Source of the DNA: Clostridia bacterium
GTDB lineage: Bacteria; Bacillota; Clostridia; Oscillospirales; CAG-272
Assembly: GCA_017467165.1 (NCBI GenBank)
Contig: JAFTST010000051.1
Location: forward strand, 78,488-142,487
Length of the DNA: 64,000 nt
Direction of reading: 5' to 3'
The notes beneath the pieces are model-generated. The model was not told where the DNA came from. It did not search any database and saw only the letters and a list, made by a program, of their open reading frames with translations. Positions 1 to 64,000 of this stretch are shown here, one piece after another; position 1 is the stretch's first letter, and every line of letters begins with the position of its first letter. The translations under genes and the position numbers were made by a program.

Positions 1-434
1 AATCCTTCCCCTGCGCTATTGCTATGTTTGTGCCGACGCTTCTTATTCTGCTTATCGGAAAGTTCTCGGCGGATATACCCGTTGAGTGCAGAAACGCGGT
101 GGCAATGTGCGTCGTCACCCTCGTTGGATTCACTAATCTTATCTATGCCTGCCGTCCGTTCACCAAGTGGCGCGCGGCGGTGGTTTCTCTGGTCGGCGTT
201 CTCCTTGCCGCGGGCATTTCGCTCAGCGCGCTTATGGAAACGGTGCTTGTCAGAGTCAATATTTTCGGCTTCAAGCACGTGCTTGACAACCCGAGGTTTT
301 TCATCTTCATGCTCTCGCTCGGTATTATCCTTTCCGTGCTGATGAATTTCTTCCGCTCTCAGCTTGAGAAATGGTTTGACAACGCGCACATTAAGGCTAT
401 GATGAGCCGCTCAAGAAGGGAAAAGAAAAAATGA
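1..434 (+). CDS. C-terminal fragment of a polytopic membrane protein entering from upstream (possibly the C-terminal TM bundle of a P-type cation ATPase)
   Basis: The frame of ORF 24..434 stays open back to nt 3, so the ATG at 24 is internal. It has 3-4 hydrophobic helices and a basic tail RSRREKKK. ATGA overlap with the next gene at 431-434. Confidence 0.45.
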   Translation, partial: SFPCAIAMFVPTLLILLIGKFSADIPVECRNAVAMCVVTLVGFTNLIYACRPFTKWRAAVVSLVGVLLAAGISLSALMETVLVRVNIFGFKHVLDNPRFFIFMLSLGIILSVLMNFFRSQLEKWFDNAHIKAMMSRSRREKKK

Positions 435-949
435 AAACACCGAAGGAAAGACTTCTTGGGCTGTACGAGAGGGTTTATTCAAGGCAGCGACTCACGGTAG
501 CGCTGTACTATCTGTCGCTTCTGGCATCGCTGGTTATAGCGCTTTCCTACGCTGCCGTGCTCTGCTTTGAGTTTGTTCGGGATTTGGTCTACGGTGCGCA
601 GCTGCTCGCCGTTACCTCTATTCCATTTCTACTCGGTACACTTCTCAGGCACATCATCAACAGACCAAGACCCTACGAGGTGCTTGACACACCGCTTCTT
701 GAGGGACTCAGGGTAGGGAGGAGGCGCGGCGAGAGCTTTCCCAGCAGACACACTCTGTCCGCGATGCTTATCGGCTCTGCTATATGCTTTATCCATCTTC
801 CGCTAGGAATCGTTCTTCTTGGCTTGGGTATATGCGTGGGGGCGTGTCGCGTTCTTCTTGGATATCACTTTCTTTCCGACGTTCTTGCAGGGGGCGCTAT
901 TGGCGCTCTTTCGGGTGTCGTCGGTATGATAATTGTAAATTTTAGTTGA
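431..949 (+). CDS. PAP2-family lipid phosphatase (undecaprenyl-diphosphate / phosphatidate phosphatase type)
   Basis: PAP2 motifs RHIINRPRP, PSRH and HFLSDVLAG are present. Several TM helices. Translationally coupled to the upstream gene. Confidence 0.8.
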   Translation: MKTPKERLLGLYERVYSRQRLTVALYYLSLLASLVIALSYAAVLCFEFVRDLVYGAQLLAVTSIPFLLGTLLRHIINRPRPYEVLDTPLLEGLRVGRRRGESFPSRHTLSAMLIGSAICFIHLPLGIVLLGLGICVGACRVLLGYHFLSDVLAGGAIGALSGVVGMIIVNFS

Positions 950-990
950 CAAATTTGCTTTAACGGCTCTTGCCGTGGAAGGAGTATATT

Positions 991-1677
991 ATGAAGGTTA
1001 CCTGGCTTGGACAGGCGGGACTTTTGTTTGACAGTGGTAGGGTGCGCGTCCTGGTTGACCCGTATCTTTCCGACAGTATAGGAGATACCGACCCCGAGCG
1101 CCACCGCAGAATACCCGTGCCCGAGGAATATAAGGATATATCCGCCGACATTCTGGTTATCACCAACACCGAGCCTGACAGGCTTGACGATGCTACGCTT
1201 ATGGGTGTTCTGGGCGCTGAGAGAAGAATGACGGTTCTCTGCTCGGAGGGCGCTTATAACAGAGTGCGACACTTTAGCTCGAGGCACAACTACGTGCTAC
1301 TTTCTCCTCACTCGGTATGGAGCGAGGGTGGCCTGACCTTTTATTCCGTCAGGGCTGAGCACCACGACAGAACTGCCATAGGCGTTATAATTGACGACGG
1401 TGAGCGGACCTTCTATCTCAGCGGCGATACCCTCTATAACTACGACGTTATCGACGACGTTATGGACTTGGTTGATGACGGTGTTGACTACGCCTTTCTG
1501 CCCATCAACGGCTACGGCAACAATATGAACGCTAAGGACGCCTCCGACTTCGCCTACGAGCTTGACGCGGGCAGAGCCGTGCCCGTTCACTACGGAATGC
1601 TTGACGATGTGAGTCCCGAGAGCTTTGACTTCGAGGACGCCTTCGTGCTCACACCCTTCCAGCCTACCGAGCTATAA
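991..1677 (+). CDS. MBL-fold (UPF0173/UlaG-like) protein with a degenerate metal motif
   Basis: N-terminus KVTWLGQAGLLF...VLVDPYLSD is typical of this fold. GGAGT RBS lies before ATG 991; the track start at 970 is a TTG. The expected THxHxDH position reads TNTEPDRL. Confidence 0.6.
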   Translation: MKVTWLGQAGLLFDSGRVRVLVDPYLSDSIGDTDPERHRRIPVPEEYKDISADILVITNTEPDRLDDATLMGVLGAERRMTVLCSEGAYNRVRHFSSRHNYVLLSPHSVWSEGGLTFYSVRAEHHDRTAIGVIIDDGERTFYLSGDTLYNYDVIDDVMDLVDDGVDYAFLPINGYGNNMNAKDASDFAYELDAGRAVPVHYGMLDDVSPESFDFEDAFVLTPFQPTEL

Positions 1678-1723
1678 ATCCCGAGTCCTGCGGTAAGGCT
1701 GTCGAGTTCGAGGAAAAAAGAAA

Positions 1724-2671
1724 ATGAAGAGAAAAAAGGTTATTATCTCCGCCATAGCAGTCCTTATTCTGCTCGCGGTGGGTGTCGGCGTGCTTTTCGG
1801 TGTTCGGGAATACAACGACGGCAGAATGAAATTCACCGTGAGTGACACGCTCCCCGACGGGAACGGAAGACGGGCGAGGGTTATTCTGCTCGGCGGACAG
1901 TCAAACGCCTCAGGCTGCAGCCGCGACGATTATCTCAAGAAAAACGTCACTCCCGAAAAATACGCCGAGTACGAGGCGGGCTACGGTAACGTATATATCA
2001 ACTACTTCGCGACGGGCACCAACAGCTCCGACGGATTTGTCAGGTGCTCCGTTCGGCAGGGCGAGGGCGGTGGCTTTTTCGGCCCTGAGCTTGGGCTTGC
2101 GGAAAGGCTGAGCGAGCTGTATCCTGATGAGCTGTTTTTCATCATCAAGTGCGCCTGGGGCGGCTCTAATCTTCATTCGCAGTGGTTATCACCGTCAGCC
2201 ACGGGAAGGACAGGGCATATGTACAAGTCCTTCGTCGAATACGTCGAAACGAGTATGGAGTACCTGCTTCTGAAGGGCTACGATGCGAAAATTGAGGGTA
2301 TGTGCTGGATGCAGGGCGAGTCGGACTCGTTTTCTGTTGAAGCAGCCACCGAATACGAAGATAATCTTTCCAAGCTGATTGAGGATTTAAGAAAAAAATT
2401 CTCCCGCTACTCAGCGGAGGACGGGCTAGCCTTCGTCGACGCGTATATTGCCGCAACCCCTGCCTTCTGGGTACACTACGAGCTTGTCAATCAATCGAAG
2501 GATGAGGTTGCCAAATCGAGCGATATGAACGCCCTCGTTGATACCATTTCTGCGGGGCTTACCTGCGACCTTGAGCCTGAGGGAGCTCCCGATATTCCTC
2601 ACTATGATTCAATGAGCCAGATTAAGCTCGGAAGACTTTTCGCCGACGAGCTTGTCAGATTTTTGGACTGA
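1724..2671 (+). CDS. SASA/DUF303-type carbohydrate (sialate-like) O-acetylesterase, membrane-anchored
   Basis: LLGGQSNASG and WMQGESD motifs match the SGNH-like SASA family. N-terminal TM anchor VIISAIAVLILLAVGVGVLFGV. Hairpin terminator downstream. Confidence 0.7.
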   Translation: MKRKKVIISAIAVLILLAVGVGVLFGVREYNDGRMKFTVSDTLPDGNGRRARVILLGGQSNASGCSRDDYLKKNVTPEKYAEYEAGYGNVYINYFATGTNSSDGFVRCSVRQGEGGGFFGPELGLAERLSELYPDELFFIIKCAWGGSNLHSQWLSPSATGRTGHMYKSFVEYVETSMEYLLLKGYDAKIEGMCWMQGESDSFSVEAATEYEDNLSKLIEDLRKKFSRYSAEDGLAFVDAYIAATPAFWVHYELVNQSKDEVAKSSDMNALVDTISAGLTCDLEPEGAPDIPHYDSMSQIKLGRLFADELVRFLD

Positions 2672-2691
2672 ATAACGCCTATATATCAAGA

Positions 2692-2733
2692 AACGCCCGA
2701 AGGGAATGACTCCCGGACGGGCGTTTTCTTTTA
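2692..2733 (+). terminator. rho-independent terminator
   Basis: ACGCCCG...CGGGCGT stem followed by TTTTCTTTT. Confidence 0.7.
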
Positions 2734-2936
2734 GCTCCACGGCTCTGCAATTCAATGCCTTCTCCGCGCGTCGGGGAGCTTGATATCCGGGGCTGAAAAT
2801 GGGGAAAAGTGCGCCCCGTGTCGCGTTTTTAGTATTTTTCTGACGGTTAAGTCTGTCAATGGGGCGTCTTGCTGCATTTTTTGTATAAAACGGAAATAGT
2901 CGAGAAAAATAAGGAGCGAAAGGATATTGGTGAATA

Positions 2937-4370
2937 ATGAGGCTGACGAATGATCACACGAAAAATATATCCACTCTGAGAGAGGCGCTCGGGGTGTCAT
3001 ACAGCTTTGACCTTATTGAAAGACATCTGACCGTGACGAGCCGCGATATGTGCTTTTTCTTTATAGACGGCTTTGTCAAGGACAGCGAGATGCAGAGGAT
3101 AATGACGAATATGCTTGAGCTTGGAGCGATAGGCAGCGCCGGCGAGGTGGCGCGCGGTCTGCCATACGTTGAGGTGGGGCTTGCAGGCGAGGTTTCGGAA
3201 ATAGTCAGGGCGGTCTTATCTGGACAGGCGGCGCTCGTCGGCGAGGGCTTTGGAGAGCAGGCTATCCTGGTCGACGTGCGTACCTATCCTGCGAGAACAA
3301 CAGCAGAGCCTGACAGCGACAGGGTTATGCAGGGAGCGCACGACGGCTTCGTTGAAACTATGGTTATGAATACGGCGCTTATCCGCCGCAGAATACGCGA
3401 CCCGAGGCTGACTATGGAGCACTTCAATCTCGGCGGAGCATCGGCAACCGACGTTGTGATGTGCTACATGCGCGGCGTTGCCGACGAGAGCACGGTGAGA
3501 GATTTGAAAAATAGGCTGAAGAGACTTCGCCCCGACACTCTGACGCTCGGGTATCAGAGCCTTGCTGAAAGCCTTGTCCGCCGAGGCTGGCTCAATCCCT
3601 TCCCGAAAATTCGCCTGACCGAGCGCCCCGACACCGCCGCATCGCAGGTTCTGGAGGGGAGTATACTCATAATTTGTGACACGACCCCCCAGGTTATGAT
3701 ATTGCCGACCTCTGTTTTTGACTTTCTTCAGCAGACGGACGACTTCTATTTTCCGCCCCTGACGGGCACTTATCTGAGAATAATCCGCACGGCTATTCTC
3801 GTTTTGTCGGTGATAATAACTCCATTGTGGTATCTGTACCTCGAATACGCTGACGTTCTTCCCGATGCCCTGCGCTTTCTCATTCCCGACAACCCCGGGG
3901 CGCTTCCGATAATATTGCAGCTTCTTCTGGTCGAGGCGGCGCTCGACGGCTTGAAGATAGCATCAATGAACACCCCCGATATGCTGTCAAACTCGCTCTC
4001 GGTTGTCGGCGCTCTGCTGCTTGGAGATTTTGCCGTTGGAGTCGGTTGGCTGTGCGAGGACGTGATACTCTATATGGCATTCGTGGCAATCGCGGGCTTC
4101 GCTCAGCAGAACGTTGAGCTTGGCTACGCCTTCAAGTACGTGAGGGTGCTGACGCTGATTTTCGTCTTCGGCTTCGGCGTGTGGGGACTCGCGCTTGGAT
4201 TTCTTCTTTTCGTCTTTCTCGTCGCGACGAACACCACCGTCACAGGAAGGCATCACTACCTGTACCCGCTCATACCCTTCAACAAAACCGCTATGGCGCG
4301 TCTTCTTTTCAGATTCAAGAAGAGTGACGTAGGGCATAGCGTCGACCCGAAGAACGAGGAAGGGGCGTAG
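2937..4370 (+). CDS. spoVAF: GerA-family spore germination protein (SpoVAF-like)
   Basis: FFFIDGFVKD and RTYPARTTAEPDSDRVMQGAHDGFVETMVMNTALIRRRIRDPRL match the GerA/SpoVAF soluble domain. A C-terminal 4-5 TM region follows. Confidence 0.75.
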   Translation: MRLTNDHTKNISTLREALGVSYSFDLIERHLTVTSRDMCFFFIDGFVKDSEMQRIMTNMLELGAIGSAGEVARGLPYVEVGLAGEVSEIVRAVLSGQAALVGEGFGEQAILVDVRTYPARTTAEPDSDRVMQGAHDGFVETMVMNTALIRRRIRDPRLTMEHFNLGGASATDVVMCYMRGVADESTVRDLKNRLKRLRPDTLTLGYQSLAESLVRRGWLNPFPKIRLTERPDTAASQVLEGSILIICDTTPQVMILPTSVFDFLQQTDDFYFPPLTGTYLRIIRTAILVLSVIITPLWYLYLEYADVLPDALRFLIPDNPGALPIILQLLLVEAALDGLKIASMNTPDMLSNSLSVVGALLLGDFAVGVGWLCEDVILYMAFVAIAGFAQQNVELGYAFKYVRVLTLIFVFGFGVWGLALGFLLFVFLVATNTTVTGRHHYLYPLIPFNKTAMARLLFRFKKSDVGHSVDPKNEEGA

Positions 4371-4390
4371 CACCCATATACCAATCTATC

Positions 4391-4422
4391 GCGCCTGCGC
4401 TCTGCGGGCGCTTTTTCTTTAG
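4391..4422 (+). terminator. rho-independent terminator
   Basis: GCGCCTGCG-CTCT-GCGGGCGC stem followed by TTTTTCTTT. Confidence 0.6.
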
Positions 4423-4606
4423 CTCGGAAGCATAGCTTTATACCGCTCGCAAGCCGCGAAAAAACAGCTTTGTGCAATCTCGACATAAGCCCAAAGTCAT
4501 TTTTGTTCATCTCGCTCCCATTATTTAAAATAAATTTTTCAACTTATTGACTTTGGTTATTTTGGGTGTTATGCTATAATCAGTACACCATGCAAAGGAG
4601 ATTTTT

Positions 4607-7600
4607 ATGAAGAACAAGATGGCGAGAATCCTTTCCTTCGTTCTGATGCTTTCGCTTCTTTTGTCTATGCTCTCTGTTTTTGCTTTCGCAGAGGAGACGG
4701 CAGGAGAAGAGGAGGAGCAGCCCAAGGAAGAGGATGTGTTGGTTCTCTACAACCGTACGTATGACGAGGGTTGGGACATTGGCAACGGTCTTCAATGGAA
4801 CGACCGAGGAAGCCCCAGCACCATCGACTACGAGATGACCACGGATTACAACTACAACTATTTCTGGCGTTTAACGGTTCAGTCCTCGGACAACTCGTAC
4901 GCGGAGCTGAGGTTTGACAACAACGACATAATAGGCTCGGTATTTGAGTTCGACATTAAATCTGACGATTATGCGAATATCAAGACCTTCCTTACCTTTG
5001 GTACTATGGGAGGCGGAAGCGCGACCAGACACGACTGGGCGCTTGTTAATATCGAGGATAACCAGTTCTATTTCCTGACTCCCCAGAATCCCGAAAAGGA
5101 CGATTCCGAAAAGAGGGATGAGGAGCCCGCCTTCAAGCTTGAGGACGAGTGGATGCACGTCGCCTTCGTGTTTGACTATACCTTTGACAGGACTCCCGGC
5201 GACGACCTTCCCGAGAGCGATTATTTCCAGGTCAGCTTCTATTGGGGAAACACCGCCGAGTACAGAGAGACGGGCGAGCTCAATCACCACGGTACTTATC
5301 TTTTCACCGGTAGAAAAAACACCGGTAAGGGACTCAACCATTTCAGATTAGGTACCTCGGGTGAGAAGGAGGAGGCATTTGGCGGTAGCGTGTGCATTGA
5401 CAACGTTCAGTGCTATAACTACGCCAACACCTACGGCAAGGTTCCTCTCGACGGACCCAAGGGCTCCAAGATCAACGAAAAGTACGGTATCACCGTAGAT
5501 ATACTCACCAACAACTCGGGCAGCAACAAGACTCTCACCAATTATCTCTGGGAGAGCTACGCCCTGAAGCTCAACGTTGACTACGCCTTCTCAGGAAAGA
5601 ACTATAAGGTTGGCAACAAGGAAACCCGCAGCCCCATTCTCACCAACAGCAAGGGTGAGGCTTACGGCGCGCCCTATATGGACGACGACGGAGTTATCTG
5701 GGTCGCTCTCGAGCCCATTCTCGAGCACTGCGGATATCCCGTCTACGTGCACAAGGACGGCACGTTTATCGACATTTCCACGGGAACATCTTCTTCATTT
5801 ATCTCCACGAAGACAACGACTGCCACGGTTGGCGGAAAAAGCATCGAGCTTCTCAACGCGCCAAGACACGCTACCGATTCCGATGGCAACGAATATATAG
5901 CTATAAATCTCTACGACATTGAAACTATCCTTCCCGGATACTACGTAGACTACGATCCGCTCGGACTTATCGTTATCACCGAGACTCCCGACGACAACGT
6001 CATCAACCGCGACGTCAATATCGTTGATATGATGGAGCTGATGAAGCAGTTCATCTTTGATTATGCGACGAGCGAGGAGATTATCGAGGACGTTAAGGAA
6101 TACACCAATAACTTCACTCATCCTTACATCCATACCAATCAGGAAACTCTCGACAGGCTCCACGCCGCGTACGTTGCAGAGCCCGGCGACGAGAATTATA
6201 ACGAAACCCTGAAAGAGTATCTCGACGATATGATAGATAACGGCGAATATGCCTTCAGCCTCTACTGCCTGCCTGACGAAAACGGTAAGCACGACACCTA
6301 TCAGGGACTCAGAGATAAGGAAAATATGCTCCAGTATATGCGCGACCTCTATGGCTGGCAGGGCTATGAGTACAGGCATTACATAGGAACGGTGGGTCTT
6401 GAGCAGCCCTATTATTCCGAGGAGCTTGGCGGCTTTGGTGAGGGCTATGACCTCAGCGGCGGACGTTCAAATCCCGAGGGCCGTATGCTGATGCTTCAGG
6501 ATATGCTTTCGGCATATATCATCACCAAAGATGAAAAGTATCTTCCCGCGATGTACGACTTCGCGCTTGCGATGGGCGAATGGAAGCACTGGGGACCCGG
6601 TCACTTCCTCAACGTTGCTGACGCGACCTCTCCCTTCGCTATGTTCTACGACTGGACATATAACGACTACGTCAAGCTTTATAACGGCGAGGACGTGGAC
6701 GGCGACGGCTTCGTAACTCTTTATAAGCAGCAGCTCGTTGTTGACGATAGCGGAAATCCCGTGCTTAATGAGAGTGGCGAGAAGCAGTACGTTGACGCGC
6801 TTGACGAGAACGGTCAGCCCATTCCCTCGGGCGACGTGCTTGGCGATAAGAAGTATGACGTGAAGAAGCTCGCCGAGATTCTGTATACTCACAGCACCTA
6901 CGAGGGTCTGCTTGCCGTAGACAGAATTCACACCTCGTTCATCAGCCCCCCTATCGGTGAGGGCGGTAACTTCTACACCCACAGACCCAACAACTGGAAC
7001 GCGGTATGTAGCTCGGGTATGGTTATCGGCGCTCTTGCCATCATCGGCGACGAGAGATATCAGGCAGATGCGGGCTATCTCATCTCGAGCAACATCAAGT
7101 CCTTGACAAATATCGGCTTGGTTGTGTATGCTCCCGAGGGCGCGTATATTGAGGGTACGGGATATTGGAACTACGGTACCAACGCGTTCTTTGAGATGTG
7201 CTCCGCGCTTTCCACCGCGACGGGCGGCACCTACAATATGATGGATTGCTGGGGAATCGAGAAGACCTGCTATTTCGCTTGTCACTCCGAATCCTCGGAT
7301 AACCTTATGTTCAACTACCACGACGGCGCGATGCTCGAGCAGGATACCTCCCTGTTCTTCTACGTTGCCCATAACTTTGGCGACAACAACCTCGCCTCCA
7401 TAAGACTTGCTCATCTTGCATCGGGCAAGGCTATCACAATATACGACCTGCTCTATTATCCTATGGAGGATATAAAGAGTGAGACCGTTGAGCTTGACTA
7501 TTATGCCAAGAGCATAGAGCTCTACTGCGCGAGATCCTCCTGGGAGCGCGGAGCGCTCTTCGTTGGCGCGATGTCGGGTAACAACTACATCGACCACGGA

Positions 7601-8704
7601 CAGATTGACGCGGGCTCCTTCGTATATCACAACAAGGGCACCGTATGGTTCATTGATATCGGAACAGAGGAATACGACGCGGCAGGCTTCTGGCCCACAG
7701 AGACCAGATACAGATACTACCGTATGAACGCTGAGGGTAACAACACTATCTGTCTGACCTCTCAGCCTGATACCGTTCCTCACGGACAGGAGCTGAACAG
7801 TATCGGTAAGAGCATTGATTATTCCTCCAACGAGCACGGCTCGTACGTCGTATTTGATAATACGTCCACCCTCAAGGGCTATGCCTCGAGCTGGCACCGC
7901 GGAATAATGGTTACCAACGACAGAAAGACGACCATCATTCAGGACGATATATACTTCCCCGCAGGAGTACAGACGGTTTATTGGTTCGGACATTATAGCT
8001 TTAACTATATCGAGGATATCAAGTTCTCCCCCGACAGCAGAACCGCGTATATGATAGATAAGAACGGTACGGCTCTGCGTGTCAAGATAGTTTCCGCGAG
8101 AAGTGACTATAAGTTTGAGATTATGGACACCTACACCTTCGTTAACGGTGGTGACAGAGGCACCTTTGGCCCCGAGTACGCGGATACTCACGCACCCTTC
8201 GTTCCCGAGAAGAGCAGAGCAGAGTACAACAAGCTCGCTATCAAGGCTGTCAACTGCACGTCGTTTAACGTGGCGGTGGTTATCGAGGAGATTGACCCCG
8301 ATACGATATTCACTCCCAGCGCGCAGATTGAGGTAGGATACGAGTACACCGCCTTCGCTGATTGGGAGCCCTATGCGGACGAGAGAGGCGTTATCAAGGA
8401 GGAGGAGGTCGCGAAGAAGCGCGGCAATCCCGTTCTTTCCTCCATCAGAAGCAACGCCAGAGAGATGAACAGCATCTATCAGTCGGGCAGAGCATTCTCG
8501 CAGAAGCTTGACGAGTACTATGCTGTGCTTTCCGACCTCTACTACGTATACGTTCGATTCAGAAGCTCTGAGCTTAAGGATTTCAAGGACGAAATAGCTG
8601 CATTTGAAGAAAGATGGGCTGAATATGAGGCTCATATCGGCGTCATCAACTCCTATGCGCGCTCGTCCAAGGATATAAGCTACGCTCTTATGGGCGTGAA
8701 TTAA
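4607..8704 (+). CDS. Secreted 1365-aa multidomain heparinase II/III-like (polysaccharide lyase-like) protein
   Basis: AAAGGAG RBS. Signal peptide ends ...SVFAFA-EE. N-terminal LamG-like module (EWMHVAFVF...VCIDNVQCYNY). Two stalk-like segments. Lyase-like core motifs WKHWGPGHFLN, DHGQIDAGSFVYHNKGTVWFIDIG and YRMNAEGNNTICL. C-terminal beta region plus a helical tail. Confidence 0.8.
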   Translation: MKNKMARILSFVLMLSLLLSMLSVFAFAEETAGEEEEQPKEEDVLVLYNRTYDEGWDIGNGLQWNDRGSPSTIDYEMTTDYNYNYFWRLTVQSSDNSYAELRFDNNDIIGSVFEFDIKSDDYANIKTFLTFGTMGGGSATRHDWALVNIEDNQFYFLTPQNPEKDDSEKRDEEPAFKLEDEWMHVAFVFDYTFDRTPGDDLPESDYFQVSFYWGNTAEYRETGELNHHGTYLFTGRKNTGKGLNHFRLGTSGEKEEAFGGSVCIDNVQCYNYANTYGKVPLDGPKGSKINEKYGITVDILTNNSGSNKTLTNYLWESYALKLNVDYAFSGKNYKVGNKETRSPILTNSKGEAYGAPYMDDDGVIWVALEPILEHCGYPVYVHKDGTFIDISTGTSSSFISTKTTTATVGGKSIELLNAPRHATDSDGNEYIAINLYDIETILPGYYVDYDPLGLIVITETPDDNVINRDVNIVDMMELMKQFIFDYATSEEIIEDVKEYTNNFTHPYIHTNQETLDRLHAAYVAEPGDENYNETLKEYLDDMIDNGEYAFSLYCLPDENGKHDTYQGLRDKENMLQYMRDLYGWQGYEYRHYIGTVGLEQPYYSEELGGFGEGYDLSGGRSNPEGRMLMLQDMLSAYIITKDEKYLPAMYDFALAMGEWKHWGPGHFLNVADATSPFAMFYDWTYNDYVKLYNGEDVDGDGFVTLYKQQLVVDDSGNPVLNESGEKQYVDALDENGQPIPSGDVLGDKKYDVKKLAEILYTHSTYEGLLAVDRIHTSFISPPIGEGGNFYTHRPNNWNAVCSSGMVIGALAIIGDERYQADAGYLISSNIKSLTNIGLVVYAPEGAYIEGTGYWNYGTNAFFEMCSALSTATGGTYNMMDCWGIEKTCYFACHSESSDNLMFNYHDGAMLEQDTSLFFYVAHNFGDNNLASIRLAHLASGKAITIYDLLYYPMEDIKSETVELDYYAKSIELYCARSSWERGALFVGAMSGNNYIDHGQIDAGSFVYHNKGTVWFIDIGTEEYDAAGFWPTETRYRYYRMNAEGNNTICLTSQPDTVPHGQELNSIGKSIDYSSNEHGSYVVFDNTSTLKGYASSWHRGIMVTNDRKTTIIQDDIYFPAGVQTVYWFGHYSFNYIEDIKFSPDSRTAYMIDKNGTALRVKIVSARSDYKFEIMDTYTFVNGGDRGTFGPEYADTHAPFVPEKSRAEYNKLAIKAVNCTSFNVAVVIEEIDPDTIFTPSAQIEVGYEYTAFADWEPYADERGVIKEEEVAKKRGNPVLSSIRSNAREMNSIYQSGRAFSQKLDEYYAVLSDLYYVYVRFRSSELKDFKDEIAAFEERWAEYEAHIGVINSYARSSKDISYALMGVN

Positions 8705-8821
8705 TCGAGGCTTGGATTTCATCTGAGCTGAGCAAGATTTCATTGAAGCGACAGAAAAAAAGAAAGCCCGACGGAAAGTCGGGCTTTCAACTTTAAAAAT
8801 ATCAGGGGACAGTTATAGCGC

Positions 8822-8866
8822 GAGCGAGGCAGAGGTTTATTCTGCCTCGCTCTGTTTTTCTTTTGT
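8822..8866 (+). terminator. rho-independent terminator (second of two hairpins after the lyase-like gene)
   Basis: GCGAGGCAGA...TCTGCCTCGC stem followed by TCTGTTTTTCTTTT. An earlier hairpin AAGCCCGAC-GGAAA-GTCGGGCTT lies at 8764-8786. Confidence 0.7.
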
Positions 8867-8918
8867 CAGCCCGAGAAAAAGGGCTATCTTTTTCAATAAG
8901 GACGGTCTTTTGGAAAAA

Positions 8919-9122
8919 TCAGTCCTTGGCTAAAATGATAACGCAGTGATATGCGTCACCCGAAAAGCTGATAATTCTGTACCCGTCAGAAAGGTAGGGA
9001 AAGAGCAATTGCTCAAGCCGTGTGTTTTCCTGAAAAAAGGAAGCTCTCCCCCATTCCTTCAGCGTGACGATGCTGTTTTCAAACTCAGTTTCAAAATAGT
9101 GTAATACCTTACAGTCCTTCAT
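8919..9122 (-). CDS. Small hypothetical protein (67 aa) in the AT-rich island
   Basis: ATG is preceded by GTGAGG. AT-rich codon usage differs from the flanks. No family recognised; it could be a remnant. Confidence 0.35.
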   Translation of the reverse strand: MKDCKVLHYFETEFENSIVTLKEWGRASFFQENTRLEQLLFPYLSDGYRIISFSGDAYHCVIILAKD

Positions 9123-9210
9123 ATAACCTCACAGCAAGCCCGCTTGCTTCATAGCTCGATGGGCTTATAGCTTTAATTTTATTTTAATGTGCGTTAAGAT
9201 AAAATGCGGT

Positions 9211-10044
9211 TTATTTGCCTAGATTAAATTGGTTCTCAATGAGATCTCTCATCTCGCCCTCAAGATCTTTTTCATCCAGATCTGCTATATAGTCTATATC
9301 GTGGTCATAAAGATAAAGGTAGTACAGCGTGGAATTATCTCTATCAATGCCGATCAGATAAATGTGTTTGGGGAAATAATCTTTGTTTCCTTCGGTAATA
9401 ACCCTAAAAAAGATTCCTTCATAAGTAAATTCGGGCGCGGTAATCACATAGTAATCGTAATCAATAACAGGCTCTGACAAAAACTGATGCGAGTCTATGT
9501 AAGCCTTATAGTCTGCCTCACACAGTTCGTGGCTATCGTATTTTACGATTGCAGTGATAGACTGATAATAGAAAAATCCACAAGAAACTCTGCCAACAAA
9601 TTGAACGTCATGCTCATCGAATTCGCTGTACGTTGGGAAATTGCTGAAATTGGTTCCCATATCATCTGCGCACCGGTTGAAGTCATCTTCACTTTCAATC
9701 TCAAAGTCGTTTTTGATAGTAGGAATAGCAAAGGCGCCTAAAAAAAGAGAAAACGGATTGCCCAGCGCTATGATAACGATTACATTCACCAAGCCGGAAA
9801 GCCATTTTTGCTTAGTACGAATGTTGAAAAAGAGCATCAAAACGAAAACGGCAATACAAACACCAACAACAATAAACTCGCGGTATGGCGTATAGCTACT
9901 ATAAAGATAGGGAGTTTTTTCTTTAAATTCAAAAACATCCTTTATTGAAAGTATCGCTATAGACAAAAACCAAGCTAAGGCAAGTCCAATCAATATTACG
10001 GCTATGATTTTAAATAGAGAAAATTTAACCTTTTTCTGACTCAT
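9211..10044 (-). CDS. Hypothetical membrane protein (3-4 N-terminal TM helices plus ~170-aa Tyr/Asp-rich soluble domain)
   Basis: Start moved to ATG 10044 (MSQKKVKF), which is preceded by AAAGGGG. AT-rich. No recognisable motif. Confidence 0.55.
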   Translation of the reverse strand: MSQKKVKFSLFKIIAVILIGLALAWFLSIAILSIKDVFEFKEKTPYLYSSYTPYREFIVVGVCIAVFVLMLFFNIRTKQKWLSGLVNVIVIIALGNPFSLFLGAFAIPTIKNDFEIESEDDFNRCADDMGTNFSNFPTYSEFDEHDVQFVGRVSCGFFYYQSITAIVKYDSHELCEADYKAYIDSHQFLSEPVIDYDYYVITAPEFTYEGIFFRVITEGNKDYFPKHIYLIGIDRDNSTLYYLYLYDHDIDYIADLDEKDLEGEMRDLIENQFNLGK

Positions 10045-10179
10045 AGTTGACCCCTTTTGAAAGTATATGCTAAGCTGATTTTTTATTTTGCAGTATAGTG
10101 ACAAGCTTGTCCATCTTGCCTTTTAGAAAACGAACGGTTGCGGGTGTGCCCTGCGCTTGCAGAAATGTAACAAAAACAT

Positions 10180-10389
10180 TTATTTTATGACATCAGAAAC
10201 AATCCACATTATTCCAACCCGTTCAAGATCATCAGAGCTTGTATTGTACAGGATATTATGTAGTTCATTTATTTTTTCCTGATGCCAAATAATAAATTCT
10301 GCTTCCAACCTATTCTTGGGCAAAATACAGACACCGCTATTACTTGCGTTTGGGTTATAACTAATTTTGTATTCGATATTGTTTTTCAA
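10180..10389 (-). CDS. Questionable small ORF (69 aa, TTG start, no RBS); possible gene remnant
   Basis: The start codon at 10387-10389 is TTG. There is no in-frame ATG upstream before a stop and no Shine-Dalgarno sequence. Confidence 0.2.
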   Translation of the reverse strand: MKNNIEYKISYNPNASNSGVCILPKNRLEAEFIIWHQEKINELHNILYNTSSDDLERVGIMWIVSDVIK

Positions 10390-10435
10390 ACTATTTGAAA
10401 CTAATGTTTGAATAGATTTTTATTCCTTTAATGAA

Positions 10436-10570
10436 ATCCTAAAATGAATTTTAGGATGAAGTCACTTTGTGATGAAGTCCGCTGTCGCGGATGAAGTCGA
10501 AAACGGTGTTTTCGGTTGAAATACACCGCGCCTGCGCGACTTCATCCGAGCATTCGCGAGGACTTCATCT
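10436..10570. repeat. Nested inverted-repeat element built from 9-11-bp GATGAAGTC units
   Basis: GGATGAAGTC at 10454-63, GATGAAGTCC at 10471-80, GGATGAAGTCG at 10489-99. Complements CGACTTCATCC at 10537-47 and GGACTTCATC at 10560-69. Central hairpin CGAAAAC-GGT-GTTTTCG. Separate hairpin ATCCTAAAA-TGAA-TTTTAGGAT at 10436-58. Confidence 0.8.
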
Positions 10571-10581
10571 GCGTAGCAGAT

Positions 10582-11562
10582 TTATTCCCATTCTATTGTG
10601 CCAACGGGCTTTGGCGTTAAATCATATACTACCCTGTTAATTCCCTCAACCTCTTTGGTTATTCTATCGGTGATTCTGTGGAGTATGGGGTAGGGGATAT
10701 CCTCTACTGTTGCGGTCATAGCGTCGACCGTGTTAACCGCGCGGATAATAGCCGCCCAGCCCTCGTAGCGCTTTCCGTCCCTGACGCCGACGCTCTTTAA
10801 GTCGGGTATCGCGATAAAGTACTGCCAAACTCTTTCGGCAAGGCCGCAGCGGTCAAACTCCTCCCTGAGAATTGCATCAGCCTCGCGCAGAGCGTGAAGT
10901 CTGTCGCGGGTGATAGCGCCAAGGCAGCGCACGCCGAGTCCGGGGCCGGGGAAGGGCTGACGGTAGACCATCGCGTGCGGAAGTCCGAGCTCCTCGCCGA
11001 CAATCCTGACCTCGTCCTTATACAAGAGCTTGAGAGGCTCTACGAGCCTGAACTGCAAATCAGCGGGCAGACCGCCTACGTTGTGGTGCGCCTTAACTCC
11101 GTCGCTCTCGATAATATCGGGATATATAGTGCCCTGGGCGAGAAACTCAATGCCGTCGAGCTTTCTTGCCTCCTCCTCGAATATGCGGATGAACTCCGCT
11201 CCTATAATGGAGCGCTTTTCCTCGGGAGAGCTGACTCCCGCCAGCTTGTCAAGATATCTGTCGGTCGCATCAATGTAGATAAGATTGGCGTCGAGCTCCT
11301 TTCCGAAAATCTCTATAACCTGCTCGCTCTCTCCCTTTCTCATAAGCCCGTGATTGACGTGCACGCACACAAGCTGCTTGCCGACCGCCTTGATAAGAAG
11401 CGCGGCTACAACCGAGGAGTCTACTCCTCCGGAGAGGGCAAGGAGAACCTTTTTTTCTCCGACCTCTGCTCTTATGGCTTGAATCTGCTCGTCTATGAAC
11501 GCCTTGGCGAGCTCGGGGGTGGTGATGCGCTGCATTGCTTCGGGTCTTTTGTTTGAATTCAT
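10582..11562 (-). CDS. guaA: GMP synthase ATP-pyrophosphatase/dimerisation domains only (no GATase domain)
   Basis: PP-loop LALSGGVDSSV and the canonical C-terminus ...KPVGTIEWE. It is 326 aa versus about 510-525 aa for fused GuaA. Upstream is a divergent promoter region, not a GATase ORF. Confidence 0.85.
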   Translation of the reverse strand: MNSNKRPEAMQRITTPELAKAFIDEQIQAIRAEVGEKKVLLALSGGVDSSVVAALLIKAVGKQLVCVHVNHGLMRKGESEQVIEIFGKELDANLIYIDATDRYLDKLAGVSSPEEKRSIIGAEFIRIFEEEARKLDGIEFLAQGTIYPDIIESDGVKAHHNVGGLPADLQFRLVEPLKLLYKDEVRIVGEELGLPHAMVYRQPFPGPGLGVRCLGAITRDRLHALREADAILREEFDRCGLAERVWQYFIAIPDLKSVGVRDGKRYEGWAAIIRAVNTVDAMTATVEDIPYPILHRITDRITKEVEGINRVVYDLTPKPVGTIEWE

Positions 11563-11700
11563 GGGGAGAGCTCCTTTTGACTTGATTTATAAGGTAATTA
11601 TATAATATTATTTCCCTTATTACAAGATATTTTAGCAAGATAATTTAACAAAATGAGAAAAAATGAATATACAGAATAAGAGGAAAGAAAGGAGAAAAAT

Positions 11701-12252
11701 ATGCTGGTGATAAAGCAGTATAACAGAGAGCGGGCGGTGGAGTATGCGAAAAAATACGCCTTTTCCCAAAACCCAATATTCGGAAACTTCAGAGGCATCG
11801 GCGGCAACTGTACCAACTTCGTTTCCCAGGCGCTCTATGCGGGAACCTGCGTTATGAATTACACCAAGACGTACGGCTGGTATTATATCTCGCTTGACGA
11901 CCGCTCGCCGTCATGGACGGGAGTTGAGTATTTTTATAACTTCATAACCACGAACACGGGGGTGGGGCCCTTTGGCAGAGAGGTGTCTGCCGACGGAGCG
12001 TCGGTCGGCGATATAATTCAGCTCGCGAAAAACGAGGGCGGCTTCTATCACACTCTGCTTATAGTTGGCTATGAGGGAGAGGACCCCCTTGTTGCCGCTC
12101 AGACCGACGACGCCTACGCGCGACCGCTGTCAACCTATACCTTTGACTACCTGAGGTACATAAGAATAGACGGCGCGAGAATAGAGATAGAGGACAGCTC
12201 CGACTGCTATCAGAGCGTCTACGACGGAGTTGCCATAGTGCCTACGGCGTGA
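11701..12252 (+). CDS. Putative amidase-domain protein (Amidase_6-like cysteine peptidase fold)
   Basis: GGNCTNFVSQALYAG (catalytic Cys context), SWTGVEYFYNFI and YHTLLIVG motifs. AGGAGA RBS. Confidence 0.6.
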   Translation: MLVIKQYNRERAVEYAKKYAFSQNPIFGNFRGIGGNCTNFVSQALYAGTCVMNYTKTYGWYYISLDDRSPSWTGVEYFYNFITTNTGVGPFGREVSADGASVGDIIQLAKNEGGFYHTLLIVGYEGEDPLVAAQTDDAYARPLSTYTFDYLRYIRIDGARIEIEDSSDCYQSVYDGVAIVPTA

Positions 12253-12295
12253 GAATCAGAAGAACGGCTTTGGAGGAAAAGAGGAGTCAGATATC

Positions 12296-12328
12296 AAAAA
12301 CCGCAGAGGTGCTCTCTGCGGTTTTTTC
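12296..12328. terminator. Bidirectional rho-independent terminator
   Basis: AAAAA-CCGCAGAG-gtgct-CTCTGCGG-TTTTTT lies between convergent genes. Confidence 0.8.
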
Positions 12329-12353
12329 TTAAATTATGCTTTGGGGAGCTTGA

Positions 12354-14669
12354 TTATTTGCCCCACTTTTCCATAGGAACAATCTCGGAGTAGCCCTCGC
12401 CGTCAATCGCTACGGCACAGACGATTTTCGTAGCGTTCTTATGTACCACGAGAAGTCTGGTGTGGTCGTGTCTGTCGTACTCCTCGTCAAAGTTCGCGGT
12501 GGTGCTGAGAAGATAGGTATAGCAGTCAGAGAGCGCGAGCTCGCCGTCGCCGAGAAGGCGGACTGTGATACTCTTTCCGTCCTTGTGCGTGAGGGTGGCG
12601 GATTTCTTGTCCTCAGCGAGAGTGGCGGTGATTTCGGTGTTATTGAAGTGGAAAATGCCGTAGGCATCCTGAGGATATGCGAACTCTACCTCGTCCTGAA
12701 TAACAACCGTATTTCTGTCCTCGGTGATGAGCATTCCGCGCAGAGCAGACTTGACTGCGTCGCCGTAGACCTCCTTGTTGTCTATGATGGCATACGCGCC
12801 CTTTCCGCTGTGTACTCTCGTCATTCTGCCCGTTGCGCCGGGGAGCTGACCGTACTCGACAGAGGGCAGGCAGAGGGTGTTGTTACCCTCGGCGTTTCTG
12901 CGGTACAGGCAGTAGTTTTCAAAGTAGCGATGTACGTTGTAGTAATCGGGGCCCATATCGGTGAACCAGAGAACACCCTTGTTGTGATATACGAGAGAGC
13001 CCGAGTCGAGCTGGCTGTGGCTGGGCTCAACGGGGTTGTAGCCACCCATAATTCCCGCGTAGAGAGAGCCTGCCGCCCATCCGTTTCTGACAACGAAGGC
13101 GTCGATTCCCTCCATATAGTAGTCAAGGGGCATTTCATCGAGCTTGGGAATATTTCTTTCTCTTACCACGGGGCTGTATAGGAGCTCGAAGAGCGTGGGG
13201 TTCTTTCCTCTTTCGAGGTGAGAAATTCTGAGCGCGTAGAGCTTGTCGTCGCCGTTGACCGTGGCGAGCATATTGAACAGGGAGGAATCCTGCTGCTCAA
13301 GAAGACCGTCGTGATAATTCCAGCCCACGAAGTCGCAGGACTCGGAGCTGAGAGCGTAGTAGCAGGTTCTGTCAATTCCCGCGGAGAGCGAGATACCGAG
13401 GTCGGAGCCGATAGCGTCGTAGAGGACTGCTATGATTTTGAACAGCGACTCGGTGCCGTATGACCAGTAGTGGTTGGACTCGACGTAGGAGCCGTCGGGC
13501 ATATACAGCTTCAGGACGTAGGTCGGCTGAGTTATAGAGGTGAGGCAGGCGCCGAGAAGCTCGGTCATAATCTTTTTTTCCTCGTCGGTCGCGTGCTTCG
13601 AGGTGATGAGCGAAAGAATTGAAATTACAAGGCAGGAGTTGTTAACCGAGTTCCAGTTATCCTTCTTGTCCTTGTAGCGCCAGCCCGTAGCGTGATGATG
13701 CGTCGGGTAGGTGCAGGTGTCGAATATGAAGGACAGGAAGCCCTCGTAGATTCCGTTTCTGTACACTCCGCGATAGATGGCGCCGGCGTCGAGCCCCATA
13801 CCTTCCCAGGCGTCCTCCATCCAGTCGTACGCAGTGGCGAAGAAGCCGGCCGCGCCCGCGCAGTTGAGGAAGTGACCGGGACCCCAGTGCTTCATCTCGC
13901 ATACCGCCTTGGCGATAAAGTAAGCCTGTCTTGCATAATACTCGTTTCCTGTGATTATGTAAGCGAAGGACAGATGCATCGAGCAGGAGGCGATGGTTTC
14001 GGAGAAATAGTGTCTGCCGCCGATATCGTACAGGTCCTCGCCGTAGCCGTGGTGCAGGGGCTCGTTAAGGCCGTCGCCCTTCTCGTTGAGTCTGAACTCG
14101 GGCTTTTTCGAAATGTCAATGCATTGCTCGAGAACCTTCGTTATAGCTCTCTTGGTCAGACAGTCCTCGCCCTCGTATATAGCGCGGAGCTTGTCGAATA
14201 TATCCTTAGTGGTGAAGAGGTAGGGTCTTTTGGGAGCGCGGGCGTTAAGCATTCCGAGAACCTGCTCGCCTATGCGAACGAAGCCTGCTCTCTGCTCCTC
14301 GGTGCAGGGTGAGTAATCTCCCTTGAGCTTGATTCTCTCGAAATCGAATATAAAGGTATCCTGAACGTTGAGGAAATAATCCTTATCATCGTTGTGATTG
14401 AGCGAAAGAATACCCTCGTCGGAGTCGATAAGCACCAGTCCCGTGCTGTCTGCGTTGACGTATGCGCCGACAATCTCGCTCGTGTATTCCACGCCTTCGT
14501 GAGAAACCGTATTTCCGTGACCGAACAGTCCCGAAAGAGCGGATACCGGCAGATATACCTTGCCGTCCTTCTCAAAGGGAGCTCCCTCAAGAAGAACCTT
14601 CTTCTCATTAACCAGCGCCTTTCTCGTTCCGAGCCTGAGAGCTATCTTGGGTAAATTACGGGTTGACAT
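12354..14669 (-). CDS. Heparinase II/III-like protein, 771 aa, no signal peptide (paralogue of 4607..8704)
   Basis: AAGGAGG RBS. N-terminus has a stalk-like segment (KVYLPVSALSGLFG). Core motifs MKHWGPGHFLN, SHSQLDSGSLVYHNKGVLWFTDMG and YRRNAEGNNTLCL are collinear with the larger protein. Confidence 0.8.
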   Translation of the reverse strand: MSTRNLPKIALRLGTRKALVNEKKVLLEGAPFEKDGKVYLPVSALSGLFGHGNTVSHEGVEYTSEIVGAYVNADSTGLVLIDSDEGILSLNHNDDKDYFLNVQDTFIFDFERIKLKGDYSPCTEEQRAGFVRIGEQVLGMLNARAPKRPYLFTTKDIFDKLRAIYEGEDCLTKRAITKVLEQCIDISKKPEFRLNEKGDGLNEPLHHGYGEDLYDIGGRHYFSETIASCSMHLSFAYIITGNEYYARQAYFIAKAVCEMKHWGPGHFLNCAGAAGFFATAYDWMEDAWEGMGLDAGAIYRGVYRNGIYEGFLSFIFDTCTYPTHHHATGWRYKDKKDNWNSVNNSCLVISILSLITSKHATDEEKKIMTELLGACLTSITQPTYVLKLYMPDGSYVESNHYWSYGTESLFKIIAVLYDAIGSDLGISLSAGIDRTCYYALSSESCDFVGWNYHDGLLEQQDSSLFNMLATVNGDDKLYALRISHLERGKNPTLFELLYSPVVRERNIPKLDEMPLDYYMEGIDAFVVRNGWAAGSLYAGIMGGYNPVEPSHSQLDSGSLVYHNKGVLWFTDMGPDYYNVHRYFENYCLYRRNAEGNNTLCLPSVEYGQLPGATGRMTRVHSGKGAYAIIDNKEVYGDAVKSALRGMLITEDRNTVVIQDEVEFAYPQDAYGIFHFNNTEITATLAEDKKSATLTHKDGKSITVRLLGDGELALSDCYTYLLSTTANFDEEYDRHDHTRLLVVHKNATKIVCAVAIDGEGYSEIVPMEKWGK

Positions 14670-14788
14670 AATAAAAAACCTCCTTGTGCCACTGTGGCTT
14701 AATATACGATAATTTTACCACACCGCCGTGTAAAAGTCTAGTATATTCGCGAAAAAAGTTGCGCGCGGGGGAGCAAAAAATATAATAT

Positions 14789-14817
14789 TTGACAAATTTG
14801 TCAAGATATGATATCAT
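14789..14817 (+). promoter_or_regulatory. Promoter for the MFS gene overlapping a perfect 16-bp palindrome
   Basis: TTGACA (14789-94), 17 nt, TGATATCAT-type -10. TTGACAAATTTGTCAA (14789-14804) is a perfect palindrome, so it also presents a TTGACA on the minus strand toward the lyase-like gene. Confidence 0.55.
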
Positions 14818-14880
14818 TATCGTTGTGGGGAGCAGCTCCCCTGAAAAACCGATTGCGATAAACGCGGAAACGGAGAGCTT

Positions 14881-16521
14881 ATGAAGCTTAATTACAAACG
14901 CACGATACTCGTCGGCTTCGCCTTTTTCCTTATCAGCGCATTCTGGCAGGCGTACGACGCTATAGTGCCCCTTATGTTGACTAATCACTACGGTATGAAT
15001 CAGTTCTGGTCAGGACTGGTTATGGCGATGGATAACATTCTCGCCGTCTTTCTTCTTCCTCTTTTCGGCGCTATCTCGGACAAGGTGGCGTCGAGGTTTG
15101 GAAAGAGAACCCCGTTCATCTTTATTGGAACGATACTCGCTGTCGTTATGTTCGTCTCGCTCACCTTCGTCGGCAACGGTCAGCTCTCGAGAGTTGAGGA
15201 TACCGAGGTCGTTATGGATTACTCCTGCGCGGAAACCCTCAGGGGCAACGTGGACGAGCTCGCAGGAAAAATCGCGGACAAGGACGACGCGACCCTTGAT
15301 GAGATTTATAAGAACGAGAAGGCGGCTATTGACAGCCTCTATGCCTCGAAAACCATTCCCGAGCAGTACGAGGCGGCTGACTCCTTCAGAGATGCTACAT
15401 ACAAGCTGATTAAGCAGGCGAAAAAGACCTCTGACGAGGGACTTGCTGAATTTGCTTCGGCTCAGCTCAAGGTGGTTGACACCCTGTTTCAGGAAATAGA
15501 GGGCTCTACCTTCGAGATAACCGAGAGAAATATAGGCTCTCTTGTGGGCTTCACTATGGTGCTTCTTCTGGTGCTCGTTTCTATGGCTCTGTTTCGCTCT
15601 CCCGCCGTCGCGCTTATGCCCGACGTTACCATTAAGCCCCTGCGCTCCAAGGGTAACGCTATAATTAACCTTATGGGCACCGCGGGCGGAATAATCGTGC
15701 TCGTTCTGGGTATGATATTTGCAACGAAGAGAATTTATATGCAGTATACGGGCTACGTTATCGCGGTATGCGCGGTTATGCTGGTCGGACTCGTTATCTT
15801 CCTCGTTACAGTTAAGGAAAACAAGTGGGCGAAGGATATGCAGGACGATACCGAAAGATACGGTATCGATGAGAGCACAGCCGACGAAGGTGGAGAGAAG
15901 AGAAGACTCTCCCGCTCCGAGATGGTGTCGCTGTTTCTTATTCTCGCGTCGGTTGCCCTCTGGTATATCGGCTACAACTCGATAACGAGTAAGTTCTCGG
16001 TGTACGCTACCCGTGAGCTTGGCTTCGACCACAATATCACACTCATCGTCGCTCAGGCGGCGGCGGTAGTCGCGTATATTCCCGTCGGAATTATATCCTC
16101 GAAGGTTGGCCGCAAGAAGGCGATTCTCGCAGGTATTGTTATGCTCACCGCGGCATTCATCGGCGGACACTTTATCACCCCCATCGTTCCCGAAATAATT
16201 ATGTATCCCATATTTATGCTCGCGGGCATTGGCTGGGCTACCATCAACGTCAACTCCTTCCCGATGGTCGTAGAGCTCGCTCGCGGCGGCGACGTCGGAA
16301 AATATACAGGCTACTACTATACCGCTTCTATGGCGGCGCAGATTGTGGCTCCCACCCTCTCGGGTCTGCTCTACGGCATATTCGGTATGAGGAGCACCTT
16401 CTTCGTGTTTGGCTCTGTGTTCGTTGCTCTTTCGTTCGTCACTATGCTCTTCGTCAAGCACGGTGACTCGCGTCCCGAGCCCACAGGCGCTCTTGAAAGC
16501 ATTGGCGCGGCTGAGGACTGA
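14881..16521 (+). CDS. MFS (GPH/SLC45-like) permease with a large extracytoplasmic insert
   Basis: FGAISDKVASRFGKRTPFIFIG loop 2-3 motif and about 12 TM helices. A ~115-aa hydrophilic helical insert sits between TM3 and TM4. Confidence 0.75.
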   Translation: MKLNYKRTILVGFAFFLISAFWQAYDAIVPLMLTNHYGMNQFWSGLVMAMDNILAVFLLPLFGAISDKVASRFGKRTPFIFIGTILAVVMFVSLTFVGNGQLSRVEDTEVVMDYSCAETLRGNVDELAGKIADKDDATLDEIYKNEKAAIDSLYASKTIPEQYEAADSFRDATYKLIKQAKKTSDEGLAEFASAQLKVVDTLFQEIEGSTFEITERNIGSLVGFTMVLLLVLVSMALFRSPAVALMPDVTIKPLRSKGNAIINLMGTAGGIIVLVLGMIFATKRIYMQYTGYVIAVCAVMLVGLVIFLVTVKENKWAKDMQDDTERYGIDESTADEGGEKRRLSRSEMVSLFLILASVALWYIGYNSITSKFSVYATRELGFDHNITLIVAQAAAVVAYIPVGIISSKVGRKKAILAGIVMLTAAFIGGHFITPIVPEIIMYPIFMLAGIGWATINVNSFPMVVELARGGDVGKYTGYYYTASMAAQIVAPTLSGLLYGIFGMRSTFFVFGSVFVALSFVTMLFVKHGDSRPEPTGALESIGAAED

Positions 16522-16553
16522 TAAATCAAAAATAACTTTTTAATGGAGGCGCT

Positions 16554-17399
16554 ATGTCCCCCACTGCACTCGCGCTGATTATTGGCGGCACATCGCTCTG
16601 TCTTATCGTGCTTCTCGTTATGCTGGGCGCTCTCTATATGATTGCCCCGGGCAGACGCGGCGATAAGATGAAAAAATATATGCGATACAGATACGCTCAC
16701 AGAGGGCTGCACGACTCTGTCAAGGCGGAGAACACCCTCTCTGCTATAACAGCGGCGGCTGCCGCGGGATACGGAATTGAGCTTGACGTCAGACTATCGA
16801 AGGACGGAGAGCTTGTTGTGTTCCACGACTCCTCGCTTTTCCGCGCGACAGGTGTGGACAGGCGTGTCGTTGACTGCACCACGGAGGAGCTCGCAGAGCT
16901 GTCAATATTTGACACGGCTGAGGGTGTACCGACTCTCAGGGCGGTGCTTGATGCGGTTGACGGTAGCGTGCCTCTGCTCATCGAAATGAAGATTGACGAG
17001 GGCAACGAGAGCGTTCCCGACAGGCTCGTTCTTGAGCTTGAGGGCTATGACGGCGACGTCATAGTTGAGTCCTTTAATCCTATGGCGCTTCGCAGACTGA
17101 GAAGGCTTCGCCCTGATATTCTTCGCGGAATACTGTCTATGGAATACTCCCGTGTGGAGAAATTCAAGAGCAAGCTCGTATATAAGCTTCTTCAGGGATT
17201 ATACTTCAATTTTATGATGCGCCCCGACTTTATCGCCTATGAGAAAACAGGGCACGCGGTGCGCGGACTCAGATTTGTCAGAAAGACCTTCGGCACTCCG
17301 CTTATCGCCTGGACGATAACCTCTCCCGACGAGGAGATGCGCGCCTTTGGCGACGGCTTTGACGCGGTGATATTCGAGGGCTATATACCGGATAACTAA
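16554..17399 (+). CDS. Glycerophosphodiester phosphodiesterase (GDPD family), N-terminal TM anchor
   Basis: YAHRGLHD and ENTLSAITAAAAAGYGIELDVRLSKDGELVVFHD motifs. Confidence 0.8.
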   Translation: MSPTALALIIGGTSLCLIVLLVMLGALYMIAPGRRGDKMKKYMRYRYAHRGLHDSVKAENTLSAITAAAAAGYGIELDVRLSKDGELVVFHDSSLFRATGVDRRVVDCTTEELAELSIFDTAEGVPTLRAVLDAVDGSVPLLIEMKIDEGNESVPDRLVLELEGYDGDVIVESFNPMALRRLRRLRPDILRGILSMEYSRVEKFKSKLVYKLLQGLYFNFMMRPDFIAYEKTGHAVRGLRFVRKTFGTPLIAWTITSPDEEMRAFGDGFDAVIFEGYIPDN

Positions 17400-17457
17400 A
17401 AAGGATAGCGGCGTCACACGGCGCCGCTATAATACGGCTTACAGAGGGTAGAAGAAT

Positions 17458-18579
17458 ATGAAAATACAGCTTGTTGCTACCTGTCTATTTGGACTCGAGC
17501 ATCTTCTGGGTGAGGAAATAGACAGCCTTGGCTATCAGCGCATATCTACGATTAACGGCAGAGTTACCTTTCTCGGTGACGAGCAGGCGGTAGCGCTCGC
17601 GAACGTTTTTCTCAGATACGCCGAGAGAGTTTATATCAAGCTCGGCTCCTTCAGGGCAGAGAGCTTTGAGGAGCTATTTGAGGGCACGAGAGCACTCCCC
17701 TGGGCGGATTTCATAGGCAGAAACGACGCCTTTCCCGTCACGGGACATTCGATACACTCGACCCTTCACTCCATACCCGACTGCCAGGCTATTATCAAAA
17801 AGGCGATAGTCAGGTCTATGTCCGAGAGATACGGCATCTATGTCTTCCCCGAGGACAATATCAGGTACCGTGTCGAGTTTTTCATACTTAACGACGAGGC
17901 AAGCCTAATGATAGACACCTCGGGTGAGCCCCTTAGCAAGCGCGGTTATCGCCGCCAGTCGAACGCGGCGCCCATCAGGGAAACCTTAGCCGCGGCGATA
18001 GCAGCAACCTCGCGCCCCAGAGAGAACGTTCTTTTCTGGGACCCTATGTGCGGAAGCGGAACGATAGCTATTGAGGCGGCGATGCGAATGAGAAATATCG
18101 CCCCGGGAATGAAAAGGCATTTTGCCGCAGAGCAGTACCCCTTCATCGACCAAAGGCATTGGTCTGACGCGAAGGAGGAGGCGATGGAGGGTATAACCCA
18201 CTCTGAGTTTGAGGTTTTCGCCTCGGATATAGACGAGGAGTGCATACAGATAACCAAGGACAACGCCTATCGCGCGGGAGTGCTCAACTCTATGAAGGTG
18301 TTCAGGCAGGACGCCAGAAGAATAACCACACAAGGTCGCAGGGGAACCGTCGTTACCAACCCGCCATACGGCGAGCGCCTTAGCGAGAAGGAGGAGGTTG
18401 AGAGGCTCTATCGCGAGCTCGGACGTTGCTTCCGTGGGCTTGATATGTGGCAGATGTATATTATCACCTCGCACCCGACCTTCGAAAGACTCTTTGGCAG
18501 AGAGGCGGACAAGGTGAAAAGGCTGTATAACGGTATGATACCCTGTTATCTCTATCAGTTTTTCAAGAATAAGAGATAA
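17458..18579 (+). CDS. THUMP-domain class I SAM-dependent RNA methyltransferase (RlmL/YpsC-like)
   Basis: N-terminal THUMP-like region, GSGTIAIEAA SAM motif and VVTNPPYGERL catalytic motif. Confidence 0.8.
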   Translation: MKIQLVATCLFGLEHLLGEEIDSLGYQRISTINGRVTFLGDEQAVALANVFLRYAERVYIKLGSFRAESFEELFEGTRALPWADFIGRNDAFPVTGHSIHSTLHSIPDCQAIIKKAIVRSMSERYGIYVFPEDNIRYRVEFFILNDEASLMIDTSGEPLSKRGYRRQSNAAPIRETLAAAIAATSRPRENVLFWDPMCGSGTIAIEAAMRMRNIAPGMKRHFAAEQYPFIDQRHWSDAKEEAMEGITHSEFEVFASDIDEECIQITKDNAYRAGVLNSMKVFRQDARRITTQGRRGTVVTNPPYGERLSEKEEVERLYRELGRCFRGLDMWQMYIITSHPTFERLFGREADKVKRLYNGMIPCYLYQFFKNKR

Positions 18580-18639
18580 AGATTAAATACACTCGCCAAG
18601 CGGCGAATATAATGTACAAAAAATGAAAAGGATATACAT

Positions 18640-19218
18640 ATGCAAATCTGGGAAATTGTCGCCACAGCGATAGCGCTGTCTATGGACGCCTTCGCCGTCG
18701 CGATATGCAAGGGCCTTGCAACCGATAAGGTTAAGCTTCGCCATATGCTGATAGTGGGCGCGTGGTTTGGCGGCTTTCAGGGCTTGATGCCGCTCCTAGG
18801 ATACCTTCCGGTGCGACTTCTCGGGCCCGTTATTGAGAAATACGTCACGGCTATTGACCACTGGGTAGCCTTCGTGCTTCTTGCCTTCATTGGCGGAAAA
18901 ATGATAGTCGAGGCTATGGGGCGCGATGAGGAATGTACCGATTGCTCGCTTTCGTTCAGCGTTATGCTTGCTATGGCGGTCGCGACGAGCATTGACGCGC
19001 TCGCTGTGGGAATAACGATAGGACTTCAGTCGGCTAACATTGTTCTGGCGGTGCTTCTTATAGGTGTCATAACCTTCGTTCTCTCTGCCATCGGCGTCAA
19101 GCTCGGCAACGTCTTCGGGGCTAAATATAAGTTTGTCGCAGAGCTTTTTGGTGGCATTACCCTCGTGCTTATCGGTACTAAAATACTCCTTGAGCACCTC
19201 GGAATTTTGAATTTTTGA
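18640..19218 (+). CDS. mntP: Manganese efflux pump MntP
   Basis: Duplicated LSMDAFAVAICKG / TSIDALAVGITIG motifs; 6 TM helices. Confidence 0.8.
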   Translation: MQIWEIVATAIALSMDAFAVAICKGLATDKVKLRHMLIVGAWFGGFQGLMPLLGYLPVRLLGPVIEKYVTAIDHWVAFVLLAFIGGKMIVEAMGRDEECTDCSLSFSVMLAMAVATSIDALAVGITIGLQSANIVLAVLLIGVITFVLSAIGVKLGNVFGAKYKFVAELFGGITLVLIGTKILLEHLGILNF

Positions 19219-19375
19219 GCCGCATAAAATTAAAACCCCGTTTTTTGTAAATTATTGTTGTCAAAATTATTAAATAATAATAAATTTAGCAAATTTAGGC
19301 TAAAATCCTATTGCAAATCAGACGGATTTAGTGTAAAATAAGGTGTAACATTGATTAGAAAGGCAGAACCCTATC

Positions 19376-19801
19376 GTGAGCAAGAAAATTAACGAGAAGT
19401 TTCTAAAGGTATTTTCAGAGCTCGACAGGCTGTGCTGTGAGAAATTCGGAGTTTCAACAGGCGGCGTTACCGAGTATATTACCAGACTCAATAACGCGCG
19501 TTATGCTCCTGACAGGGAACAGACACTCCCAAGACTTGTAAGATACAGAAATATAAGGAATATGTTCGTGCACGAGCCCGCTACAATAAGAAAAAACGAC
19601 GAGCTCACCCGCGAGGACGTCAAGTGGATTGGGCGCTTCAAGCTTGACCTTCAGAAAAAGCGCGACCCCATTTCAAAGTATCTTAGAAAGGCGCGCAGAT
19701 TTGCAAGAGCAAGAAAGATTAAAAGAGCTCTTGTTATAGCCCTTATTCTTCTCCTTGTAGCAGCTGTCGCTGCGCTGGCATATTTCCTGTTTTTGAAGTA
19801 A
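19376..19801 (+). CDS. Hypothetical tail-anchored protein with an RNxxxH (HEPN-like) motif
   Basis: GTG start. Helical ~110-aa domain containing LVRYRNIRNMFVHEP. Basic stretch, then C-terminal TM helix ALVIALILLLVAAVAALAYFLFL. Confidence 0.5.
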   Translation: MSKKINEKFLKVFSELDRLCCEKFGVSTGGVTEYITRLNNARYAPDREQTLPRLVRYRNIRNMFVHEPATIRKNDELTREDVKWIGRFKLDLQKKRDPISKYLRKARRFARARKIKRALVIALILLLVAAVAALAYFLFLK

Positions 19802-19802
19802 T

Positions 19803-20582
19803 ATGAAATGCAATTACCACAACCACACCTTCAGGTGTGGACATGCCTCCGACACGGAGGAGGATTATATAAAGAAAGCCATAGCCGAGGGTATCACTAC
19901 CATCGGCTTTTCTGACCACACGCCCTATCCGTTTCCCTCGGGATTCGTGTCCGATTGCCGTATGCTAATGAGCGATATGGACGGATATTTCCGCACCCTT
20001 CTCGCCCTCAGAGAAAAGTACCGCGGATATATAGATATAAAGATAGGCTTCGAGGCGGAGTACTACGTCGATTATTTTCCCGAGCTGCTATCCGAGTACA
20101 GAAAATATCCGCTTGACTATCTTATCTACGCGGGACACTACATAGGACACGAGGGCAGGGAGGACTGCTTCTGCGCTTTTGACAGTACGCGTGACGAAAA
20201 GAGGCTCGTGCAGTACGTGGACAACGTGATTGCCGCCATCAGCACGCAGAGGTACAGCATTATCGCTCATCCCGATATGATGAATTTCGTGGGCGACCTC
20301 GACCTTTATCGCTCCGAGATGACGAGGCTTATCAACGCGGCGAAGGAGCTCTCCGTCCCCCTTGAGATAAACCTTAACGGCATCAGGGACGGGCGGTACT
20401 ATCCGTTTGACGACTTCTGGCGCATAGCCGGCAGGGTTGATGCTCCCGCTGTGATTGGCTTTGACGCGCACTGCATAGCGCACGTTGCCGACAAGGGAGA
20501 GATAGCCGAGGCGATGCGCTACGCTGACCGCTTTGGCGTTCGGATAATCGATGAGGTTGAGCTCAAAAACCCTCTGATATGA
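19803..20582 (+). CDS. PHP-family histidinol-phosphatase (HisJ/HisK type)
   Basis: YHNHTFRCGHA and GFSDHTP metal-binding motifs; about 260 aa. Confidence 0.75.
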   Translation: MKCNYHNHTFRCGHASDTEEDYIKKAIAEGITTIGFSDHTPYPFPSGFVSDCRMLMSDMDGYFRTLLALREKYRGYIDIKIGFEAEYYVDYFPELLSEYRKYPLDYLIYAGHYIGHEGREDCFCAFDSTRDEKRLVQYVDNVIAAISTQRYSIIAHPDMMNFVGDLDLYRSEMTRLINAAKELSVPLEINLNGIRDGRYYPFDDFWRIAGRVDAPAVIGFDAHCIAHVADKGEIAEAMRYADRFGVRIIDEVELKNPLI

Positions 20583-20636
20583 CCGCGGCGAGAGTCGATT
20601 TCAGATAAATATTCCACGCATATAAAAACTAAATAG

Positions 20637-20870
20637 CTCTACGATAAGCGAAAGCTTCAAGCAGGGAAAGAGCGGTGAAAATCCGTCGCAACAGCCATTG
20701 CCGTAACGTGACCTTACGTCCTGAGTCGGAAGGCCTGCCGTAGAGAGTGTTGATTCCTTGGGCAAGTGAAGGAAGAGGATGCACGGGCGGCTTTTGTCGC
20801 GCCTGCTTGGCTATTTATAGCCTGATTATGCTCAAGGGAGGAACAGCTTTCGCTGCGCCTCTCTTTTTCT
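20637..20870 (+). promoter_or_regulatory. Cobalamin riboswitch with terminator expression platform
   Basis: P1 CTCTACG (20637-43) pairs with CGTAGAG (20739-45). Core AGGGAAAGAGCGGTGAAAATCC and 3' AGTCGGAAGGCCTGCC. Downstream hairpin GAGGAACAGC-TTTC-GCTGCGCCTC plus TCTTTTTCT (20838-70). Confidence 0.75.
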
Positions 20871-20916
20871 CTTCCGTATTGTACGGACTAATATTAATAT
20901 AAAGGAGAAATAAAAA

Positions 20917-21387
20917 ATGAAAAAAACAATTTATCTTCGCGCGCGGTGCGCGCTTCTTCTGCTCTTCGTGCTCGGGCTTTCGCTCGTCGGCTGTGTAGGA
21001 AGGGTTGACGACCACGGCTCCTGTACCGTAGTTATAGCCTGCGGTGATGACGTGCGTGAGTATAGCGTGCCGCTTGACAAGGTTGACGGCTCGAAGGGCG
21101 CTGTCGGCCTTCTTGACTACCTGAAGGAAAACGAGGGCGTAGAGTACACCTCTGAGGACGGGGGCTACGGAGCGTATATCACCTCGGTGGGCAATCTCAG
21201 AGCGAACGCGGAAGAGCGCGTGTCCGTCGGAATCTGGACCTCGGTTGAGTCCGATCAGGACAGAGAGAGCGAATATTCAACCACAGTAACCTATGAGGGT
21301 GTGACGCTTGTCAGCTCGGGTGTAGGCATGACACAGCTTTCCGCTCCGGACGGCGCGGTTATATACTTCGGTGAGATCAGATATTAA
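20917..21387 (+). CDS. DUF4430-like lipoprotein (transcobalamin-like B12-binding candidate)
   Basis: Lipobox LSLVGC. C-terminal ...LSAPDGAVIYFGE is typical of DUF4430. Sits directly behind the B12 riboswitch. Confidence 0.6.
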   Translation: MKKTIYLRARCALLLLFVLGLSLVGCVGRVDDHGSCTVVIACGDDVREYSVPLDKVDGSKGAVGLLDYLKENEGVEYTSEDGGYGAYITSVGNLRANAEERVSVGIWTSVESDQDRESEYSTTVTYEGVTLVSSGVGMTQLSAPDGAVIYFGEIRY

Positions 21388-21393
21388 GGGTGT

Positions 21394-21921
21394 ATGATGG
21401 GGGAAGGCAGAAAAATATCTGTTGCCCGTCAGGTAGCAACCGTGGGTCTTATGGCGGCGAGCCTTGAATGTGTGAAGCTTGCGCTCAGCGTGCTACCTAA
21501 TATCGAGGCGGTAACCCTTCTGGTTGCGGTCTTTTCCTACGCGGCGGGCTGGACGGGCGTTCTTGCAACCGTGGTCTTCGTCTGTATTGAGCCGCTTATA
21601 TGGGGCTTTGGCACCTGGGTAATAAGCTACGCGCTCTATTGGCCCGCGCTCGCCCTTCTGTTCCTTGTGCTCGGCAGGCTCAGGGTGAAAAACAGAGTCG
21701 CGATAACCTCTGTGGCGGTCGGAATGACTATATGGTTCGGTGTTCTGACCTCGCTTGTGGATATAGGGCTTTTCAGCGGCAGATTTGATAACTTTTTTCA
21801 TAGATTTGCAATTTATTACGCACGGGGTGCGGCGTTCTACGCCCTTCAGGTCGCATCAAGCCTCGTTTTGTTTCCACTGTTATTCAGAACGCTTACAGAA
21901 AAGCTGAAAAAACTAACGTAG
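21394..21921 (+). CDS. Small 5-6 TM membrane protein, ECF S-component-like (candidate CbrT-type B12 substrate component)
   Basis: 175 aa, all-hydrophobic. Cotranscribed with the DUF4430 gene under the riboswitch. The family call rests on context and topology only. Confidence 0.45.
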   Translation: MMGEGRKISVARQVATVGLMAASLECVKLALSVLPNIEAVTLLVAVFSYAAGWTGVLATVVFVCIEPLIWGFGTWVISYALYWPALALLFLVLGRLRVKNRVAITSVAVGMTIWFGVLTSLVDIGLFSGRFDNFFHRFAIYYARGAAFYALQVASSLVLFPLLFRTLTEKLKKLT

Positions 21922-21949
21922 AAAAAGCTCCCGAGAGGGAGCTTTTTTA
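21922..21949 (+). terminator. rho-independent terminator
   Basis: AGCTCCC-GAGA-GGGAGCT followed by TTTTTT. Confidence 0.8.
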
Positions 21950-22284
21950 GTTGAAAGTTGAAAATGGAAAATTGAAAATGAAAGGTTAATAATTAACGCG
22001 GCTGTTAATACCCGGATGTTCGCCTTTGGCGAATGTTGCGACCCGGATTTCGCCGATTAATGAAAACGCCTATGCTTGTGCTCCTTCTGCCTTTAGCCCT
22101 TGGCGAGCCGTGTGTTCGGCGAAGCCCGACCGAATCGGACGAGTAGCATCCCCAGGACACCCCCAAAAAACGAAAAAAGCATAGGGCGAAGAGATTTTGA
22201 GGGAAAATGTTCGTTCTTTGAGCGCCAGCTTTAGAAAACTAAAGCAAGCGAGAAAACGGAGATTTGCACCAAAATATCTAAGCC

Positions 22285-22320
22285 CTAAAAAAACCAAAGC
22301 CCCGAGGTAATCCTCGGGGG
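22285..22320 (-). terminator. Terminator of tRNA-Thr
   Basis: CCCCGAGG-TAAT-CCTCGGGG stem with an A-run on the plus strand (a U-run on the minus transcript). Confidence 0.75.
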
Positions 22321-22324
22321 TGTC

Positions 22325-22400
22325 TGGAGCTGCTACCCGGATTCGGACCGGGGACCTCATCCTTACCAAGGATGTGCTCTACCAGCTGAGCCATAGCAGC
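22325..22400 (-). tRNA. tRNA-Thr (anticodon GGT), CCA encoded
   Basis: Reverse complement is GCTGCTATGGCTCAGCTGGTAGAGCACATCCTTGGTAAGGATGAGGTCCCCGGTCCGAATCCGGGTAGCAGCTCCA. Cloverleaf has anticodon loop TTGGTAA. Confidence 0.9.
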
Positions 22401-22432
22401 ATGTCAGGGGATATTTCCTCGTGACGCAGTTA

Positions 22433-22461
22433 ATTATATCAAAAGATTTCGACTTTGTCAA
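22433..22461 (-). promoter_or_regulatory. Consensus sigma-A promoter of tRNA-Thr
   Basis: Minus strand reads TTGACA (22461-56), 17 nt, TATAAT (22438-33), about 30 nt upstream of the tRNA 5' end. Confidence 0.75.
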
Positions 22462-22621
22462 TACCTTTTTAAAAATAATTTATTATAGCGAAAAAAGGTA
22501 GCAGGCCTTGAGAAAACATCCCTGAAATCAGACCGCACGAAGCCTCGCCCTCGGGGTGGTCGGACGAAAAAGATGCAACCGTGCGGCATATTTCTGAACC
22601 CACTCTCTATTCCGGAGTAGG

Positions 22622-23992
22622 TTAAATAACCCTCACGTCGTCGCGGTCAAGTCTGACGTCCTCCTTCGGAATCCTCCTTCCCGATACAAGAAGAAAAACA
22701 ACCGACAGCAAGAATGCCACAAGCTCTGCGATAGGCAGACACCACCAGATAATACTGACGTCAAACAGAGAAGGCAACAGAAGAGCAAGACCGATAGGAA
22801 GCAGAATGCCTCTGAGCAGAGAGACCGTGACCGACATCTTCTGCATCAGAACCGACTGGTGAAAATAACTCGCCACCACGGTAACGCCCATCAGGGGAAG
22901 CGCCAGACAGTACACTCTCATTATAGGAGGGCCGATGAGCATAACGTTTTCGTTGACCTCCATAAATAGTCGAAGAATCTCGGCGGGGAAGAGCTCTACC
23001 ACGGCGAGAAAGACCACGCCAAGCACGGTGCCGCAGATAAGCGCCGCCTTGAGCGATGCTCTGACTCGGCCCCACCTTCCCGCGCCAAAATTCGCAGACG
23101 CTATGGGCTGGAGGGCTGAGCCCGCCGCGTTAATAACGCAGGTGAGCATAACCAGAAGTGTGGAAACCGTGCCGTAGACGGCAAGGTGGTCGTAGCTCAG
23201 GTGCTTGATAATCTGCTTGTTGAAAACCATAGCGGTGATACCGAATGCGACCTCCAGAACGAAGGCGGAAAAGCCGAGGGAGAATATTCTCGCACCCTTT
23301 CTTGCAACACGGGTGGGCTTTTTTAGCCTCAGGGTACAGCCTTTTCTGAAAAAATAGGACAGCACGATAAGAAAGGCAACAACCTGACCTGTTGCCGTCG
23401 CTATGCCTGCACCCGCGGCGCCAAGACCCGCGCCGAAGTCGAAGACGAGAAGAATATCGAGCACGACGTTAACAACGCCGCCCGTTACCGTGGCTATCGT
23501 CGGGAGCATTGCCTCTCCGTCGTTTCGCACGTAGGTGGAAAGACAGACGCATATAGTGAAGGCGGGGCTGACAATCGCGATGCTTCGCATATAATCCATA
23601 GAAAGCGTGAGCACCTCGCCCTCAGCCTCAAAATAGCGGAGAAGCGGCTCTGAGAAAAAGAGAAAGACAAGAGCTATCGCCACCGAAAAAACCAGAGCGA
23701 TAAGCGCGCCGAGGGTGAAGTATTCATTTGCCGCGGCGCCATTTCCGCTACCGCGCCTGTTGGCTATCATAATAGCTCCGCCAACGCCCACGAGAACACC
23801 CGGGGCAATCATTATAGACCACATCGGATTGATACAGGCTATCGCTGACGCACCGAGCGGGCCGCAGTACTGACCGACGCATATCATATCCACCGTGGAA
23901 TATATAGTCATAATTATAGTGCTTCCCGCCGCGGAGAGAAAGAGCAGAAGGAACATTCGGTTTATCTTATCCGATAGGAGATTAACCTTCAT
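22622..23992 (-). CDS. MATE-family efflux transporter
   Basis: 456 aa, about 12 TM helices, MatE-like repeats. 4-nt overlap with the upstream Gx transporter gene. Confidence 0.75.
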   Translation of the reverse strand: MKVNLLSDKINRMFLLLFLSAAGSTIIMTIYSTVDMICVGQYCGPLGASAIACINPMWSIMIAPGVLVGVGGAIMIANRRGSGNGAAANEYFTLGALIALVFSVAIALVFLFFSEPLLRYFEAEGEVLTLSMDYMRSIAIVSPAFTICVCLSTYVRNDGEAMLPTIATVTGGVVNVVLDILLVFDFGAGLGAAGAGIATATGQVVAFLIVLSYFFRKGCTLRLKKPTRVARKGARIFSLGFSAFVLEVAFGITAMVFNKQIIKHLSYDHLAVYGTVSTLLVMLTCVINAAGSALQPIASANFGAGRWGRVRASLKAALICGTVLGVVFLAVVELFPAEILRLFMEVNENVMLIGPPIMRVYCLALPLMGVTVVASYFHQSVLMQKMSVTVSLLRGILLPIGLALLLPSLFDVSIIWWCLPIAELVAFLLSVVFLLVSGRRIPKEDVRLDRDDVRVI

Positions 23993-24489
23993 CTTGACCC
24001 CTCCAACTTAACTCTCTTGATAAGAAGAGCGGACGCCACGCCGACAGCAATGCCCGCAACGGTTCCCGACAGCAGAAGGAAGGGCAGATAATAGACTATG
24101 ATATTGGTTTCAAGCAGAAGGCAGGCGACGCCAATCTGCGCGATGTTATGCGACACGCCTCCCGCTACGCTGACGGTGACTACTGCGAGCTTTGTGTATT
24201 TTTTGAGAAGGATTGTTACTATAAGGCTGAGTATCGCGCCCGCGAGAGAGTACCAGAGGCTGACGGTACTTCCGAAAAGTATCGAAACCAGAAGAACGCG
24301 AATTATTGAGATAAGCACGCCCTCGCGCGCGCCCAGCTTATAGACGGTGAATATCACCGCGATATTGGCAAGACCGACCTTTATACCCGGGATAGCTACG
24401 AAGGCGGGTATGCGCGACTCCAGAAAGGAGAGCACCATTGCCAGAGCGACTATCACGGACAGGGTGGCTAGCTTTTTAGTGTTTTTCAT
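23989..24489 (-). CDS. Gx transporter family protein (Hpre_diP_synt_I-type membrane protein)
   Basis: 166 aa, 5 TM helices. LSFLESRIPAFVAIPGIKVGLANIAVIF is typical of the family. Confidence 0.7.
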   Translation of the reverse strand: MKNTKKLATLSVIVALAMVLSFLESRIPAFVAIPGIKVGLANIAVIFTVYKLGAREGVLISIIRVLLVSILFGSTVSLWYSLAGAILSLIVTILLKKYTKLAVVTVSVAGGVSHNIAQIGVACLLLETNIIVYYLPFLLLSGTVAGIAVGVASALLIKRVKLEGSR

Positions 24490-24541
24490 CTATATTCCTG
24501 ACTGACACGCCCTCGCGTGCCCTGTTATTTTCAAGTTAAAT

Positions 24542-24937
24542 TCAGCTGACAAGGTCAACGCCGCCATCGGAGTCGCCGACGACGGTTATTGTAATTCTGT
24601 TTGGCAGACAGATAATGCTCTGTCCTGTGTATTTGATTTTTCCGGTGTTGACACAGGTCTTGTCGGGGCAGTTGGCGTACGAGAGATACGCAACGCCGTC
24701 CTGTATCACCAGAATGTTGGTGACCTCTCCCTCGGTATCGGGATTGGCTCCTCTCAGCTCATAGGTCGCGTCAAGGTGCAGCGGATATTCGCCGACGAGC
24801 TCGCCGTCGACCGTTACCCTCACCTTTTCTCCGTTTTCTCTTGTCATAAGAGTCAGGGAGAGCGACGCTATGGCGATAACGAGAAATATGGAGATAATGA
24901 TGATGTCTTTTCTATGCTTTTTCAAAAGCTCGCGCAT
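24542..24937 (-). CDS. NusG domain II-containing protein (DUF1312), membrane-anchored
   Basis: N-terminal TM helix. VTVDGELVGEYPL...ANCPDKTCVNTGKI...SIICLPNRITITV matches the NusG_II pattern. Confidence 0.75.
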   Translation of the reverse strand: MRELLKKHRKDIIIISIFLVIAIASLSLTLMTRENGEKVRVTVDGELVGEYPLHLDATYELRGANPDTEGEVTNILVIQDGVAYLSYANCPDKTCVNTGKIKYTGQSIICLPNRITITVVGDSDGGVDLVS

Positions 24938-25009
24938 ATTCTCTCCCTTCTTGAGTCTTGATTAACGCCGCCCTTACAGGAAGGGCGGCGCTTTCGTTAT
25001 TTCGGCGGC

Positions 25010-25822
25010 TTAAAAATGCGCGCCGCAGATAAAGTTGCCCTCGTGTATGCAATGAACGGGGCAGACCGCGACACAGGCGCCGCAGCCGGTACACTTCGAA
25101 TAATCTATTACAGCAAGGTTGTCGATGACGTGGATAGCGTCGTGAGGACAGGTCTTTTCGCACTTCCTGCAGGCGATACAGCCGTTGGTGCAATTCTTCC
25201 TCGTCACAGCTCCGGTGTCGTGGCTGGAGCACTCGACGACGACCCTCGAGGTGTCGTTGATAAGGTGGAAGAGTCCGTGAGGACAGGTCCTCGTGCAGAT
25301 GCCGCAGCCGATGCACTTTCTCGGGTCAACCCTGGCAACTCCGTCCTCAACTCTTATAGCGTTGGTCGGGCAGGTGTTGACGCAGTCGCCGTAGCCGAGG
25401 CAGGCGTACATACAGCTTCTGTCGCCGTTGTAGGCGATATCTGCGGTGCGGCAGGACTTCTGTCCAACGTAGTCGAACTTCTTCTTGACAACGTCACACT
25501 TTCCGTTGCAGGCAACGTAGGCAACCTTCTCGACAACGTCCTCCGCCTCAACTCCCATGGTGTCAGCGATAGCCTTAGCTGTACCGTCGCCGCCGGGGAT
25601 ACAGAGGTTTGTACGTGTTTCGGTGCCCTCGGAGAGAGCCTTCGCATAGCCGTCGCAGCCCGAGTAGCCGCAGGCTCCGCAGTTAGCTCCGGGAAGACAG
25701 TCGCGGATAGCTACCGCGCGCTCGTCCTCCTTGACAGCGAAGAATATAGAGGAAACGGTGAGAAGAACGGCGGCTATAATGCCGATTCCTGAAAGAAGCA
25801 AAATAGCAAATAAAATATCCAT
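25010..25822 (-). CDS. rnfB: Rnf complex subunit B (polyferredoxin)
   Basis: N-terminal TM helix, CLPGANCGACGYSGCDGYAKAL cluster and multiple CxxCxxCxxxCP motifs. Confidence 0.9.
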   Translation of the reverse strand: MDILFAILLLSGIGIIAAVLLTVSSIFFAVKEDERAVAIRDCLPGANCGACGYSGCDGYAKALSEGTETRTNLCIPGGDGTAKAIADTMGVEAEDVVEKVAYVACNGKCDVVKKKFDYVGQKSCRTADIAYNGDRSCMYACLGYGDCVNTCPTNAIRVEDGVARVDPRKCIGCGICTRTCPHGLFHLINDTSRVVVECSSHDTGAVTRKNCTNGCIACRKCEKTCPHDAIHVIDNLAVIDYSKCTGCGACVAVCPVHCIHEGNFICGAHF

Positions 25823-25833
25823 CTGTTACCTCC

Positions 25834-26424
25834 TTAACCAAGCATACCCTTTACAACACCATCAAAGCCAAGAAATGCCATCGCAACGATGGATGCAGCA
25901 ATGAGAGTGATGGGCAGACCCTTGAAGGGCTTCGGCGAGGGGCAGTTCTCGATGCGGGTACGAACACCTGCGAACAGGAGCATAGCAACGAGGAAGCCGA
26001 TACCAACGCCGACAGAGGAAACCATCGAGGTGATGAAGTCATAACCTTCCTTAACGTTGGTTTCCGCAACGCCAAGCACCGCACAGTTGGTGGTGATAAG
26101 CGGGAGATAAACGCCAAGCGACTTGTAAAGCGAGGGGATAAACTTTTTGAGGATAATTTCAACAAACTGAACAAGTGAAGCGATAACGAGGATGAAGACG
26201 ATGGTCTTCAAGAACTTGATATCAAGAGCCTCAAGTGCCTTGTAGATGGGCCAGGTGACCGCCGATGCGCAAAGCATAACGAAGATAACCGCAAGACCCA
26301 TACCAAATGCTTGCTTATACTTCTTCGAAACGCCGAGGAAAGGGCAGATGCCCGTGGTTTTTGCAAGGACGATGTTGTCGGTAAGAATACCGGCAAGGAG
26401 GACGGTGAGTAATGATTTAAGCAT
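25834..26424 (-). CDS. rnfA: Rnf complex subunit A
   Basis: TDNIVLAKTTGICPFLGVSKK N-terminus, 6 TM helices. Overlaps rnfE by 8 nt. Confidence 0.9.
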   Translation of the reverse strand: MLKSLLTVLLAGILTDNIVLAKTTGICPFLGVSKKYKQAFGMGLAVIFVMLCASAVTWPIYKALEALDIKFLKTIVFILVIASLVQFVEIILKKFIPSLYKSLGVYLPLITTNCAVLGVAETNVKEGYDFITSMVSSVGVGIGFLVAMLLFAGVRTRIENCPSPKPFKGLPITLIAASIVAMAFLGFDGVVKGMLG

Positions 26425-27208
26425 TTTCGTCTACCTCCTTATTTTCAGTGGAACTCTCTTCTGCATCTGTTGCAAGCTCGGTGATTTCGGAGCAAGAGGT
26501 CTTGGTGCAAAGGTGTGCGGATGGGCAGCCGTCGCAGGAGAAGCTCTTGCGCTTGACGCCTCCCTTCTTGGCGGTAATCTTATTCATAACCGCGATAAGA
26601 ATACCGAACACGAGGAATCCGCCGGGAGCCTTCGCAAGAATCGGAATTCTGAAGTCATAAACCATAGTGCCGTCCTCGGCTATCTTAAACAGAAGGTTGA
26701 TGGGCTGTACATTGAAGGACTCAAGGCCCTTGAGAATGGTGCCCTCGCCGAGAATCTCGCGGAAGATTGCCATTGAGAGAAGTGCAACAAGGAAGCCGAT
26801 ACCCATTCCTAGACCGTCAAGAGCAGAGTCAAGGGGGTTGTTCTTTCTTGCGAACATTTCCGCACGTCCAAGGACGATACAGTTTACAACGATAAGTGGC
26901 AACCAGATGCCAAGCAGGTTGTAAATAGGCTCAACAAACGCATGCAGAAGCATCTCGACAAGCGTAACAAACGCCGCAATAACAACGATGTAGCAGGGGA
27001 TACGAACCGTGTCGGGAATAATCTTACGGAGAAGGGAGATAACGACGTTGGAGCCAAGAAGCACGACGGTGGCGGCAAGGCCCATAGAGATTGCCGATAC
27101 AATGCTGGTACTTACCGCAATCGCGGGACAGGTACCGAGCACGAGGATAAGAACGGGGTTTTCCGCGATAATACCGCGAAGAAAAATAGAAAGCTTGCTC
27201 TTATTCAT
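26417..27208 (-). CDS. rnfE: Rnf complex subunit E with a ~45-aa Cys-rich acidic C-terminal tail
   Basis: AENPVLILVLGTCPAIAVSTS motif. Extra tail KRKSFSCDGCPSAHLCTKTSCSEITELATDAEESSTENKEVDENA. Confidence 0.85.
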   Translation of the reverse strand: MNKSKLSIFLRGIIAENPVLILVLGTCPAIAVSTSIVSAISMGLAATVVLLGSNVVISLLRKIIPDTVRIPCYIVVIAAFVTLVEMLLHAFVEPIYNLLGIWLPLIVVNCIVLGRAEMFARKNNPLDSALDGLGMGIGFLVALLSMAIFREILGEGTILKGLESFNVQPINLLFKIAEDGTMVYDFRIPILAKAPGGFLVFGILIAVMNKITAKKGGVKRKSFSCDGCPSAHLCTKTSCSEITELATDAEESSTENKEVDENA

Positions 27209-27229
27209 TTTTGTTCTCCTTTCGCGGTG

Positions 27230-28534
27230 TTATATTTTTTCGGTCAGCTTCAGGAATGCATCAAATGCATCGAGAACTGCATTGTGGTAATAAACGGTGG
27301 TGAAGGTTGCGTTGGCAATGATACCGGGACCCTGAATGGAGCTCGGCAGATTGTCGGTCTCGTAGCCGTTATCCTCGTTGGGAATAATGTCGGAGATGTC
27401 AAGGTCAAGAATCTGCTCACGGGTTGCACCGCGGAAGCTCTCGTAGAAGGCTTCGGTTGCACAGTTTGCACCGTAGTTCTTGGACTCGCCGTGCTTTGTG
27501 GTAATGATGTCGATAATCTTGCCGTCAGCACCGATAGATACGGTGAACTGAATCTTGCCGCTGCCGTGGCTGTACTCTCCTTCATCAGCGTAGCTGCCGG
27601 TGGTCTCCATCTCGAATACGTATGTGCCACCCGCGGTAACGTATGCCTTTTTAACGGTAGCCTTTGCACCGTCGGGAAGTGCAATTTCGGTGGTAGCTGC
27701 GGTCTGGAAGATAGTGTATGCCGCCTCAACTGCCGCGATGTCCTCGGCGGTGGTTGCGACCTTTTCTGCCTTCTTGTCAAGCTTAGAAACGGTGTCGGTG
27801 ATGCTGCCGTCAGCCTTCACACCGATAAGCTTGTCGCCGATAACCATTACAATACCATCGGCGGTGGCGGATGTGGTGTAGATTGCATCGATGCCGGTGA
27901 TAATAGCGGTAGCAAACCACTTTGTAAACTTCTTTCCCTCGACATCAAGGACAATGTTAAGGTTGTCTGCAAATACCTCGTCATCGGTACGTGCGTCCTC
28001 ACCCTTAAGGGAGGAGAATGCGCGGAGTGCCGCGTCCACAATAAGTGCACAAGCCTCGGAGGATACGGTGGAGCCGGCGATGATAACAGGGGAAAGATTG
28101 TCCTTGTTCTGACCGTTGTACTTACCCTTGTTGCCCTCAATGGCGTTAAGCACACTTTGAATCTTGTTAGCGGTATCGGTGTTGGATACAACCTTTACGC
28201 CGGTGATTTCGCCGTCAGCATTTACACCGACAGCAATCTTGATATCGCCGCCGTAGCTTCCGGTTACGCCGATGAATACATAACCGCCTGCGGATGCGGA
28301 GTGTACCTCCTTAATCTCTGCGGGAATGCTGTATTCTACAAGCTCTTCTGCGGCGAGCTTGGTAAATTCGACGTCGTTGCCGCTGTTATATGCGGAGTAG
28401 AGAGCAGCCTTTGCCTTTCTTTCCTCCTGCTTTGCAATCGCGGGCGCGGTGATGATGTTCACACAGCCGAGAAGGAGAGCGACGATGATACAAATTGAGG
28501 TGAGGACGATAGTGGGCTTAAACTTAGCAAACAT
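27230..28534 (-). CDS. rnfG: Rnf complex subunit G, expanded (434 aa) with two FMN-binding-like modules
   Basis: N-terminal TM anchor. Module 1 is GSYGGDIKIAVGVNADGEITGVKV...IIAGSTVSS. Module 2 is GSGKIQFTVSIGADGKIIDIIT...IIANATFTT. TAATG overlap with rnfD. Confidence 0.85.
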   Translation of the reverse strand: MFAKFKPTIVLTSICIIVALLLGCVNIITAPAIAKQEERKAKAALYSAYNSGNDVEFTKLAAEELVEYSIPAEIKEVHSASAGGYVFIGVTGSYGGDIKIAVGVNADGEITGVKVVSNTDTANKIQSVLNAIEGNKGKYNGQNKDNLSPVIIAGSTVSSEACALIVDAALRAFSSLKGEDARTDDEVFADNLNIVLDVEGKKFTKWFATAIITGIDAIYTTSATADGIVMVIGDKLIGVKADGSITDTVSKLDKKAEKVATTAEDIAAVEAAYTIFQTAATTEIALPDGAKATVKKAYVTAGGTYVFEMETTGSYADEGEYSHGSGKIQFTVSIGADGKIIDIITTKHGESKNYGANCATEAFYESFRGATREQILDLDISDIIPNEDNGYETDNLPSSIQGPGIIANATFTTVYYHNAVLDAFDAFLKLTEKI

Positions 28535-29508
28535 TATGCGTTACCTCCCTTCTTCGCCTTTTTGCTACCAAGTGCCTTGGGTGAGGTGAGAATCTCGATG
28601 GGGGTAGCAAGAATGTTCATTATAAGAATAGCGTAGGAAACACCCTCGGGATAGTTTCCGAAGAAGCGGATGACAACCGTGATAAGCGCGCATCCGAGCG
28701 CGAATACCGCCTTGCCCCACTTGTTAAGGGGAGTGGTTGCGTAGTCGGTTGCCATGAAGAAGGCGCTGAGTATCAGACCGCCGCCAAGCAGCTGGTAGAC
28801 CGAGGCGTTAAGGTCAAAGCCCGTGAGTGCCAGCGAAAGCAGGAAGGTCGCGCCGATGAAAATTGTGGGTGTGTGCCAGGATATAACTCTGCGGCACAGG
28901 AGATAAATTCCGCCTGCGACAAGAGCTATGGCGCAGGTCTCGCCGATAGCGCCGCCGCGGTTGCCAATAAGCATATCGAGAACAGAGGGGAGCTCCTCTG
29001 CGGCAGCCCCCGCCTTAATTGCAGAGAGGGGGGTAGCGCCGCTGACGAGCGTGCCAAAGCCTGTAGCCACGGGAGTCGTGGTCTCACTGAAGCAGATAAG
29101 CATGAAGATTCTGCCCGTGATAGCGGGGTTGGCGAAGTTGCAGCCGATGCCGCCAAAGAGGCATTTCACAACGACGATAGCGAAGATAGCGCCGAGCATA
29201 GTCTGCCACCAGACGTTACCCACCGTATCCTTCGATACGGGAAGGGTGAGCGCGAGAAGAAGACCGGTTACAGCGGCGGAGAGGTCGCCAATCGTCTGCT
29301 TTTTCTTAACTATAAGGTTGAAAACGAATTCGGAGCCAACCGCGCTTATCACCGACACCGCGATAATAACTAACGCAGGCCAGCCGAAAAATACCACAGC
29401 GGCGATTGCCGCGGGTGTGAGCGCGATAAGCATATCGAGCATAATTCTCTGTGTTCTCGCCCCGGAGTGAAGGTGGGGAGAGGTCGAAACTATTAGATTT
29501 TGAGCCAT
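28534..29508 (-). CDS. rnfD: Rnf complex subunit D
   Basis: VSTSPHLHS N-terminus and the flavinylation motif LVSGATPLS; polytopic. Confidence 0.9.
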   Translation of the reverse strand: MAQNLIVSTSPHLHSGARTQRIMLDMLIALTPAAIAAVVFFGWPALVIIAVSVISAVGSEFVFNLIVKKKQTIGDLSAAVTGLLLALTLPVSKDTVGNVWWQTMLGAIFAIVVVKCLFGGIGCNFANPAITGRIFMLICFSETTTPVATGFGTLVSGATPLSAIKAGAAAEELPSVLDMLIGNRGGAIGETCAIALVAGGIYLLCRRVISWHTPTIFIGATFLLSLALTGFDLNASVYQLLGGGLILSAFFMATDYATTPLNKWGKAVFALGCALITVVIRFFGNYPEGVSYAILIMNILATPIEILTSPKALGSKKAKKGGNA

Positions 29509-29520
29509 TTTTCTTCTCCT

Positions 29521-30858
29521 TTACTTCATATCCTTCATATGGGCGCGGTATTCTCTGACCACACCCTTGGCGAGGCGGTTGTTCTGCACGAGAGGACGGA
29601 GGGCAGGGCAGACGAAGGAGCAGCAGCCGCACTCCATACACAGATTTATCTTATATTCCTCAAGTCTTGCTATCTTGTCCTCCTTGGACTCGATTTCAAG
29701 AGCCTTGGAAAATGCGGTGGGGTTAAGACCCATGGGGCAGGCCGCCACGCATCTGCCGCAGTGGATGCAGGGGGTAGCGTCGCCCTTGATGGACTCCTCG
29801 CGGGTCATAACGGTCAGGGCGTTGGTCGTCTTCATAACCGGCTCGTCGAGCGAGCTGACGGGAACACCCATCATAGGACCGCCGTAGAGCACCTTTCCGA
29901 CCTTTTCGGTGTCGCAGCCGACGAAGGCAAGAACGTCGCCGATATGAGTGCCGACAGGCGCTGTAACGTTCATAGGAGCAGAGATTGCTCCGCCGTCAAC
30001 CGTGAAGGTCTTTTCAACCAGCGGCATACCCGTTCTCACGTAGTCTGCGATAGTGGCGAGCGTGTTGACGTTGATAACTATAACTCCGACGTCCGCGGGG
30101 AGCTTGCCCTCGGGAACGACGATACGGGTGGTGTTGTGAATGATGATTTTTTCAGCTCCCTGGGGATACTTCGCGGGAAGAACGCATATCTCAACGCCCT
30201 CGATATCTCCGACGGTCGCCTTAAGAGCCTCGATAGCATCCTTCTTGTTCGACTCTATTCCGAAGACGACTCTCGTTACCGTCCCTGCGTATTTTTTGAA
30301 AAGAAGCACGCCCTCCTTGACGGAGTCGATTCTTTCCAGCATCGTTCTGGTATCCGCGGTGATATAGGGCTCGCACTCCGCCGCGTTGACAACCACGGTG
30401 TGAATTTCTCCCTTTTTCAAGGCGTCGAGCTTGACTGCGGTGGGGAAGCCCGCGCCGCCAAGTCCGACTATACCGGAATTCCTGACAGCCTCGATAAGAC
30501 TCTCAAGGTCTGTAATCTCGGGCGGAGCAATACTCTCGTGGGGCGTCATTTCTCCATCGCTCTGGATGCGGATTGCCTGCACGGTTGTTCCGTTGGGGCA
30601 GAGGTATGGCTCTACCTTAAGCACTTTTCCCGAAACGCTGGAGTGTACAGCAGAGGAAACGTATCCCGACGGCTCTGCTATGCGCTGTCCTACCTTGACC
30701 TCCTCACCCGCCTTGACGATGGGGGTTGAGGGAGCGCCGAGCTGACCGCCCAAAGGAATGAGCACCTCGGCAGCAGAGGGCATCTTCACCGATGGCGTAG
30801 CCGCGGTATTCTTGCGATGGGGGACGGGCGTGTTGCCCAAAAACTTAAACCCAAGCAT
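29521..30858 (-). CDS. rnfC: Rnf complex subunit C
   Basis: GLGGAGFPTAVK, CIHCGRCVAACP and CMECGCCSFVCP motifs. Start set to ATG 30858 (GGAAGGAA RBS) rather than the track start at 30915. Confidence 0.9.
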   Translation of the reverse strand: MLGFKFLGNTPVPHRKNTAATPSVKMPSAAEVLIPLGGQLGAPSTPIVKAGEEVKVGQRIAEPSGYVSSAVHSSVSGKVLKVEPYLCPNGTTVQAIRIQSDGEMTPHESIAPPEITDLESLIEAVRNSGIVGLGGAGFPTAVKLDALKKGEIHTVVVNAAECEPYITADTRTMLERIDSVKEGVLLFKKYAGTVTRVVFGIESNKKDAIEALKATVGDIEGVEICVLPAKYPQGAEKIIIHNTTRIVVPEGKLPADVGVIVINVNTLATIADYVRTGMPLVEKTFTVDGGAISAPMNVTAPVGTHIGDVLAFVGCDTEKVGKVLYGGPMMGVPVSSLDEPVMKTTNALTVMTREESIKGDATPCIHCGRCVAACPMGLNPTAFSKALEIESKEDKIARLEEYKINLCMECGCCSFVCPALRPLVQNNRLAKGVVREYRAHMKDMK

Positions 30859-30947
30859 TTGAAAATTCCTTCCGTTTCTATTGCCGACAGCTTGTCTTTT
30901 CACGCGCGTCGGCAAAATATTTTTTATTTTTATATATTATCTTATAT

Positions 30948-30977
30948 ATTATATCCTAGAAGACCTTTATATGTCAA
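30948..30977 (-). promoter_or_regulatory. Candidate sigma-A promoter of the rnf operon
   Basis: Minus strand reads TTGACA (30977-72), 18 nt, TATAAT (30953-48). Confidence 0.6.
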
Positions 30978-31062
30978 GGGCGAGGCGAAAAAATCATTGT
31001 TAATTTTATAACAATTGGTAGGCTGTCGGGGTACCCAATTTGGTTATTTTAATGAATTGGCA

Positions 31063-31097
31063 CGAAAAAAAGGAAAGCGCCGTAGTCAACGCTTTCC
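31063..31097 (-). terminator. Terminator after apbE
   Basis: GGAAAGCG...CGCTTTCC stem with an A7 run on the plus strand. Confidence 0.7.
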
Positions 31098-31123
31098 CTT
31101 GTAACTTGGCTGTGCTGTGCTTC

Positions 31124-32182
31124 TTATCCACCGATTTCGACTATCCCGTCGGTCTTGATAAGCCGTCCGTCGCGCGTTATCCAGATAACGTCAACCTTGG
31201 CATCGATTTTCCCGAGCATTTCAATGCCTCGGTCATAATCCACGCAGAAAAGAGCGGTGGAAAGCGCGTCGGCAAGCCCCGAATCCTCGGTGATAACCGT
31301 CACGGCGGAGAAGTATGCCGCGGGCATCAGGGTGTCGGGGTCAATGATGTGGTGATACCTCGTGCCGTCGACAACGTAGTAGCGCTCGTAGTCGCCCGAG
31401 GTGACGCAGGCGGTCCTGCCAAGAGATATTATCGTGGCGAAGTCTGCACTCGTTTTGTCAGGGTTGGTTATTCCGGTTTCCCAGCCCTCGCCGCCCGGCT
31501 TCAGACCCAGAGTGCGGATATTTCCGCCTATGTTGAGCGCGACCGAGTCAGCGCCCATAGCCTTCAGCCTTTCGTACAGTCTTTCGGTGGCGTAGCCCTT
31601 GCCGATAGCTCCGACGTCAATCGAAGCCTCGGGGTCGGTTATATACACCGTGCCTGCCTCGCGGTCAATCACGAGGGAGTCAATAGACGTGTGCTTGTCA
31701 GCCTCAAAAAGCTCCTCCATAGCGGGCACTGACGCCGCTGTCGGATCATACTCGGCGTCCTCTCTGTGATTGTGCCAAATTTGTAGCACGGCTCCCATCA
31801 TAACGTTGGTTTTGCCGCCCGTCAATGTATATAATTCTTTACAGTACTCGAGAAAGTCGATAAGCTCCGCGTCGACCTTGACGGGCTCCTTGCCCGCCTT
31901 CCCATTAACCGTGCGCAGATTGTTCATACCGCTGTAATCGAAGTAGATGTCAAAGAGCCTGTGATAATATCCGAGCAGCTTCTTTGACTCGTCGAGGTAT
32001 GCTTCAAGCGTCGCATCCTCTATATCACCGACAACGGTGAGGCTTGATGTGGTGTTGAAGTAGGTGTAGGATATGGTGCGACCCCTCGCCTGCTCCTTCT
32101 TGTCCCCTGCGCAGGAGAGGAGCGATAGCGTCAGGGATAGGATAAGAGCCGAAAGGATTATTCTTGAGATTGTTTTTTTCAT
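31124..32182 (-). CDS. apbE: FAD:protein FMN transferase (ApbE/Ftp), lipoprotein
   Basis: Lipobox LSLLSCAG. Motifs IDVGAIGKGYATE and YHHIIDPDT. Confidence 0.9.
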   Translation of the reverse strand: MKKTISRIILSALILSLTLSLLSCAGDKKEQARGRTISYTYFNTTSSLTVVGDIEDATLEAYLDESKKLLGYYHRLFDIYFDYSGMNNLRTVNGKAGKEPVKVDAELIDFLEYCKELYTLTGGKTNVMMGAVLQIWHNHREDAEYDPTAASVPAMEELFEADKHTSIDSLVIDREAGTVYITDPEASIDVGAIGKGYATERLYERLKAMGADSVALNIGGNIRTLGLKPGGEGWETGITNPDKTSADFATIISLGRTACVTSGDYERYYVVDGTRYHHIIDPDTLMPAAYFSAVTVITEDSGLADALSTALFCVDYDRGIEMLGKIDAKVDVIWITRDGRLIKTDGIVEIGG

Positions 32183-32242
32183 TCTTTCTTTTCTCTGTTC
32201 ATATTTATAGCGCCGCTTGGCGTACCTAAGAATATTTTACTA

Positions 32243-32270
32243 CAAAAAAGGGACCTTTTCAAGTCCCTTT
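32243..32270 (-). terminator. Terminator after the lipoprotein gene
   Basis: AGGGAC-cttttcaa-GTCCCT stem flanked by an A6 run on the plus strand. Confidence 0.65.
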
Positions 32271-32302
32271 AATGCTTTATTCGAATATGACCTATCGAAA
32301 AA

Positions 32303-33280
32303 TTATCTTGCGTTGCCAGCCGCGCGAACGAGAGCCGCCTTGTAGCCGCCTGTATAGATGGTGCAGCCTGCAACACCCTCGGTAGCGATGTCGTTAAGCT
32401 CTGCTACGGTCTTGCCAACGGTGGAGTTAGCATAAGCCTGAGCCTGAGCGTACCATCTGCCTGCCGCCATAGGCTGCCAAGCGTCGTATGCGTCGCCCTG
32501 CTCATTCTTGGTTCCCTTGTACTCGGAAAGAGCAACCTCGAGCGCGGGAGCGCCGTTCTTATCGCCGATAGTGAGAGTGTACTTACCCTCAGCGGAGTCG
32601 AGCATAGAAGCCACAACCTTGCCGCCTGCTACTGCAACTGCAGCAACGTCAACAGCTATCTTGCCGCCCTTTTCTACGGAGCCGGAAACTGCCGCGTCAA
32701 TTGCAAGACCAAGAGTGATAGTCTCGGTGGTGGTGAAGGTTACGTTACGTCCGTAAGCGAATGCCTTAGCTACGAGAGCCTTGAATGCGGGAACAGACTG
32801 GTACATAGTGCAGCCTGCTACGAGCTTACCGTCCTTAACGTTATCCTCGGAAACGTCAAGTGCAGCAACCTCTGCAGCGGTCTTGCCAACGAGGAACGCC
32901 TCGAAAGCCTCTGCCTGCTTATCCCACTCTGCGATAGCGCCGCCGTATGCAACCATGCCGTAAGCCTCGCCAAGCTCGCGCTTGGTATCAAATCTTGCGG
33001 TTGCTACGATGTCGGTGCCGTCCTCGTTGAGAGCGAACTTGGGCTGAACCTCGTCAAAGCGAGCGGCAACTATCTTGCCGTCTGCATCGTACACGAGAGC
33101 GAGAGCGAGAGCGGAAGCGCCGCCTCTGCTGACAGTCTTGAGTCCCTCGTCTACAACTACGGAGAGGGTGTAGGTCTTAGCCTCGGGAGTAGGATCGTCG
33201 TTGTTGTTCTTGTTTCCGCAGCCAACGAGCATAAGTGCTACGAGAGCGAAAAGAAGAACGAGAGAAAGAATCTTTTTCAT
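32303..33280 (-). CDS. Lipoprotein with two tandem FMN-binding-like domains (PplA-like candidate flavoprotein)
   Basis: Start set to ATG 33280 (AAAAGGAG RBS; MKKILSLVLLFALVALMLVGCG lipobox). Internal duplication: TKRELGEAYGM...WDKQAEAFEAFLVGKTAAEV...VAGCTMY versus TKNEQGDAYDAW...AQAYANSTVGKTVAEL...VAGCTIY. Confidence 0.6.
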   Translation of the reverse strand: MKKILSLVLLFALVALMLVGCGNKNNNDDPTPEAKTYTLSVVVDEGLKTVSRGGASALALALVYDADGKIVAARFDEVQPKFALNEDGTDIVATARFDTKRELGEAYGMVAYGGAIAEWDKQAEAFEAFLVGKTAAEVAALDVSEDNVKDGKLVAGCTMYQSVPAFKALVAKAFAYGRNVTFTTTETITLGLAIDAAVSGSVEKGGKIAVDVAAVAVAGGKVVASMLDSAEGKYTLTIGDKNGAPALEVALSEYKGTKNEQGDAYDAWQPMAAGRWYAQAQAYANSTVGKTVAELNDIATEGVAGCTIYTGGYKAALVRAAGNAR

Positions 33281-33355
33281 TGTCTGAAATACTCCTTTTG
33301 TTATTTTATTTATATTATACTTAGTTTTCTGTCGCTTATACAGCGACTCCAGTAG

Positions 33356-33385
33356 ATAATAACACATAAGGTGGCGTCTTGTCAA
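33356..33385 (-). promoter_or_regulatory. Candidate promoter of the lipoprotein-apbE unit
   Basis: Minus strand reads TTGACA (33385-80), 18 nt, TATTAT. A 5'UTR hairpin GTCGCT-GTATAA-GCGAC follows. Confidence 0.5.
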
Positions 33386-33461
33386 CTATTTTTTGTTAAA
33401 AAAATATCAATACGCGCTAAAGCAATGGAAAAATCTATAATTTCAGGGGGGAAACGGGCTT

Positions 33462-34469
33462 TTACAGAAGTCTTATGCCCGCTCTCTGACAGCCCGCGAC
33501 GGTATCCTCGTCCCAGATGCTCGACTGCACCTCGCCTATATGAGCGCAGCCCATCATCAGCATACACAGGCGCGACTGACCGATACCTCCGCCGATAGTC
33601 AGGGGCAGCTCTCCTCTGAGAAGAGCCGAGTGGAAGGGAAGCGCCGCACGCTCCGTACAGCCTCTTATCTCAAGCTGTCTTTTCATCGACTCCTCGTCGA
33701 CCCTTATGCCCATTGAGGATATTTCAAGCGCCTTGCCGAGCACCTCGTCCCAGAACATAATATCTCCGTTAAGCTCCCAGTCGTCGTAGTCGGGGGCTCT
33801 GCCGTCGTGAGGCTCTCCGTTTGACAGCGGGGCGCCTATCTGCATTATCAGCACGGTGCCGTATTCCTTGGTTATGGCGTCCTCTCTCTCCTTTGGGGTG
33901 AGGGTTGGGTATCTTTGGAGAAGCTCCTCGGAGGTTATAGCGTACATTTTTCTTGTCAGACTGACCTTCGTCTCGGGAAAGCTCTCGCGGACAAGCTCAG
34001 AGGTGTCGCATATCGCCTCTACAATGGTTGCGGCGGTCTTAATAAGGTAGTCGAGCGTGCGCTCCTCTCTGGTTATAACCCTCTCCCAGTCCCACTGGTC
34101 GACGTAGATAGAGTGCGTGTTGTCGAGCTCCTCGTCGCGGCGGATAGCGTTCATATCGGTATAGAGGCCGTTGCCGACGTAGAAGTTATATTCCTTGAGG
34201 GCGAGGCGCTTCCATTTCGCCAGCGAGTGCACCACCTGTCCTGATTTTCTGACGTCGGGAATGTCGAAGCTGACGGGACGCTCGGTGCCGTTGAGGTTAT
34301 CGTTGAGTCCCGACTCCTCGGTGACAAAAAGGGGCGCGGAAACTCGGCGAAGGTTCATTTTCTCGGACAGCGCCGCCTGAAAATGCTCCTTTATAAATGA
34401 AATAGCCTTCTGCGTTCGGTATAAATCCATCGAGGAGCGATACCCCTCGGGAATAAATAGTCTGCTCAT
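33462..34469 (-). CDS. asnA: Aspartate--ammonia ligase
   Basis: MSRLFIPEGYRSSMDLYRTQKAISFIKEHF...RRVSAPLFV matches the AsnA N-terminus. Start ATG 34469 has an AAAGGA RBS. Confidence 0.85.
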   Translation of the reverse strand: MSRLFIPEGYRSSMDLYRTQKAISFIKEHFQAALSEKMNLRRVSAPLFVTEESGLNDNLNGTERPVSFDIPDVRKSGQVVHSLAKWKRLALKEYNFYVGNGLYTDMNAIRRDEELDNTHSIYVDQWDWERVITREERTLDYLIKTAATIVEAICDTSELVRESFPETKVSLTRKMYAITSEELLQRYPTLTPKEREDAITKEYGTVLIMQIGAPLSNGEPHDGRAPDYDDWELNGDIMFWDEVLGKALEISSMGIRVDEESMKRQLEIRGCTERAALPFHSALLRGELPLTIGGGIGQSRLCMLMMGCAHIGEVQSSIWDEDTVAGCQRAGIRLL

Positions 34470-34490
34470 CGGTAGTCCTTTCTTGTTGGT

Positions 34491-34526
34491 TAAAAGCCGA
34501 GGTCGAGCCATTGCCCGACCTCGACC
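34491..34526 (-). terminator. Terminator after the IMPDH gene
   Basis: CGAGGTCG...CGACCTCG stem with an A4 run on the plus strand. Confidence 0.55.
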
Positions 34527-34546
34527 GATGCTCTTTTCGGTATGGA

Positions 34547-36052
34547 TTATTTAACTCCCGCCGTGCTTCTCAGCATAACGTCGTGGTAGCCGCCCTCGAC
34601 TATCGAGGTCGAGGAAACGAGAGTCATCTTAGCCTTTTGCTGCAGCTCGGGAATGGTTATCGCGCCGCAGTTGCACATAGTGGATTTGACCTTATAGAGC
34701 GATTTCTCAACGTTATCGTGCAGGGAGCCTGCGTAGGTGACGTAGGAGTCAACGCCCTCCTCGAAGGAGAGTCCCGTCTTGCCGCCGAGGTCGTATCTCT
34801 GCCAATTCTTCGCTCTGTTGGAGCCCTCGCCCCAATATTCCTTGACGTACTGTCCGTTAACCATAATCTTGGGTGTGGGCGACTCGTCAAATCTGGCGAA
34901 ATATCTGCCGAGCATCAGGAAATCCGCGCCCATCGCCAGAGCCAGAGTCATGTGGTAATCGTGTACTATTCCGCCGTCGGAGCAGATGGGAATATACACG
35001 CCCGTTTTTTCAAAATATTCGTCGCGCGCCGCCGCTACCTCGATAACCGCGCTCGCCTGACCTCTGCCGATGCCCTTCTGCTCTCTGGTGATGCAGATTG
35101 AGCCGCCGCCGATGCCTATTTTAACGAAGTCTGCGCCCGCCTCGGCAAGAAACAGGAAGCCCTCTCTGTCGACCACGTTGCCCGCGCCGACCTTGACCGT
35201 GTCGCCGTACCTTTCGCGGATGAAGTCGATTGTACGCTTCTGCCATATAGTGTAGCCCTCCGAGGAGTCGATGCAGAGCACGTCCGCTCCCGCCTCGATA
35301 AGCGCGGGAACTCTTTTCTCATAGTCGCGGGTGTTGATGCCCGCGCCTACCACGTAGCGTTTTTCCTTGTCGAGAAGCTCCTGGGGATTTTCCTTGTGCT
35401 GAGAGTAGTCCTTGCGGAAAACGAAGTATCTGAGTCTGCCCTCGGAGTCGATGAGGGGAAGCGAGTTGAGCTTGTGCTCCCAGATAATATCGTTGGCAAC
35501 CTTCAGCGTTGTGGTGTCGGGGGCGGTAATGAGCTTTTCAATGGGGGTCATGAAGTCTGAAACCCTCTCGTCGAGCGACATTCTGCTCACTCTGTAATCC
35601 CTGCTTGTAACTATACCGAGCAGTCTGCCGTGCGCCGTTCCGTCGTCGGTGACAGCCATGGTGGAGTGTCCGTTTTTCTCGTAGAGCCCGAGCACGTCAG
35701 CGAGGGTGCTGTTGGGGGTAAGGTTGGAGTCGCTCTCAACGAAGCCCGCCTTGTAGGACTTAACCCTTGCAACCATAGCCGCCTCGTCCTCGATGGACTG
35801 TGAGCCATAGATGAAGGATATTCCGCCCTCCTTAGCCAGAGCTATCGCCATAGTATCGTTTGATACCGACTGCATTATAGCAGAGGTAAGCGGGATGTTC
35901 ATCGTTAAGGGACAATCCTCCTCGCCCTTCCTGAATTTAACGAGGGGGGTGCGGAGCGAAACGTTCTGGGGAATACATCTTTCGTCGGTGTAGCCGGGAA
36001 TGAGAAGGTACTCGCTGAAGGTGTGTGAGGGTTCGTTGAAGTAGGTTGCCAT
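34547..36052 (-). CDS. guaB: IMP dehydrogenase family protein (with CBS pair)
   Basis: Catalytic loop [23 protein letters not shown]-barrel layout with an inserted CBS region; 501 aa. Confidence 0.75.
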
Positions 36053-36089
36053 ATTTTCTCCTTTTTCTGCTCGTTGATTGCTTGGTGTA

Positions 36090-36692
36090 TTATTTCTCGT
36101 AGTTTCTTAAAACCTCTGCCTTGACTATAACAGCCTGCTTTTCGTAGGGGATTCCTCCGCCGTTTCCGTCTGTGGCAAGGGGAGCTGTCAGGCTCGTGAT
36201 TCTGTCAACCACCTGCATACCCTCCACGACGTAGCCAAATCCCGCGTACAAGCCGTCAAGCGAGCGCGCCGCGCTGTCGTCGGTAACGATAAAGAACTGT
36301 GAGGATGCGGAGTTGGGATCGTCGCTTCTCGCCATTGAGATAACGCCGCGCTTGTGCGAGATGGGGTTGGCGTAGCCGTTGGCGAAAAATTCGCCCACGA
36401 TTTCCTTGCCCGAGCCGCCATAGCCGGTTGCCTCGGGGTCGCCGCCCTGAATCATAAATCCTTCTATAACTCTGTGAAAGGTCAAGCCGTCGTAGAAGCC
36501 GCGCTTGACAAGCGAAACGAAGTTGTCAACCGTCCTTGGAGCGCTGACTCTGTCAAGCTCGAGGATAATGTATCCCATATCCTTGATCTCGAGTCTGACG
36601 TAGTATATATCCTTCTTGCAGGAGGTGAGCGGAGCCACCGTCAGCACCAGCAGAAGAAGCACCGCTACAATCTTGATAAAGCTCTTTTTCAT
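36090..36692 (-). CDS. Cyclophilin-type peptidyl-prolyl isomerase, lipoprotein
   Basis: [15 protein letters not shown] motif and lipobox LTSCKK. Start at ATG 36692 (MKKSFIKIV). Confidence 0.85.
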
Positions 36693-36703
36693 AATTTCTC
36701 TTT

Positions 36704-37732
36704 CTATACGCATTTCGTGATGAATATTTCAATAGCAGTATATCCGCTTACTCCTCCGAACTTCGCCCCCGTGTCAACTCTTTCCAGCTCTCTCAGGACG
36801 TTAGCCGCCCTCTCGGGTGTGAATTTCGGCGCAGCCGATATATAATGCTTCAATTTATAAACGTTCATTTTCGTCGCCGCGGCGATATCCTGCGCTCCCA
36901 TTCCGTCGGCGAGCATCATAATGACGTCCACCAGCTCTGAGTATACCCTTGCCATCATACCTATAATGACGGTCGGGTCTATTCTTCTTGACTTCATCTC
37001 GTCAAGAGCCACCAGGGCAAGACGCTTGTCGCGCGAGAGAATCGCGTTTGACAGCGCGTAGGTATCACATTCGGGAGTCGACGAGGCGACCGCCTCTATA
37101 TCCTTGACGCCAATAGATGAAAGCCCTCTCGACTTCGCGTACATACACAGCTTGGTTATCTCCTCGCTCAGCACCGACATAGAGTGCCCCGAGCGGAAAA
37201 GCAGAGCGCCGAGCGCCTCCTTGCTTGTCGAGATGCCCTCGGAGTCAAAGTGCTTTTTCAGCCAGGTGAGCAGCGCCGCGTCGGTCGAGGTCGGGAAATT
37301 CAGAATACCGATGCGCTCCTTGAATCTGCGCTCGAATCTGCTCTCTCTTTTCGCCGTCCCGAGCTCAACCGCTCCCTCAGCTACGAGAAAGACCAGCGTC
37401 ACCTCGGGGTGAGCGTCGAGAATATCGAGTGTTTTCTCGAGCAGAAGAAGGTCGGACTCCTTCATTTTTTCAAAAACGGGATAGCGCCACTCGATAAGCT
37501 TCCCCTCGCTCATCATTGGTGGCGAGGTTATATCGTCGCGCAGCGCGGCAAAGTTGATTTCCGCCCCGTCGTAGACCGAGTGATTGAAGGTAGCGAAGGC
37601 GTCGTCGGTGATGACGGTGCGCCTTATCTGCGCGAGGTAATGCTTCTTTAAGTAATCCTCCTCGCCGCACAGCATATAGCAGCCGCCGAGGCTCCCCGCC
37701 TTTAATCTCGCTTTAAATTCGTTCAGCTCCAT
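36704..37732 (-). CDS. holA: DNA polymerase III subunit delta
   Basis: CYMLCGEEDYLKKHYL N-terminus, 342 aa helical C-terminal domains. Confidence 0.75.
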   Translation of the reverse strand: MELNEFKARLKAGSLGGCYMLCGEEDYLKKHYLAQIRRTVITDDAFATFNHSVYDGAEINFAALRDDITSPPMMSEGKLIEWRYPVFEKMKESDLLLLEKTLDILDAHPEVTLVFLVAEGAVELGTAKRESRFERRFKERIGILNFPTSTDAALLTWLKKHFDSEGISTSKEALGALLFRSGHSMSVLSEEITKLCMYAKSRGLSSIGVKDIEAVASSTPECDTYALSNAILSRDKRLALVALDEMKSRRIDPTVIIGMMARVYSELVDVIMMLADGMGAQDIAAATKMNVYKLKHYISAAPKFTPERAANVLRELERVDTGAKFGGVSGYTAIEIFITKCV

Positions 37733-37733
37733 A

Positions 37734-38180
37734 TCAAAGACCTGCCTTCAGTGGAGTGACGGTTATTCTCATTCTCGCATTCTTTTCCTGACCGCCGACG
37801 CTCATAACGTAGAGGAGCGCCATCTCTCCGCCGTCAAGGTCGATTTTTCCTCTGACACGCACAGTCTTGGTTATCATATCAAAGGTGTATGGGCCGACAG
37901 CGTAGCTCGTGCGGCACTCCTCCCCCTCCGAGAACAGAAGGTCGGAAACTATCGCGCCCCTTCGCGAGAGGGAAACCCCGTTTTCATATATGCGGATAGT
38001 GCACTTAACCTCGCCGCCCTCGTCCCTGTCGGTGTAGGAAACAGAGAGCGCGGTGTCCTCGCATATCATAAATCCGCGGTGGGTGGTGATATTTATCTCG
38101 GGCTCCCCCGTGGGCAGTCCGTCCTCGAGATTGTCTATAATCGAGTGCAGTCTTATCTCGACTTCCTTTATAGCTTTCAT
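37734..38180 (-). CDS. DUF1934 (YwiB-like beta-barrel) protein
   Basis: 148 aa. The pattern ...VSLSRRGAIVSDLLFSEGEE..SYAVGPYTFDM...LLYVM...MRITVT is collinear with the DUF1934 family. Confidence 0.55.
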   Translation of the reverse strand: MKAIKEVEIRLHSIIDNLEDGLPTGEPEINITTHRGFMICEDTALSVSYTDRDEGGEVKCTIRIYENGVSLSRRGAIVSDLLFSEGEECRTSYAVGPYTFDMITKTVRVRGKIDLDGGEMALLYVMSVGGQEKNARMRITVTPLKAGL

Positions 38181-38251
38181 AGTACTTCCTTTATTAAAAA
38201 TGGCTGTCAGATTTCGACAGCCATCCTGAAGGCAAGAGGGCAGAGCTTCCC

Positions 38252-38683
38252 TTATACCTTCCTCTTTTTCATATTATATTCGCTTCTCGGGTTGATGAAC
38301 TCGCGCCAGTTGAGATTTCCGCTGTCGAGCGCGGTAACGAGAACCTCTGCGGTCGCGATATTGGTCGCTACGGGGATGTTGTACACGTCGCACAGGCGAA
38401 GCAGATTCACCTCTGCCTCGGAGGGTGCCTCTGCGCCGTCGGTGTTTCTGAAATAAAACACCAGGTCAATCTCGTTATATGAAACCATAGAGGCAATCTG
38501 CTCAGTACCGCCCGAGCTGCCCGCGAGCACGGTCTCAATCTCAAGGCCGGTGGCGTCCGATATATATTTTCCCGTGACGTGAGTCGCGCATAGGTTATGA
38601 CGGCTGAGTATGCCGCAGTAAGCGATACAGAACTGCGCCATCAACTCTTTTTTGTTGTTTTCAGCGATGATAGCAATATACAT
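38252..38683 (-). CDS. Methylglyoxal synthase-like protein lacking the catalytic residues
   Basis: Collinear with MgsA (IAIIA..KKELM...LCAT..TGK...GG.EQI...DLVFYFRN...LLRLCDVYNIPVATN). However, AHD reads AEN, GGDQQ reads GGTEQ, and PHEPD reads PSEAE. Confidence 0.7.
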   Translation of the reverse strand: MYIAIIAENNKKELMAQFCIAYCGILSRHNLCATHVTGKYISDATGLEIETVLAGSSGGTEQIASMVSYNEIDLVFYFRNTDGAEAPSEAEVNLLRLCDVYNIPVATNIATAEVLVTALDSGNLNWREFINPRSEYNMKKRKV

Positions 38684-38882
38684 TTTAGTCGTCCTCCTCT
38701 TTATCCGAGCTCCAAAAGCAGCTTTTACTCCATTTTAGTGGTATTATAACACACCGATTGGAATTTGTCAATTAGCCGCGTGAGTTTTTATTTAAAAATA
38801 TGTCCGCGCGTGGTCGCGCCTTATGTATAAGTTATACAAAGCGCCACAAGATATAAATTAGAAAATAATTTGAATTTAGCCA

Positions 38883-38911
38883 TTGAAAAATATCAAATAA
38901 TGGTGTATAAT
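38883..38911 (+). promoter_or_regulatory. Sigma-A promoter of pfkA
   Basis: TTGAAA (38883-88), 17 nt, TGTATAAT extended -10 (TATAAT at 38906-11). Confidence 0.7.
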
Positions 38912-38964
38912 AGATAAGAAATAACCGGGGGCGGACAGTCGCTCCTGTTTTTGTGAGGTTATAT

Positions 38965-40029
38965 ATGAAGAATTTTAAGAGAATAGGCGTTCTGACCTCG
39001 GGAGGTGACGCGCCCGGAATGAATGCGGCAGTAAGAGCCGTGGTCCGCACCGCGCTTACTCACGGTGTTGAGGTTATAGGCATATATAGAGGATATTCGG
39101 GACTTATAGACGGAGATTTGAAAAAGCTTGGTTACCGCGACGTTTCCAACATTATCAATAAGGGCGGAACCTTCCTTTATTCAGACCGCTGTCCCGAGTT
39201 TCAGACTCCGGAGGGTATGGCGAAGGCGGTTAAGACCTGTCGTGACTTCGGCATCGACGGAATTATCGCTATCGGCGGCGACGGCACCTTCCGCGGAGCG
39301 ACCGAGCTTACTGCGAACGGCGTGCCCTGCATAGGCATTCCCGGCACCATAGACAACGATATCGCCTCCACCGATAACACTATCGGCTTCGACACCGCGA
39401 TGAATACCGTTATCGAGCTTGTCGATAAGCTTCGTGACACCTGTGAGTCGCACGCTCGCTGTAACGTCGTTGAGGTTATGGGCAGAGGCGCGGGAGATAT
39501 CGCGCTCCACACGGCTATCGCCTCGGGAGCTACCGCGGTTATTATTCCCGAGCTCCCCTACGACGTATCCGATATTTGCAGAAGAGTCAAGTCGGCAAGA
39601 GAGCTCGGAAAGCGCAACTTTATCATTATCGTTTCCGAGGGCGTGGGCAGCGACGTCGGACCCGCGCTTGCCAAGACCATACAGGCAGAAACGGGAGTTG
39701 AGTCCAAGTTCGCGAGATTCGCTCACATCGTCCGCGGCGGAAGCCCCACTCTGAAGGACAGAATTCTTGCCAGCACCATCGGCGCCATAGCGGTTGAGGA
39801 GCTTCTCAAGGGCAACTCTAACCTCGTTATGTGCGAGAGAAAGGGCAAGATTGTTGCCGTTGATATCAACTACGCGCTCATTCTTGACAGAATGTACAAG
39901 GGCAAGCTGAAGGAGGGCGACCTCGACCGCTTCAGCGAGAAGGAGCTGGCGAAGATGCGCTCGGAGGTTAGAGCGAAGCAGGCTAACATTGCCAGACTCT
40001 ACGGTATATCCAAGACCATTAATCTTTAA
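38965..40029 (+). CDS. pfkA: ATP-dependent 6-phosphofructokinase
   Basis: GVLTSGGDAPGMNAA, GGDGTFRGA, PGTIDNDI and VEVMGRGAGDIAL motifs. Start ATG 38965 follows GTGAGG. Confidence 0.9.
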   Translation: MKNFKRIGVLTSGGDAPGMNAAVRAVVRTALTHGVEVIGIYRGYSGLIDGDLKKLGYRDVSNIINKGGTFLYSDRCPEFQTPEGMAKAVKTCRDFGIDGIIAIGGDGTFRGATELTANGVPCIGIPGTIDNDIASTDNTIGFDTAMNTVIELVDKLRDTCESHARCNVVEVMGRGAGDIALHTAIASGATAVIIPELPYDVSDICRRVKSARELGKRNFIIIVSEGVGSDVGPALAKTIQAETGVESKFARFAHIVRGGSPTLKDRILASTIGAIAVEELLKGNSNLVMCERKGKIVAVDINYALILDRMYKGKLKEGDLDRFSEKELAKMRSEVRAKQANIARLYGISKTINL

Positions 40030-40043
40030 TTAAGTATTATTTC

Positions 40044-40082
40044 AAGGCGCTCTCCGAAAAGGGAGCGCCTTTCCTTTTTTGG
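40044..40082 (+). terminator. rho-independent terminator
   Basis: GGCGCTCTCC-GAAAA-GGGAGCGCC stem followed by TTTCCTTTTTT. Confidence 0.8.
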
Positions 40083-40186
40083 CTGTGAGGCGCTTATAAG
40101 ACGTTCGGAGGGTCAATATTAATAACGTAGCGGCGGCGCTTGGTGTGCTAATACAGACTATGGCGGAACAAAAAATAGAAATATTG

Positions 40187-40215
40187 TTGACAACGGCGGT
40201 AATTTGTGGTATAAT
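40187..40215 (+). promoter_or_regulatory. Consensus sigma-A promoter of the marR-acyl-CoA ligase unit
   Basis: TTGACA (40187-92), 17 nt, TGgTATAAT (TATAAT at 40210-15). Confidence 0.75.
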
Positions 40216-40262
40216 CACAGATAGCGAAAAGTTGACAGGTAAACATTTTATCGGGAAGGGAG

Positions 40263-40754
40263 ATGATATCTGGGACCGTGGAGAAGATAAGATACGAAAA
40301 ATTCACCCTATATATCGACGGAATACACAAGGCGATAAATAAGCTCAAGGTTGACGTCGCTCCAAGGCTCGGAGTCAAGGGCGTGCATATTTTCTGGATA
40401 TACAAGCTGCTTGAATATCCCGAGGGTCTGACGGCACAGGAGATTGCGACGGTCAGTATGATTGACAAATCACTCGTTTCCCGCGAGATTGCCGCGCTCA
40501 AGCGCGACGGCTACATCGAAACCAAGGGCAAGGAAGGAAACAAGAGGAGCTACAACGCCCGCCATTTTCTCACCGAGAGCGGCAGAGAGCTGGCTATGAA
40601 TATAATCTCGGAGGTAACCAGAGTGCAGAGCGCCGCCGACGAGGATATATCTGAGAGCGAGCTGATTTCCTTTTATAACACACTTGAAAAAATTCACAAG
40701 AACTTTATTAAGCTTGCAGCCTCGGACAAGGATTCCGACTCCGAGGATGCCTGA
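40263..40754 (+). CDS. MarR-family transcriptional regulator
   Basis: Winged-helix segment LTAQEIATVSMIDKSLVSREIAALKRDGYIE; 163 aa. Confidence 0.75.
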   Translation: MISGTVEKIRYEKFTLYIDGIHKAINKLKVDVAPRLGVKGVHIFWIYKLLEYPEGLTAQEIATVSMIDKSLVSREIAALKRDGYIETKGKEGNKRSYNARHFLTESGRELAMNIISEVTRVQSAADEDISESELISFYNTLEKIHKNFIKLAASDKDSDSEDA

Positions 40755-40765
40755 AGGAGATAATT

Positions 40766-42448
40766 ATGAAGGCTGAAAAGAAAATTCGCGAAAGAGTAGA
40801 CTACACCGACATCAGACATATGGTAGAGGATATTGGCGTCAGATGGGCTGACAGATATGCGTATTCCTACCGCCTGACTCCAAGAGGAGAGATTCACAGA
40901 AAGACATATCCCGAGCTCAGAGAGGATATCCGCGGTCTTTCCACCGCTTTCATCTCTCGCGGCTATGCGGGAAAGCACATCACCCTTATAGGAAAGTATT
41001 CTTATAACTGGGTTCTCTGCTACTACGCTTCTATGTGTACCGCATCCGTGCTTATCCCTCTTGACAGGGATTGGAATGCTGAGGACCTCACCGCTACCGC
41101 TCAGCGCGCAGACACCGAGCTGATTATCTGTGACAAGGATATAGAGGCTAAGGGACGCGCGGTTGCAGATGCGCTCGGAGTGGAGCTTCTCACAACGGAG
41201 GACTCTGTCAATGAGCTTCTTGCAGAGGGTATAGAGCAGTTCAAGGCTGACAGCGCACCCTACTACGCTACCGAGATTGACCCGAATGCTATGGCGCTTC
41301 TGGTATTCACCTCGGGAACTACGGGAAAGGGCAAGGGCGTTATGCTCTGCCAGCGCGGTATCGTCTGGGACCTTGCTGACGTCGTCAGCTATATCGACTT
41401 CTCGACCAAGTCCATAGGTCTGCTTCCTCCTCACCACACCTACGGCTCGTCCGTTTCCATCTACGGACAGAACAGCGTCGGTATCGAGGTATATATTTCC
41501 TCGGGAATCCGCTACGTTCTTCCTGAGCTGAAGGAGCAGAAGCCCGGACACATAGTTCTCGTGCCTCTGTACGTCGAGACCTTCTACAGAAAGATACAGT
41601 CCTCACTCAAGGAAAAGGGCAAGGAAAAGCTTGTCAGGAGAATGATCAAGATATCCAACGCTCTGAGAAAGATCGGCATCGACCTGAGAAAGAAGCTGTT
41701 CGGACAGGTGCTCGAGGCATTCGGCGGCGAGCTTCATACCCTCGTCTGCGGCGGCGCGGCTATCAACCAGGATATCATAGATTTCTTTGACGGCATCGGC
41801 ATCACCGTTCTTAACGGCTACGGAATTACCGAATGCTCGCCGCTCATCTCGGTCAACCACAGCTACCGCAGAGTTAAGGGCTCGGTAGGCTTCCCCATTG
41901 ACGGCGATATAGTCCGCATCGAGAGGGATGAGGATGACGAGAACGAGGAAGGTGAAATCTGCGTCAAGGGCCCCAACGTTATGCTTGGCTACTTCAAGGA
42001 CGAGGAGGCCACCGCCGACGCTATGACAGAGGACGGCTTCTTCCGAACGGGTGACTACGGCAGAATTGATAAGAACGGAGCTATCACCATCACGGGCAGA
42101 AAGAAGAACCTCATCATTCACTCCAACGGAAAGAACGTTTATCCCGAGGAAATAGAGAGTGAGTTCACCGCAGTGCCCGGCGTGCTTGATATAGTCGTAT
42201 ATGAGGGCAAGTCCAGAAGAGGCGACCAGTACAACGCCATAGTTGCAGAGTTCTTCTGCGACACGGACCTTCTCACCAAGAGAGGCGTCACCGACATCAA
42301 GGCGTACCTTCAGAAGTACGTTGATGAATATAACCTTCGCGCAGTTCCCTACAAGAAGATAGTCGTTGTCAAGGTGCGCGAGGAGGATTTCCCGAAGAAC
42401 ACCCTGAGAAAAATTATGAGATTCAAGATGGATATGACCATCGACTGA
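40766..42448 (+). CDS. AMP-binding long-chain acyl-CoA ligase (FadD-like)
   Basis: LVFTSGTTGKGKGVML AMP-binding motif, GYGITE and FRTGDYG motifs; 560 aa. Confidence 0.8.
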   Translation: MKAEKKIRERVDYTDIRHMVEDIGVRWADRYAYSYRLTPRGEIHRKTYPELREDIRGLSTAFISRGYAGKHITLIGKYSYNWVLCYYASMCTASVLIPLDRDWNAEDLTATAQRADTELIICDKDIEAKGRAVADALGVELLTTEDSVNELLAEGIEQFKADSAPYYATEIDPNAMALLVFTSGTTGKGKGVMLCQRGIVWDLADVVSYIDFSTKSIGLLPPHHTYGSSVSIYGQNSVGIEVYISSGIRYVLPELKEQKPGHIVLVPLYVETFYRKIQSSLKEKGKEKLVRRMIKISNALRKIGIDLRKKLFGQVLEAFGGELHTLVCGGAAINQDIIDFFDGIGITVLNGYGITECSPLISVNHSYRRVKGSVGFPIDGDIVRIERDEDDENEEGEICVKGPNVMLGYFKDEEATADAMTEDGFFRTGDYGRIDKNGAITITGRKKNLIIHSNGKNVYPEEIESEFTAVPGVLDIVVYEGKSRRGDQYNAIVAEFFCDTDLLTKRGVTDIKAYLQKYVDEYNLRAVPYKKIVVVKVREEDFPKNTLRKIMRFKMDMTID

Positions 42449-42506
42449 TTATAGGAATAACCGCGGGTACTCCCTGAGCGTCGGCGCGACACGAAGGGCG
42501 AAAAGT

Positions 42507-42540
42507 GAAAGGAGAGGAAGCTTGTTCCTCTCCTTTTTTC
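42507..42540 (+). terminator. rho-independent terminator between convergent genes
   Basis: GGAGAGGAA-gcttg-TTCCTCTCC stem followed by TTTTTT. Confidence 0.8.
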
Positions 42541-42576
42541 ATATATTTCTTGCCAAAATATAAACTATAATTTACA

Positions 42577-43776
42577 TTACTTCGCCTTTTGGGTTGTTTT
42601 CTCTGCCCTCAGCTCATCTAAAAATTCGCCTATTCTTCGAAGAGCCTCCTCAATATGCATTATAGAGTAGCAGTAGGACACCCTGATATGCCCCTCACCC
42701 GACTCGCCAAAGGCACATCCCGGTACCACGGCAACCTTCTTTCTGTACAGCAGCTCTTCGCAGAACTCCTCGGAGGAAAGTCCTGTTGATTTTATAGAAG
42801 GAAAGGCGTAGAATGCGCCCTTTGGCTCGGGACACTCCAGCCCCATTTTTCTGAAGCCGTCGACCGTCAGCCGCCTGCGAGCGTCATACTCCTCGCGCAT
42901 ATCGGATACAACCTCGTCGCAGGAGCGAAGCGCCTCTATCGCCGCATACTGCGAGGTGGTTGGCGCACACATTATGGCGTATTGGTGTATTTTCATCAGC
43001 TGTGTCAGAAGTGGCTTTGGGCCGCAGGCGTAGCCGAGTCGCCAGCCCGTCATAGAAAACGCCTTTGAAAATCCGTTTATAAGAATAGTCCTCTCCCACA
43101 TTCCGGGGATTGACGCCACGGACACGTGCCTGTGCTCGCCGAAGGTCAGCTCTGCGTATATCTCATCCGAGATAACTATTATATTGGTATCGCGGAGCAC
43201 CTCTGCGATTTTCTCGAGGTCCCCCTTTTCCATTATAGCTCCCGTGGGGTTGGTGGGGTAGGGGAGTATCAGAGCCTTGGTTTTTTCGGTTATTGCCTCG
43301 CTCAGCTCTTCGGGTGTCAGCTTGAAATTGTTTTCAGCTTTCGTGTTGATGATAACCGGCACGCCGCCCGCGAGCTTTGTCATAGGCTCGTAGCATACGT
43401 ACGAGGGCTCGGGAATAATTATCTCGTCGCCCGGGTTGGTTACCGCTCTTATAGCTAGGTCGATAGCCTCGCTTCCGCCTACTGTGACGAGCACCTCGGA
43501 GAGCGGCTCGTACTTGGCGCTGTATTTTCTTCTGACGTATTCCGAGATTTCACGGCGCAGGGCTTCAAGACCGAGATTTGAGGTGTATCTTGTATTCGCT
43601 CGCTCGAGCGAACGAATGCCTGCGGAGCGTACCTGCCAGGGCGTGCGGAAATCCGGCTCGCCAACGCCCAGGGAAATAACGTCATCCATAGATGCCGCTA
43701 TATCGAAAAAGCGCCTGATGCCCGATGGCTTGATGTCCTGTACGACGTCCGACAGAACCTTGCCGTAGTCAATCAT
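42577..43776 (-). CDS. Class I/II PLP-dependent aminotransferase (aspartate aminotransferase-like)
   Basis: NGFSKAFSMTGWRLGY PLP-lysine motif. 4-nt overlap with the upstream Lrp gene. Confidence 0.8.
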   Translation of the reverse strand: MIDYGKVLSDVVQDIKPSGIRRFFDIAASMDDVISLGVGEPDFRTPWQVRSAGIRSLERANTRYTSNLGLEALRREISEYVRRKYSAKYEPLSEVLVTVGGSEAIDLAIRAVTNPGDEIIIPEPSYVCYEPMTKLAGGVPVIINTKAENNFKLTPEELSEAITEKTKALILPYPTNPTGAIMEKGDLEKIAEVLRDTNIIVISDEIYAELTFGEHRHVSVASIPGMWERTILINGFSKAFSMTGWRLGYACGPKPLLTQLMKIHQYAIMCAPTTSQYAAIEALRSCDEVVSDMREEYDARRRLTVDGFRKMGLECPEPKGAFYAFPSIKSTGLSSEEFCEELLYRKKVAVVPGCAFGESGEGHIRVSYCYSIMHIEEALRRIGEFLDELRAEKTTQKAK

Positions 43777-44255
43777 AGTGAAATCTTGCCCCTTCCGTCA
43801 TCCTCTGTTGAGGTCAGCTCCACGCCGAATTCCTTATATCTGCGCATGATAAACTGCGTCGCGGTGGAGGTTACTCCGTCTATAACTGCCAGCTCCTTAG
43901 CTACGAAGGCGGACACGTCGCGGAAGGTTGTGCCCTTGACGGTGACGATAAGGTCGCAGGCGCCCGACATCAGAGAAACCGACTCAACCTCGGGATAGCG
44001 CGAAATCATCTCTGCCACCTCCTCGAAGCCGAGCTGCGCCTTGGGCACAACCTTCAGCTCGATAATAGCGCTGACCGCCGCGCCGTCAACCTTCTCCCAG
44101 TCGATAACGCCCTTGTATCCGCGGATAATTCCCACCCGCTCCATTTCAGATATTTCACTCACCACCTCGCCAAGCTCCATACCGAGAGCGGCGGCTATGC
44201 TTTCGGGTGACATTCTGGCGTTGTTTTCGAGCAGCTTTAAGATTTTGATATTCAT
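43773..44255 (-). CDS. Lrp/AsnC-family transcriptional regulator
   Basis: N-terminal HTH KILKLLENNARMSPESIAAALGM plus a C-terminal RAM-like domain. Confidence 0.8.
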   Translation of the reverse strand: MNIKILKLLENNARMSPESIAAALGMELGEVVSEISEMERVGIIRGYKGVIDWEKVDGAAVSAIIELKVVPKAQLGFEEVAEMISRYPEVESVSLMSGACDLIVTVKGTTFRDVSAFVAKELAVIDGVTSTATQFIMRRYKEFGVELTSTEDDGRGKISL

Positions 44256-44301
44256 ATTTCCTCCTGGAATTTGACACGGGTGTCATTTAATAGCTTCAGT
44301 T

Positions 44302-44373
44302 TATCGTATAATAGCATATAGAGGCGAGTTTGTCAAGCCACAGATTGACAAAGACCCGCTTTTGGTATAAAAT
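44302..44373. promoter_or_regulatory. Divergent promoters whose -35 boxes form an 8-bp inverted repeat
   Basis: TTTGTCAA (44329-36) and TTGACAAA (44345-52). Minus strand: TTGACA-17-TATTAT toward lrp. Plus strand: TTGACA then TGGTATAAA toward the dipeptidase gene. Confidence 0.5.
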
Positions 44374-44400
44374 AATATTATCTTACAGTAGGAGATTCGT

Positions 44401-45309
44401 ATGTACATTGTAGATATGCACTGCGACAGCATTGGTACCGTTACCGCTGAGCGCGGACTGATAAATCAATATAACTTTTCCCGCGAGCACCCACAGCTTC
44501 AGTTTGTCGCCGCCTTTGTACCGCGGGCGGATATGCCTCCCGAGGCGCGTCGAAGAAGGCTTTTGCACTATCTCGACGTCTATATCGCGGAGAGAGAAAG
44601 GCTGAAGCTCGTTTCCATCGAGGGATGTCACGACCTGAGCTTCGCTGTGGAGATGGAGCGCAGGGCAACCCTTTTTTCCATCGAGGGCGGCGGCGGTCTT
44701 TTCGCTGACTCGGAGGAGCTCGGAGTGCTTTATCGCGCGGGACTAAGGGTGCTTGGTCTTGCCTGGGATTCCAACGAGCTTGCCGCATCCGCCTGGGATT
44801 CCTGCGACACGGGGCTCACCGATGAGGGAATTGCTATGGTGAGAAGATGCTCCGAGATGGGAATTATCCTCGACGTCTCGCACCTGTCCGACCGCTCGAC
44901 CTACGAGCTGCTTGAAAATACGGCGTATCCCGTCGTGGCAACTCATTCGAACTTCCGCGAGGTATGCCCCTCACCCAGAAATCTCACCCTCGACCTTGCC
45001 AAAATAATAACCGCGCGAGGCGGAGTCATAGGCCTTAACCTGTATCCCGGATTTCTCAGCGAGAGCAGAAGAGCAACCGGAGAGGATATAATCCGCCAGG
45101 TCGATTATGCTCTTGATAAGCTCGGAGAGGATTCACTCGCCTTCGGCTTTGATATAGACGGCACCGACGGAGCATATCCCGATGGGCTTGACGAGAAGTG
45201 CAGCATCCACGACAGAGTCGTTGAGCTCCTGCTCGGCCGCTATTCCTCGTCTGTGGTGGAGAAGATAGCGGGACAGAATGCGATAAATTTCTTCAAGGCT
45301 AACCTATAA
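44401..45309 (+). CDS. M19-family (renal-type) dipeptidase
   Basis: VDMHCDSI N-terminus, HLSDRS and ATHSNFR motifs. Confidence 0.75.
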   Translation: MYIVDMHCDSIGTVTAERGLINQYNFSREHPQLQFVAAFVPRADMPPEARRRRLLHYLDVYIAERERLKLVSIEGCHDLSFAVEMERRATLFSIEGGGGLFADSEELGVLYRAGLRVLGLAWDSNELAASAWDSCDTGLTDEGIAMVRRCSEMGIILDVSHLSDRSTYELLENTAYPVVATHSNFREVCPSPRNLTLDLAKIITARGGVIGLNLYPGFLSESRRATGEDIIRQVDYALDKLGEDSLAFGFDIDGTDGAYPDGLDEKCSIHDRVVELLLGRYSSSVVEKIAGQNAINFFKANL

Positions 45310-45384
45310 AGGTATGAGGCTTTTTCGCCCAATGGCACAGCATAGCCTTACATACTCTCATTTCAAATAAAACAGCACGTCACC

Positions 45385-45416
45385 GAAAAGTCCAAGCATG
45401 CTTGGACTTTTTTCTT
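45385..45416. terminator. Bidirectional terminator
   Basis: AAAAGTCCAAGCATGCTTGGACTTTTTT, a perfect palindromic stem with A and T runs. Confidence 0.85.
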
Positions 45417-45419
45417 TTC

Positions 45420-46595
45420 TCAGAGTCCCTCGAGCGTTTCCATAACGTAGTCGCCGAGCTCTCTTGAGGTTGCGCCGCCCGGTCTGCCGGTTACGGCTAT
45501 TCTTTTTTCCTCGAAGGCGCATATATCCAGCGCTCGCTCGAGCTTGTCTGCCTTGTCCTGCATACCGATGTGCGACAGAAGCATAACACACGCGCGGAGC
45601 ATCGAGGACGGGTCGGCATATTCCGCTCTTCCTTCCTTAACCATTCTTGGCGCAGAGCCGTGGATTGCCTCGAACATGGCGTATCGTTTTCCAATATTGG
45701 CGCAGCCTGCCGTGCCAACGCCGCCCTGAAACTCCGCCGCCTCGTCGGATATGATATCGCCGTAGAGGTTGGGGAGAAGAAGCACCTTGAAATCGGAGCG
45801 TCGCTTTCGGTCAATAAGCTTCGCGGTCATTATATCCGCATACCACTCGTCCGTCGTTATCTCGGGGTATTCGGCCGCCACTCTGTGACAGTCCTCAAGA
45901 AAGTTGCCGTCGGTGGTTTTGATAACGTTCGCCTTGGTGACAAGAGAGACTCTCTCAAGATTGTTCTTTCTCGCGTACTCATACGCCAGCCGCGCTATTC
46001 TCTCAGAGCCCTGCTTAGTGGTTATAGTGAAGTCTACCGCCAGGTCCTCCGTGACGTTGAAGCCCTTGGAGCCAACGGCATAGCCTCCCTCTGTATTTTC
46101 GCGGAAGATTGTCCAGTTAATTCCCTCACTCGGTACCTTGACGGGTCTTATATTGGCGAAAAGGTCAAGCTCCCTTCGCATTGCTACGTTAGCCGACTCT
46201 ATATTCGGCATACCGTCGCCCTTCTGTGGCGTGGTGGTAGGGCCCTTCAGGATAACGTGACAGGATAGGAGCTCCCTCAGTACGTCGTCGGGAATCGCCT
46301 TGCCACAGGCAATTCTGTTTTCTATCGTCAGTCCTTCTATCTCTATGAATCGTGCTTTTCCTGCCCTGACCTCGTCCCTCAGCATATACTCAAGAACTCG
46401 CCTTGCCTCGCGTGTGATGACGGGTCCGATGCCGTCGCCGCCGCACACTCCGATTTTGATTTCGGGCAGAGAATTGTAGTCGACGAAATCCCCCTGTGCC
46501 TTCATATTTTCGACACGGGTGAGCTGTTCTTCAAGAATTGCCCTGAATTTCTCGCACGCCCTGTCTAGATTATCTTTGTAAATTATTGTTGACAT
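45420..46595 (-). CDS. Isocitrate/isopropylmalate dehydrogenase family enzyme; context indicates isocitrate dehydrogenase
   Basis: LPNLYGDIISDEAAEFQGGVGTAGCANIG motif. Starts 3 nt after the aconitase stop. Confidence 0.75.
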   Translation of the reverse strand: MSTIIYKDNLDRACEKFRAILEEQLTRVENMKAQGDFVDYNSLPEIKIGVCGGDGIGPVITREARRVLEYMLRDEVRAGKARFIEIEGLTIENRIACGKAIPDDVLRELLSCHVILKGPTTTPQKGDGMPNIESANVAMRRELDLFANIRPVKVPSEGINWTIFRENTEGGYAVGSKGFNVTEDLAVDFTITTKQGSERIARLAYEYARKNNLERVSLVTKANVIKTTDGNFLEDCHRVAAEYPEITTDEWYADIMTAKLIDRKRRSDFKVLLLPNLYGDIISDEAAEFQGGVGTAGCANIGKRYAMFEAIHGSAPRMVKEGRAEYADPSSMLRACVMLLSHIGMQDKADKLERALDICAFEEKRIAVTGRPGGATSRELGDYVMETLEGL

Positions 46596-46598
46596 TAT

Positions 46599-48536
46599 TC
46601 ACTTCACTCCCTGTTTTATTCTCGTGTGCTCGAGAAGCCCTCCCGAGAGGAGTATTTCTCTCTGCCTTCTTGATAGAGCGAGCTTAAGGGCCAGCTCTTT
46701 TCCGTCCTCGGTCTTCATCACGAGGGTGTCTGAGCTTTCGATAGCGCGCCTCAGATTGTCAATCGTTATCATATCTCCCTCGGAGAGCAGGTCGTAGTCG
46801 CTCTCGTCCTCGAGCGTCAGGGGAACTATACCGAAGTTGATAAGATTTGCCGCGTGTATTCTGGCGAAGCTCTTGGCGACAACCGCCCTGATTCCAAGAT
46901 ATAGTGGAACGAGAGCCGCGTGCTCGCGTGAGGAGCCCTGTCCGTAGTTTGAGCCGCCAAGAATAATTCCTCCGCCCAAGTCCTTCGCTCTTTTCGGAAA
47001 CTCCGGGTCACACACGGTGAAGCAGAATTCGGAGAGCTTCGGTACGTTTGAGCGGTAGGGGAGAATTTTCGCTCCCGCGGGCATTATATGGTCGGTTGTT
47101 ATGTTGTCGCCCACCTTCAGTATTAGCCTTGTCGACAGTTTTTCCTCCGGTGCTCTTCCTCTCGGAATCGGCTTGATATTCGGACCACGCTCAACCGTCA
47201 CCCCGCTAGCCTCCCTTTCGGTGGCGGGCAGGTCAATCATATTGTCATTTATCCCGAAGCGCTCGGGCAGACTAACCTTTGGAGCATCTCCGAGAATTCT
47301 CGGGTCTGTCATAACGCCATAGATTGCCGAAGCCGCCGCCACCTCGGGAGAGACGAGATACACTCCTGCGTCCTTGGTGCCACATCTTCCTTCAAAATTT
47401 CGGTTGAAGGTGCGCAGGCTTATTCCCTGCGATTTTGGAGAAAAGCCCATTCCAATACAGGGACCGCAGGCGCATTCGAGTATCCTCGCGCCTGCAGAAA
47501 TGAGGTCGGCGAGCGCGCCGCACTCTGCGAGCATAGTGTAGACCTGCTTTGAGCCGGGTGAGATTGAAAGAGAAACGTCCGGATGCACCGACCTTCCCTT
47601 AAGAATTGCCGCAACGGAGAGCAAGTCCTTCAAAGAGGAGTTGGTGCAGGAGCCGATGCACACCTGGTCTATCTTCATTCCCGAAAGCTCCCTCACACAT
47701 CTCACGTTGTCGGGGCTGTGCGGACAGGCGGCGAGTGGCTCAAGCTCGCCAAGATTCAGCTCGTACACCTCGTCATAGACCGCGTCGGAATCCGCGCATA
47801 TCGGGGTATAGTCACCCTCTCTGCCCTCGGCTCTGAGAAAAGCCTCGGTTATACTGTCGGACGGGAATATTGAGCTCGTCGCGCCAAGCTCCGCTCCCAT
47901 ATTGGTTATGGTCGCTCTTTCGGGAACCGAGAGCGAAAGCACGCCCTCGCCTCCATATTCGATTATAGCGCCGACGCCGCCCTTGACGCCGAGCATTTTC
48001 AAAACGGCGAGTATGACGTCCTTAGCCGCAACGAAGGGGGAGAGCGAGCCCGAAAGATTAATTCTTATCATTCTTGGCATCGTTATATAGTACGCTCCAC
48101 CGCCCATAGCCACCGCGACGTCAAGTCCGCCTGCGCCTATGCCGAGCATACCAAGTCCGCCCGCCGTGGGAGTGTGGCTGTCAGAGCCTATAAGCGTCTT
48201 TCCCGGTATTCCGAATCTCTCGAGATGCACCTGGTGACAGATGCCGTTTCCCGGGCGGGAAAACCTGATGCCGTGTTTTTTTGCTACGGTCTGTATGTAC
48301 CTGTGGTCGTCGGCGTTTTCAAATCCTGTCTGCAGGGTGTTGTGGTCGACGTACGCAACGGACAGCTCGGTTCTGACTCTGTCAATCTCCATAGCCTCGA
48401 GCTCCAGATAAACCGCCGTGCCCGTGGCATCCTGTGTCAGAGTTTGGTCAATTCTTATTCCTATTTCGCTACCTCGCAGCATCTGTCCGTCTACCAGATG
48501 CGAGGCTAAAATCTTTTCTGCTATCGTGTAACCCAT
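46599..48536 (-). CDS. Aconitate hydratase (645-aa clostridial type)
   Basis: IGSDSHTPTAGGLG, CGPCIGMG and GSNYGQGSSREHAA Fe-S/swivel motifs. Confidence 0.85.
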   Translation of the reverse strand: MGYTIAEKILASHLVDGQMLRGSEIGIRIDQTLTQDATGTAVYLELEAMEIDRVRTELSVAYVDHNTLQTGFENADDHRYIQTVAKKHGIRFSRPGNGICHQVHLERFGIPGKTLIGSDSHTPTAGGLGMLGIGAGGLDVAVAMGGGAYYITMPRMIRINLSGSLSPFVAAKDVILAVLKMLGVKGGVGAIIEYGGEGVLSLSVPERATITNMGAELGATSSIFPSDSITEAFLRAEGREGDYTPICADSDAVYDEVYELNLGELEPLAACPHSPDNVRCVRELSGMKIDQVCIGSCTNSSLKDLLSVAAILKGRSVHPDVSLSISPGSKQVYTMLAECGALADLISAGARILECACGPCIGMGFSPKSQGISLRTFNRNFEGRCGTKDAGVYLVSPEVAAASAIYGVMTDPRILGDAPKVSLPERFGINDNMIDLPATEREASGVTVERGPNIKPIPRGRAPEEKLSTRLILKVGDNITTDHIMPAGAKILPYRSNVPKLSEFCFTVCDPEFPKRAKDLGGGIILGGSNYGQGSSREHAALVPLYLGIRAVVAKSFARIHAANLINFGIVPLTLEDESDYDLLSEGDMITIDNLRRAIESSDTLVMKTEDGKELALKLALSRRQREILLSGGLLEHTRIKQGVK

Positions 48537-48586
48537 AGTTTACATTCCTTATCTTGTCGGGGTTGGTTTTTCGTCGAGGGAGAGAG

Positions 48587-49240
48587 CTATTTTTCCGCCT
48601 TGCCCAAGAGGTTTTCCATAGCGCGACGAATGTGCAGCGAGGTGAGTCTGTCCGCCTCGGCGCTATCTCCTCTTTTCATCGCCTCAAGTATCTGCCTGTG
48701 CTCTCTGACGGAGCTTTCGAGTCTGCCTGGCACGTCAAGCGAGCGTCTTCTGTAGCTTTTGATATTTCTGTGCAGCTCGGAGAGTATCTTGCCGAGCATA
48801 CGGTTTCCCGAGGCGCGATAAATTATCCGGTGAAAGCTCGAGTCAAGCTCGCCGAGTTTTTTCGTGTCGCACTTCGAGATATAGTATTCCGAGAGCTCCA
48901 CCTGCTCCGTGAGCTCCTTTAAGTCGTCCTCTGTGAGCCTTTCGGTAGCCATAGCAGAGGCGAGCCCTTCGAGCCTTATTCTGATTCTGTAGGTATCCTC
49001 AAGGTCGCTCTCCGTAACGCCAATCACCACAGCCCCTCTGTTTGGTGTCGTCTTGATAAGACCCTCCTCGCTGAGTCTGTGAAGCGCGGCTCTGACGGGT
49101 GTTCTGCTGACTCCCAGCCTTGCCGAGAGAGAAATCTCCGTCAGGCTCTCTCCGCTTTTCAGCTCACCCGAGAGTATCTCCTCCTCCAGCTGTCTGAAAA
49201 CGCTTTCCTCAAGTGATAGCGCGTTGTTGTCAATTATCAT
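48587..49240 (-). CDS. GntR-family (FadR/FCD subfamily) regulator embedded in the operon
   Basis: HTH LTEISLSARLGVSRTPVRAALHRLSEEGLI plus a helical FCD-like C-terminal domain. 11-nt overlap with the upstream gene. Confidence 0.8.
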   Translation of the reverse strand: MIIDNNALSLEESVFRQLEEEILSGELKSGESLTEISLSARLGVSRTPVRAALHRLSEEGLIKTTPNRGAVVIGVTESDLEDTYRIRIRLEGLASAMATERLTEDDLKELTEQVELSEYYISKCDTKKLGELDSSFHRIIYRASGNRMLGKILSELHRNIKSYRRRSLDVPGRLESSVREHRQILEAMKRGDSAEADRLTSLHIRRAMENLLGKAEK

Positions 49241-50627
49241 TTTCGTCTTCCTCTCTGTAGCCGTCCACTCCGGGCGCGACGCTCTCGATTATAGCCATGA
49301 GCTCTTCCTCACCCATCAGCGTAGTTCTGCCGTCTGAGTACAGCCTATCAATTTCTTCCTTGACCCGAATGACAATCTCATCGTTTTTCGTCACTTCCCT
49401 GAAGTGAGGCAGGTTGTAGTGCTTGTTAATCCAATAGGCGATCCCCGCAAGCCCCGACGTGTTTGAAATAGCGACCTCGGGGGGTCTGTTGAGGATAGCC
49501 TCTGTGTCGAAAATGTTGTATATCTCCGCGTCCTTCATCAGCCCGTCCGCGTGCACTCCGGCTCGTGTGACGTTGAAGTTCTCGCCGACGAAGGGGGTCA
49601 TTGGGGGTATGGCGTAGCCTATCTCGCGCTCGAAATATTCTGCTATCTCCGTGATAACTCTCGGGTCCATGCCGCCAAAGTCGCCGCGAAGCGAGGCATA
49701 CTCGATAACCATAGCCTCAAGAGGAACGTTGCCCGTTCTTTCGCCTATGCCGAGAAGCGAGCAGTTGACTCCCGATGCGCCGTACAGCCAGGCGTTGACC
49801 GCGTTGTCAACCCCCTTATAGAAATCGTTGTGGCCGTGCCACTCGAGCATCTCAGAGGGTACATCCGCGTAGTGATGCAGACCGTAGACTATGCCGGGAA
49901 CGCTTCTTGGCAGGGCAGCGCCGGGGTATGAAACACCGTATCCCATAGTGTCGCACATTCTGATTTTGACAGGGATATTCGCCTCGCGCGAGAGGTCTGT
50001 CAGCGCGTTGACGAAGGGAACCACGAAGCCGTAGAAATCGGCACGGGTTATATCCTCCAGGTGACAACGCGGTCTGATGCCCGCTGAAAATGCCTTTTTA
50101 ACTACCCCGAGGTAGTGGTCCAATGCCTGCGCTCTTGTCATACCGAGCTTCTTGAAAATGTGATAGTCGGAGCAGGACACGAGAATGCCCGTTTCCTTGA
50201 TTCCAAGATCGTTCACCAGCCTGAAGTCCTCGTCCCTGGCTCTTATCCAGGTGGTTACCTCGGGGAACTCGTATCCGAGCTCCATACACCTTTCTGCCGC
50301 CTCTCTGTCCTTCTTGGTGTAGACGAAAAACTCTGACTGACGGATAAGGCCGCCCTCGCCGCCAAGACGGTGGAGCAGCTTGTAGATATCCACTATCTGA
50401 TTTGCCGTATAAGGCGCTCGGGACTGCTGTCCGTCGCGGAAGGTGGTGTCTGTTATCCATATTTCCTCTGGCATATCGAGGGGAACTCGTCTGTGGTTGA
50501 AGGCAACCTTGGGTATCTCGGTGTACGGATATATTTCTCTGTACAGGTTTGGGTCCTTGACGTCCTGCAGGGAATATTTATACTGATGCTGCTCAAGAAG
50601 ATTTGAGTGCTTGTTCTTGATAATCAT
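49230..50627 (-). CDS. Re-face-specific citrate synthase (homocitrate/isopropylmalate synthase family)
   Basis: WITDTTFRDGQQS and WHGHNDFY motifs of the HMGL-like fold. Context is aconitase + IDH. Start ATG 50627 has an AAGGAGG RBS; the track start at 50663 is upstream of it. Confidence 0.75.
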   Translation of the reverse strand: MIIKNKHSNLLEQHQYKYSLQDVKDPNLYREIYPYTEIPKVAFNHRRVPLDMPEEIWITDTTFRDGQQSRAPYTANQIVDIYKLLHRLGGEGGLIRQSEFFVYTKKDREAAERCMELGYEFPEVTTWIRARDEDFRLVNDLGIKETGILVSCSDYHIFKKLGMTRAQALDHYLGVVKKAFSAGIRPRCHLEDITRADFYGFVVPFVNALTDLSREANIPVKIRMCDTMGYGVSYPGAALPRSVPGIVYGLHHYADVPSEMLEWHGHNDFYKGVDNAVNAWLYGASGVNCSLLGIGERTGNVPLEAMVIEYASLRGDFGGMDPRVITEIAEYFEREIGYAIPPMTPFVGENFNVTRAGVHADGLMKDAEIYNIFDTEAILNRPPEVAISNTSGLAGIAYWINKHYNLPHFREVTKNDEIVIRVKEEIDRLYSDGRTTLMGEEELMAIIESVAPGVDGYREEDENDN

Positions 50628-50653
50628 ACCTATGACCTCCTTGAATTGTATTC

Positions 50654-50663
50654 TTGTATACAA
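50654..50663. promoter_or_regulatory. GntR-type operator candidate
   Basis: TTGTATACAA is a perfect palindrome matching the FadR-subfamily t.GT...AC.a pattern. An adjacent half-site is AATTGTAT. It lies between the -10 box and the RBS of the citrate synthase gene. Confidence 0.55.
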
Positions 50664-50676
50664 TCTTGATAGACCG

Positions 50677-50705
50677 ATTATACTACAAATTTATTCTGCT
50701 GTCAA
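50677..50705 (-). promoter_or_regulatory. Consensus sigma-A promoter of the citrate synthase operon
   Basis: Minus strand reads TTGACA (50705-00), 17 nt, TATAAT (50682-77). Confidence 0.75.
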
Positions 50706-50929
50706 GCAAGGGGTTACAATTCATAATGAGGAGATTATTAATAGAAGTATGAGAAAATAAAATAATGCCCTGGCAGAGCGCCCGTTATGCCGTGCTGAAT
50801 ATATGCTCTGAACCTTCGGTGTTGAGTGGAAAGGACGGCTGCTCGTTTCCCGTGCCCGAAGATGCTCGCCCCGCGCTTCTTTGGGTATGAAAAAGAGGAC
50901 CTCGGCTAACCGAAATCCTCTGTTGGTAT

Positions 50930-52306
50930 CTAGCTGTTCTCCTCTGTGGGTCGGGCTTCCGTCCTCGTCAGGTTTTTAATCCAGTTGTAGCGGTTAATCT
51001 TTATCGCCGCGACGATGCATTTAATAAGCTGGTCGAGCTTCAGCGCGCCGAAAACGAGCCAGGGGGCGAGCCCGAGCCTCGTTGCCACGAGTCCGAGGGG
51101 CAGGTTGACGAGAAAAACGAATATGAGGTCGAGCTTGAAAACGAAGCTGATATCTCCGCCGCTCTTGACGAGTCCTGTCAGACAGGCGGACTGATAGCAG
51201 GTGCCGACGAAGGTTATGGCAACCACGCTTATCAGCTGCGAGGCTACGGTCTTCGCCTCCTCCGAGACTCCGTAGAGCGAGATAAAGGGTGCTCTTATCA
51301 GGAAAAGAGCGCCGCAGGTGAGAAGTCCGAGAGCTATGAAGATAAGCTGTGTCGTCCTTGAATATTCCTTCACCTTTTCCTCTCTGCCCATTCCTATGGT
51401 TTTTCCGACGATGATGCCGACAGCTCCCGACATTCCGTTCATTAAGACGTAGGCGAGGCTGTGCAGGGTGTTGGCTATTGAGAGCGCGGCGACGACTCCG
51501 TCCGCGGTCTGGTGCCCCATAATCGACGAGCCGCACATTATATTGACTGCCCAGACAAGATGACCGCCCAGCACGGGCAGACCGTATCTGTAGAAATCAC
51601 TGACGAGCTGCTTGTCCCTGAGGAATATTTCCCGAGGATAGAGGGGTAGCTTCTTGTTTTTCAGGGTGTAGATTATCATTATAAGGCACTCGGCTATTCG
51701 CGAGACAAGAGTGGCTATAGCCGCGCCCTTGACTTCAAGCCGAGGCAAGCCGAGCTTGCCGAAAATCAACAGGTAATTTAAGCCTACGTTCAGAAGAAAG
51801 GAGCTGAGGGAAACGAAAAAGCCAATTCTCGCCGCTTCGGTGCTCCTTGCCGTTGCTATTAATGACTGAGTGATGCAGAAGGGGACGAAGGAAAAGGCTA
51901 AAATTCTGAGATACGTGACACCCGTGTCGATTATCGCGCCCTCGTCGGAGAAGAACCTGAGCACTGTTGACGGAAAGAAAATGCAAGCTAAAGTTAACAT
52001 AAGTCCGACGCTAACCGACAGTCTTATTCCTGTCGCGGCAATTCGCTTGATGGGCTCCGCCTCGCCCTTGCCCCAATACTGCGCGGCGAGCACGAGTATC
52101 GCCGCCTCGACGCCTCCCGAGAAAAATTGCAGCAGGGTCTGTACCTGATTTGCCATATATACTCCCGAAACCGCGCTGTCACCGAGCGTGCCGAGCATAA
52201 CGTTGTCCGCGAAGCCGACAGCGAAGGTAATGAGGTTTTGCAGCGCTATCGGAATTGCTAAAAACAAAAGCGAGCGATAAAAGCTCTTATCTCTGGTTAT
52301 TATCAT
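50930..52306 (-). CDS. MATE-family efflux transporter
   Basis: 458 aa, 12 TM helices, AAAGGAG RBS. Confidence 0.75.
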   Translation of the reverse strand: MIITRDKSFYRSLLFLAIPIALQNLITFAVGFADNVMLGTLGDSAVSGVYMANQVQTLLQFFSGGVEAAILVLAAQYWGKGEAEPIKRIAATGIRLSVSVGLMLTLACIFFPSTVLRFFSDEGAIIDTGVTYLRILAFSFVPFCITQSLIATARSTEAARIGFFVSLSSFLLNVGLNYLLIFGKLGLPRLEVKGAAIATLVSRIAECLIMIIYTLKNKKLPLYPREIFLRDKQLVSDFYRYGLPVLGGHLVWAVNIMCGSSIMGHQTADGVVAALSIANTLHSLAYVLMNGMSGAVGIIVGKTIGMGREEKVKEYSRTTQLIFIALGLLTCGALFLIRAPFISLYGVSEEAKTVASQLISVVAITFVGTCYQSACLTGLVKSGGDISFVFKLDLIFVFLVNLPLGLVATRLGLAPWLVFGALKLDQLIKCIVAAIKINRYNWIKNLTRTEARPTEENS

Positions 52307-52390
52307 TTTCTATCGCTCCTTTCTTTCTATTTTGACGCCTTTTTCTGTGTTTATACATTAGTGAGGCACCCGTTTTCGGGTGCCTTTAAG

Positions 52391-53680
52391 TTATTCCTTG
52401 CTCGCGCGCTTTTCCCACTCGAGCTTGTATATCTCCTCCTGGGCAAGGCGTATCTTGGCTACTATATCTCCCTTGGGCTCGGGGAAGCAGTAGAAAAGAC
52501 ACTCGCCGTCGCCTATCGAAATTATATCTCCGAGCTCGTACCAATTAAAGTCGGCGTTAACCGAGTAGGATGCGGTTGACTTCTGTGTATAATCAAGCTC
52601 GCCGTCGTCTGTGACAAGGCGGAAGCCTTCGGGCGTGTGAGTGAATCTGCCGTGGCCTATGTCATACAGCTCCTTAGTGCCGGGCGCTGCGAGAATTTTC
52701 GCAGGGAAGTCCGTCCCATACAGTCCCGACTCGACCTCTTTTCTTACCTCGCTTCTTTCCCAGCGGTACCAATCGGGCACGTGGTCGAACTTAGCCTCCG
52801 CGTTCTCGCACACGAGAGCGCCATATTCGTCGAGCGTGTATCTGACACCGCACGCCGTACAGCTAAGAGAGATACCTTCGCCCTTCATCTTACCCTCGGT
52901 AAGACAGTGGGGACACTTATAGAGCACGCGGTTAAGCCCGTCCGCTCTGAAGGGCTCGCTGACTCTGACCTTGTTTTCTCTCTGCCAGGCGAAATTGTCA
53001 AAGTCAAAGCGCTCGTATATCGCCCTTCCGATTTCCTCGTCGGGCAGGCTATTGATCTCCTCAGCGGAGAAAAGGTATTCCATTCTTGCAGAAACCTTAA
53101 CCTTCCTTCTCTGAAGGTTGTTGTACAGAGGGTCTCTTGTATATGCGCCATAGGTACGGATGAAAACGAGCGGCATACCGATAAGCTTGGCGCATTTTCC
53201 GAGAGTGGCGGGCAGGGTGGTTGCCGTGCCGTCAAAGCTGTAGCCAACCTCGGGGTACATCAGGATATTATCGCCGAGCGTCTTCTTGGCGTAGAGCATA
53301 TCGCGCACGAGGGTGGTATCCGTCACGAACTTCCTCGTTGGAATACAGCCAATACTGTGCATAAGCCAATCCTTGCCGATAAAGCCGTCGGTTGTCGCTA
53401 CGATATTGAAAGGACGCGGGAAAAGCAGAGTAGCGGCAATCTCAAGGTCGATAAAGCTGGAGTGATTCATCAGAAAGAATGCGGGCTCCTTTTTTCCAAG
53501 CCTTTCCATACCCACCCTCTCGCACTTGAAGTGCGTTGCCAAAAGGTCTGGTATAGATATAAGCCGCATCAGAATGCGGAAAAACATATTTGGTCTTATC
53601 GGCTTGCGGTGTGGCTTCTTGTTTTCCTTGTAGTCGCGCATCACGGCGCCGTAGGATTTTCTTTTAACCTTGATTTTCAT
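52391..53680 (-). CDS. PlsC-type lysophospholipid acyltransferase with an extended C-terminal domain containing a CxxC...CxxC ribbon
   Basis: HX4D motif FLMNHSSFIDLE. CPHCLTEGKMKGEGISLSCTACG lies in the C-terminal half. Start at ATG 53680 (MKIKVKRK). Confidence 0.7.
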   Translation of the reverse strand: MKIKVKRKSYGAVMRDYKENKKPHRKPIRPNMFFRILMRLISIPDLLATHFKCERVGMERLGKKEPAFFLMNHSSFIDLEIAATLLFPRPFNIVATTDGFIGKDWLMHSIGCIPTRKFVTDTTLVRDMLYAKKTLGDNILMYPEVGYSFDGTATTLPATLGKCAKLIGMPLVFIRTYGAYTRDPLYNNLQRRKVKVSARMEYLFSAEEINSLPDEEIGRAIYERFDFDNFAWQRENKVRVSEPFRADGLNRVLYKCPHCLTEGKMKGEGISLSCTACGVRYTLDEYGALVCENAEAKFDHVPDWYRWERSEVRKEVESGLYGTDFPAKILAAPGTKELYDIGHGRFTHTPEGFRLVTDDGELDYTQKSTASYSVNADFNWYELGDIISIGDGECLFYCFPEPKGDIVAKIRLAQEEIYKLEWEKRASKE

Positions 53681-53928
53681 AGCTTTCAGCCTTTCGGTTT
53701 TTTGAATCAAGAGTATCTGCGAAGCCATTTTAACACAGGCTTAACAAAAAGTCAACTTAAAGTTTATTTTGAGTTAATATTGCTCGCCCTCACAATTCGC
53801 TTGCAATCTTCCGGGATAAGTGATAAAATGGAGAAAAGACTCGTGAGGCGGCAGGGAAAAGCTCTGTACGCGCGGGTTGTTGCAGGTGCGCTCCGAGGCG
53901 CTTTTGATTAATGAAAGGACGGGTCTGG

Positions 53929-55200
53929 ATGAAAAAGAAAATACTAAGCCTTCTTCTGTGTCTTGTTATGCTTTTGAGCCTTCTTAGCTCCTGTGGCGAG
54001 GGTAACCAAGCTACCGATGGCGAAGGACAAAACCAGGGTACTGCGGGCTCTGAGTTTTTTGGCAAGGAGCTAAGCAGAGAAAAGCTGGAATACGCCCTGG
54101 CTGAGGCTCTGAAAAAGATAGACTACGCCCTTCCGCAATTTACCGACAGGTTCCCGTCGCATAACAGCATTGACAACGTCTACTATGCCGTCGATAACGA
54201 CAGCGGCTGGACTACGGGCTTCTGGACGGGTATTTTGTGGCACGCCTACGAGCTTTCGGGCGACAGAAAATATCTTGATGCCGCTACCTCGCAGATTGAG
54301 TCCTACTACACCAGAATAGAAAACAAGGTTGGCGTCAACCATCACGATATGGGCTTTCTTTATACTCCGTCCTGTGTCGCGGCTTATAAGCTCACGGGTA
54401 ACGGGATGGCGAAGGAGGCGGCGGTTATGGCGGCTGACCATCTGATAACAAGATACCACGAGAGCGCTAAATTTATACAGGCCTGGGGCGAGGTCGGCGC
54501 GGAGGACAACTACCGCCTGATAGTCGATTGCCTTATGAATATTCCGCTTCTCTATTGGGCGACGGAGGTGACAGGTGATAGCAGATATAGGGAAGTCGCC
54601 TACAACCACTTCAGGACGACTCTCAGCGTCTGCTACCGTGAGGACGGAAGCACCTATCATACCTATTATTTTGACAAGACTACGGGCGCTCCGCTCAGAG
54701 GAGTTACAGCTCAGGGCGCGAGTGATGAATCCACCTGGTCGCGCGGTCAGGCTTGGGGTATGTACGGACCTCTGCTTACCTATATTTATACACAGGACAG
54801 CGCGGCTATTGATACCTTCAAGGCGACAGTCGACTACTATCTTCGGTATCTGCCAGAGGACTACGTTCCGTATTGGGATTTGTCCTTCACCTCGGGAGAC
54901 GAGCCAAGGGATTCCTCGAGCGCGGCGATAGCCCTCTGTGCGATTCTCGAGGGCATCAGGCATCTTGACGCCCTTGACCCCGACCGAGAGGTGTATATAT
55001 CCGCCGCGAAGAATATTATGAGCTCGCTTATCGACAACTATATAACTAGCGGTGTCCCGGAGGCTAACGGGCTTCTTCTGCACGCCACGTACAGCAAGCC
55101 CGACGGACTCGGAGTCGATGAAATGAATATATGGGGAGATTACTTCTATATTGAGGCTCTGCACAGAATGCTCGACCCCGAATGGGAGCCTTATTGGTAA
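53929..55200 (+). CDS. GH88-family unsaturated glucuronyl hydrolase, lipoprotein
   Basis: Lipobox LLSSCGEG. Motifs SGWTTGFWTGILW, DCLMNIPLLYWA and STWSRGQAWG. Confidence 0.8.
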   Translation: MKKKILSLLLCLVMLLSLLSSCGEGNQATDGEGQNQGTAGSEFFGKELSREKLEYALAEALKKIDYALPQFTDRFPSHNSIDNVYYAVDNDSGWTTGFWTGILWHAYELSGDRKYLDAATSQIESYYTRIENKVGVNHHDMGFLYTPSCVAAYKLTGNGMAKEAAVMAADHLITRYHESAKFIQAWGEVGAEDNYRLIVDCLMNIPLLYWATEVTGDSRYREVAYNHFRTTLSVCYREDGSTYHTYYFDKTTGAPLRGVTAQGASDESTWSRGQAWGMYGPLLTYIYTQDSAAIDTFKATVDYYLRYLPEDYVPYWDLSFTSGDEPRDSSSAAIALCAILEGIRHLDALDPDREVYISAAKNIMSSLIDNYITSGVPEANGLLLHATYSKPDGLGVDEMNIWGDYFYIEALHRMLDPEWEPYW

Positions 55201-55289
55201 CTCGGCTCGTCGAGTACGATTTATAATCGTTTCTCGAAATATGATTCAGATAGCAAATTAAAATTTGATCTCTTAATGATATTGTGTTT

Positions 55290-55333
55290 TAAAAAACAGT
55301 CAGAGGCGCAGTTTCGTCTGCGCCTCTTTTTTC
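55290..55333. terminator. Bidirectional terminator
   Basis: AAAAAA...AGAGGCGCAG-tttcgt-CTGCGCCTCT-TTTTTT. Confidence 0.8.
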
Positions 55334-55350
55334 TTATTCTGCGAGATTGA

Positions 55351-55797
55351 TTATCCTTTTTTCAACACCTTAGCGTATTTAATCGCGGTGTATGCGCCGC
55401 CTGTGTTGCTTGTCACATAGCAGATAACCAGATCCGCTTGCTCCACCATCCATTTGTTGCGTCGAGTTATGGCGCTCTTTGGGTGAGATTTTGAAACACA
55501 TCCGGGTATTATAACACTGTCGTAGTATTCTTCTAAGTATTCTATATCCCTCTTATTATAAGGAAGAACACATATTAGCTCGTTATTTTCTTTTCCGAAA
55601 GCCTTTTGGGCTCTTTTGATCACAGTAGCAGCATATATATCAAATTCTCCATCGCGTCCAATGTATATTTCCACGAAGCCTTCTGAGTATATCAGATTCT
55701 TTAATATTGGAAATAACTTTTCGTCAAGCATCAGGTGACCGTCAAAGTGACGGTGCCCGAAAAGAGCAACCCGACAGGTATTATCAGTCCATATCAT
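55351..55797 (-). CDS. SLOG-superfamily protein (DUF1273/YpsA-like)
   Basis: ALFGHRHF start of the Rossmann-like fold, EIYIGRDGEFDIYAA, VLPY and ADLVICYV...GGAY are collinear with YpsA-type proteins. AT-rich gene. Confidence 0.6.
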   Translation of the reverse strand: MIWTDNTCRVALFGHRHFDGHLMLDEKLFPILKNLIYSEGFVEIYIGRDGEFDIYAATVIKRAQKAFGKENNELICVLPYNKRDIEYLEEYYDSVIIPGCVSKSHPKSAITRRNKWMVEQADLVICYVTSNTGGAYTAIKYAKVLKKG

Positions 55798-55878
55798 AAC
55801 AATTCACCGGCGATTCTCTGATTGGAAAAAATCAGTTTGTTTTCAAGACTGATTATAGCATATTTTTTCAAAAATATC

Positions 55879-55962
55879 AACTATTAGTTATTGTGTCCTC
55901 CAAATATATTCTGTAATATTGCGAAATACTAATCTATACTTTTAGTTAGTCAGGGTAACTAA
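55879..55962. promoter_or_regulatory. Operator-like inverted repeats in the SLOG/XRE divergent region
   Basis: AACTATTAGTT palindrome (55879-89). TTAGTTA-gtcaggg-TAACTAA (55942-62) lies just upstream of the XRE gene RBS GGGAGGGA. Confidence 0.5.
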
Positions 55963-55980
55963 TATTTCGGGAGGGACTAT

Positions 55981-56313
55981 ATGAATACAGCATCTATAGG
56001 AAAGCGTATCAGAAAATACAGGGAAGCTAAGGGCTGGAGGCAGGAGGATTTTGCTGAGAAGATCGGATTGAGCGTTACTTATACCGGTATGATTGAGCGC
56101 GGAGAAAAGGTTCCTAAGCTTGAAACATTTATAACGATAGCTAACGCGCTTGAAGTGTCGGCGGATATGCTTCTTGCAGATGTGCTTACTGTTGGATATA
56201 ATATCAAGTCGAGCGAAATAACCGAGGAAATATCCGCTTTAACGGCGTCTGAGAGGGAAAGAATCTATAGCGTTGTTGAGGCAATGATAAGATTTGAGAA
56301 AAATCACGGATAG
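55981..56313 (+). CDS. XRE-family helix-turn-helix regulator
   Basis: IGKRIRKYREAKGWRQEDFAEKIGLSVTYTGMIERGEKVPKLETFITIANAL is an HTH_3 pattern. Confidence 0.8.
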   Translation: MNTASIGKRIRKYREAKGWRQEDFAEKIGLSVTYTGMIERGEKVPKLETFITIANALEVSADMLLADVLTVGYNIKSSEITEEISALTASERERIYSVVEAMIRFEKNHG

Positions 56314-56365
56314 ATCCGGAATTTCGCGCTATACAAAAAATCCTTGCTCTTCGGGGCAAGGATTT

Positions 56366-56689
56366 TTAAATTATTATTTCAATATCGAAATATCTCTCTT
56401 GAAAAAACGTCCTATCGAGGATTTCCTTTTCTGTCAGCTTGACGTTATCGGGCGCTACCACGAGCTTGTCCTCTGTATCGTTTTTCCTGTGGATTATAGC
56501 GACAACGCGCCCACGAAGCTCTGACACGGGGGTATCTATACCGAGCACGTACGCGTCAATCTCCTCGCCGTCACCCGCCACGGTGCCTTTAATATATCCG
56601 TAGTTCACAGGATAATACAGGTCGGGATAATCGGGGTGATAGGAGCCGAGGGGTCTGTCAACCGTTACCGTTACGATTTTTCCGAGCAT
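56366..56689 (-). CDS. Mini inorganic-pyrophosphatase-like protein (core of the family I PPase fold only)
   Basis: DRPLGSYHP...YPVNYGYIKGTVAGDGEEIDAYVLG...NDTEDKLVVAP resembles the central PPase segment. It is 107 aa versus about 170 aa. Confidence 0.5.
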   Translation of the reverse strand: MLGKIVTVTVDRPLGSYHPDYPDLYYPVNYGYIKGTVAGDGEEIDAYVLGIDTPVSELRGRVVAIIHRKNDTEDKLVVAPDNVKLTEKEILDRTFFQERYFDIEIII

Positions 56690-56699
56690 ATATGCGCCT

Positions 56700-56800
56700 C
56701 CTTGGGTTGTTGTATTTCATCATTGCGAAAGTGATACAACCTGCGGTTGATGATATCCTCGCCATAGGCGAGATGATATACCATTGCTTTCGCAATGGAT
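56700..56800 (-). promoter_or_regulatory. Structured leader upstream of the mini-PPase gene (three hairpins)
   Basis: GTTGTAT (56707-13)/ATACAAC (56734-40). CTCGCC-ATA-GGCGAG (56758-72). CCATTGC-TTTC-GCAATGG (56781-98), which is a GAAA tetraloop on the minus strand. Confidence 0.4.
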
Positions 56801-56838
56801 AAAAAAATACTGCAGAAAGAATTTTCTGCAGTATTTTT
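56800..56838 (-). terminator. Terminator of tRNA-Lys
   Basis: TACTGCAGAAA...TTTCTGCAGTA stem flanked by an A7 run on the plus strand. Confidence 0.8.
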
Positions 56839-56839
56839 C

Positions 56840-56915
56840 TGGTGCACCCTCAGGGACTCGAACCCTGGACCCACTGATTAAGAGTCAGTTGCTCTACCAG
56901 CTGAGCTAAGGGTGC
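56840..56915 (-). tRNA. tRNA-Lys (anticodon CTT), CCA encoded
   Basis: Reverse complement is GCACCCTTAGCTCAGCTGGTAGAGCAACTGACTCTTAATCAGTGGGTCCAGGGTTCGAGTCCCTGAGGGTGCACCA. Anticodon loop CTCTTAA. Confidence 0.9.
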
Positions 56916-57056
56916 GTGCTTCTCTCAAAGCGAGAGTTATTATATCACACACCTCTGGATTTTGCAAGAGGTTTTTTGGAAGAAAACAATATATGCAATA
57001 TTATAGTTAAAATATGGGATAACAATTGCATAATGTGTTGTGGCGCGGCTTTAATT

Positions 57057-57770
57057 TCAGGTGCGTCCTTCGTCTGCTTGACGCTCAGGTCTGTATACGC
57101 GCAGCTCCCGTGGCAGCTCGCCACATCTTTTGATAATAACAGCCCCCGTCACAGAGCCGAGGGTGGCTCCCAGCGTGTCTATAATCAGGTCGGTCATAGT
57201 GTCCGAAAGCGCCGCCCTGCCCGAAAGGGCGACGAGCCTCTGTCCTGCCTCCTCGGAATAGGCGAATTTCTGCATGTTCAGTCCAAGAATTCCGTCAAAG
57301 GCGAATTCATATATCTCCCACAGCACACCGATAAGCAGAGTGAAGCTGAGCGCGAAAAGCCCGAGAGCCAAGGGCGAGAGGCGGCAGTCGCGGGTGAGAA
57401 GAGAGGGAATGGAGAGGGCGAAAAGAGAGAGCAGGATGGCGCTCGCTCCGTGCAGTATGTCGTCGAAGGGCGGGAAGCGGTAATACATCAGTGCGACCTC
57501 GCCGAGAAATATAGAGCAGAAGATAAAAAGGGTATAGGATACGACAAGCGCGCTCGGGATATATAAGCCCGCCTGCTTTTCAAGAAAAATGGGGACTCGA
57601 AGGAAAAACAAACCCATAACGAGCTGAAAAATTATCAGCCTCACCCCGTCACCCTCGCCCTCGGAGATGGCAGAAACTATAACCGAAATCAACGCGAAAA
57701 CGAAAGCGGACGAGGTGGCGGAGTATAGTATTCTCACTCTCCCCTTTTCCTTTATTTTTCTGCCTTCCAT
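57057..57770 (-). CDS. Polytopic membrane protein (YjdF/DUF2238-like motifs)
   Basis: FDDILHGASAILL and VLWEIYEFAFD motifs, 6-7 TM helices. Start ATG 57770 has an AAGGAG RBS; the track start at 57806 is a GTG. Confidence 0.45.
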   Translation of the reverse strand: MEGRKIKEKGRVRILYSATSSAFVFALISVIVSAISEGEGDGVRLIIFQLVMGLFFLRVPIFLEKQAGLYIPSALVVSYTLFIFCSIFLGEVALMYYRFPPFDDILHGASAILLSLFALSIPSLLTRDCRLSPLALGLFALSFTLLIGVLWEIYEFAFDGILGLNMQKFAYSEEAGQRLVALSGRAALSDTMTDLIIDTLGATLGSVTGAVIIKRCGELPRELRVYRPERQADEGRT

Positions 57771-57845
57771 CACAAGCTCCTTGTCGTTCCCCGAAGAAAA
57801 AAACACGGGGAATATGCACCCCGTGTTAAAAAATGGCTATAAACG

Positions 57846-58571
57846 TCAGCTTTCCTCGGAGGAACCCCCCTTCATACCCGACAAGCGAAGAATGACCTCG
57901 CCGGCAAGGATAAGTCCGACAACGGATGGCACGAAGGAAATACTGCCCGGAACTCTCTCTCCCTCCCTTTTTCTCGGCTCCTCGTCCGAAAAGACGACGG
58001 GAAGGTGGTTTATACCTCTTTTCCGAAGCTCTATCCTGACCGCCTTCGCCAAGGGGTCGGTGTGGGTGCGGCTGATGTCAGACACTCTGAAGCGAGTAGG
58101 GTCAAGCTTGTTGCCTGCGCCCATTGAGGATATGATAGGCACTCCGAGCCTTTTCGCCTCGGAGATGAGAAAAACCTTCGCTCCGACGCTGTCGATGGCG
58201 TCAATTATGAAGTCACAGGCCGAAAGGTCTACGCTGTCCTTGGTTTTCTCGGAATAAAAAACGTTTATACACTCGACAGTACAGTCGGGGTTGATTTCTT
58301 TTATTCTTTCCCGCGCAGCCTCGGTTTTATACAAGCCAACCGTTTTTTGTGTGGCTATTATCTGTCGGTTTATATTCGTCAGGTTGACTCTGTCGGCATC
58401 AACGAGAAGAAGACCGCCGACTCCCGCCCTGGCAAGAGCCTCCACGGCATAGCCGCCAACTCCACCGACTCCTATGACGGCAACCCTGCTGTTTCTCAGC
58501 CTGTCAACGCCCTCGTCGGTGAGCATCATCGCTGTTCTCGTATAAATGTTTTCGCTATCGGTATATCTCAT
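57846..58571 (-). CDS. tcdA: tRNA threonylcarbamoyladenosine dehydratase (ThiF/E1-like)
   Basis: RVAVIGVGGVGGYAVEALARAGVG nucleotide-binding motif. Start ATG 58571 has an AAAGGAGAA RBS; the track start at 58745 is too long. Confidence 0.75.
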   Translation of the reverse strand: MRYTDSENIYTRTAMMLTDEGVDRLRNSRVAVIGVGGVGGYAVEALARAGVGGLLLVDADRVNLTNINRQIIATQKTVGLYKTEAARERIKEINPDCTVECINVFYSEKTKDSVDLSACDFIIDAIDSVGAKVFLISEAKRLGVPIISSMGAGNKLDPTRFRVSDISRTHTDPLAKAVRIELRKRGINHLPVVFSDEEPRKREGERVPGSISFVPSVVGLILAGEVILRLSGMKGGSSEES

Positions 58572-58808
58572 GTTTTCTCCTTTAGGTGGGGATATGTGTG
58601 TGATTTTGTCGACTTGTTGTGCGGTATATGTAAATAATAGATTACATAGCTTCTGTGACAAACCTCCCCTGAGGCGCCTTGTGCGCCTGTATCCTCGCTC
58701 TTTTTCACTCGTATTATAACATTTCTTCGGGCTTGTTGTCAACAAAGTGTTGATTTATTGCTCACAAGGTTGTATAATAGAGTATATCAACGAGTCTAAG
58801 GAGAAAAT

Positions 58809-60356
58809 ATGCTTTCCAAAATATACAGCTCCGGTGTCTTTGGCATAGATGGCTTTCAGGTTACCGTAGAGTGCAGCGCTTGGGACAGAATACCGAAATT
58901 TGAGCTCGTCGGACTTCCCGATACGGCTGTCAAGGAGGCGAAGGGCAGAGTGCAGTCCGCCTGTGAGAACAGCGGCTTCGTTTTCCCCGCGCTTGATATT
59001 CTCATTAACCTTGCTCCAGCTGACGTCAAGAAGGAGGGCACGGTCTTTGACCTTGCTATTCTCCTGTCAATTCTTCAGTGCGACGGTATCGTTCCGAGAG
59101 AGCTCGACTTCTTCGACAAGTGCATCATAGGAGAGCTGTCGCTCTCGGGTGAGGTCAGAGCCGTCAGCGGAGTTCTTCCAATGGTTATTTCAGCCCGCGA
59201 CCTCGGTATGCGCGAGGTTTTCGTGCCTCAGGACAACGCTAACGAGGCTTCTATGGTTTCGGGAATAACCGTGTACGGCGTGTCAACTCTGCGCCAGCTC
59301 GTCTGTCATTTTCGCGGCGAGGAGCTTATGACGCCCACCGAGCCGAGCTACGACAAGGTCGACCTATCGTATCACGAGGATATGGCAGATTTTTCCGACG
59401 TGTGCGGTCAGCTCAGAGCGAAGCGCGCGATGGAAATTGCCGCCGCAGGCGGACATAACATTCTTATGATAGGCCCGCCTGGCACGGGAAAGTCAATGCT
59501 TGCGAAAAGACTGCCGTCGATACTCCCTGATATGAGCTTTGAGGAGGCGCTTGAAACCACGAAGATACACTCGGTTGCGGGAAATCTTCGCGCAGGGCTC
59601 GTCACGGAAAGGCCCTTCCGTTCTCCCCATCACAATGTCAGTATGCCGGGTCTTATCGGTGGCGGAGCGCATCCGCGCCCCGGTGAAATCTCGCTCGCCC
59701 ATAACGGTGTTCTGTTCTTAGATGAGCTGCCAGAGTTCTCCAAGACTGTTACCGAGGGCTTAAGACAGCCGCTTGAGGACGGCGTTGTCACCGTGACCCG
59801 AGCAGCAGCGAAAATAACCTATCCCTCAAAATTTATGCTCGTCTGCGCGATGAACCCCTGTCGGTGCGGCTACTTCGGCGACCCTGTCAAGCAGTGCACC
59901 TGCACTCCTGCCGCGGCGGCGAAATATCTGGATAAGCTTTCGGGGCCTCTGCTTGACAGAATTGATATTGAAATCGAGCTGCCCTCGGTGTCATACAGCG
60001 AGCTCTCGGGAAAGGGAAAGCGCGGAGAGCCCTCGCGAGAGATAAGAAAGAGAGTCAACGCCGCTCGAGCCTTCGCTAACAAGAGGCTCTCTTGTGCGGG
60101 TGACAAGCCCGGTGTGCTTAACGCCAATATGCCCGTCGAGATGATGAGGCGTCACTGCGTACTGACAGAGGCGGCGGAAAAGCTTATGAAGAACGCCTTC
60201 GAGAGCCTTGGACTTTCTGCCAGAGGTCACGACCGCGTTCTGCGGGTTGCCCGTACAATTGCAGACCTTGACGAGAGTGCGGTTATTGACGAGGACCATA
60301 TCGCCGAGGCTATTATGTATCGCTCGCTCGACAGAAAGTATTGGAAGCGCGGATAA
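58809..60356 (+). CDS. comM: YifB/ComM-family Mg-chelatase-like AAA+ ATPase
   Basis: Lon-like N-terminal domain, Walker A LMIGPPGTGKSMLAKRL and Walker B GVLFLDELPEF. Confidence 0.85.
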   Translation: MLSKIYSSGVFGIDGFQVTVECSAWDRIPKFELVGLPDTAVKEAKGRVQSACENSGFVFPALDILINLAPADVKKEGTVFDLAILLSILQCDGIVPRELDFFDKCIIGELSLSGEVRAVSGVLPMVISARDLGMREVFVPQDNANEASMVSGITVYGVSTLRQLVCHFRGEELMTPTEPSYDKVDLSYHEDMADFSDVCGQLRAKRAMEIAAAGGHNILMIGPPGTGKSMLAKRLPSILPDMSFEEALETTKIHSVAGNLRAGLVTERPFRSPHHNVSMPGLIGGGAHPRPGEISLAHNGVLFLDELPEFSKTVTEGLRQPLEDGVVTVTRAAAKITYPSKFMLVCAMNPCRCGYFGDPVKQCTCTPAAAAKYLDKLSGPLLDRIDIEIELPSVSYSELSGKGKRGEPSREIRKRVNAARAFANKRLSCAGDKPGVLNANMPVEMMRRHCVLTEAAEKLMKNAFESLGLSARGHDRVLRVARTIADLDESAVIDEDHIAEAIMYRSLDRKYWKRG

Positions 60357-60512
60357 TTTTCCCGTTATTTCAAGATGCATAGAGGGCGTGTCGAGTTTTA
60401 TCGCACTTTTGTCCGTCGAGATATTGATAAGTCGAAGGACTGTGAATGTGAAAATGTAAACCTTTGTTTTCGTTGCGGCAGGGCGCTTGCCGATACTGCC
60501 GCCGATTAGCGT

Positions 60513-60550
60513 GGGCGAGGGGGCTTTATTCCCCCTCGCCCTATATTTAT
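60513..60550 (+). terminator. Hairpin terminator after comM
   Basis: GGGCGAGGGGG-ctttatt-CCCCCTCGCCC, a perfect 11-bp stem followed by a T-rich tract. Confidence 0.6.
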
Positions 60551-60600
60551 TGAAAAAGTAGAAGATTATATGCAGATTAAACAAAAATCACCCGCGCGTA

Positions 60601-60629
60601 TTGAATAGGGCGCCCGCGAGTGATATAAT
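60601..60629 (+). promoter_or_regulatory. Sigma-A promoter of the giant ORF
   Basis: TTGAAT (60601-06), 17 nt, TGaTATAAT (TATAAT at 60624-29). RBS AAGGAGAG at 60651-58. Confidence 0.7.
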
Positions 60630-60662
60630 TGTGTCAGAAAAGTCTCGTATAAGGAGAGAAAT

Positions 60663-63600
60663 ATGAAAAATCTAAAGAAAATTCTGGTCGTTCTGTGTGT
60701 CATAGCGGCTCTGTCTGTGGGAGCAGTTCTGGCTTCCTTCGCCGCCGATGTGAGCTATACAGGCACGATGGATAAGCTGACGCCTCTGATTGACGACGTG
60801 CCTGTTCAGGCTGTCAATGGCACTGATATGACCTATAACGCACTCAAGAGAGTCATCAATTACCTGACAAAGACTCCTGTGAATCCCAATTCCGCGGGAT
60901 ACAAGGAGAAGATGGCGACTCTTGACCCATATATAGCTGATACTATTAACGCTTATTCGGATTTGGCTGTCGCTGCGTCCGATACCCAGGAAAAGAAGAG
61001 CCACCTCAACAAGATTGTTAATCTTGTCGAAGGCTTTGGCGTTAAGGACGAGGCTCTTGTTTCAAGCTATCACGCCGCGGCTATCTCTACCGCCGATGCT
61101 TTTCTCAACGTCGGACTCGCTCCCGAGACAACCGCCTTCGCGGACGTTAAGGGCGCATATGACACGGCTATGGATATCATCAGGACGGCTTCTGTCAATG
61201 ACGAGGGGCTTAACGCGAAGATAACCCAGCTTGCCGAGAAGATGCTCGTCACTTACCTGAACGCTATTGATACAGCCTCCGGTATGCTTGCCAAGGACAA
61301 GGCGATTGACGAGGCTCTCGCATTCCTCGCTGACGCGGGCATCGATGATGAGACCAACGTTGCTAAAATAACCTCCAAGATACCCAAGGCTCTTCTGGAC
61401 TCTTGCGGCGCTATATCCTCAATTGACAGCAGCGTCGGCAAGAACAGCGAGCTCTCCGATATAAGCAGCTTTATCACTAAGCACAACCTTACGGACGAGG
61501 CGTCCGTTTCCGCCTTTGAGAGCGCGGCATTCGTCGTTGCCGAGGGCTTTCTCGGTGATATCGAGGATACCAAGGTTGAGAGCACTGCCCAGAATGCAAT
61601 AAAGGTTAACCTCCTTCAGAGCTTCGTTGACAAGGGCTATCTTAACCCCGAAACCAATGAGGAGTATGCGGCGCTTCTTCAGGATTTTGAGGCCAGAAAG
61701 GCGCTTCAGGCGGCTGCTAAGGAAGCCAACAAACAGGCGATGCTTGCTCAGTCGACGCTTCCCGACTACGATATGTCTACCCTTATCGATACCGATTTCT
61801 CCAGCGGAAGAAACCCCTTCGCCTCCTCCCCCGGCTCCGTTCAGAACAAGGGAACCAACTTCGCAGGCCTCAGCAACGGTACCTTCACCATCACCTACGG
61901 CGGCTCCCAGACGAACGGTAATACCTACGCCGAGTACAGATTCCCGGATAACACCGGACTTAAGGGTCTTGTAGTTGACTTTGATTTCTGTACCTTCTCC
62001 GCGCTTCCTTACGGAGGCTTCTCGCTTGAGGGAGGCGGTATTTCTCCCATAGGAAAGATTCCCGACGGCTACAACGTTATGAGCGGCGGTAATATAGTGG
62101 TTTATCCCACTTACTTCTGGATTGACGTTGACGGTACCGTATATGCTAACGACGGCAATAACACGGCACTGTTGGAGAATTCTCTCGTTCCCGGTCAGTG
62201 GATGCACTACACCTGTATATTCAATAACGACGATTTCACCTTCTCCCTGTATTGCGAATACGAGCTTCTAGGAACCTATCCCGCCAATTTCTTCCGCGAC
62301 GGCTCTTATACCGAAATGACCTACGACCTTATCCGCGCGAGATTCAACGGAAGCACCACGGGTAGCGGCGAATTCTCGCTCGATAACCTTCAGGTTTATC
62401 AGGGAACCACCCTTCGTGATATCGGCTTGCTCGAAAGACTTGCGGGCGAGGAGAGGTTTACATATTTTGCAAATTACTATCTCGATGAGAACCGCGACGT
62501 AATGGGCAGAAAACTCGCGTATAACGAGGTTAGCAGACTTCTTCCTGAATATTGGGAGTGGACCAACGCCGAAAAGACCGAGGGTAATTATCTTACTGAA
62601 AACGCAGAAATACGCGCCCTCATTGATGACATCAACGCCTTTGACTACGACGGCTTCAGCAGGAAGCTCAGAGCGCACAACCTCAGCGAGTTTTCTGCGA
62701 GAGTAGATGACTTTTCGGAAATGCTACGCAACCTTGACGTCGTTAACATATCCGACCGCATCAAGGTAGCCAACAGTATAGACGAGTTTATCACCAAGAC
62801 GGGTAACGATATTGATAGAAACGACCAATACGACGCCACCAACAAGCTCTTCCTCAGGCTGAGGACCGAGGCGTACACCGACAGCAACAGCCTTGAGTTT
62901 ATCAAATGGGTGAAGAGATGTCATAATATGACAACCCTCTCCGCTAAGCAGAAATACTACGACAAGGCTACCGAGTGCCTTTATATGGAGGGCTGTCCTA
63001 TTGACGTATCCGACGAGCTTCTTAACAGAGAGGGCTTTGAGGAGCTGAAGGCGGCGTATGCGCTCTATCTGAATTCACTCGCAGAAATCGAGACAACACA
63101 GAGAAACGAGAACTCCAAGAAGATAATTGCTTGTGTTGACCTTATTTCCAAGTATCAAAGAGATGAATGGGACGCTAACTACGAATATATCAGCAGATTC
63201 GTTTCCATCATTCGTACCATTGTCAATGAAAACAACTACAATGCCGCTTACGAGGGACTTGTTGATGCTATCGAGATATACAGCGAGTATAACGAATACT
63301 TCTACTCTGTTCTTCAGCAGAGACATATCGATGAGCTGACAGCGCGTCTTGAGTACGTCGCCAACAACGACGCGTATATCGAGAAGAGCGGAACGCTGGC
63401 TTATATCGGAAGATATCTTGAAGCTAATAAGGACAATATAGACCCCGATAACGAGATTATCAACGACCTTGTCCGCAAGTATGAAACTGCTCTTGCAGAG
63501 GTCAAGTTCAGGGAAGAAGACTATGATAAGGTCCTCGTGCAGAACGCGCACTACTTCGTCGCGCTCGTAGAGAAAATGCGCATCACCGAGACCTACAGCG

Positions 63601-64000
63601 AGAAGAAGGCTCTGTATGATCAGGCAACTCCTTTCTACTTCGCTCTTGACGGCAGCGTTGAGGGTGCTATGGACGCGGTTGACGTCTTCGATCAGCACAC
63701 TGAGCTTCTCCAGAATATCGAGCGCTCGTCAGAGCGCTTCATCGAGGCGGTTGTGCTTCTTACCGCGGCGGAAACCAAGGAGGAGCTGTTCGCCCGTCTT
63801 GTCGACTGCTATGCATACAGCCTTGAAGCTGAGTCCAGCTTTGACGGTGTCGCCGAGGCTATGGAGATATACAACGAGAAGTACGAGGCTTACTGCAACG
63901 AGGTTACCGTAGCGAATGAGATTATCACTGAGACTGTGGTTGTGACGGGCTCGGTACGCTCGAATTGCGGTGTTACACCTATCATCGCGGTTATTATCAA
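60663..64000 (+). CDS. 5' part (>1112 codons) of a giant secreted protein: helical N-region, LamG-like beta-sandwich, tandem helical repeats; continues past the window
   Basis: Hand translation line by line from ATG 60663 meets no in-frame stop through nt 64000. Signal peptide MKNLKKILVVLCVIAALSVGAVLASFA-AD. Codon usage resembles neighbouring genes. Only short antisense or off-frame ORFs are listed here in the track. Confidence 0.85.
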   Translation, partial: MKNLKKILVVLCVIAALSVGAVLASFAADVSYTGTMDKLTPLIDDVPVQAVNGTDMTYNALKRVINYLTKTPVNPNSAGYKEKMATLDPYIADTINAYSDLAVAASDTQEKKSHLNKIVNLVEGFGVKDEALVSSYHAAAISTADAFLNVGLAPETTAFADVKGAYDTAMDIIRTASVNDEGLNAKITQLAEKMLVTYLNAIDTASGMLAKDKAIDEALAFLADAGIDDETNVAKITSKIPKALLDSCGAISSIDSSVGKNSELSDISSFITKHNLTDEASVSAFESAAFVVAEGFLGDIEDTKVESTAQNAIKVNLLQSFVDKGYLNPETNEEYAALLQDFEARKALQAAAKEANKQAMLAQSTLPDYDMSTLIDTDFSSGRNPFASSPGSVQNKGTNFAGLSNGTFTITYGGSQTNGNTYAEYRFPDNTGLKGLVVDFDFCTFSALPYGGFSLEGGGISPIGKIPDGYNVMSGGNIVVYPTYFWIDVDGTVYANDGNNTALLENSLVPGQWMHYTCIFNNDDFTFSLYCEYELLGTYPANFFRDGSYTEMTYDLIRARFNGSTTGSGEFSLDNLQVYQGTTLRDIGLLERLAGEERFTYFANYYLDENRDVMGRKLAYNEVSRLLPEYWEWTNAEKTEGNYLTENAEIRALIDDINAFDYDGFSRKLRAHNLSEFSARVDDFSEMLRNLDVVNISDRIKVANSIDEFITKTGNDIDRNDQYDATNKLFLRLRTEAYTDSNSLEFIKWVKRCHNMTTLSAKQKYYDKATECLYMEGCPIDVSDELLNREGFEELKAAYALYLNSLAEIETTQRNENSKKIIACVDLISKYQRDEWDANYEYISRFVSIIRTIVNENNYNAAYEGLVDAIEIYSEYNEYFYSVLQQRHIDELTARLEYVANNDAYIEKSGTLAYIGRYLEANKDNIDPDNEIINDLVRKYETALAEVKFREEDYDKVLVQNAHYFVALVEKMRITETYSEKKALYDQATPFYFALDGSVEGAMDAVDVFDQHTELLQNIERSSERFIEAVVLLTAAETKEELFARLVDCYAYSLEAESSFDGVAEAMEIYNEKYEAYCNEVTVANEIITETVVVTGSVRSNCGVTPIIAVII

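Follow-up and report, generated by a model that had tools for sequence, protein, structure and literature searches.

The lipoprotein encoded by the gene P0001, found in a 64,000-nt stretch of a Clostridia contig (the window hereafter), is best read as a membrane-anchored protein of two domains that is flavinylated twice by the ApbE enzyme encoded next to it and acts together with Rnf as an extracytoplasmic electron carrier. A probability of roughly 0.7 is assigned to this reading, which was reached from sequence comparison and structure prediction. The protein has a clear two-domain architecture, its family aligns with a member of the FMN_bind family motif on motif, the acceptor residue is invariant, and the genes of the family show wide synteny with a clade of ApbE enzymes and with FAD-export genes. 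A substrate of ApbE with two flavin sites had already been proposed in the initial annotation of this DNA, and the homology to the structure 2KZX, the invariant Thr/Ser and the ApbE synteny support that proposal in silico.

The features of the locus are collected in Table 1. P0001 is followed by the ApbE gene, then by rnfCDGEAB and then by homologues of eetA and eetB, in agreement with the earlier placing of the pair directly upstream of rnf. The ApbE protein is itself a lipoprotein (lipobox LLSC) containing the previously described motifs GAIGKGYATE and HHIIDPDT, and it is the sole ApbE detected in the source genome, the assembly of which is 73% complete. The NusG_II protein is presumably EetA-like, an assumption drawn from the recurrent pairing of NusG_II and PF07456 genes. 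PF07456 corresponds to EetB, which in the FAD exporter of Listeria forms the FAD-binding, ECF-S-like subunit (PMC9973259).

Table 1. Coordinates of the features discussed, as positions in the window.
Feature	Position	Strand	Basis or remark
Lipoprotein CDS P0001	32303..33280	-	ATG at 33280 to stop at 32303; 325 aa plus stop
P0001 domain 1, residues 33-178	32747..33184	-	Internal repeat, domain HMM, AF2
P0001 domain 2, residues 179-325	32306..32746	-	Internal repeat, AF2, domain HMM
Motif 1, V154-A-G-C-T158; T158 predicted FMN acceptor	32807..32821	-	Aligned on S-G-A-T of 2KZX and 8P2B
Motif 2, V303-A-G-C-T307 (context E-G-V-A-G-C-T); T307 predicted acceptor	32360..32374	-	
Promoter-like TTGACA-18-TATTAT, TG ahead of -10	33356..33385	-	11/12 matches; consensus match only
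Terminator-like hairpin and T-run between P0001 gene and apbE	32247..32270	-	Consensus match only
ApbE (FAD:protein FMN transferase), lipoprotein, 352 aa	31124..32182	-	Pfam ApbE, E=2e-62
Terminator-like hairpin past apbE	31069..31100	-	Consensus match only
Promoter-like TTGACA-18-TATAAT ahead of rnfC	30948..30977	-	12/12 matches; consensus match only
rnfCDGEAB	25010..30915	-	Pfam/NCBIfam scans
RnfC	29521-30915	-	
RnfD, carries SGAT	28534-29508	-	
RnfG, 434 aa, two FMN_bind domains, motifs A-G-S-T and A-N-A-T	27230-28534	-	
RnfE	26417-27208	-	
RnfA	25834-26424	-	
RnfB	25010-25822	-	
NusG_II protein	24542-24937	-	Pfam
PF07456 protein, EetB homologue	23989-24489	-	Pfam

A promoter and terminators of their own had been ascribed to P0001 and apbE, and matching signals can indeed be located, at the level of consensus matches; at the same level, a weaker promoter-like site (32262-32234) overlaps the hairpin between the two genes. 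The start codon of P0001 is preceded by the Shine-Dalgarno sequence AAAGGAG. Position 33385, initially given as the upper end of the stretch, is where the -35 hexamer and a spurious TTG-extended open reading frame begin; the real start of the gene is at 33280.

The N-terminus of P0001, read by eye from the sequence, consists of a signal peptide and the lipobox L-V-G-C, and on this basis the protein is predicted to be extracytosolic. As initially described, the 325-aa lipoprotein is made up of two homologous halves, which can be aligned with each other at 31% identity (E=2e-6, internal comparison). A block of the form TK(R/N)E.G.AY...W...VGKT.AE and a block VAGCT(M/I)Y occur in each half, and the shared blocks, the VAGCT ends and the E-G-V-A-G-C-T context of the second half can all be read in the sequence as had been reported. 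In the AF2 models (pLDDT 86 and pTM 0.82 for the whole protein, pLDDT 87.7 for domain 1 alone), domain 1 has three beta-strands with helices after them, and domain 2 has longer beta-strands. Scans against Pfam and NCBIfam assigned P0001 to no family, Pfam FMN_bind being absent even at E<=1; hits to HpuA, DUF4969 and lipoprotein signal-peptide models were at noise level, and no profile backed the name ‘ABC-type amino acid transport substrate-binding protein’ that one homologue carries at JGI.

The relationship to FMN-binding domains becomes apparent at the level of family profiles. Specifically, two independent profiles of the P0001 family (A2 and A3) match PDB entry 2KZX_A at E=2.1e-9 and 1.7e-9, placing D..L-V-A-G-C-T-I upon D-A-I-S-G-A-T-I of 2KZX, so that AGCT falls on SGAT. 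Even the single P0001 sequence finds the 2KZX fragment in a BLASTP comparison (E=8e-10), with 67% identity over a 27-residue block (YGMVAYGGAIAEWDKQAEAFEAFLVGK) in which the motif occupies the same column. 2KZX, an uncharacterised Clostridium thermocellum protein determined by NMR in its apo form, is the closest solved relative of the family; its membership of PF04205 is stated in the literature (PMC4348036), and with 25.7 bits against Pfam FMN_bind its fragment passes the gathering cut-off of 22. Unlike P0001, it has one domain, a length of 131 aa and the canonical D-A-I-S-G-A-T. In the family profiles domain 1 aligns with residues 55-126 of 2KZX, and the significant match spans the C-terminal half of the domain only.

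Other comparisons point in the same direction. A family profile matches a domain of a multi-flavinylated protein (8P2B) more weakly, at E=0.076, again motif on motif, and hhalign against a purpose-made alignment of 50 canonical FMN_bind domains gave P=4e-4 with AGCT on SGAT. More family members touch FMN_bind than any other Pfam family, with P0001 itself below the Pfam gathering threshold and the members tested reaching sub-threshold matches only (8/109, best E=0.0035). The family HMM also picks up an RnfG, at its second FMN_bind domain, and in one relative (P0240) a canonical FMN_bind domain is fused to a P0001-type domain. Foldseek searches of the PDB with the AF2 models of whole P0001 and of domain 1 found nothing that reached E<=0.001, and the top 50 for either model contained neither 2KZX nor any other FMN_bind structure; since the FMN_bind family is structurally heterogeneous (PMC4348036), this is a weak test. 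The proposal was to count as refuted if searches with profiles or structures showed no resemblance to FMN-binding domains: the profile part came out positive (2KZX at E~2e-9) and the structure part negative, with a balance that is supportive. The domains of P0001 are thus supported, by sequence, as divergent members of the FMN_bind superfamily.

The family is large, with >965 relatives and at least 1120 cluster representatives at 50% identity, annotated as ‘hypothetical protein’ only. Its domain, about 147-165 aa long by HMM and without an InterPro entry, is present in two copies in 246 proteins, in four copies in 11, in six copies in two and in odd numbers in nine. V154, A155, G156, C157, T158 and M159 are unchanged across 32 homologues with 58-72% identity, and with such invariance in a large family the motif is not there by chance. 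Across 318 non-redundant domain copies, the acceptor column is occupied by T in 288 and S in 30 and by no other residue. The neighbouring columns vary: position -1 has C in 262, V in 40 and A in 12 (~82%, 13% and 4%), position -2 has G in 223 and S in 68, and position -3 has A in 257 (81%), S in 40 and T in 14, with Asp in 38% of the copies at -6 and in 65% at -8. Residues other than Cys at -1 (Val, Ala, Ile or Met) are found in about 17% of the copies, which suggests that Cys acts there as a small hydrophobic residue and not as an obligatory catalytic one; the motif Cys is nonetheless the only conserved Cys of each domain. A few family members have canonical SGAT, TGAT or AGAT in the same column, others have G-S-C-S at the site of motif 2, and whole clades with S-T-A-T or A-S-V-T motifs retain both the ApbE neighbour and an RnfCDG operon.

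Set against the canonical pattern, T158 and T307 provide the Thr or Ser acceptor that ApbE substrates of the FMN_bind type need. P0001 departs from the S/T-G-A-S/T rule in having Cys at -1 in both domains, with the Gly kept (G156, G305), and from the rule that asks for Ser/Thr at -3 together with Asp at -6 in having Ala at -3 in both domains and Lys (domain 1) or Glu (domain 2) at -6. The Asp has been called essential for Vibrio cholerae ApbE (PMC10722498), whereas in another data set a D-to-A exchange was almost harmless and, in one model protein, an A-to-V exchange cut flavinylation to ~50% (PMC12052999). In the source genome, both RnfG and RnfD are without Asp at -6, and the RnfG motif reads I-I-A-G-S-T, with Ala at -3; the genome's only detected ApbE would therefore already serve non-canonical motifs. 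From the alignments we infer a variant acceptor motif [A/S/T]-[G/S]-[C/V/A]-[T/S], which in P0001 takes the form V-A-G-C-T.

ApbE often adjoins rnf just to serve RnfG and RnfD, and the adjacency seen in the window alone is therefore weak evidence. A synteny survey, as suggested at the outset, places ApbE immediately after the lipoprotein gene in 36/37 homologous loci (27-70% identity), the one family gene without an adjacent ApbE being that of L066, and next to the family gene in 7/7 strongly positive genomes from a random sample of 61 genomes of the phylum. The pair also occurs without Rnf nearby (L053, L093, L094, L096-L098), for instance in the order NusG_II, EetB, six-domain family protein and ApbE in L053, and on this ground service to Rnf is rejected as the sole cause of the adjacency. 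In a tree of ApbE sequences, a branch of length 0.85 (SH-aLRT 100) separates all 43 of the 43 lipoprotein-adjacent enzymes, with the ApbE of the window in their clade, from the second ApbE copies that the same genomes contain. A strict tie between this clade and the lipoprotein is contradicted by the ApbE of G027, which belongs to the clade yet is not flanked by a family gene. In Oscillospiraceae, an operon is found with the order NusG_II, EetB, lipoprotein, ApbE, RnfC, RnfD, RnfG and a small membrane protein; RnfE, RnfA and RnfB are absent from it, which makes the lipoprotein the logical electron output. Flavonifractor species are among the carriers of an operon of this RnfCDG type (L068). 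The close clade of P0001 co-occurs with a double-length RnfG, and distant homologues accompany a short one of about 190 aa. The lipoprotein is thus linked to ApbE and to Rnf or RnfCDG modules at large, and not, as the initial annotation suggested, to the expanded RnfG in particular.

Three other explanations of P0001 have to be weighed against these data. The protein might derive from FMN_bind without being covalently flavinylated, and serve as a non-covalent flavin or FAD accessory that hands FAD from EetB to ApbE or scavenges it. A motif that is non-canonical at three positions, the lack of a Pfam match and of a structural match, and the co-localisation of the gene with eetB-type FAD-export genes would all be understandable in that case. 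On the other hand, an acceptor Thr/Ser kept in 318/318 copies while its neighbours vary fits an attachment site and not a pocket, versions with four to six copies fit flavin wires better than chaperones, and RnfG of the same genome carries a similarly odd A-G-S-T, so that an accessory role of this kind is considered unlikely.

Clearly less probable still is that the protein serves Rnf structurally or in assembly, as a subunit at the outer face of the membrane that might scaffold the enlarged RnfG but would transfer no electrons itself. Proximity to rnf in most loci and the co-occurrence of the close clade with double-length RnfG would be expected of such a subunit; the persistence of the ApbE pairing in the loci without Rnf nearby, the promoter-like and terminator-like signals that P0001 has to itself, and the existence of multi-domain and FMN_bind-fused relatives would not. 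The lowest probability of all is given to a functional Cys in a thiol redox lipoprotein or one that binds metal or persulfide, with the flavinylation motif as a relic. This Cys is invariant in the clade of P0001, present in 82% of all copies and without a conserved counterpart elsewhere in its domain, but whole clades among the copies with Val, Ala, Ile or Met instead keep ApbE and RnfCDG, the Thr/Ser next to it never changes, and one Cys per domain cannot make a CxxC-type centre.

Doubly flavinylated electron carriers of this general design are known from other bacteria. The PplA/Cad-type lipoproteins contain two FMN_bind domains, are flavinylated by the ApbE homologue FmnB and act in extracellular electron transfer (PMC7074142, PMC9973259). 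By published description and not by sequence, P0001 resembles PplA of Listeria monocytogenes and Cad of Enterococcus in being a lipoprotein (about 310-325 aa) whose two halves are homologous flavin domains, in having an adjacent ApbE and, next to a NusG_II gene, a homologue of eetB (PF07456), and in its predicted two FMN sites and predicted role as an extracytosolic electron carrier. PplA and Cad have the canonical SGAT and score on Pfam FMN_bind, whereas P0001 has A-G-C-T and no Pfam match, and the membrane module of the locus is Rnf (or RnfCDG) in place of Ndh2 and demethylmenaquinone. The locus thus falls outside the definition of a PplA-type locus (ndh2, DMK genes, eetA/eetB/fmnA/fmnB): ApbE, as the counterpart of FmnB, EetB and NusG_II are present, and no Ndh2, DMK-synthesis or FmnA gene is among the genes examined from 22.6 to 34.5 kb. 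The FMN_bind domains of RnfG and NqrC are likewise extracytoplasmic, show beta-beta-beta followed by helices, the last of which begins with the acceptor Thr, and are served by ApbE (all of this being predicted in the case of P0001). They differ in being anchored by a transmembrane helix as integral parts of a complex and, in most organisms, in having a single domain with a canonical motif, whereas P0001 is a lipoprotein with two domains and a variant motif.

The closest description in the literature is that of FMN-bind2 (Huang, Meheust, Barquera & Light 2024, mSystems; PMC11334425), a domain of about 160 aa that occurs in even copy numbers and forms a two-flavin unit. The P0001 family agrees with it in domain size (147-165 aa), in even copies (2, 4, 6), in extended predicted beta-sheets, in a two-domain model with pTM 0.82, in lacking an InterPro/Pfam entry and in occurring in Erysipelotrichaceae and Firmicutes, and by this description it is probably equivalent to the FMN-bind2 subtype. 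Neither NTW96865.1 nor WP_312031774.1, the examples given for FMN-bind2 in print, was among the family cluster members, which showed ‘hypothetical protein’ records only. The FMN-bind2 paper describes no Cys-containing motif (‘cysteine’ occurs 0 times), no dedicated ApbE clade and no RnfCDG operon, and a literature search found no follow-up work on FMN-bind2.

If P0001 is indeed a flavinylated carrier, its two domains would pair into a pseudo-symmetric two-flavin unit. The EetB-type transporter, whose gene comes after rnfB, would export FAD, and the neighbouring lipoprotein ApbE would use it to attach FMN to Thr158 and Thr307 via a phosphoester bond. The doubly flavinylated protein may then carry electrons at the outer face of the membrane, exchanging them with the FMN domain(s) that RnfG has outside the cytoplasm and handing them to extracellular or cell-wall acceptors, as a functional analogue of Listeria PplA in which Rnf or RnfCDG would replace Ndh2 and demethylmenaquinone. 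From the observations above we infer that FMN is attached, that this ApbE tolerates Cys at -1, which way the electrons flow and with which partner they are exchanged.

Surveys of ApbE flavinylation relied on the Pfam models FMN_bind, DUF2271 and DUF3570 and on the motif [S/T]GA[S/T]. The P0001 family is missed by the Pfam models and by the motif alike, despite its at least 1120 clusters. It is possible, though doubtful, that the family and the adjacent ApbE clade constitute a separate co-evolving system, with an ApbE specialised for A-G-C-T (on which canonical ApbEs would perform poorly), a functional Cys and RnfCDG-only operons that would amount to an unrecognised export of electrons from NADH to the outside, common in gut Oscillospiraceae and Clostridia; in that case, the Cys by the FMN-phosphothreonine could tune the flavin potential or couple flavin and thiol chemistry at the surface of strict anaerobes. 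If the family is flavinylated, (i) the acceptor motif recognised by ApbE would widen to the variant form proposed above, which may be useful in flavin-tag engineering, (ii) many Rnf operons of gut Clostridia would gain an extracytosolic electron outlet and (iii) the operon of EetA-like NusG_II, EetB, lipoprotein, ApbE, RnfC, RnfD and RnfG would become a candidate for NADH-driven extracellular electron transfer in abundant, mostly uncultured gut anaerobes.

The lipoprotein P0001 does consist of two homologous halves (31% identity, E=2e-6), as the initial annotation had it, and both contain the blocks TK.E.G.AY, W..QA.A(F/Y), VGKT.AE and V-A-G-C-T-(M/I)-Y; the observation is confirmed. Its gene, as read from the sequence, has a good Shine-Dalgarno site, and the product has a signal peptide at its N terminus, with the lipobox L-V-G-C. 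The separate promoter and terminators ascribed to this gene and apbE correspond to a promoter-like consensus match and two hairpins. Both genes are present in the span assigned to the pair (31124-33385), but 33385 is the edge of the promoter and the lipoprotein gene begins at the ATG at 33280; a 360-aa ORF that starts at TTG and reaches 33385 is spurious, arising when the frame is extended into the promoter.

Features of the lipoprotein-apbE-rnf region and its flanks
Feature	Position	Strand	Basis
AsnA-type aspartate-ammonia ligase	33462-34511	minus	
Promoter-like TTGACA-18-TATTAT, lipoprotein gene	33385-33356	minus	consensus match
Lipoprotein gene (P0001), 325 aa	ATG 33280 to stop 32303	minus	sequence reading
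Terminator-like hairpin 3′ of lipoprotein gene	32270-32247	minus	sequence
ApbE, 352 aa, lipobox LLSC	31124-32182	minus	Pfam ApbE 2e-62
Terminator-like hairpin 3′ of apbE	31100-31069	minus	sequence
rnfC's own promoter-like site, perfect TTGACA-18-TATAAT	30977-30948	minus	consensus match
RnfG, 434 aa, two FMN_bind domains	27230-28534	minus	Pfam
NusG_II protein, EetB-family (PF07456) protein and MATE transporter, 3′ of rnfB	22622-24937	minus	Pfam

Downstream of apbE lie the genes for RnfC, RnfD, RnfG, RnfE, RnfA and RnfB, followed by those for the NusG_II and PF07456 proteins, and all genes of the region are on the minus strand. The NusG_II protein, which we take to be EetA-like, would on that assumption fit together with the PF07456 protein the FAD-export pair of the Listeria EET locus. 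Listeria EetB, which belongs to PF07456, is the FAD-binding subunit in an ECF-type FAD exporter feeding extracytosolic ApbE, and eetB is reported to adjoin rnf in 572 Clostridia genomes (PMC9973259). The MATE transporter gene overlaps that of the EetB homologue. Upstream, the AsnA-type ligase gene is probably unrelated to the lipoprotein/ApbE system, since this neighbour is kept in the related locus L001 and not in L002.

The family to which P0001 belongs is large (more than 965 matches in a 90%-clustered database; 1120 representatives of 50%-identity clusters), and every member that has an NCBI record is called ‘hypothetical protein’ there. Domain copies number 2, 4 or 6 in 259 of 268 proteins, members with 4-6 copies being found, and one relative (P0240) is a fusion with a canonical FMN_bind domain. 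Among 32 homologues with 58-72% identity, V154-A-G-C-T-M159 shows no variation, and the second site reads G-(S)-C-(T/S). Two multi-domain relatives, P0122 (983 aa, from a Sphaerochaetaceae MAG) and P0127, contain 16-18 Cys, and a simple pattern search found no G-C-T and no SGAT in them.

P0001 falls into no family of Pfam or NCBIfam. A profile built on 109 diverse members with two domains and an independent one built on 54 single domains taken from genomic loci both match PDB chain 2KZX_A (E=2.1e-9 and 1.7e-9, respectively), an apo NMR structure from Clostridium thermocellum, and both align the family's D..L-x-A-G-C-T-I on its D-A-I-S-G-A-T-I. P0001 alone matches a 2KZX fragment with E=8e-10 (67% identity across 27 residues); with Pfam FMN_bind this fragment reaches 25.7 bits, above the cut-off of 22, and 2KZX, the closest solved relative by sequence, is counted among PF04205 structures (PMC4348036). 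A weaker match, again motif on motif, is to 8P2B, one domain from a protein shown to be multi-flavinylated (E=0.076). Alignment by hhalign to 50 canonical FMN_bind domains, cut from 30 genomes, placed AGCT on SGAT with P=4e-4 and a probability of 35%; FMN_bind is the commonest family among sub-threshold Pfam matches (8 of 109 members), and in one RnfG the family HMM matches the second of the FMN_bind domains. The structure search did not reproduce this similarity: Foldseek with confident AlphaFold models of the whole protein (pLDDT 86) and of domain 1 (pLDDT 87.7) gave no significant match, and no FMN_bind structure was among the top 50 PDB entries. The secondary-structure elements do follow the order of the minimal FMN_bind scaffold, with three strands, then helices, the last of which starts with the motif. 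Taken at the level of sequence, the evidence supports placing the family among FMN_bind ApbE substrates, as a divergent branch that lacks annotation and has A-G-C-T as its acceptor motif.

The motif was examined in 563 domain copies aligned to the domain HMM, with counts taken from the 318 copies of 50%-identity representatives. The acceptor (position 0) is Thr in 288 and Ser in 30, and nothing else. Position -1 is Cys in 262, Val in 40, Ala in 12 and others in 4. Further upstream are Gly (223) or Ser (68) at -2, Ala (257), Ser (40) or Thr (14) at -3, Leu (207) at -5, and Asp at -6 (122) and -8 (206). These counts give the family motif D-x-(D)-L-x-[A/S/T]-[G/S]-[C/V/A]-[T/S]-[I/M/V]; canonical SGAT, TGAT or AGAT occupies this column in a few members. 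A never-varying hydroxyl residue preceded by a small apolar one is the pattern that an attachment site would predict, and the same counts argue that Cys at -1 is not universally required. The consensus in the literature is D-x-x-[S/T]-G-A-[S/T]; when it was mutated in one test protein, flavinylation was lost with T-to-A, fell by half with G-to-A or A-to-V and hardly changed with D-to-A (PMC12052999), while the Asp has been termed essential for V. cholerae ApbE (PMC10722498). At -6, where the consensus has Asp, P0001 has Lys (domain 1) and Glu (domain 2). Asp is also absent at -6 from RnfG (I-I-A-G-S-T-V-S-S and I-I-A-N-A-T-F-T-T, both non-canonical) and RnfD (L-V-S-G-A-T) of the source genome, a 1.38-Mb, 73%-complete MAG in which ApbE has one copy, which must serve both, and Pfam FMN_bind has no match outside RnfG.

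The pairing with ApbE is kept across homologues. ApbE lies directly 3′ of the family gene in 36 of 37 loci with 27-70% identity (Eubacteriales, Oscillospiraceae, Faecousia, Flavonifractor, Fastidiosipila and Holdemania; MAGs and isolates, mostly from animal guts), a Holdemania locus (L066) having no ApbE alongside. Of 61 genomes drawn independently and at random from the phylum, seven are strong carriers, and in all seven the family gene or a tandem pair abuts ApbE, mostly with no Rnf nearby. In an unrooted tree of a small sample (57 ApbEs), a branch of length 0.85 (SH-aLRT 100) separates all 43 lipoprotein-adjacent enzymes from the remaining ApbEs, and the other copies from the same genomes group with the latter; one sampled genome (G027) has an ApbE of the adjacent clade with no family gene beside it. 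The lipoprotein-adjacent enzymes form a deep, well-supported clade and may be a specialised transferase subfamily. Their Pfam ApbE scores are about 204-228 bits (L001-L077) versus 240-335 for others (L078-L091).

The window's clade has a complete rnfCDGEAB with a long RnfG, the latter common to the close relatives L001, L002 and L037-L050. In a distant clade of Oscillospiraceae the operon reads NusG_II-EetB-lipoprotein-ApbE-RnfC-RnfD-short RnfG-small membrane protein, with lipoprotein motifs D-L-A-S-T-A-T and D-L-A-A-S-V-T, and phmmer --max detected no RnfE, RnfA or RnfB there. The compact operon occurs in Oscillospiraceae, Faecousia and Flavonifractor (L051-L071; e.g. L068 6953-12448 and L054 5899-12227), includes a small membrane protein (‘MKNKxYxLN...’, about 150 aa) and has no detectable RnfE, RnfA or RnfB downstream; it is a partial Rnf (RnfCDG) module, unlike the two-subunit Nqr/Rnf-like systems of the literature. 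The Fastidiosipila locus L053 encodes, in this order, NusG_II, EetB, a family protein with six domains, and ApbE, then unrelated ABC-transporter genes, with no Rnf nearby. This 975-aa protein (1333-4257), with A-S-V-T in each of its six tandem copies, is a candidate six-flavin ‘wire’.

Functionally, Listeria PplA and Enterococcus Cad are closest, being two-domain lipoproteins with two SGAT sites, an adjoining FmnB/ApbE and eetA/eetB in the locus (PMC7074142, PMC9973259). P0001 differs in its motif and in having no Pfam FMN_bind score, and Rnf stands here in place of Ndh2/demethylmenaquinone. In its even domain numbers and the predicted packing of two domains into one unit, the family fits the description of the FMN-bind2 subtype, which forms pseudo-symmetric two-flavin units, with even copy numbers and no InterPro entry (PMC11334425). 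A literature search found no mention of a Cys-containing ApbE motif, a distinct ApbE clade or an RnfCDG operon.

The reading of P0001 as a two-site ApbE substrate and extracytoplasmic redox carrier is supported as far as sequence analysis goes, and we put the flavinylated carrier at roughly 0.72; that it is an ApbE substrate is the more secure part and quite probable, the specific Rnf-to-outside role less so. We infer covalent flavin, redox activity and direction of flow as follows. The EetB-type exporter would supply FAD, from which ApbE would attach FMN to T158 and T307, in two domains predicted to pack as one unit (pTM 0.82), and the lipoprotein would then receive electrons from RnfG's extracytoplasmic FMN and pass them to acceptors outside. 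Where the operon has RnfCDG alone, no other outlet is obvious for the chain NADH-RnfC-RnfD-RnfG-lipoprotein. The finding is of moderate to high interest for specialists in flavinylation and in the energy metabolism of gut anaerobes.

Follow-up and report, generated by a model that had tools for sequence, protein, structure and literature searches.

An unnamed secreted-type protein of uncultured Clostridia with a LamG-like jelly roll and a helical rod, a candidate partner of a PL35-like lyase

The capture and breakdown of acidic polysaccharides, of host or dietary origin, at the surface of Gram-positive gut anaerobes are far less understood than the Sus-like paradigm of the Bacteroidota. Near the end of a 64,000-nucleotide (nt) stretch of DNA from a Clostridia bacterium (contig JAFTST010000051.1, positions 78,488 to 142,487; here the window), a long reading frame opens and is still open at the last base, while a gene for a secreted lyase-like protein lies near the other end. 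This raises the question as to what the truncated gene encodes, and whether its product has anything to do with the lyase.

Results

Translation from the ATG at position 60663 on the + strand to position 64000 gives 1,112 codons without a stop. Two orthologues, P0001 (1,117 amino acids [aa], 92% identity) and P0002 (1,118 aa, 86% identity), both terminate in ...IIAVIIKKIFE, by which the window misses the five residues KKIFE and the stop codon. The sequence-only reading that first described this DNA was therefore right that a real open frame starts at 60663 and is cut by the window end, but its word "giant" was an overstatement, as the whole protein has 1,117 aa and ends 5 residues beyond the window. 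Between this gene and its orthologue at locus L001, differences at codon positions 1, 2 and 3 number 56, 38 and 166, and the codon changes comprise 138 synonymous and 91 nonsynonymous ones. By this substitution pattern, the + frame from 60663 is the one under purifying selection, and because selection acts on it, the antisense open reading frames (ORFs) at 61419..62207 and 63075..63698 are shadow ORFs.

The signals around the gene can be read directly. A sigma-70/SigA-type promoter at 60601..60629 (+), putative by consensus match only, consists of a -35 element TTGAAT (60601-60606), a 17-nt spacer and a TG-extended (60621-22) -10 element TATAAT (60624-60629). A promoter scan found the same site at the orthologous locus in L001, scoring 10/12 with the TG extension. 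The ribosome-binding site AAGGAG (60651..60656, +) lies 6 nt before the ATG, so that both the near-consensus promoter and the strong ribosome-binding site noticed earlier hold up. Upstream, a terminator-like hairpin, GGGCGAGGGGG-CTTTATT-CCCCCTCGCCC followed by a T-rich run (60513..60541, +), ends a ComM/Mg-chelatase-like gene identified by Pfam (58809..60356). L001 carries an equivalent hairpin at 9852-9880, as well as a bidirectional terminator downstream of the orthologue's stop. Because the upstream hairpin isolates it, the gene forms its own transcription unit; it is monocistronic, with its own promoter, ribosome-binding site and terminators.

The protein begins with a Sec-type signal peptide (aa 1 to 28; 60663..60746, +), made up of MKNLKK, a 20-residue hydrophobic core and ASFA|AD, where cleavage is predicted. 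Its Kyte-Doolittle mean over 19 aa peaks at 2.8, and across the family the median uncharged run at this place is 22 residues. A conserved YTGT motif follows directly, giving the family-wide pattern MKNxKKIL...AxA...YTGT, which together with the hydrophobic core bears out the earlier call of a secreted-type protein.

Next comes the N-terminal region, which had been described as helical and Ala/Leu/Asp-rich, in agreement with both its composition and its AlphaFold model. With hmmsearch it splits into two copies of one profile segment, unit 1 at aa 30 to 190 (60750..61232, +) and unit 2 at aa 197 to 362 (61251..61748, +), which HHalign matches to each other at 94.5% (E 8e-8). Unit 1 is modeled as helical with pLDDT 85 to 92 at aa 30 to 125 and lower values past 125. 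This tandem duplication of a unit of about 150 aa had been overlooked. The present protein has two copies and the largest relatives about 10 (as in the 2,605-aa P0081); the family's size range arises because the copy number of this unit varies.

The central domain, at aa 370 to 585 (61770..62417, +), is a LamG/concanavalin A (ConA)-like jelly roll by AlphaFold, Foldseek, HHalign and Pfam matches of relatives. Modeled strands at aa 373 to 579 (approximately nt 61779 to 62399) coincide with the beta-rich segment noted at 61800-62420. AlphaFold gives the domain 13 strands, with pLDDT 85 to 96 over aa 400 to 585, in a two-sheet jelly roll superposable on lectin and LamG structures. Foldseek matches include legume lectins, calreticulin, ERGIC-53, sialidase lectin domains and vAL-1 (E 1e-5 to 1e-3, TMt 0.4 to 0.55, with probability 1.00 to legume lectins, calreticulin and vAL-1). 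Pfam Laminin_G_3 (PF13385) is found at E<=0.01 in 21 of 48 family members (best, 8.5e-8); together, these matches confirm the LamG-like character read from the letters. The protein itself reaches 12.7 bits (E 0.14) against PF13385, under the gathering score of 27.6 bits, and the best large relatives reach 25.7 bits. Conserved W513, D574 and N575 occupy core or structural positions typical of the fold. Thus, the domain shares with the Laminin_G_3/ConA superfamily (legume lectins, calreticulin, ERGIC-53) both the jelly roll and the typical C-terminal xDNxxxY strand, yet it accounts for only about 20% of the protein, and the helical domains on either side of it are without parallel in the superfamily. 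We infer glycan binding through this putative lectin-type domain; LamG folds also mediate protein-protein contacts.

Beyond the jelly roll lies an all-helical rod of about 510 aa (aa 586 to 1094; 62418..63944, +), defined by AlphaFold and profile comparison, and conserved more strongly than any other part of the family. After one beta hairpin (aa 631 to 643), long helices of 33 to 44 aa alternate with short ones of 15 to 17 aa in units of about 70 aa, with a mean pLDDT of 87 when the rod is folded alone. The sequence-only reading had proposed tandem repeats of "three-helix-like units." Repetition with a period of about 70 aa is detected by profile-profile comparison in register (95% for U1-U4, 83% for U4-U5, 72% for H0-U2 and 10 to 48% for others, against <=0.3% for LamG controls); self-BLAST of the protein shows no repeats, and no Pfam repeat family matches it or 48 relatives. 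The three-helix description is not borne out, as helices in the model instead alternate between about 35 and about 15 aa in length, and the motifs listed in that reading fall on the short helix that comes second in successive long-helix/short-helix units.

Against the PDB, Foldseek finds nothing for the rod at E<=1e-3 (best, Sec10, E 0.019, TM 0.18), nor any match to toroid lyases; plakin and spectrin repeats give E 0.4 to 0.7 and TM <=0.16. Spectrin/plakin, exocyst CATCHR and cullin repeats, the least-bad of these nonsignificant matches, are likewise elongated antiparallel helix stacks with a period of roughly 70 aa. However, canonical spectrin repeats have three helices, whereas the units here are long-helix/short-helix pairs.

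The protein ends in a conserved tail that, judging by P0001 and P0002, spans TGSVRSNCGVTPIIAVII at aa 1095 to 1112 of 1,117 (63945..64000, +) and then KKIFE outside the window. Its consensus, [SA][VL]R-x-N-x5-[IV][LIV]A[VI][IV]KK[IL]F, keeps a fixed register to the C terminus in 118 of 150 relatives, and the tail profile matches family members only among 2,187 ORFs in 306 kb of related genomes. AlphaFold models the tail with low confidence. With a Kyte-Doolittle mean of 1.35 (in the orthologue) and a median uncharged run of 9 residues across the family, the tail cannot span a membrane. LPXTG is absent from the C terminus (...GSVRSNCGVTPIIAVIIKKIFE); Pfam and NCBIfam searches of the protein and 48 relatives return no SLH, CWB2, LysM or other wall-binding domain; and no PEP-CTERM, GlyGly-CTERM, Firmicu-CTERM or other NCBIfam sorting model matches. 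As the protein has none of the known wall or membrane anchors, its retention at the cell surface is a guess.

An exhaustive HMMER search yielded 302 representative relatives (clusters at 50% identity) of 780 to 2,600 aa, all from uncultured Clostridia and none bearing a name. The window ORF matches the family HMM end to end at 1,058 bits and carries all the family hallmarks: the MKNxKKIL-type signal peptide, the LamG domain, the conserved rod and the C-terminal [SA][VL]RxN...KK[IL]F tail. The conserved core runs from about aa 300 to the C terminus and always includes the rod. Tandem paralogues occur, two in L004 and three in L015. Apart from the LamG/ConA-like domain, the family has no Pfam, NCBIfam or PDB match, and Pfam and NCBIfam searches of 48 members reveal no catalytic or other additional domain, in line with the earlier failure to recognize a catalytic or known anchoring motif. 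The family is unnamed, with neither a Pfam/NCBIfam model nor a solved relative.

The likely partner is encoded at 4607..8704 (+), a secreted protein of 1,365 aa whose modules, by Pfam, are a LamG-like domain, a Cu_amine_oxidN1-like segment, a PL35/heparinase II/III-like core and a C-terminal helical tail. It matches the PDB sequences 8khw, 8khv and 9o3q at E 1e-28 to 1e-34. These are PL35 glycosaminoglycan lyases, or GAGases (PDB 8KHV, 8KHW and 9O3Q; PMC11262172, PMC12088678), the closest characterized relatives of the 4607 protein and the best clue to its substrate class. Their catalytic Asn/Tyr/His (residue identities from PMC12088678) align and are intact in the 4607 protein, which thus retains the triad. 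The characterized enzymes are single-module proteins of about 600 aa from Bacteroidota among others, apparently reported with no LamG module, helical tail or such partner gene. Unlike them, the 60663 protein has no lyase domain: Hepar_II_III and DUF4962 match neither it nor 48 relatives, and the HMM of the partner family does not match it.

Three observations bear on a connection between the two proteins. The LamG domain and the N-terminal module of the 4607 protein are homologous (HHalign 98.5%, E 1.8e-15, 163 columns), as the sequence-only reading had seen in their mirrored motifs. The same reading likened the last unit to the extreme C terminus of the 4607 protein; here, HHalign gives 21% (E 1e-3) against <=0.8% for 40 column shuffles, a suggestive resemblance, but full-family profiles give no match. 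The functional tie that it proposed gains support from other genomes. In 5 of 11 lineages (L005, L007, L008, L010 and L016), a full-length 4607 homologue (32 to 34% identity in these five independent lineages) lies 15 to 24 nt downstream of the family gene on the same strand, and in a sixth the lyase is 6.5 kb away.

In this window, the two genes are 52 kb apart, and the target gene forms no operon with the lyase-like genes, from which 46 to 52 kb separate it. Nor is a lyase gene adjacent elsewhere in its own subgroup (window, L001, L004, L012, L013 and L014), and 4 of the 11 lineages show no lyase inside the available flanks; family and lyase may not be obligate partners. A GH88 gene identified by Pfam (53911..55200) lies 5 kb upstream of the target. 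Because of this gene and the PL35-like partner, the suggested substrate is an acidic, uronic acid-containing polysaccharide, e.g., a glycosaminoglycan. The orthologous loci otherwise lie among chromosomal housekeeping genes (ThiF, ComM, PfkB, spoIIIA) conserved across lineages.

Discussion

We favor, with about even confidence and from sequence and models, the explanation that the 60663 protein is a secreted, non-enzymatic, glycan-binding surface partner of the PL35-like lyase that acts outside the cell, perhaps in physical association with the enzyme. Export would proceed by the Sec route via the N-terminal signal peptide, and the tandem units of about 150 aa would form a spacer of variable length. 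The jelly roll and the lyase's homologous LamG domain would share their binding target, whether a glycan or a docking surface. The rod and conserved tail would offer a surface for assembly or retention, either keeping the system at the cell envelope or tying the two proteins to each other. Cellulosomal scaffoldins of Clostridia and SusD/E/F-type proteins of Bacteroidota are similarly large, secreted and non-catalytic; as with them, the target has a carbohydrate-binding-type module and its family gene adjoins that for a polysaccharide-cleaving enzyme. The analogy is functional only, since the target's host is Gram-positive and the protein has no recognizable enzyme-docking module, with no cohesin, dockerin, CBM3, SLH, lipobox or TPR-like SusD fold (Pfam matches to cohesin, dockerin, CBM and SLH are absent from it and 48 relatives).

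The strong promoter, the monocistronic layout and the tandem paralogues could just as well belong to an abundant structural protein of the cell surface. Such an envelope protein, S-layer-like or adhesin-like, would carry its lectin-type head for host or dietary glycans on a variable helical stalk, with the lyase as loosely related cargo. The near-consensus extended -10 promoter, strong ribosome-binding site, strong terminators, paralogue arrays (L004, L015), repeat number of 2 to about 10 and faint resemblance of the rod to spectrin/plakin and SbsC-type rods, its only structural echoes, all fit. We nevertheless consider this unlikely: it offers no SLH, CWB2, LPXTG or other wall-anchoring module, the S-layer/spectrin matches in Foldseek are not significant (E>=0.4), and the 15- to 24-nt coupling to the lyase in five lineages, with a shared LamG domain, is hard to explain if the proteins are unrelated. 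The coupling could also mean that the shared LamG and terminal helix bind the enzyme rather than the glycan, making the protein a regulator, inhibitor or chaperone that, for example, keeps the lyase inactive, or protects the polysaccharide of the cell's own surface, until the enzyme encounters its substrate. Its place upstream of the lyase gene, its homologous LamG domain, the suggestive terminal-helix motif and its lack of a catalytic domain are compatible with that role, which we hold to be decidedly improbable: 1,100 to 2,600 aa with variable repeats is unusually large for an inhibitor or chaperone, several lineages have no adjacent lyase, and tandem paralogues occur.

Foldseek also matches NTNH/BoNT chains (helical domain plus lectin-like Hcn; E 7e-6 to 1e-4 over about 500 columns) and ConA-like domains of phage tail proteins, which would suggest a toxin-like or phage-derived receptor-binding protein. 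Because TM is 0.10 to 0.15 and rmsd exceeds 20 A, this match is real for the jelly roll only; protease, translocation and beta-trefoil domains are absent, PHROGs gives no match, and the conserved ThiF, ComM, PfkB and spoIIIA neighborhood is chromosomal housekeeping, so that we disfavor this origin as very remote. No more credible is a sporulation or spore-surface role, to which spoIIIA downstream of the family gene in L001 and L015 and a GerA gene (2937..4370) adjoining the 4607 gene might point: the gene has a vegetative, SigA-type promoter rather than a SigE/K/G-like one, two oppositely oriented genes and terminators separate the target gene from spoIIIA, and spo genes are not adjacent where the lyase lies directly downstream.

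Returning to the lyase-partner explanation, a bolder form of it, which we judge quite unlikely, is that, in Gram-positive gut Clostridia, the family and the PL35-like lyase make up a previously undescribed extracellular apparatus of two proteins for degrading glycans, joined through modules that both have, a terminal Y-x-x-Y...N helix and the LamG domain. The rod would then be a new fold serving as a length-adjustable scaffold, and the SVRxN...IIAVIIKKIF tail, with its invariant register, a new envelope-retention or docking signal.

Taken together, this analysis defines a sizeable family, with members of up to 2,600 aa, that is linked at the gene level to a PL35-like lyase, with which it has a lectin-type module in common. 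Should there be no complex, the annotation value remains, as a large "hypothetical" gene now has a defined architecture, known ends and a partner that can be tested. Should the coupling stem from a physical complex, the family would be a new accessory component for the breakdown of glycosaminoglycans or uronate polysaccharides in uncultured Clostridia, its helical rod would be a new domain, and its tail would be a candidate retention signal.

Gene structure and coding frame

The frame that opens at ATG 60663 on the forward strand runs to the window's end with 1112 sense codons to nt 63998 and no stop on translation, as the sequence-only reading had stated, and the expression signals it described are present in the sequence: a −35 element TTGAAT (60601-60606), a 17-nt spacer, a TG-extended −10 element TATAAT (60624-60629), and the RBS AAGGAG (60651-60656), 6 nt 5' of the ATG. 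The upstream ComM/Mg-chelatase-like gene has its terminator at ~60513-60541, where a GC-rich hairpin is coupled to a T-run, and an equivalent promoter and terminator were called at the orthologous locus, L001. Two close orthologues, P0001 (1117 aa, 92% identity) and P0002 (1118 aa, 86% identity), both end in ...GVTPIIAVIIKKIFE, so the window loses just five residues and the stop codon; to call the ORF "giant" was an overstatement. Because a bidirectional terminator lies 3' of the orthologue's stop in L001, the gene is monocistronic.

Comparison of the window with L001 revealed 56, 38, and 166 differences at codon positions 1, 2, and 3, respectively, with 138 synonymous and 91 non-synonymous codon changes. 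This positional bias and the excess of synonymous changes argue that the forward frame is the one under selection and that the antisense ORFs of the ORF track here, 61419..62207 and 63075..63698, are shadow ORFs. The window's other long antisense ORFs include a 758-aa ORF at 6467..8743 (−), described as wholly within the lyase gene 4607..8704, as well as 15010..16461 and 27230..28534 (against 26942..28498); these are probably shadow ORFs as well, inflating naive gene counts.

A previously unannotated protein family

The sole Pfam match of the protein is to Laminin_G_3, below threshold (E = 0.14), and NCBIfam, PHROGs, and PDB sequences yielded nothing meaningful; a PDB sequence match to a phage sheath protein (E = 0.004) was dismissed as compositional. 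When the full protein or a 55-sequence alignment served as the query, word-indexed homology searches returned the two close orthologues and no further relatives, because the index saturates on a long, compositionally biased query. As defined here (E ≤ 1e-3, HMMER against cluster representatives), the family is seen by the exhaustive HMMER run alone, which identified 302 relatives among 1.84 billion cluster representatives, 180 of them at E ≤ 1e-30. Of two scans of genome contigs, the first found no member and the second found the family in two Eubacteriales MAGs only.

Members are about 780 to 2605 aa long and share a conserved core, corresponding to target residues ~300-1117, that reaches the extreme C terminus in every match. 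Almost all begin with MKNxKKIL and continue through ~20 hydrophobic residues to an AxA-type site; a Y-T-G-T-type motif comes next in 84 of 138 full-length members. At the other end, a fixed-register tail, [SA][VL]R-x-N-x5-[IV][LIV]A[VI][IV]KK[IL]F, is found in 118 of 150 relatives. Ten family clusters that were looked up, each of 1-7 members drawn from NCBI MAGs, ENA, and Logan assemblies, are without a name in any source. Across 48 diverse members, Laminin_G_3 was detected in 21 (best E = 8.5e-8), with no other recurrent Pfam domain and no NCBIfam match, and our literature search found papers on PL35 lyases and nothing on this family.

Domain architecture

An AlphaFold2 model built with the 55-sequence alignment has a mean pLDDT of 81, rising to about 85-95 over residues 370-1090. 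The protein is exported, with a predicted signal peptide at aa 1-28 (translation, family N-terminal pattern, and hydrophobicity). Two tandem helical units of ~150 aa follow at aa 30-362 (HHalign 94.5%, E = 8e-8), a region that hmmsearch likewise splits in two. About ten copies of this unit are present in the 2605-aa relative P0081, and Pfam identified no N-terminal enzyme domains in nine giant relatives; additional copies thus account for both the size range of the family and the lack of extra Pfam domains in its largest members.

The center of the protein (aa 370-585) is modeled as a beta jelly roll of LamG/ConA-like fold. Foldseek matched it to legume lectins, calreticulin, ERGIC-53, sialidase lectin modules, the BoNT/NTNH Hcn domain, and the vAL-1 lyase (E = 1e-5 to 1e-3, TMt 0.40-0.55). 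The fold was thus found structurally, the domain's own Pfam score being below threshold, and the Laminin_G_3 matches elsewhere in the family support this predicted assignment. The whole chain had no Foldseek match (TMq ≤ 0.15).

Residues 586-1094 form an all-helical rod with one beta hairpin (models and Foldseek), in which the model alternates helices of 33-44 residues with helices of 15-17 residues; modeled alone, the rod has a pLDDT of 87. Foldseek found no PDB match for it at E ≤ 1e-3, the best being exocyst Sec10 (E = 0.019, TM 0.18); importin, cullin, and spectrin/plakin rods ranked next. The tandem repeats proposed earlier for this region are real by profile-profile comparison of ~70-aa units (in-register matches of 95% for U1-U4, 83% for U4-U5, 72% for H0-U2, and 10-48% for others, against ≤0.3% for LamG controls), but they are weak, and self-BLASTP showed none. 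That they form three-helix units was not borne out; each motif offered as an example corresponds to the short helix of one unit in the series.

The conserved tail (aa 1095-1117), defined from orthologue C termini, is modeled with low confidence. Its best 19-residue Kyte-Doolittle mean is 1.35 in P0001 (family median, 1.33) and its uncharged run has a family median of 9 residues, compared with 2.8-2.9 and 22 residues for the N-terminal segment. This hydrophobic length rules out a transmembrane C-terminal anchor, and the tail is more likely a short hydrophobic or amphipathic helix. A homology search with a 52-aa tail profile yielded a single 61-aa fragment. Rod and tail are without a detectable known counterpart.

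Relationship to a PL35-like lyase

The 4607..8704 gene (+) encodes a 1365-aa protein comprising a signal peptide, a LamG-like module, a Cu_amine_oxidN1-like segment, a heparinase II/III-like core, and a helical tail. The best PDB sequence matches to its core are PL35 lyases (8khw, E = 1.8e-34; 8khv, 1.5e-29; 9o3q, 1.1e-28). The catalytic Asn/Tyr/His of PL35 (N187/Y241/H397 in GAGase VII; PMC12088678) are conserved at the aligned positions, and Gln replaces one Mn2+-ligand His (H-x-Q-x-D versus H-x-H-x-D). A paralogous PL35/heparinase II/III-like protein, 12354..14669 (−), is 33% identical over the core and by eye has the same pattern, H-S-Q-L-D. A gene for a sialate O-acetylesterase-like (SASA) protein is found at 1724..2671.

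The LamG modules of the target and lyase families are homologous (HHalign 98.5%, E = 1.8e-15, 163 columns), and the EWMHV.../...IDNVQCYNY correspondence first seen by eye holds; profiles were needed, as BLASTP of the two proteins gave just E = 0.03 over 26 aa. A likeness between their C termini was recovered in the exact register proposed (HHalign 21%, E = 1e-3; 40 column-shuffled controls, ≤0.8%), but this is only suggestive: full-family profiles showed nothing, and the tail profile gave recurrent sub-significant matches at the extreme C terminus of three lyases (E = 1.5-8.6).

Although the two genes are 52 kb apart in the window, they are linked elsewhere. A homologue of the lyase gene lies 15-24 nt downstream, on the same strand, of the family genes P0081 (L005/6), P0036 (L007), P0054 (L008/9), P0112 (L010/11), and P0060 (L016), and these homologues are full length, 32-34% identical from residue 1 to the end. 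For P0008 (L015), the homologue lies upstream at a distance of 6.5 kb, next to three family paralogues in tandem. None was seen within the available flanks of L004, L012, L013, and L014, and the L017 contig stops just 3' of the family gene. In most loci, the family gene is preceded by syntenic ThiF/ComM genes, which indicates that the locus is ancestral and that the lyase gene moved or was lost in the target's subgroup. These ThiF-like and ComM/Mg-chelatase-like genes (57057..60356 in the window; also L001, L004, L005, L010, L014, and L017) keep their place immediately upstream even of very divergent family members (23-40% identity), marking a chromosomal position that is old and stable; they have no evident functional connection to the family gene.

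Two loci carry tandem arrays, a pattern that recalls variable surface-protein loci. The three genes at L015 10001-18459 encode 877-895 aa with about one N-terminal unit each; of the two at L004 10001-15419, the second (797 aa) lacks N-terminal repeats. The latter had been considered a homologue of the 12354 lyase but belongs to the target family as a tandem paralogue. Between the lyase and the paralogues of L015, a 1184-aa protein without a Pfam match (4662-8216, −) could be a further component of the system. Downstream of the L004 pair, 15889-17349 (+) encodes a 486-aa predicted lipoprotein that contains a long low-complexity linker rich in Gly, Ser, Asn, and Thr and whose conserved C-terminal domain is without Pfam annotation on record.

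Proposed function

We favor, with moderate confidence, the view that the target is secreted and serves the PL35-like lyase as a partner without catalytic activity of its own. GH88 enzymes act on the unsaturated products of uronate lyases, and a GH88 unsaturated glucuronyl hydrolase gene (53911..55200, +) lies 5 kb upstream of the target and has a counterpart in L001; together with the second PL35-like gene, 12354..14669, it fits a uronic-acid polysaccharide context. The nearest functional analogues are scaffoldins and SusD/E/F-like proteins, which capture glycans or act as scaffolds without catalysis. Since the defining modules of both were each tested and are absent, the target would work like these proteins rather than belong with them.

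The main rival, an S-layer-like or adhesin-like surface protein, would accommodate the strong promoter, tandem paralogues, and repeat-number variation, yet the target has no known wall anchor and the tight coupling to the lyase gene would go unexplained; we regard it as unlikely. A regulator or chaperone of the lyase is less likely still. A toxin-like or phage protein is highly improbable given the context and low TM-scores, and PHROGs gave no match. Context also speaks against a spore protein, which we consider equally improbable. Sporulation and germination genes do occur at both loci (GerA, 2937..4370 (+), adjoins the 4607 gene, and the spoIIIA operon lies just downstream of the target's orthologue at L001 15068-19550), so the organism is a spore-forming member of the Clostridia; their adjacency looks coincidental.

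The analysis shows export, the domain architecture, the LamG homology, and the linkage of the genes. For the partner role, we infer glycan binding and complex formation, and with them localization and substrate: the LamG domain would probably bind the glycan or dock to the enzyme, with the N-terminal repeats as a variable-length spacer and the rod and tail as an assembly or retention surface. Nothing here points to an unprecedented mechanism. Rather, the family is solid and had so far escaped annotation, and it has a concrete partner that can be put to the test.
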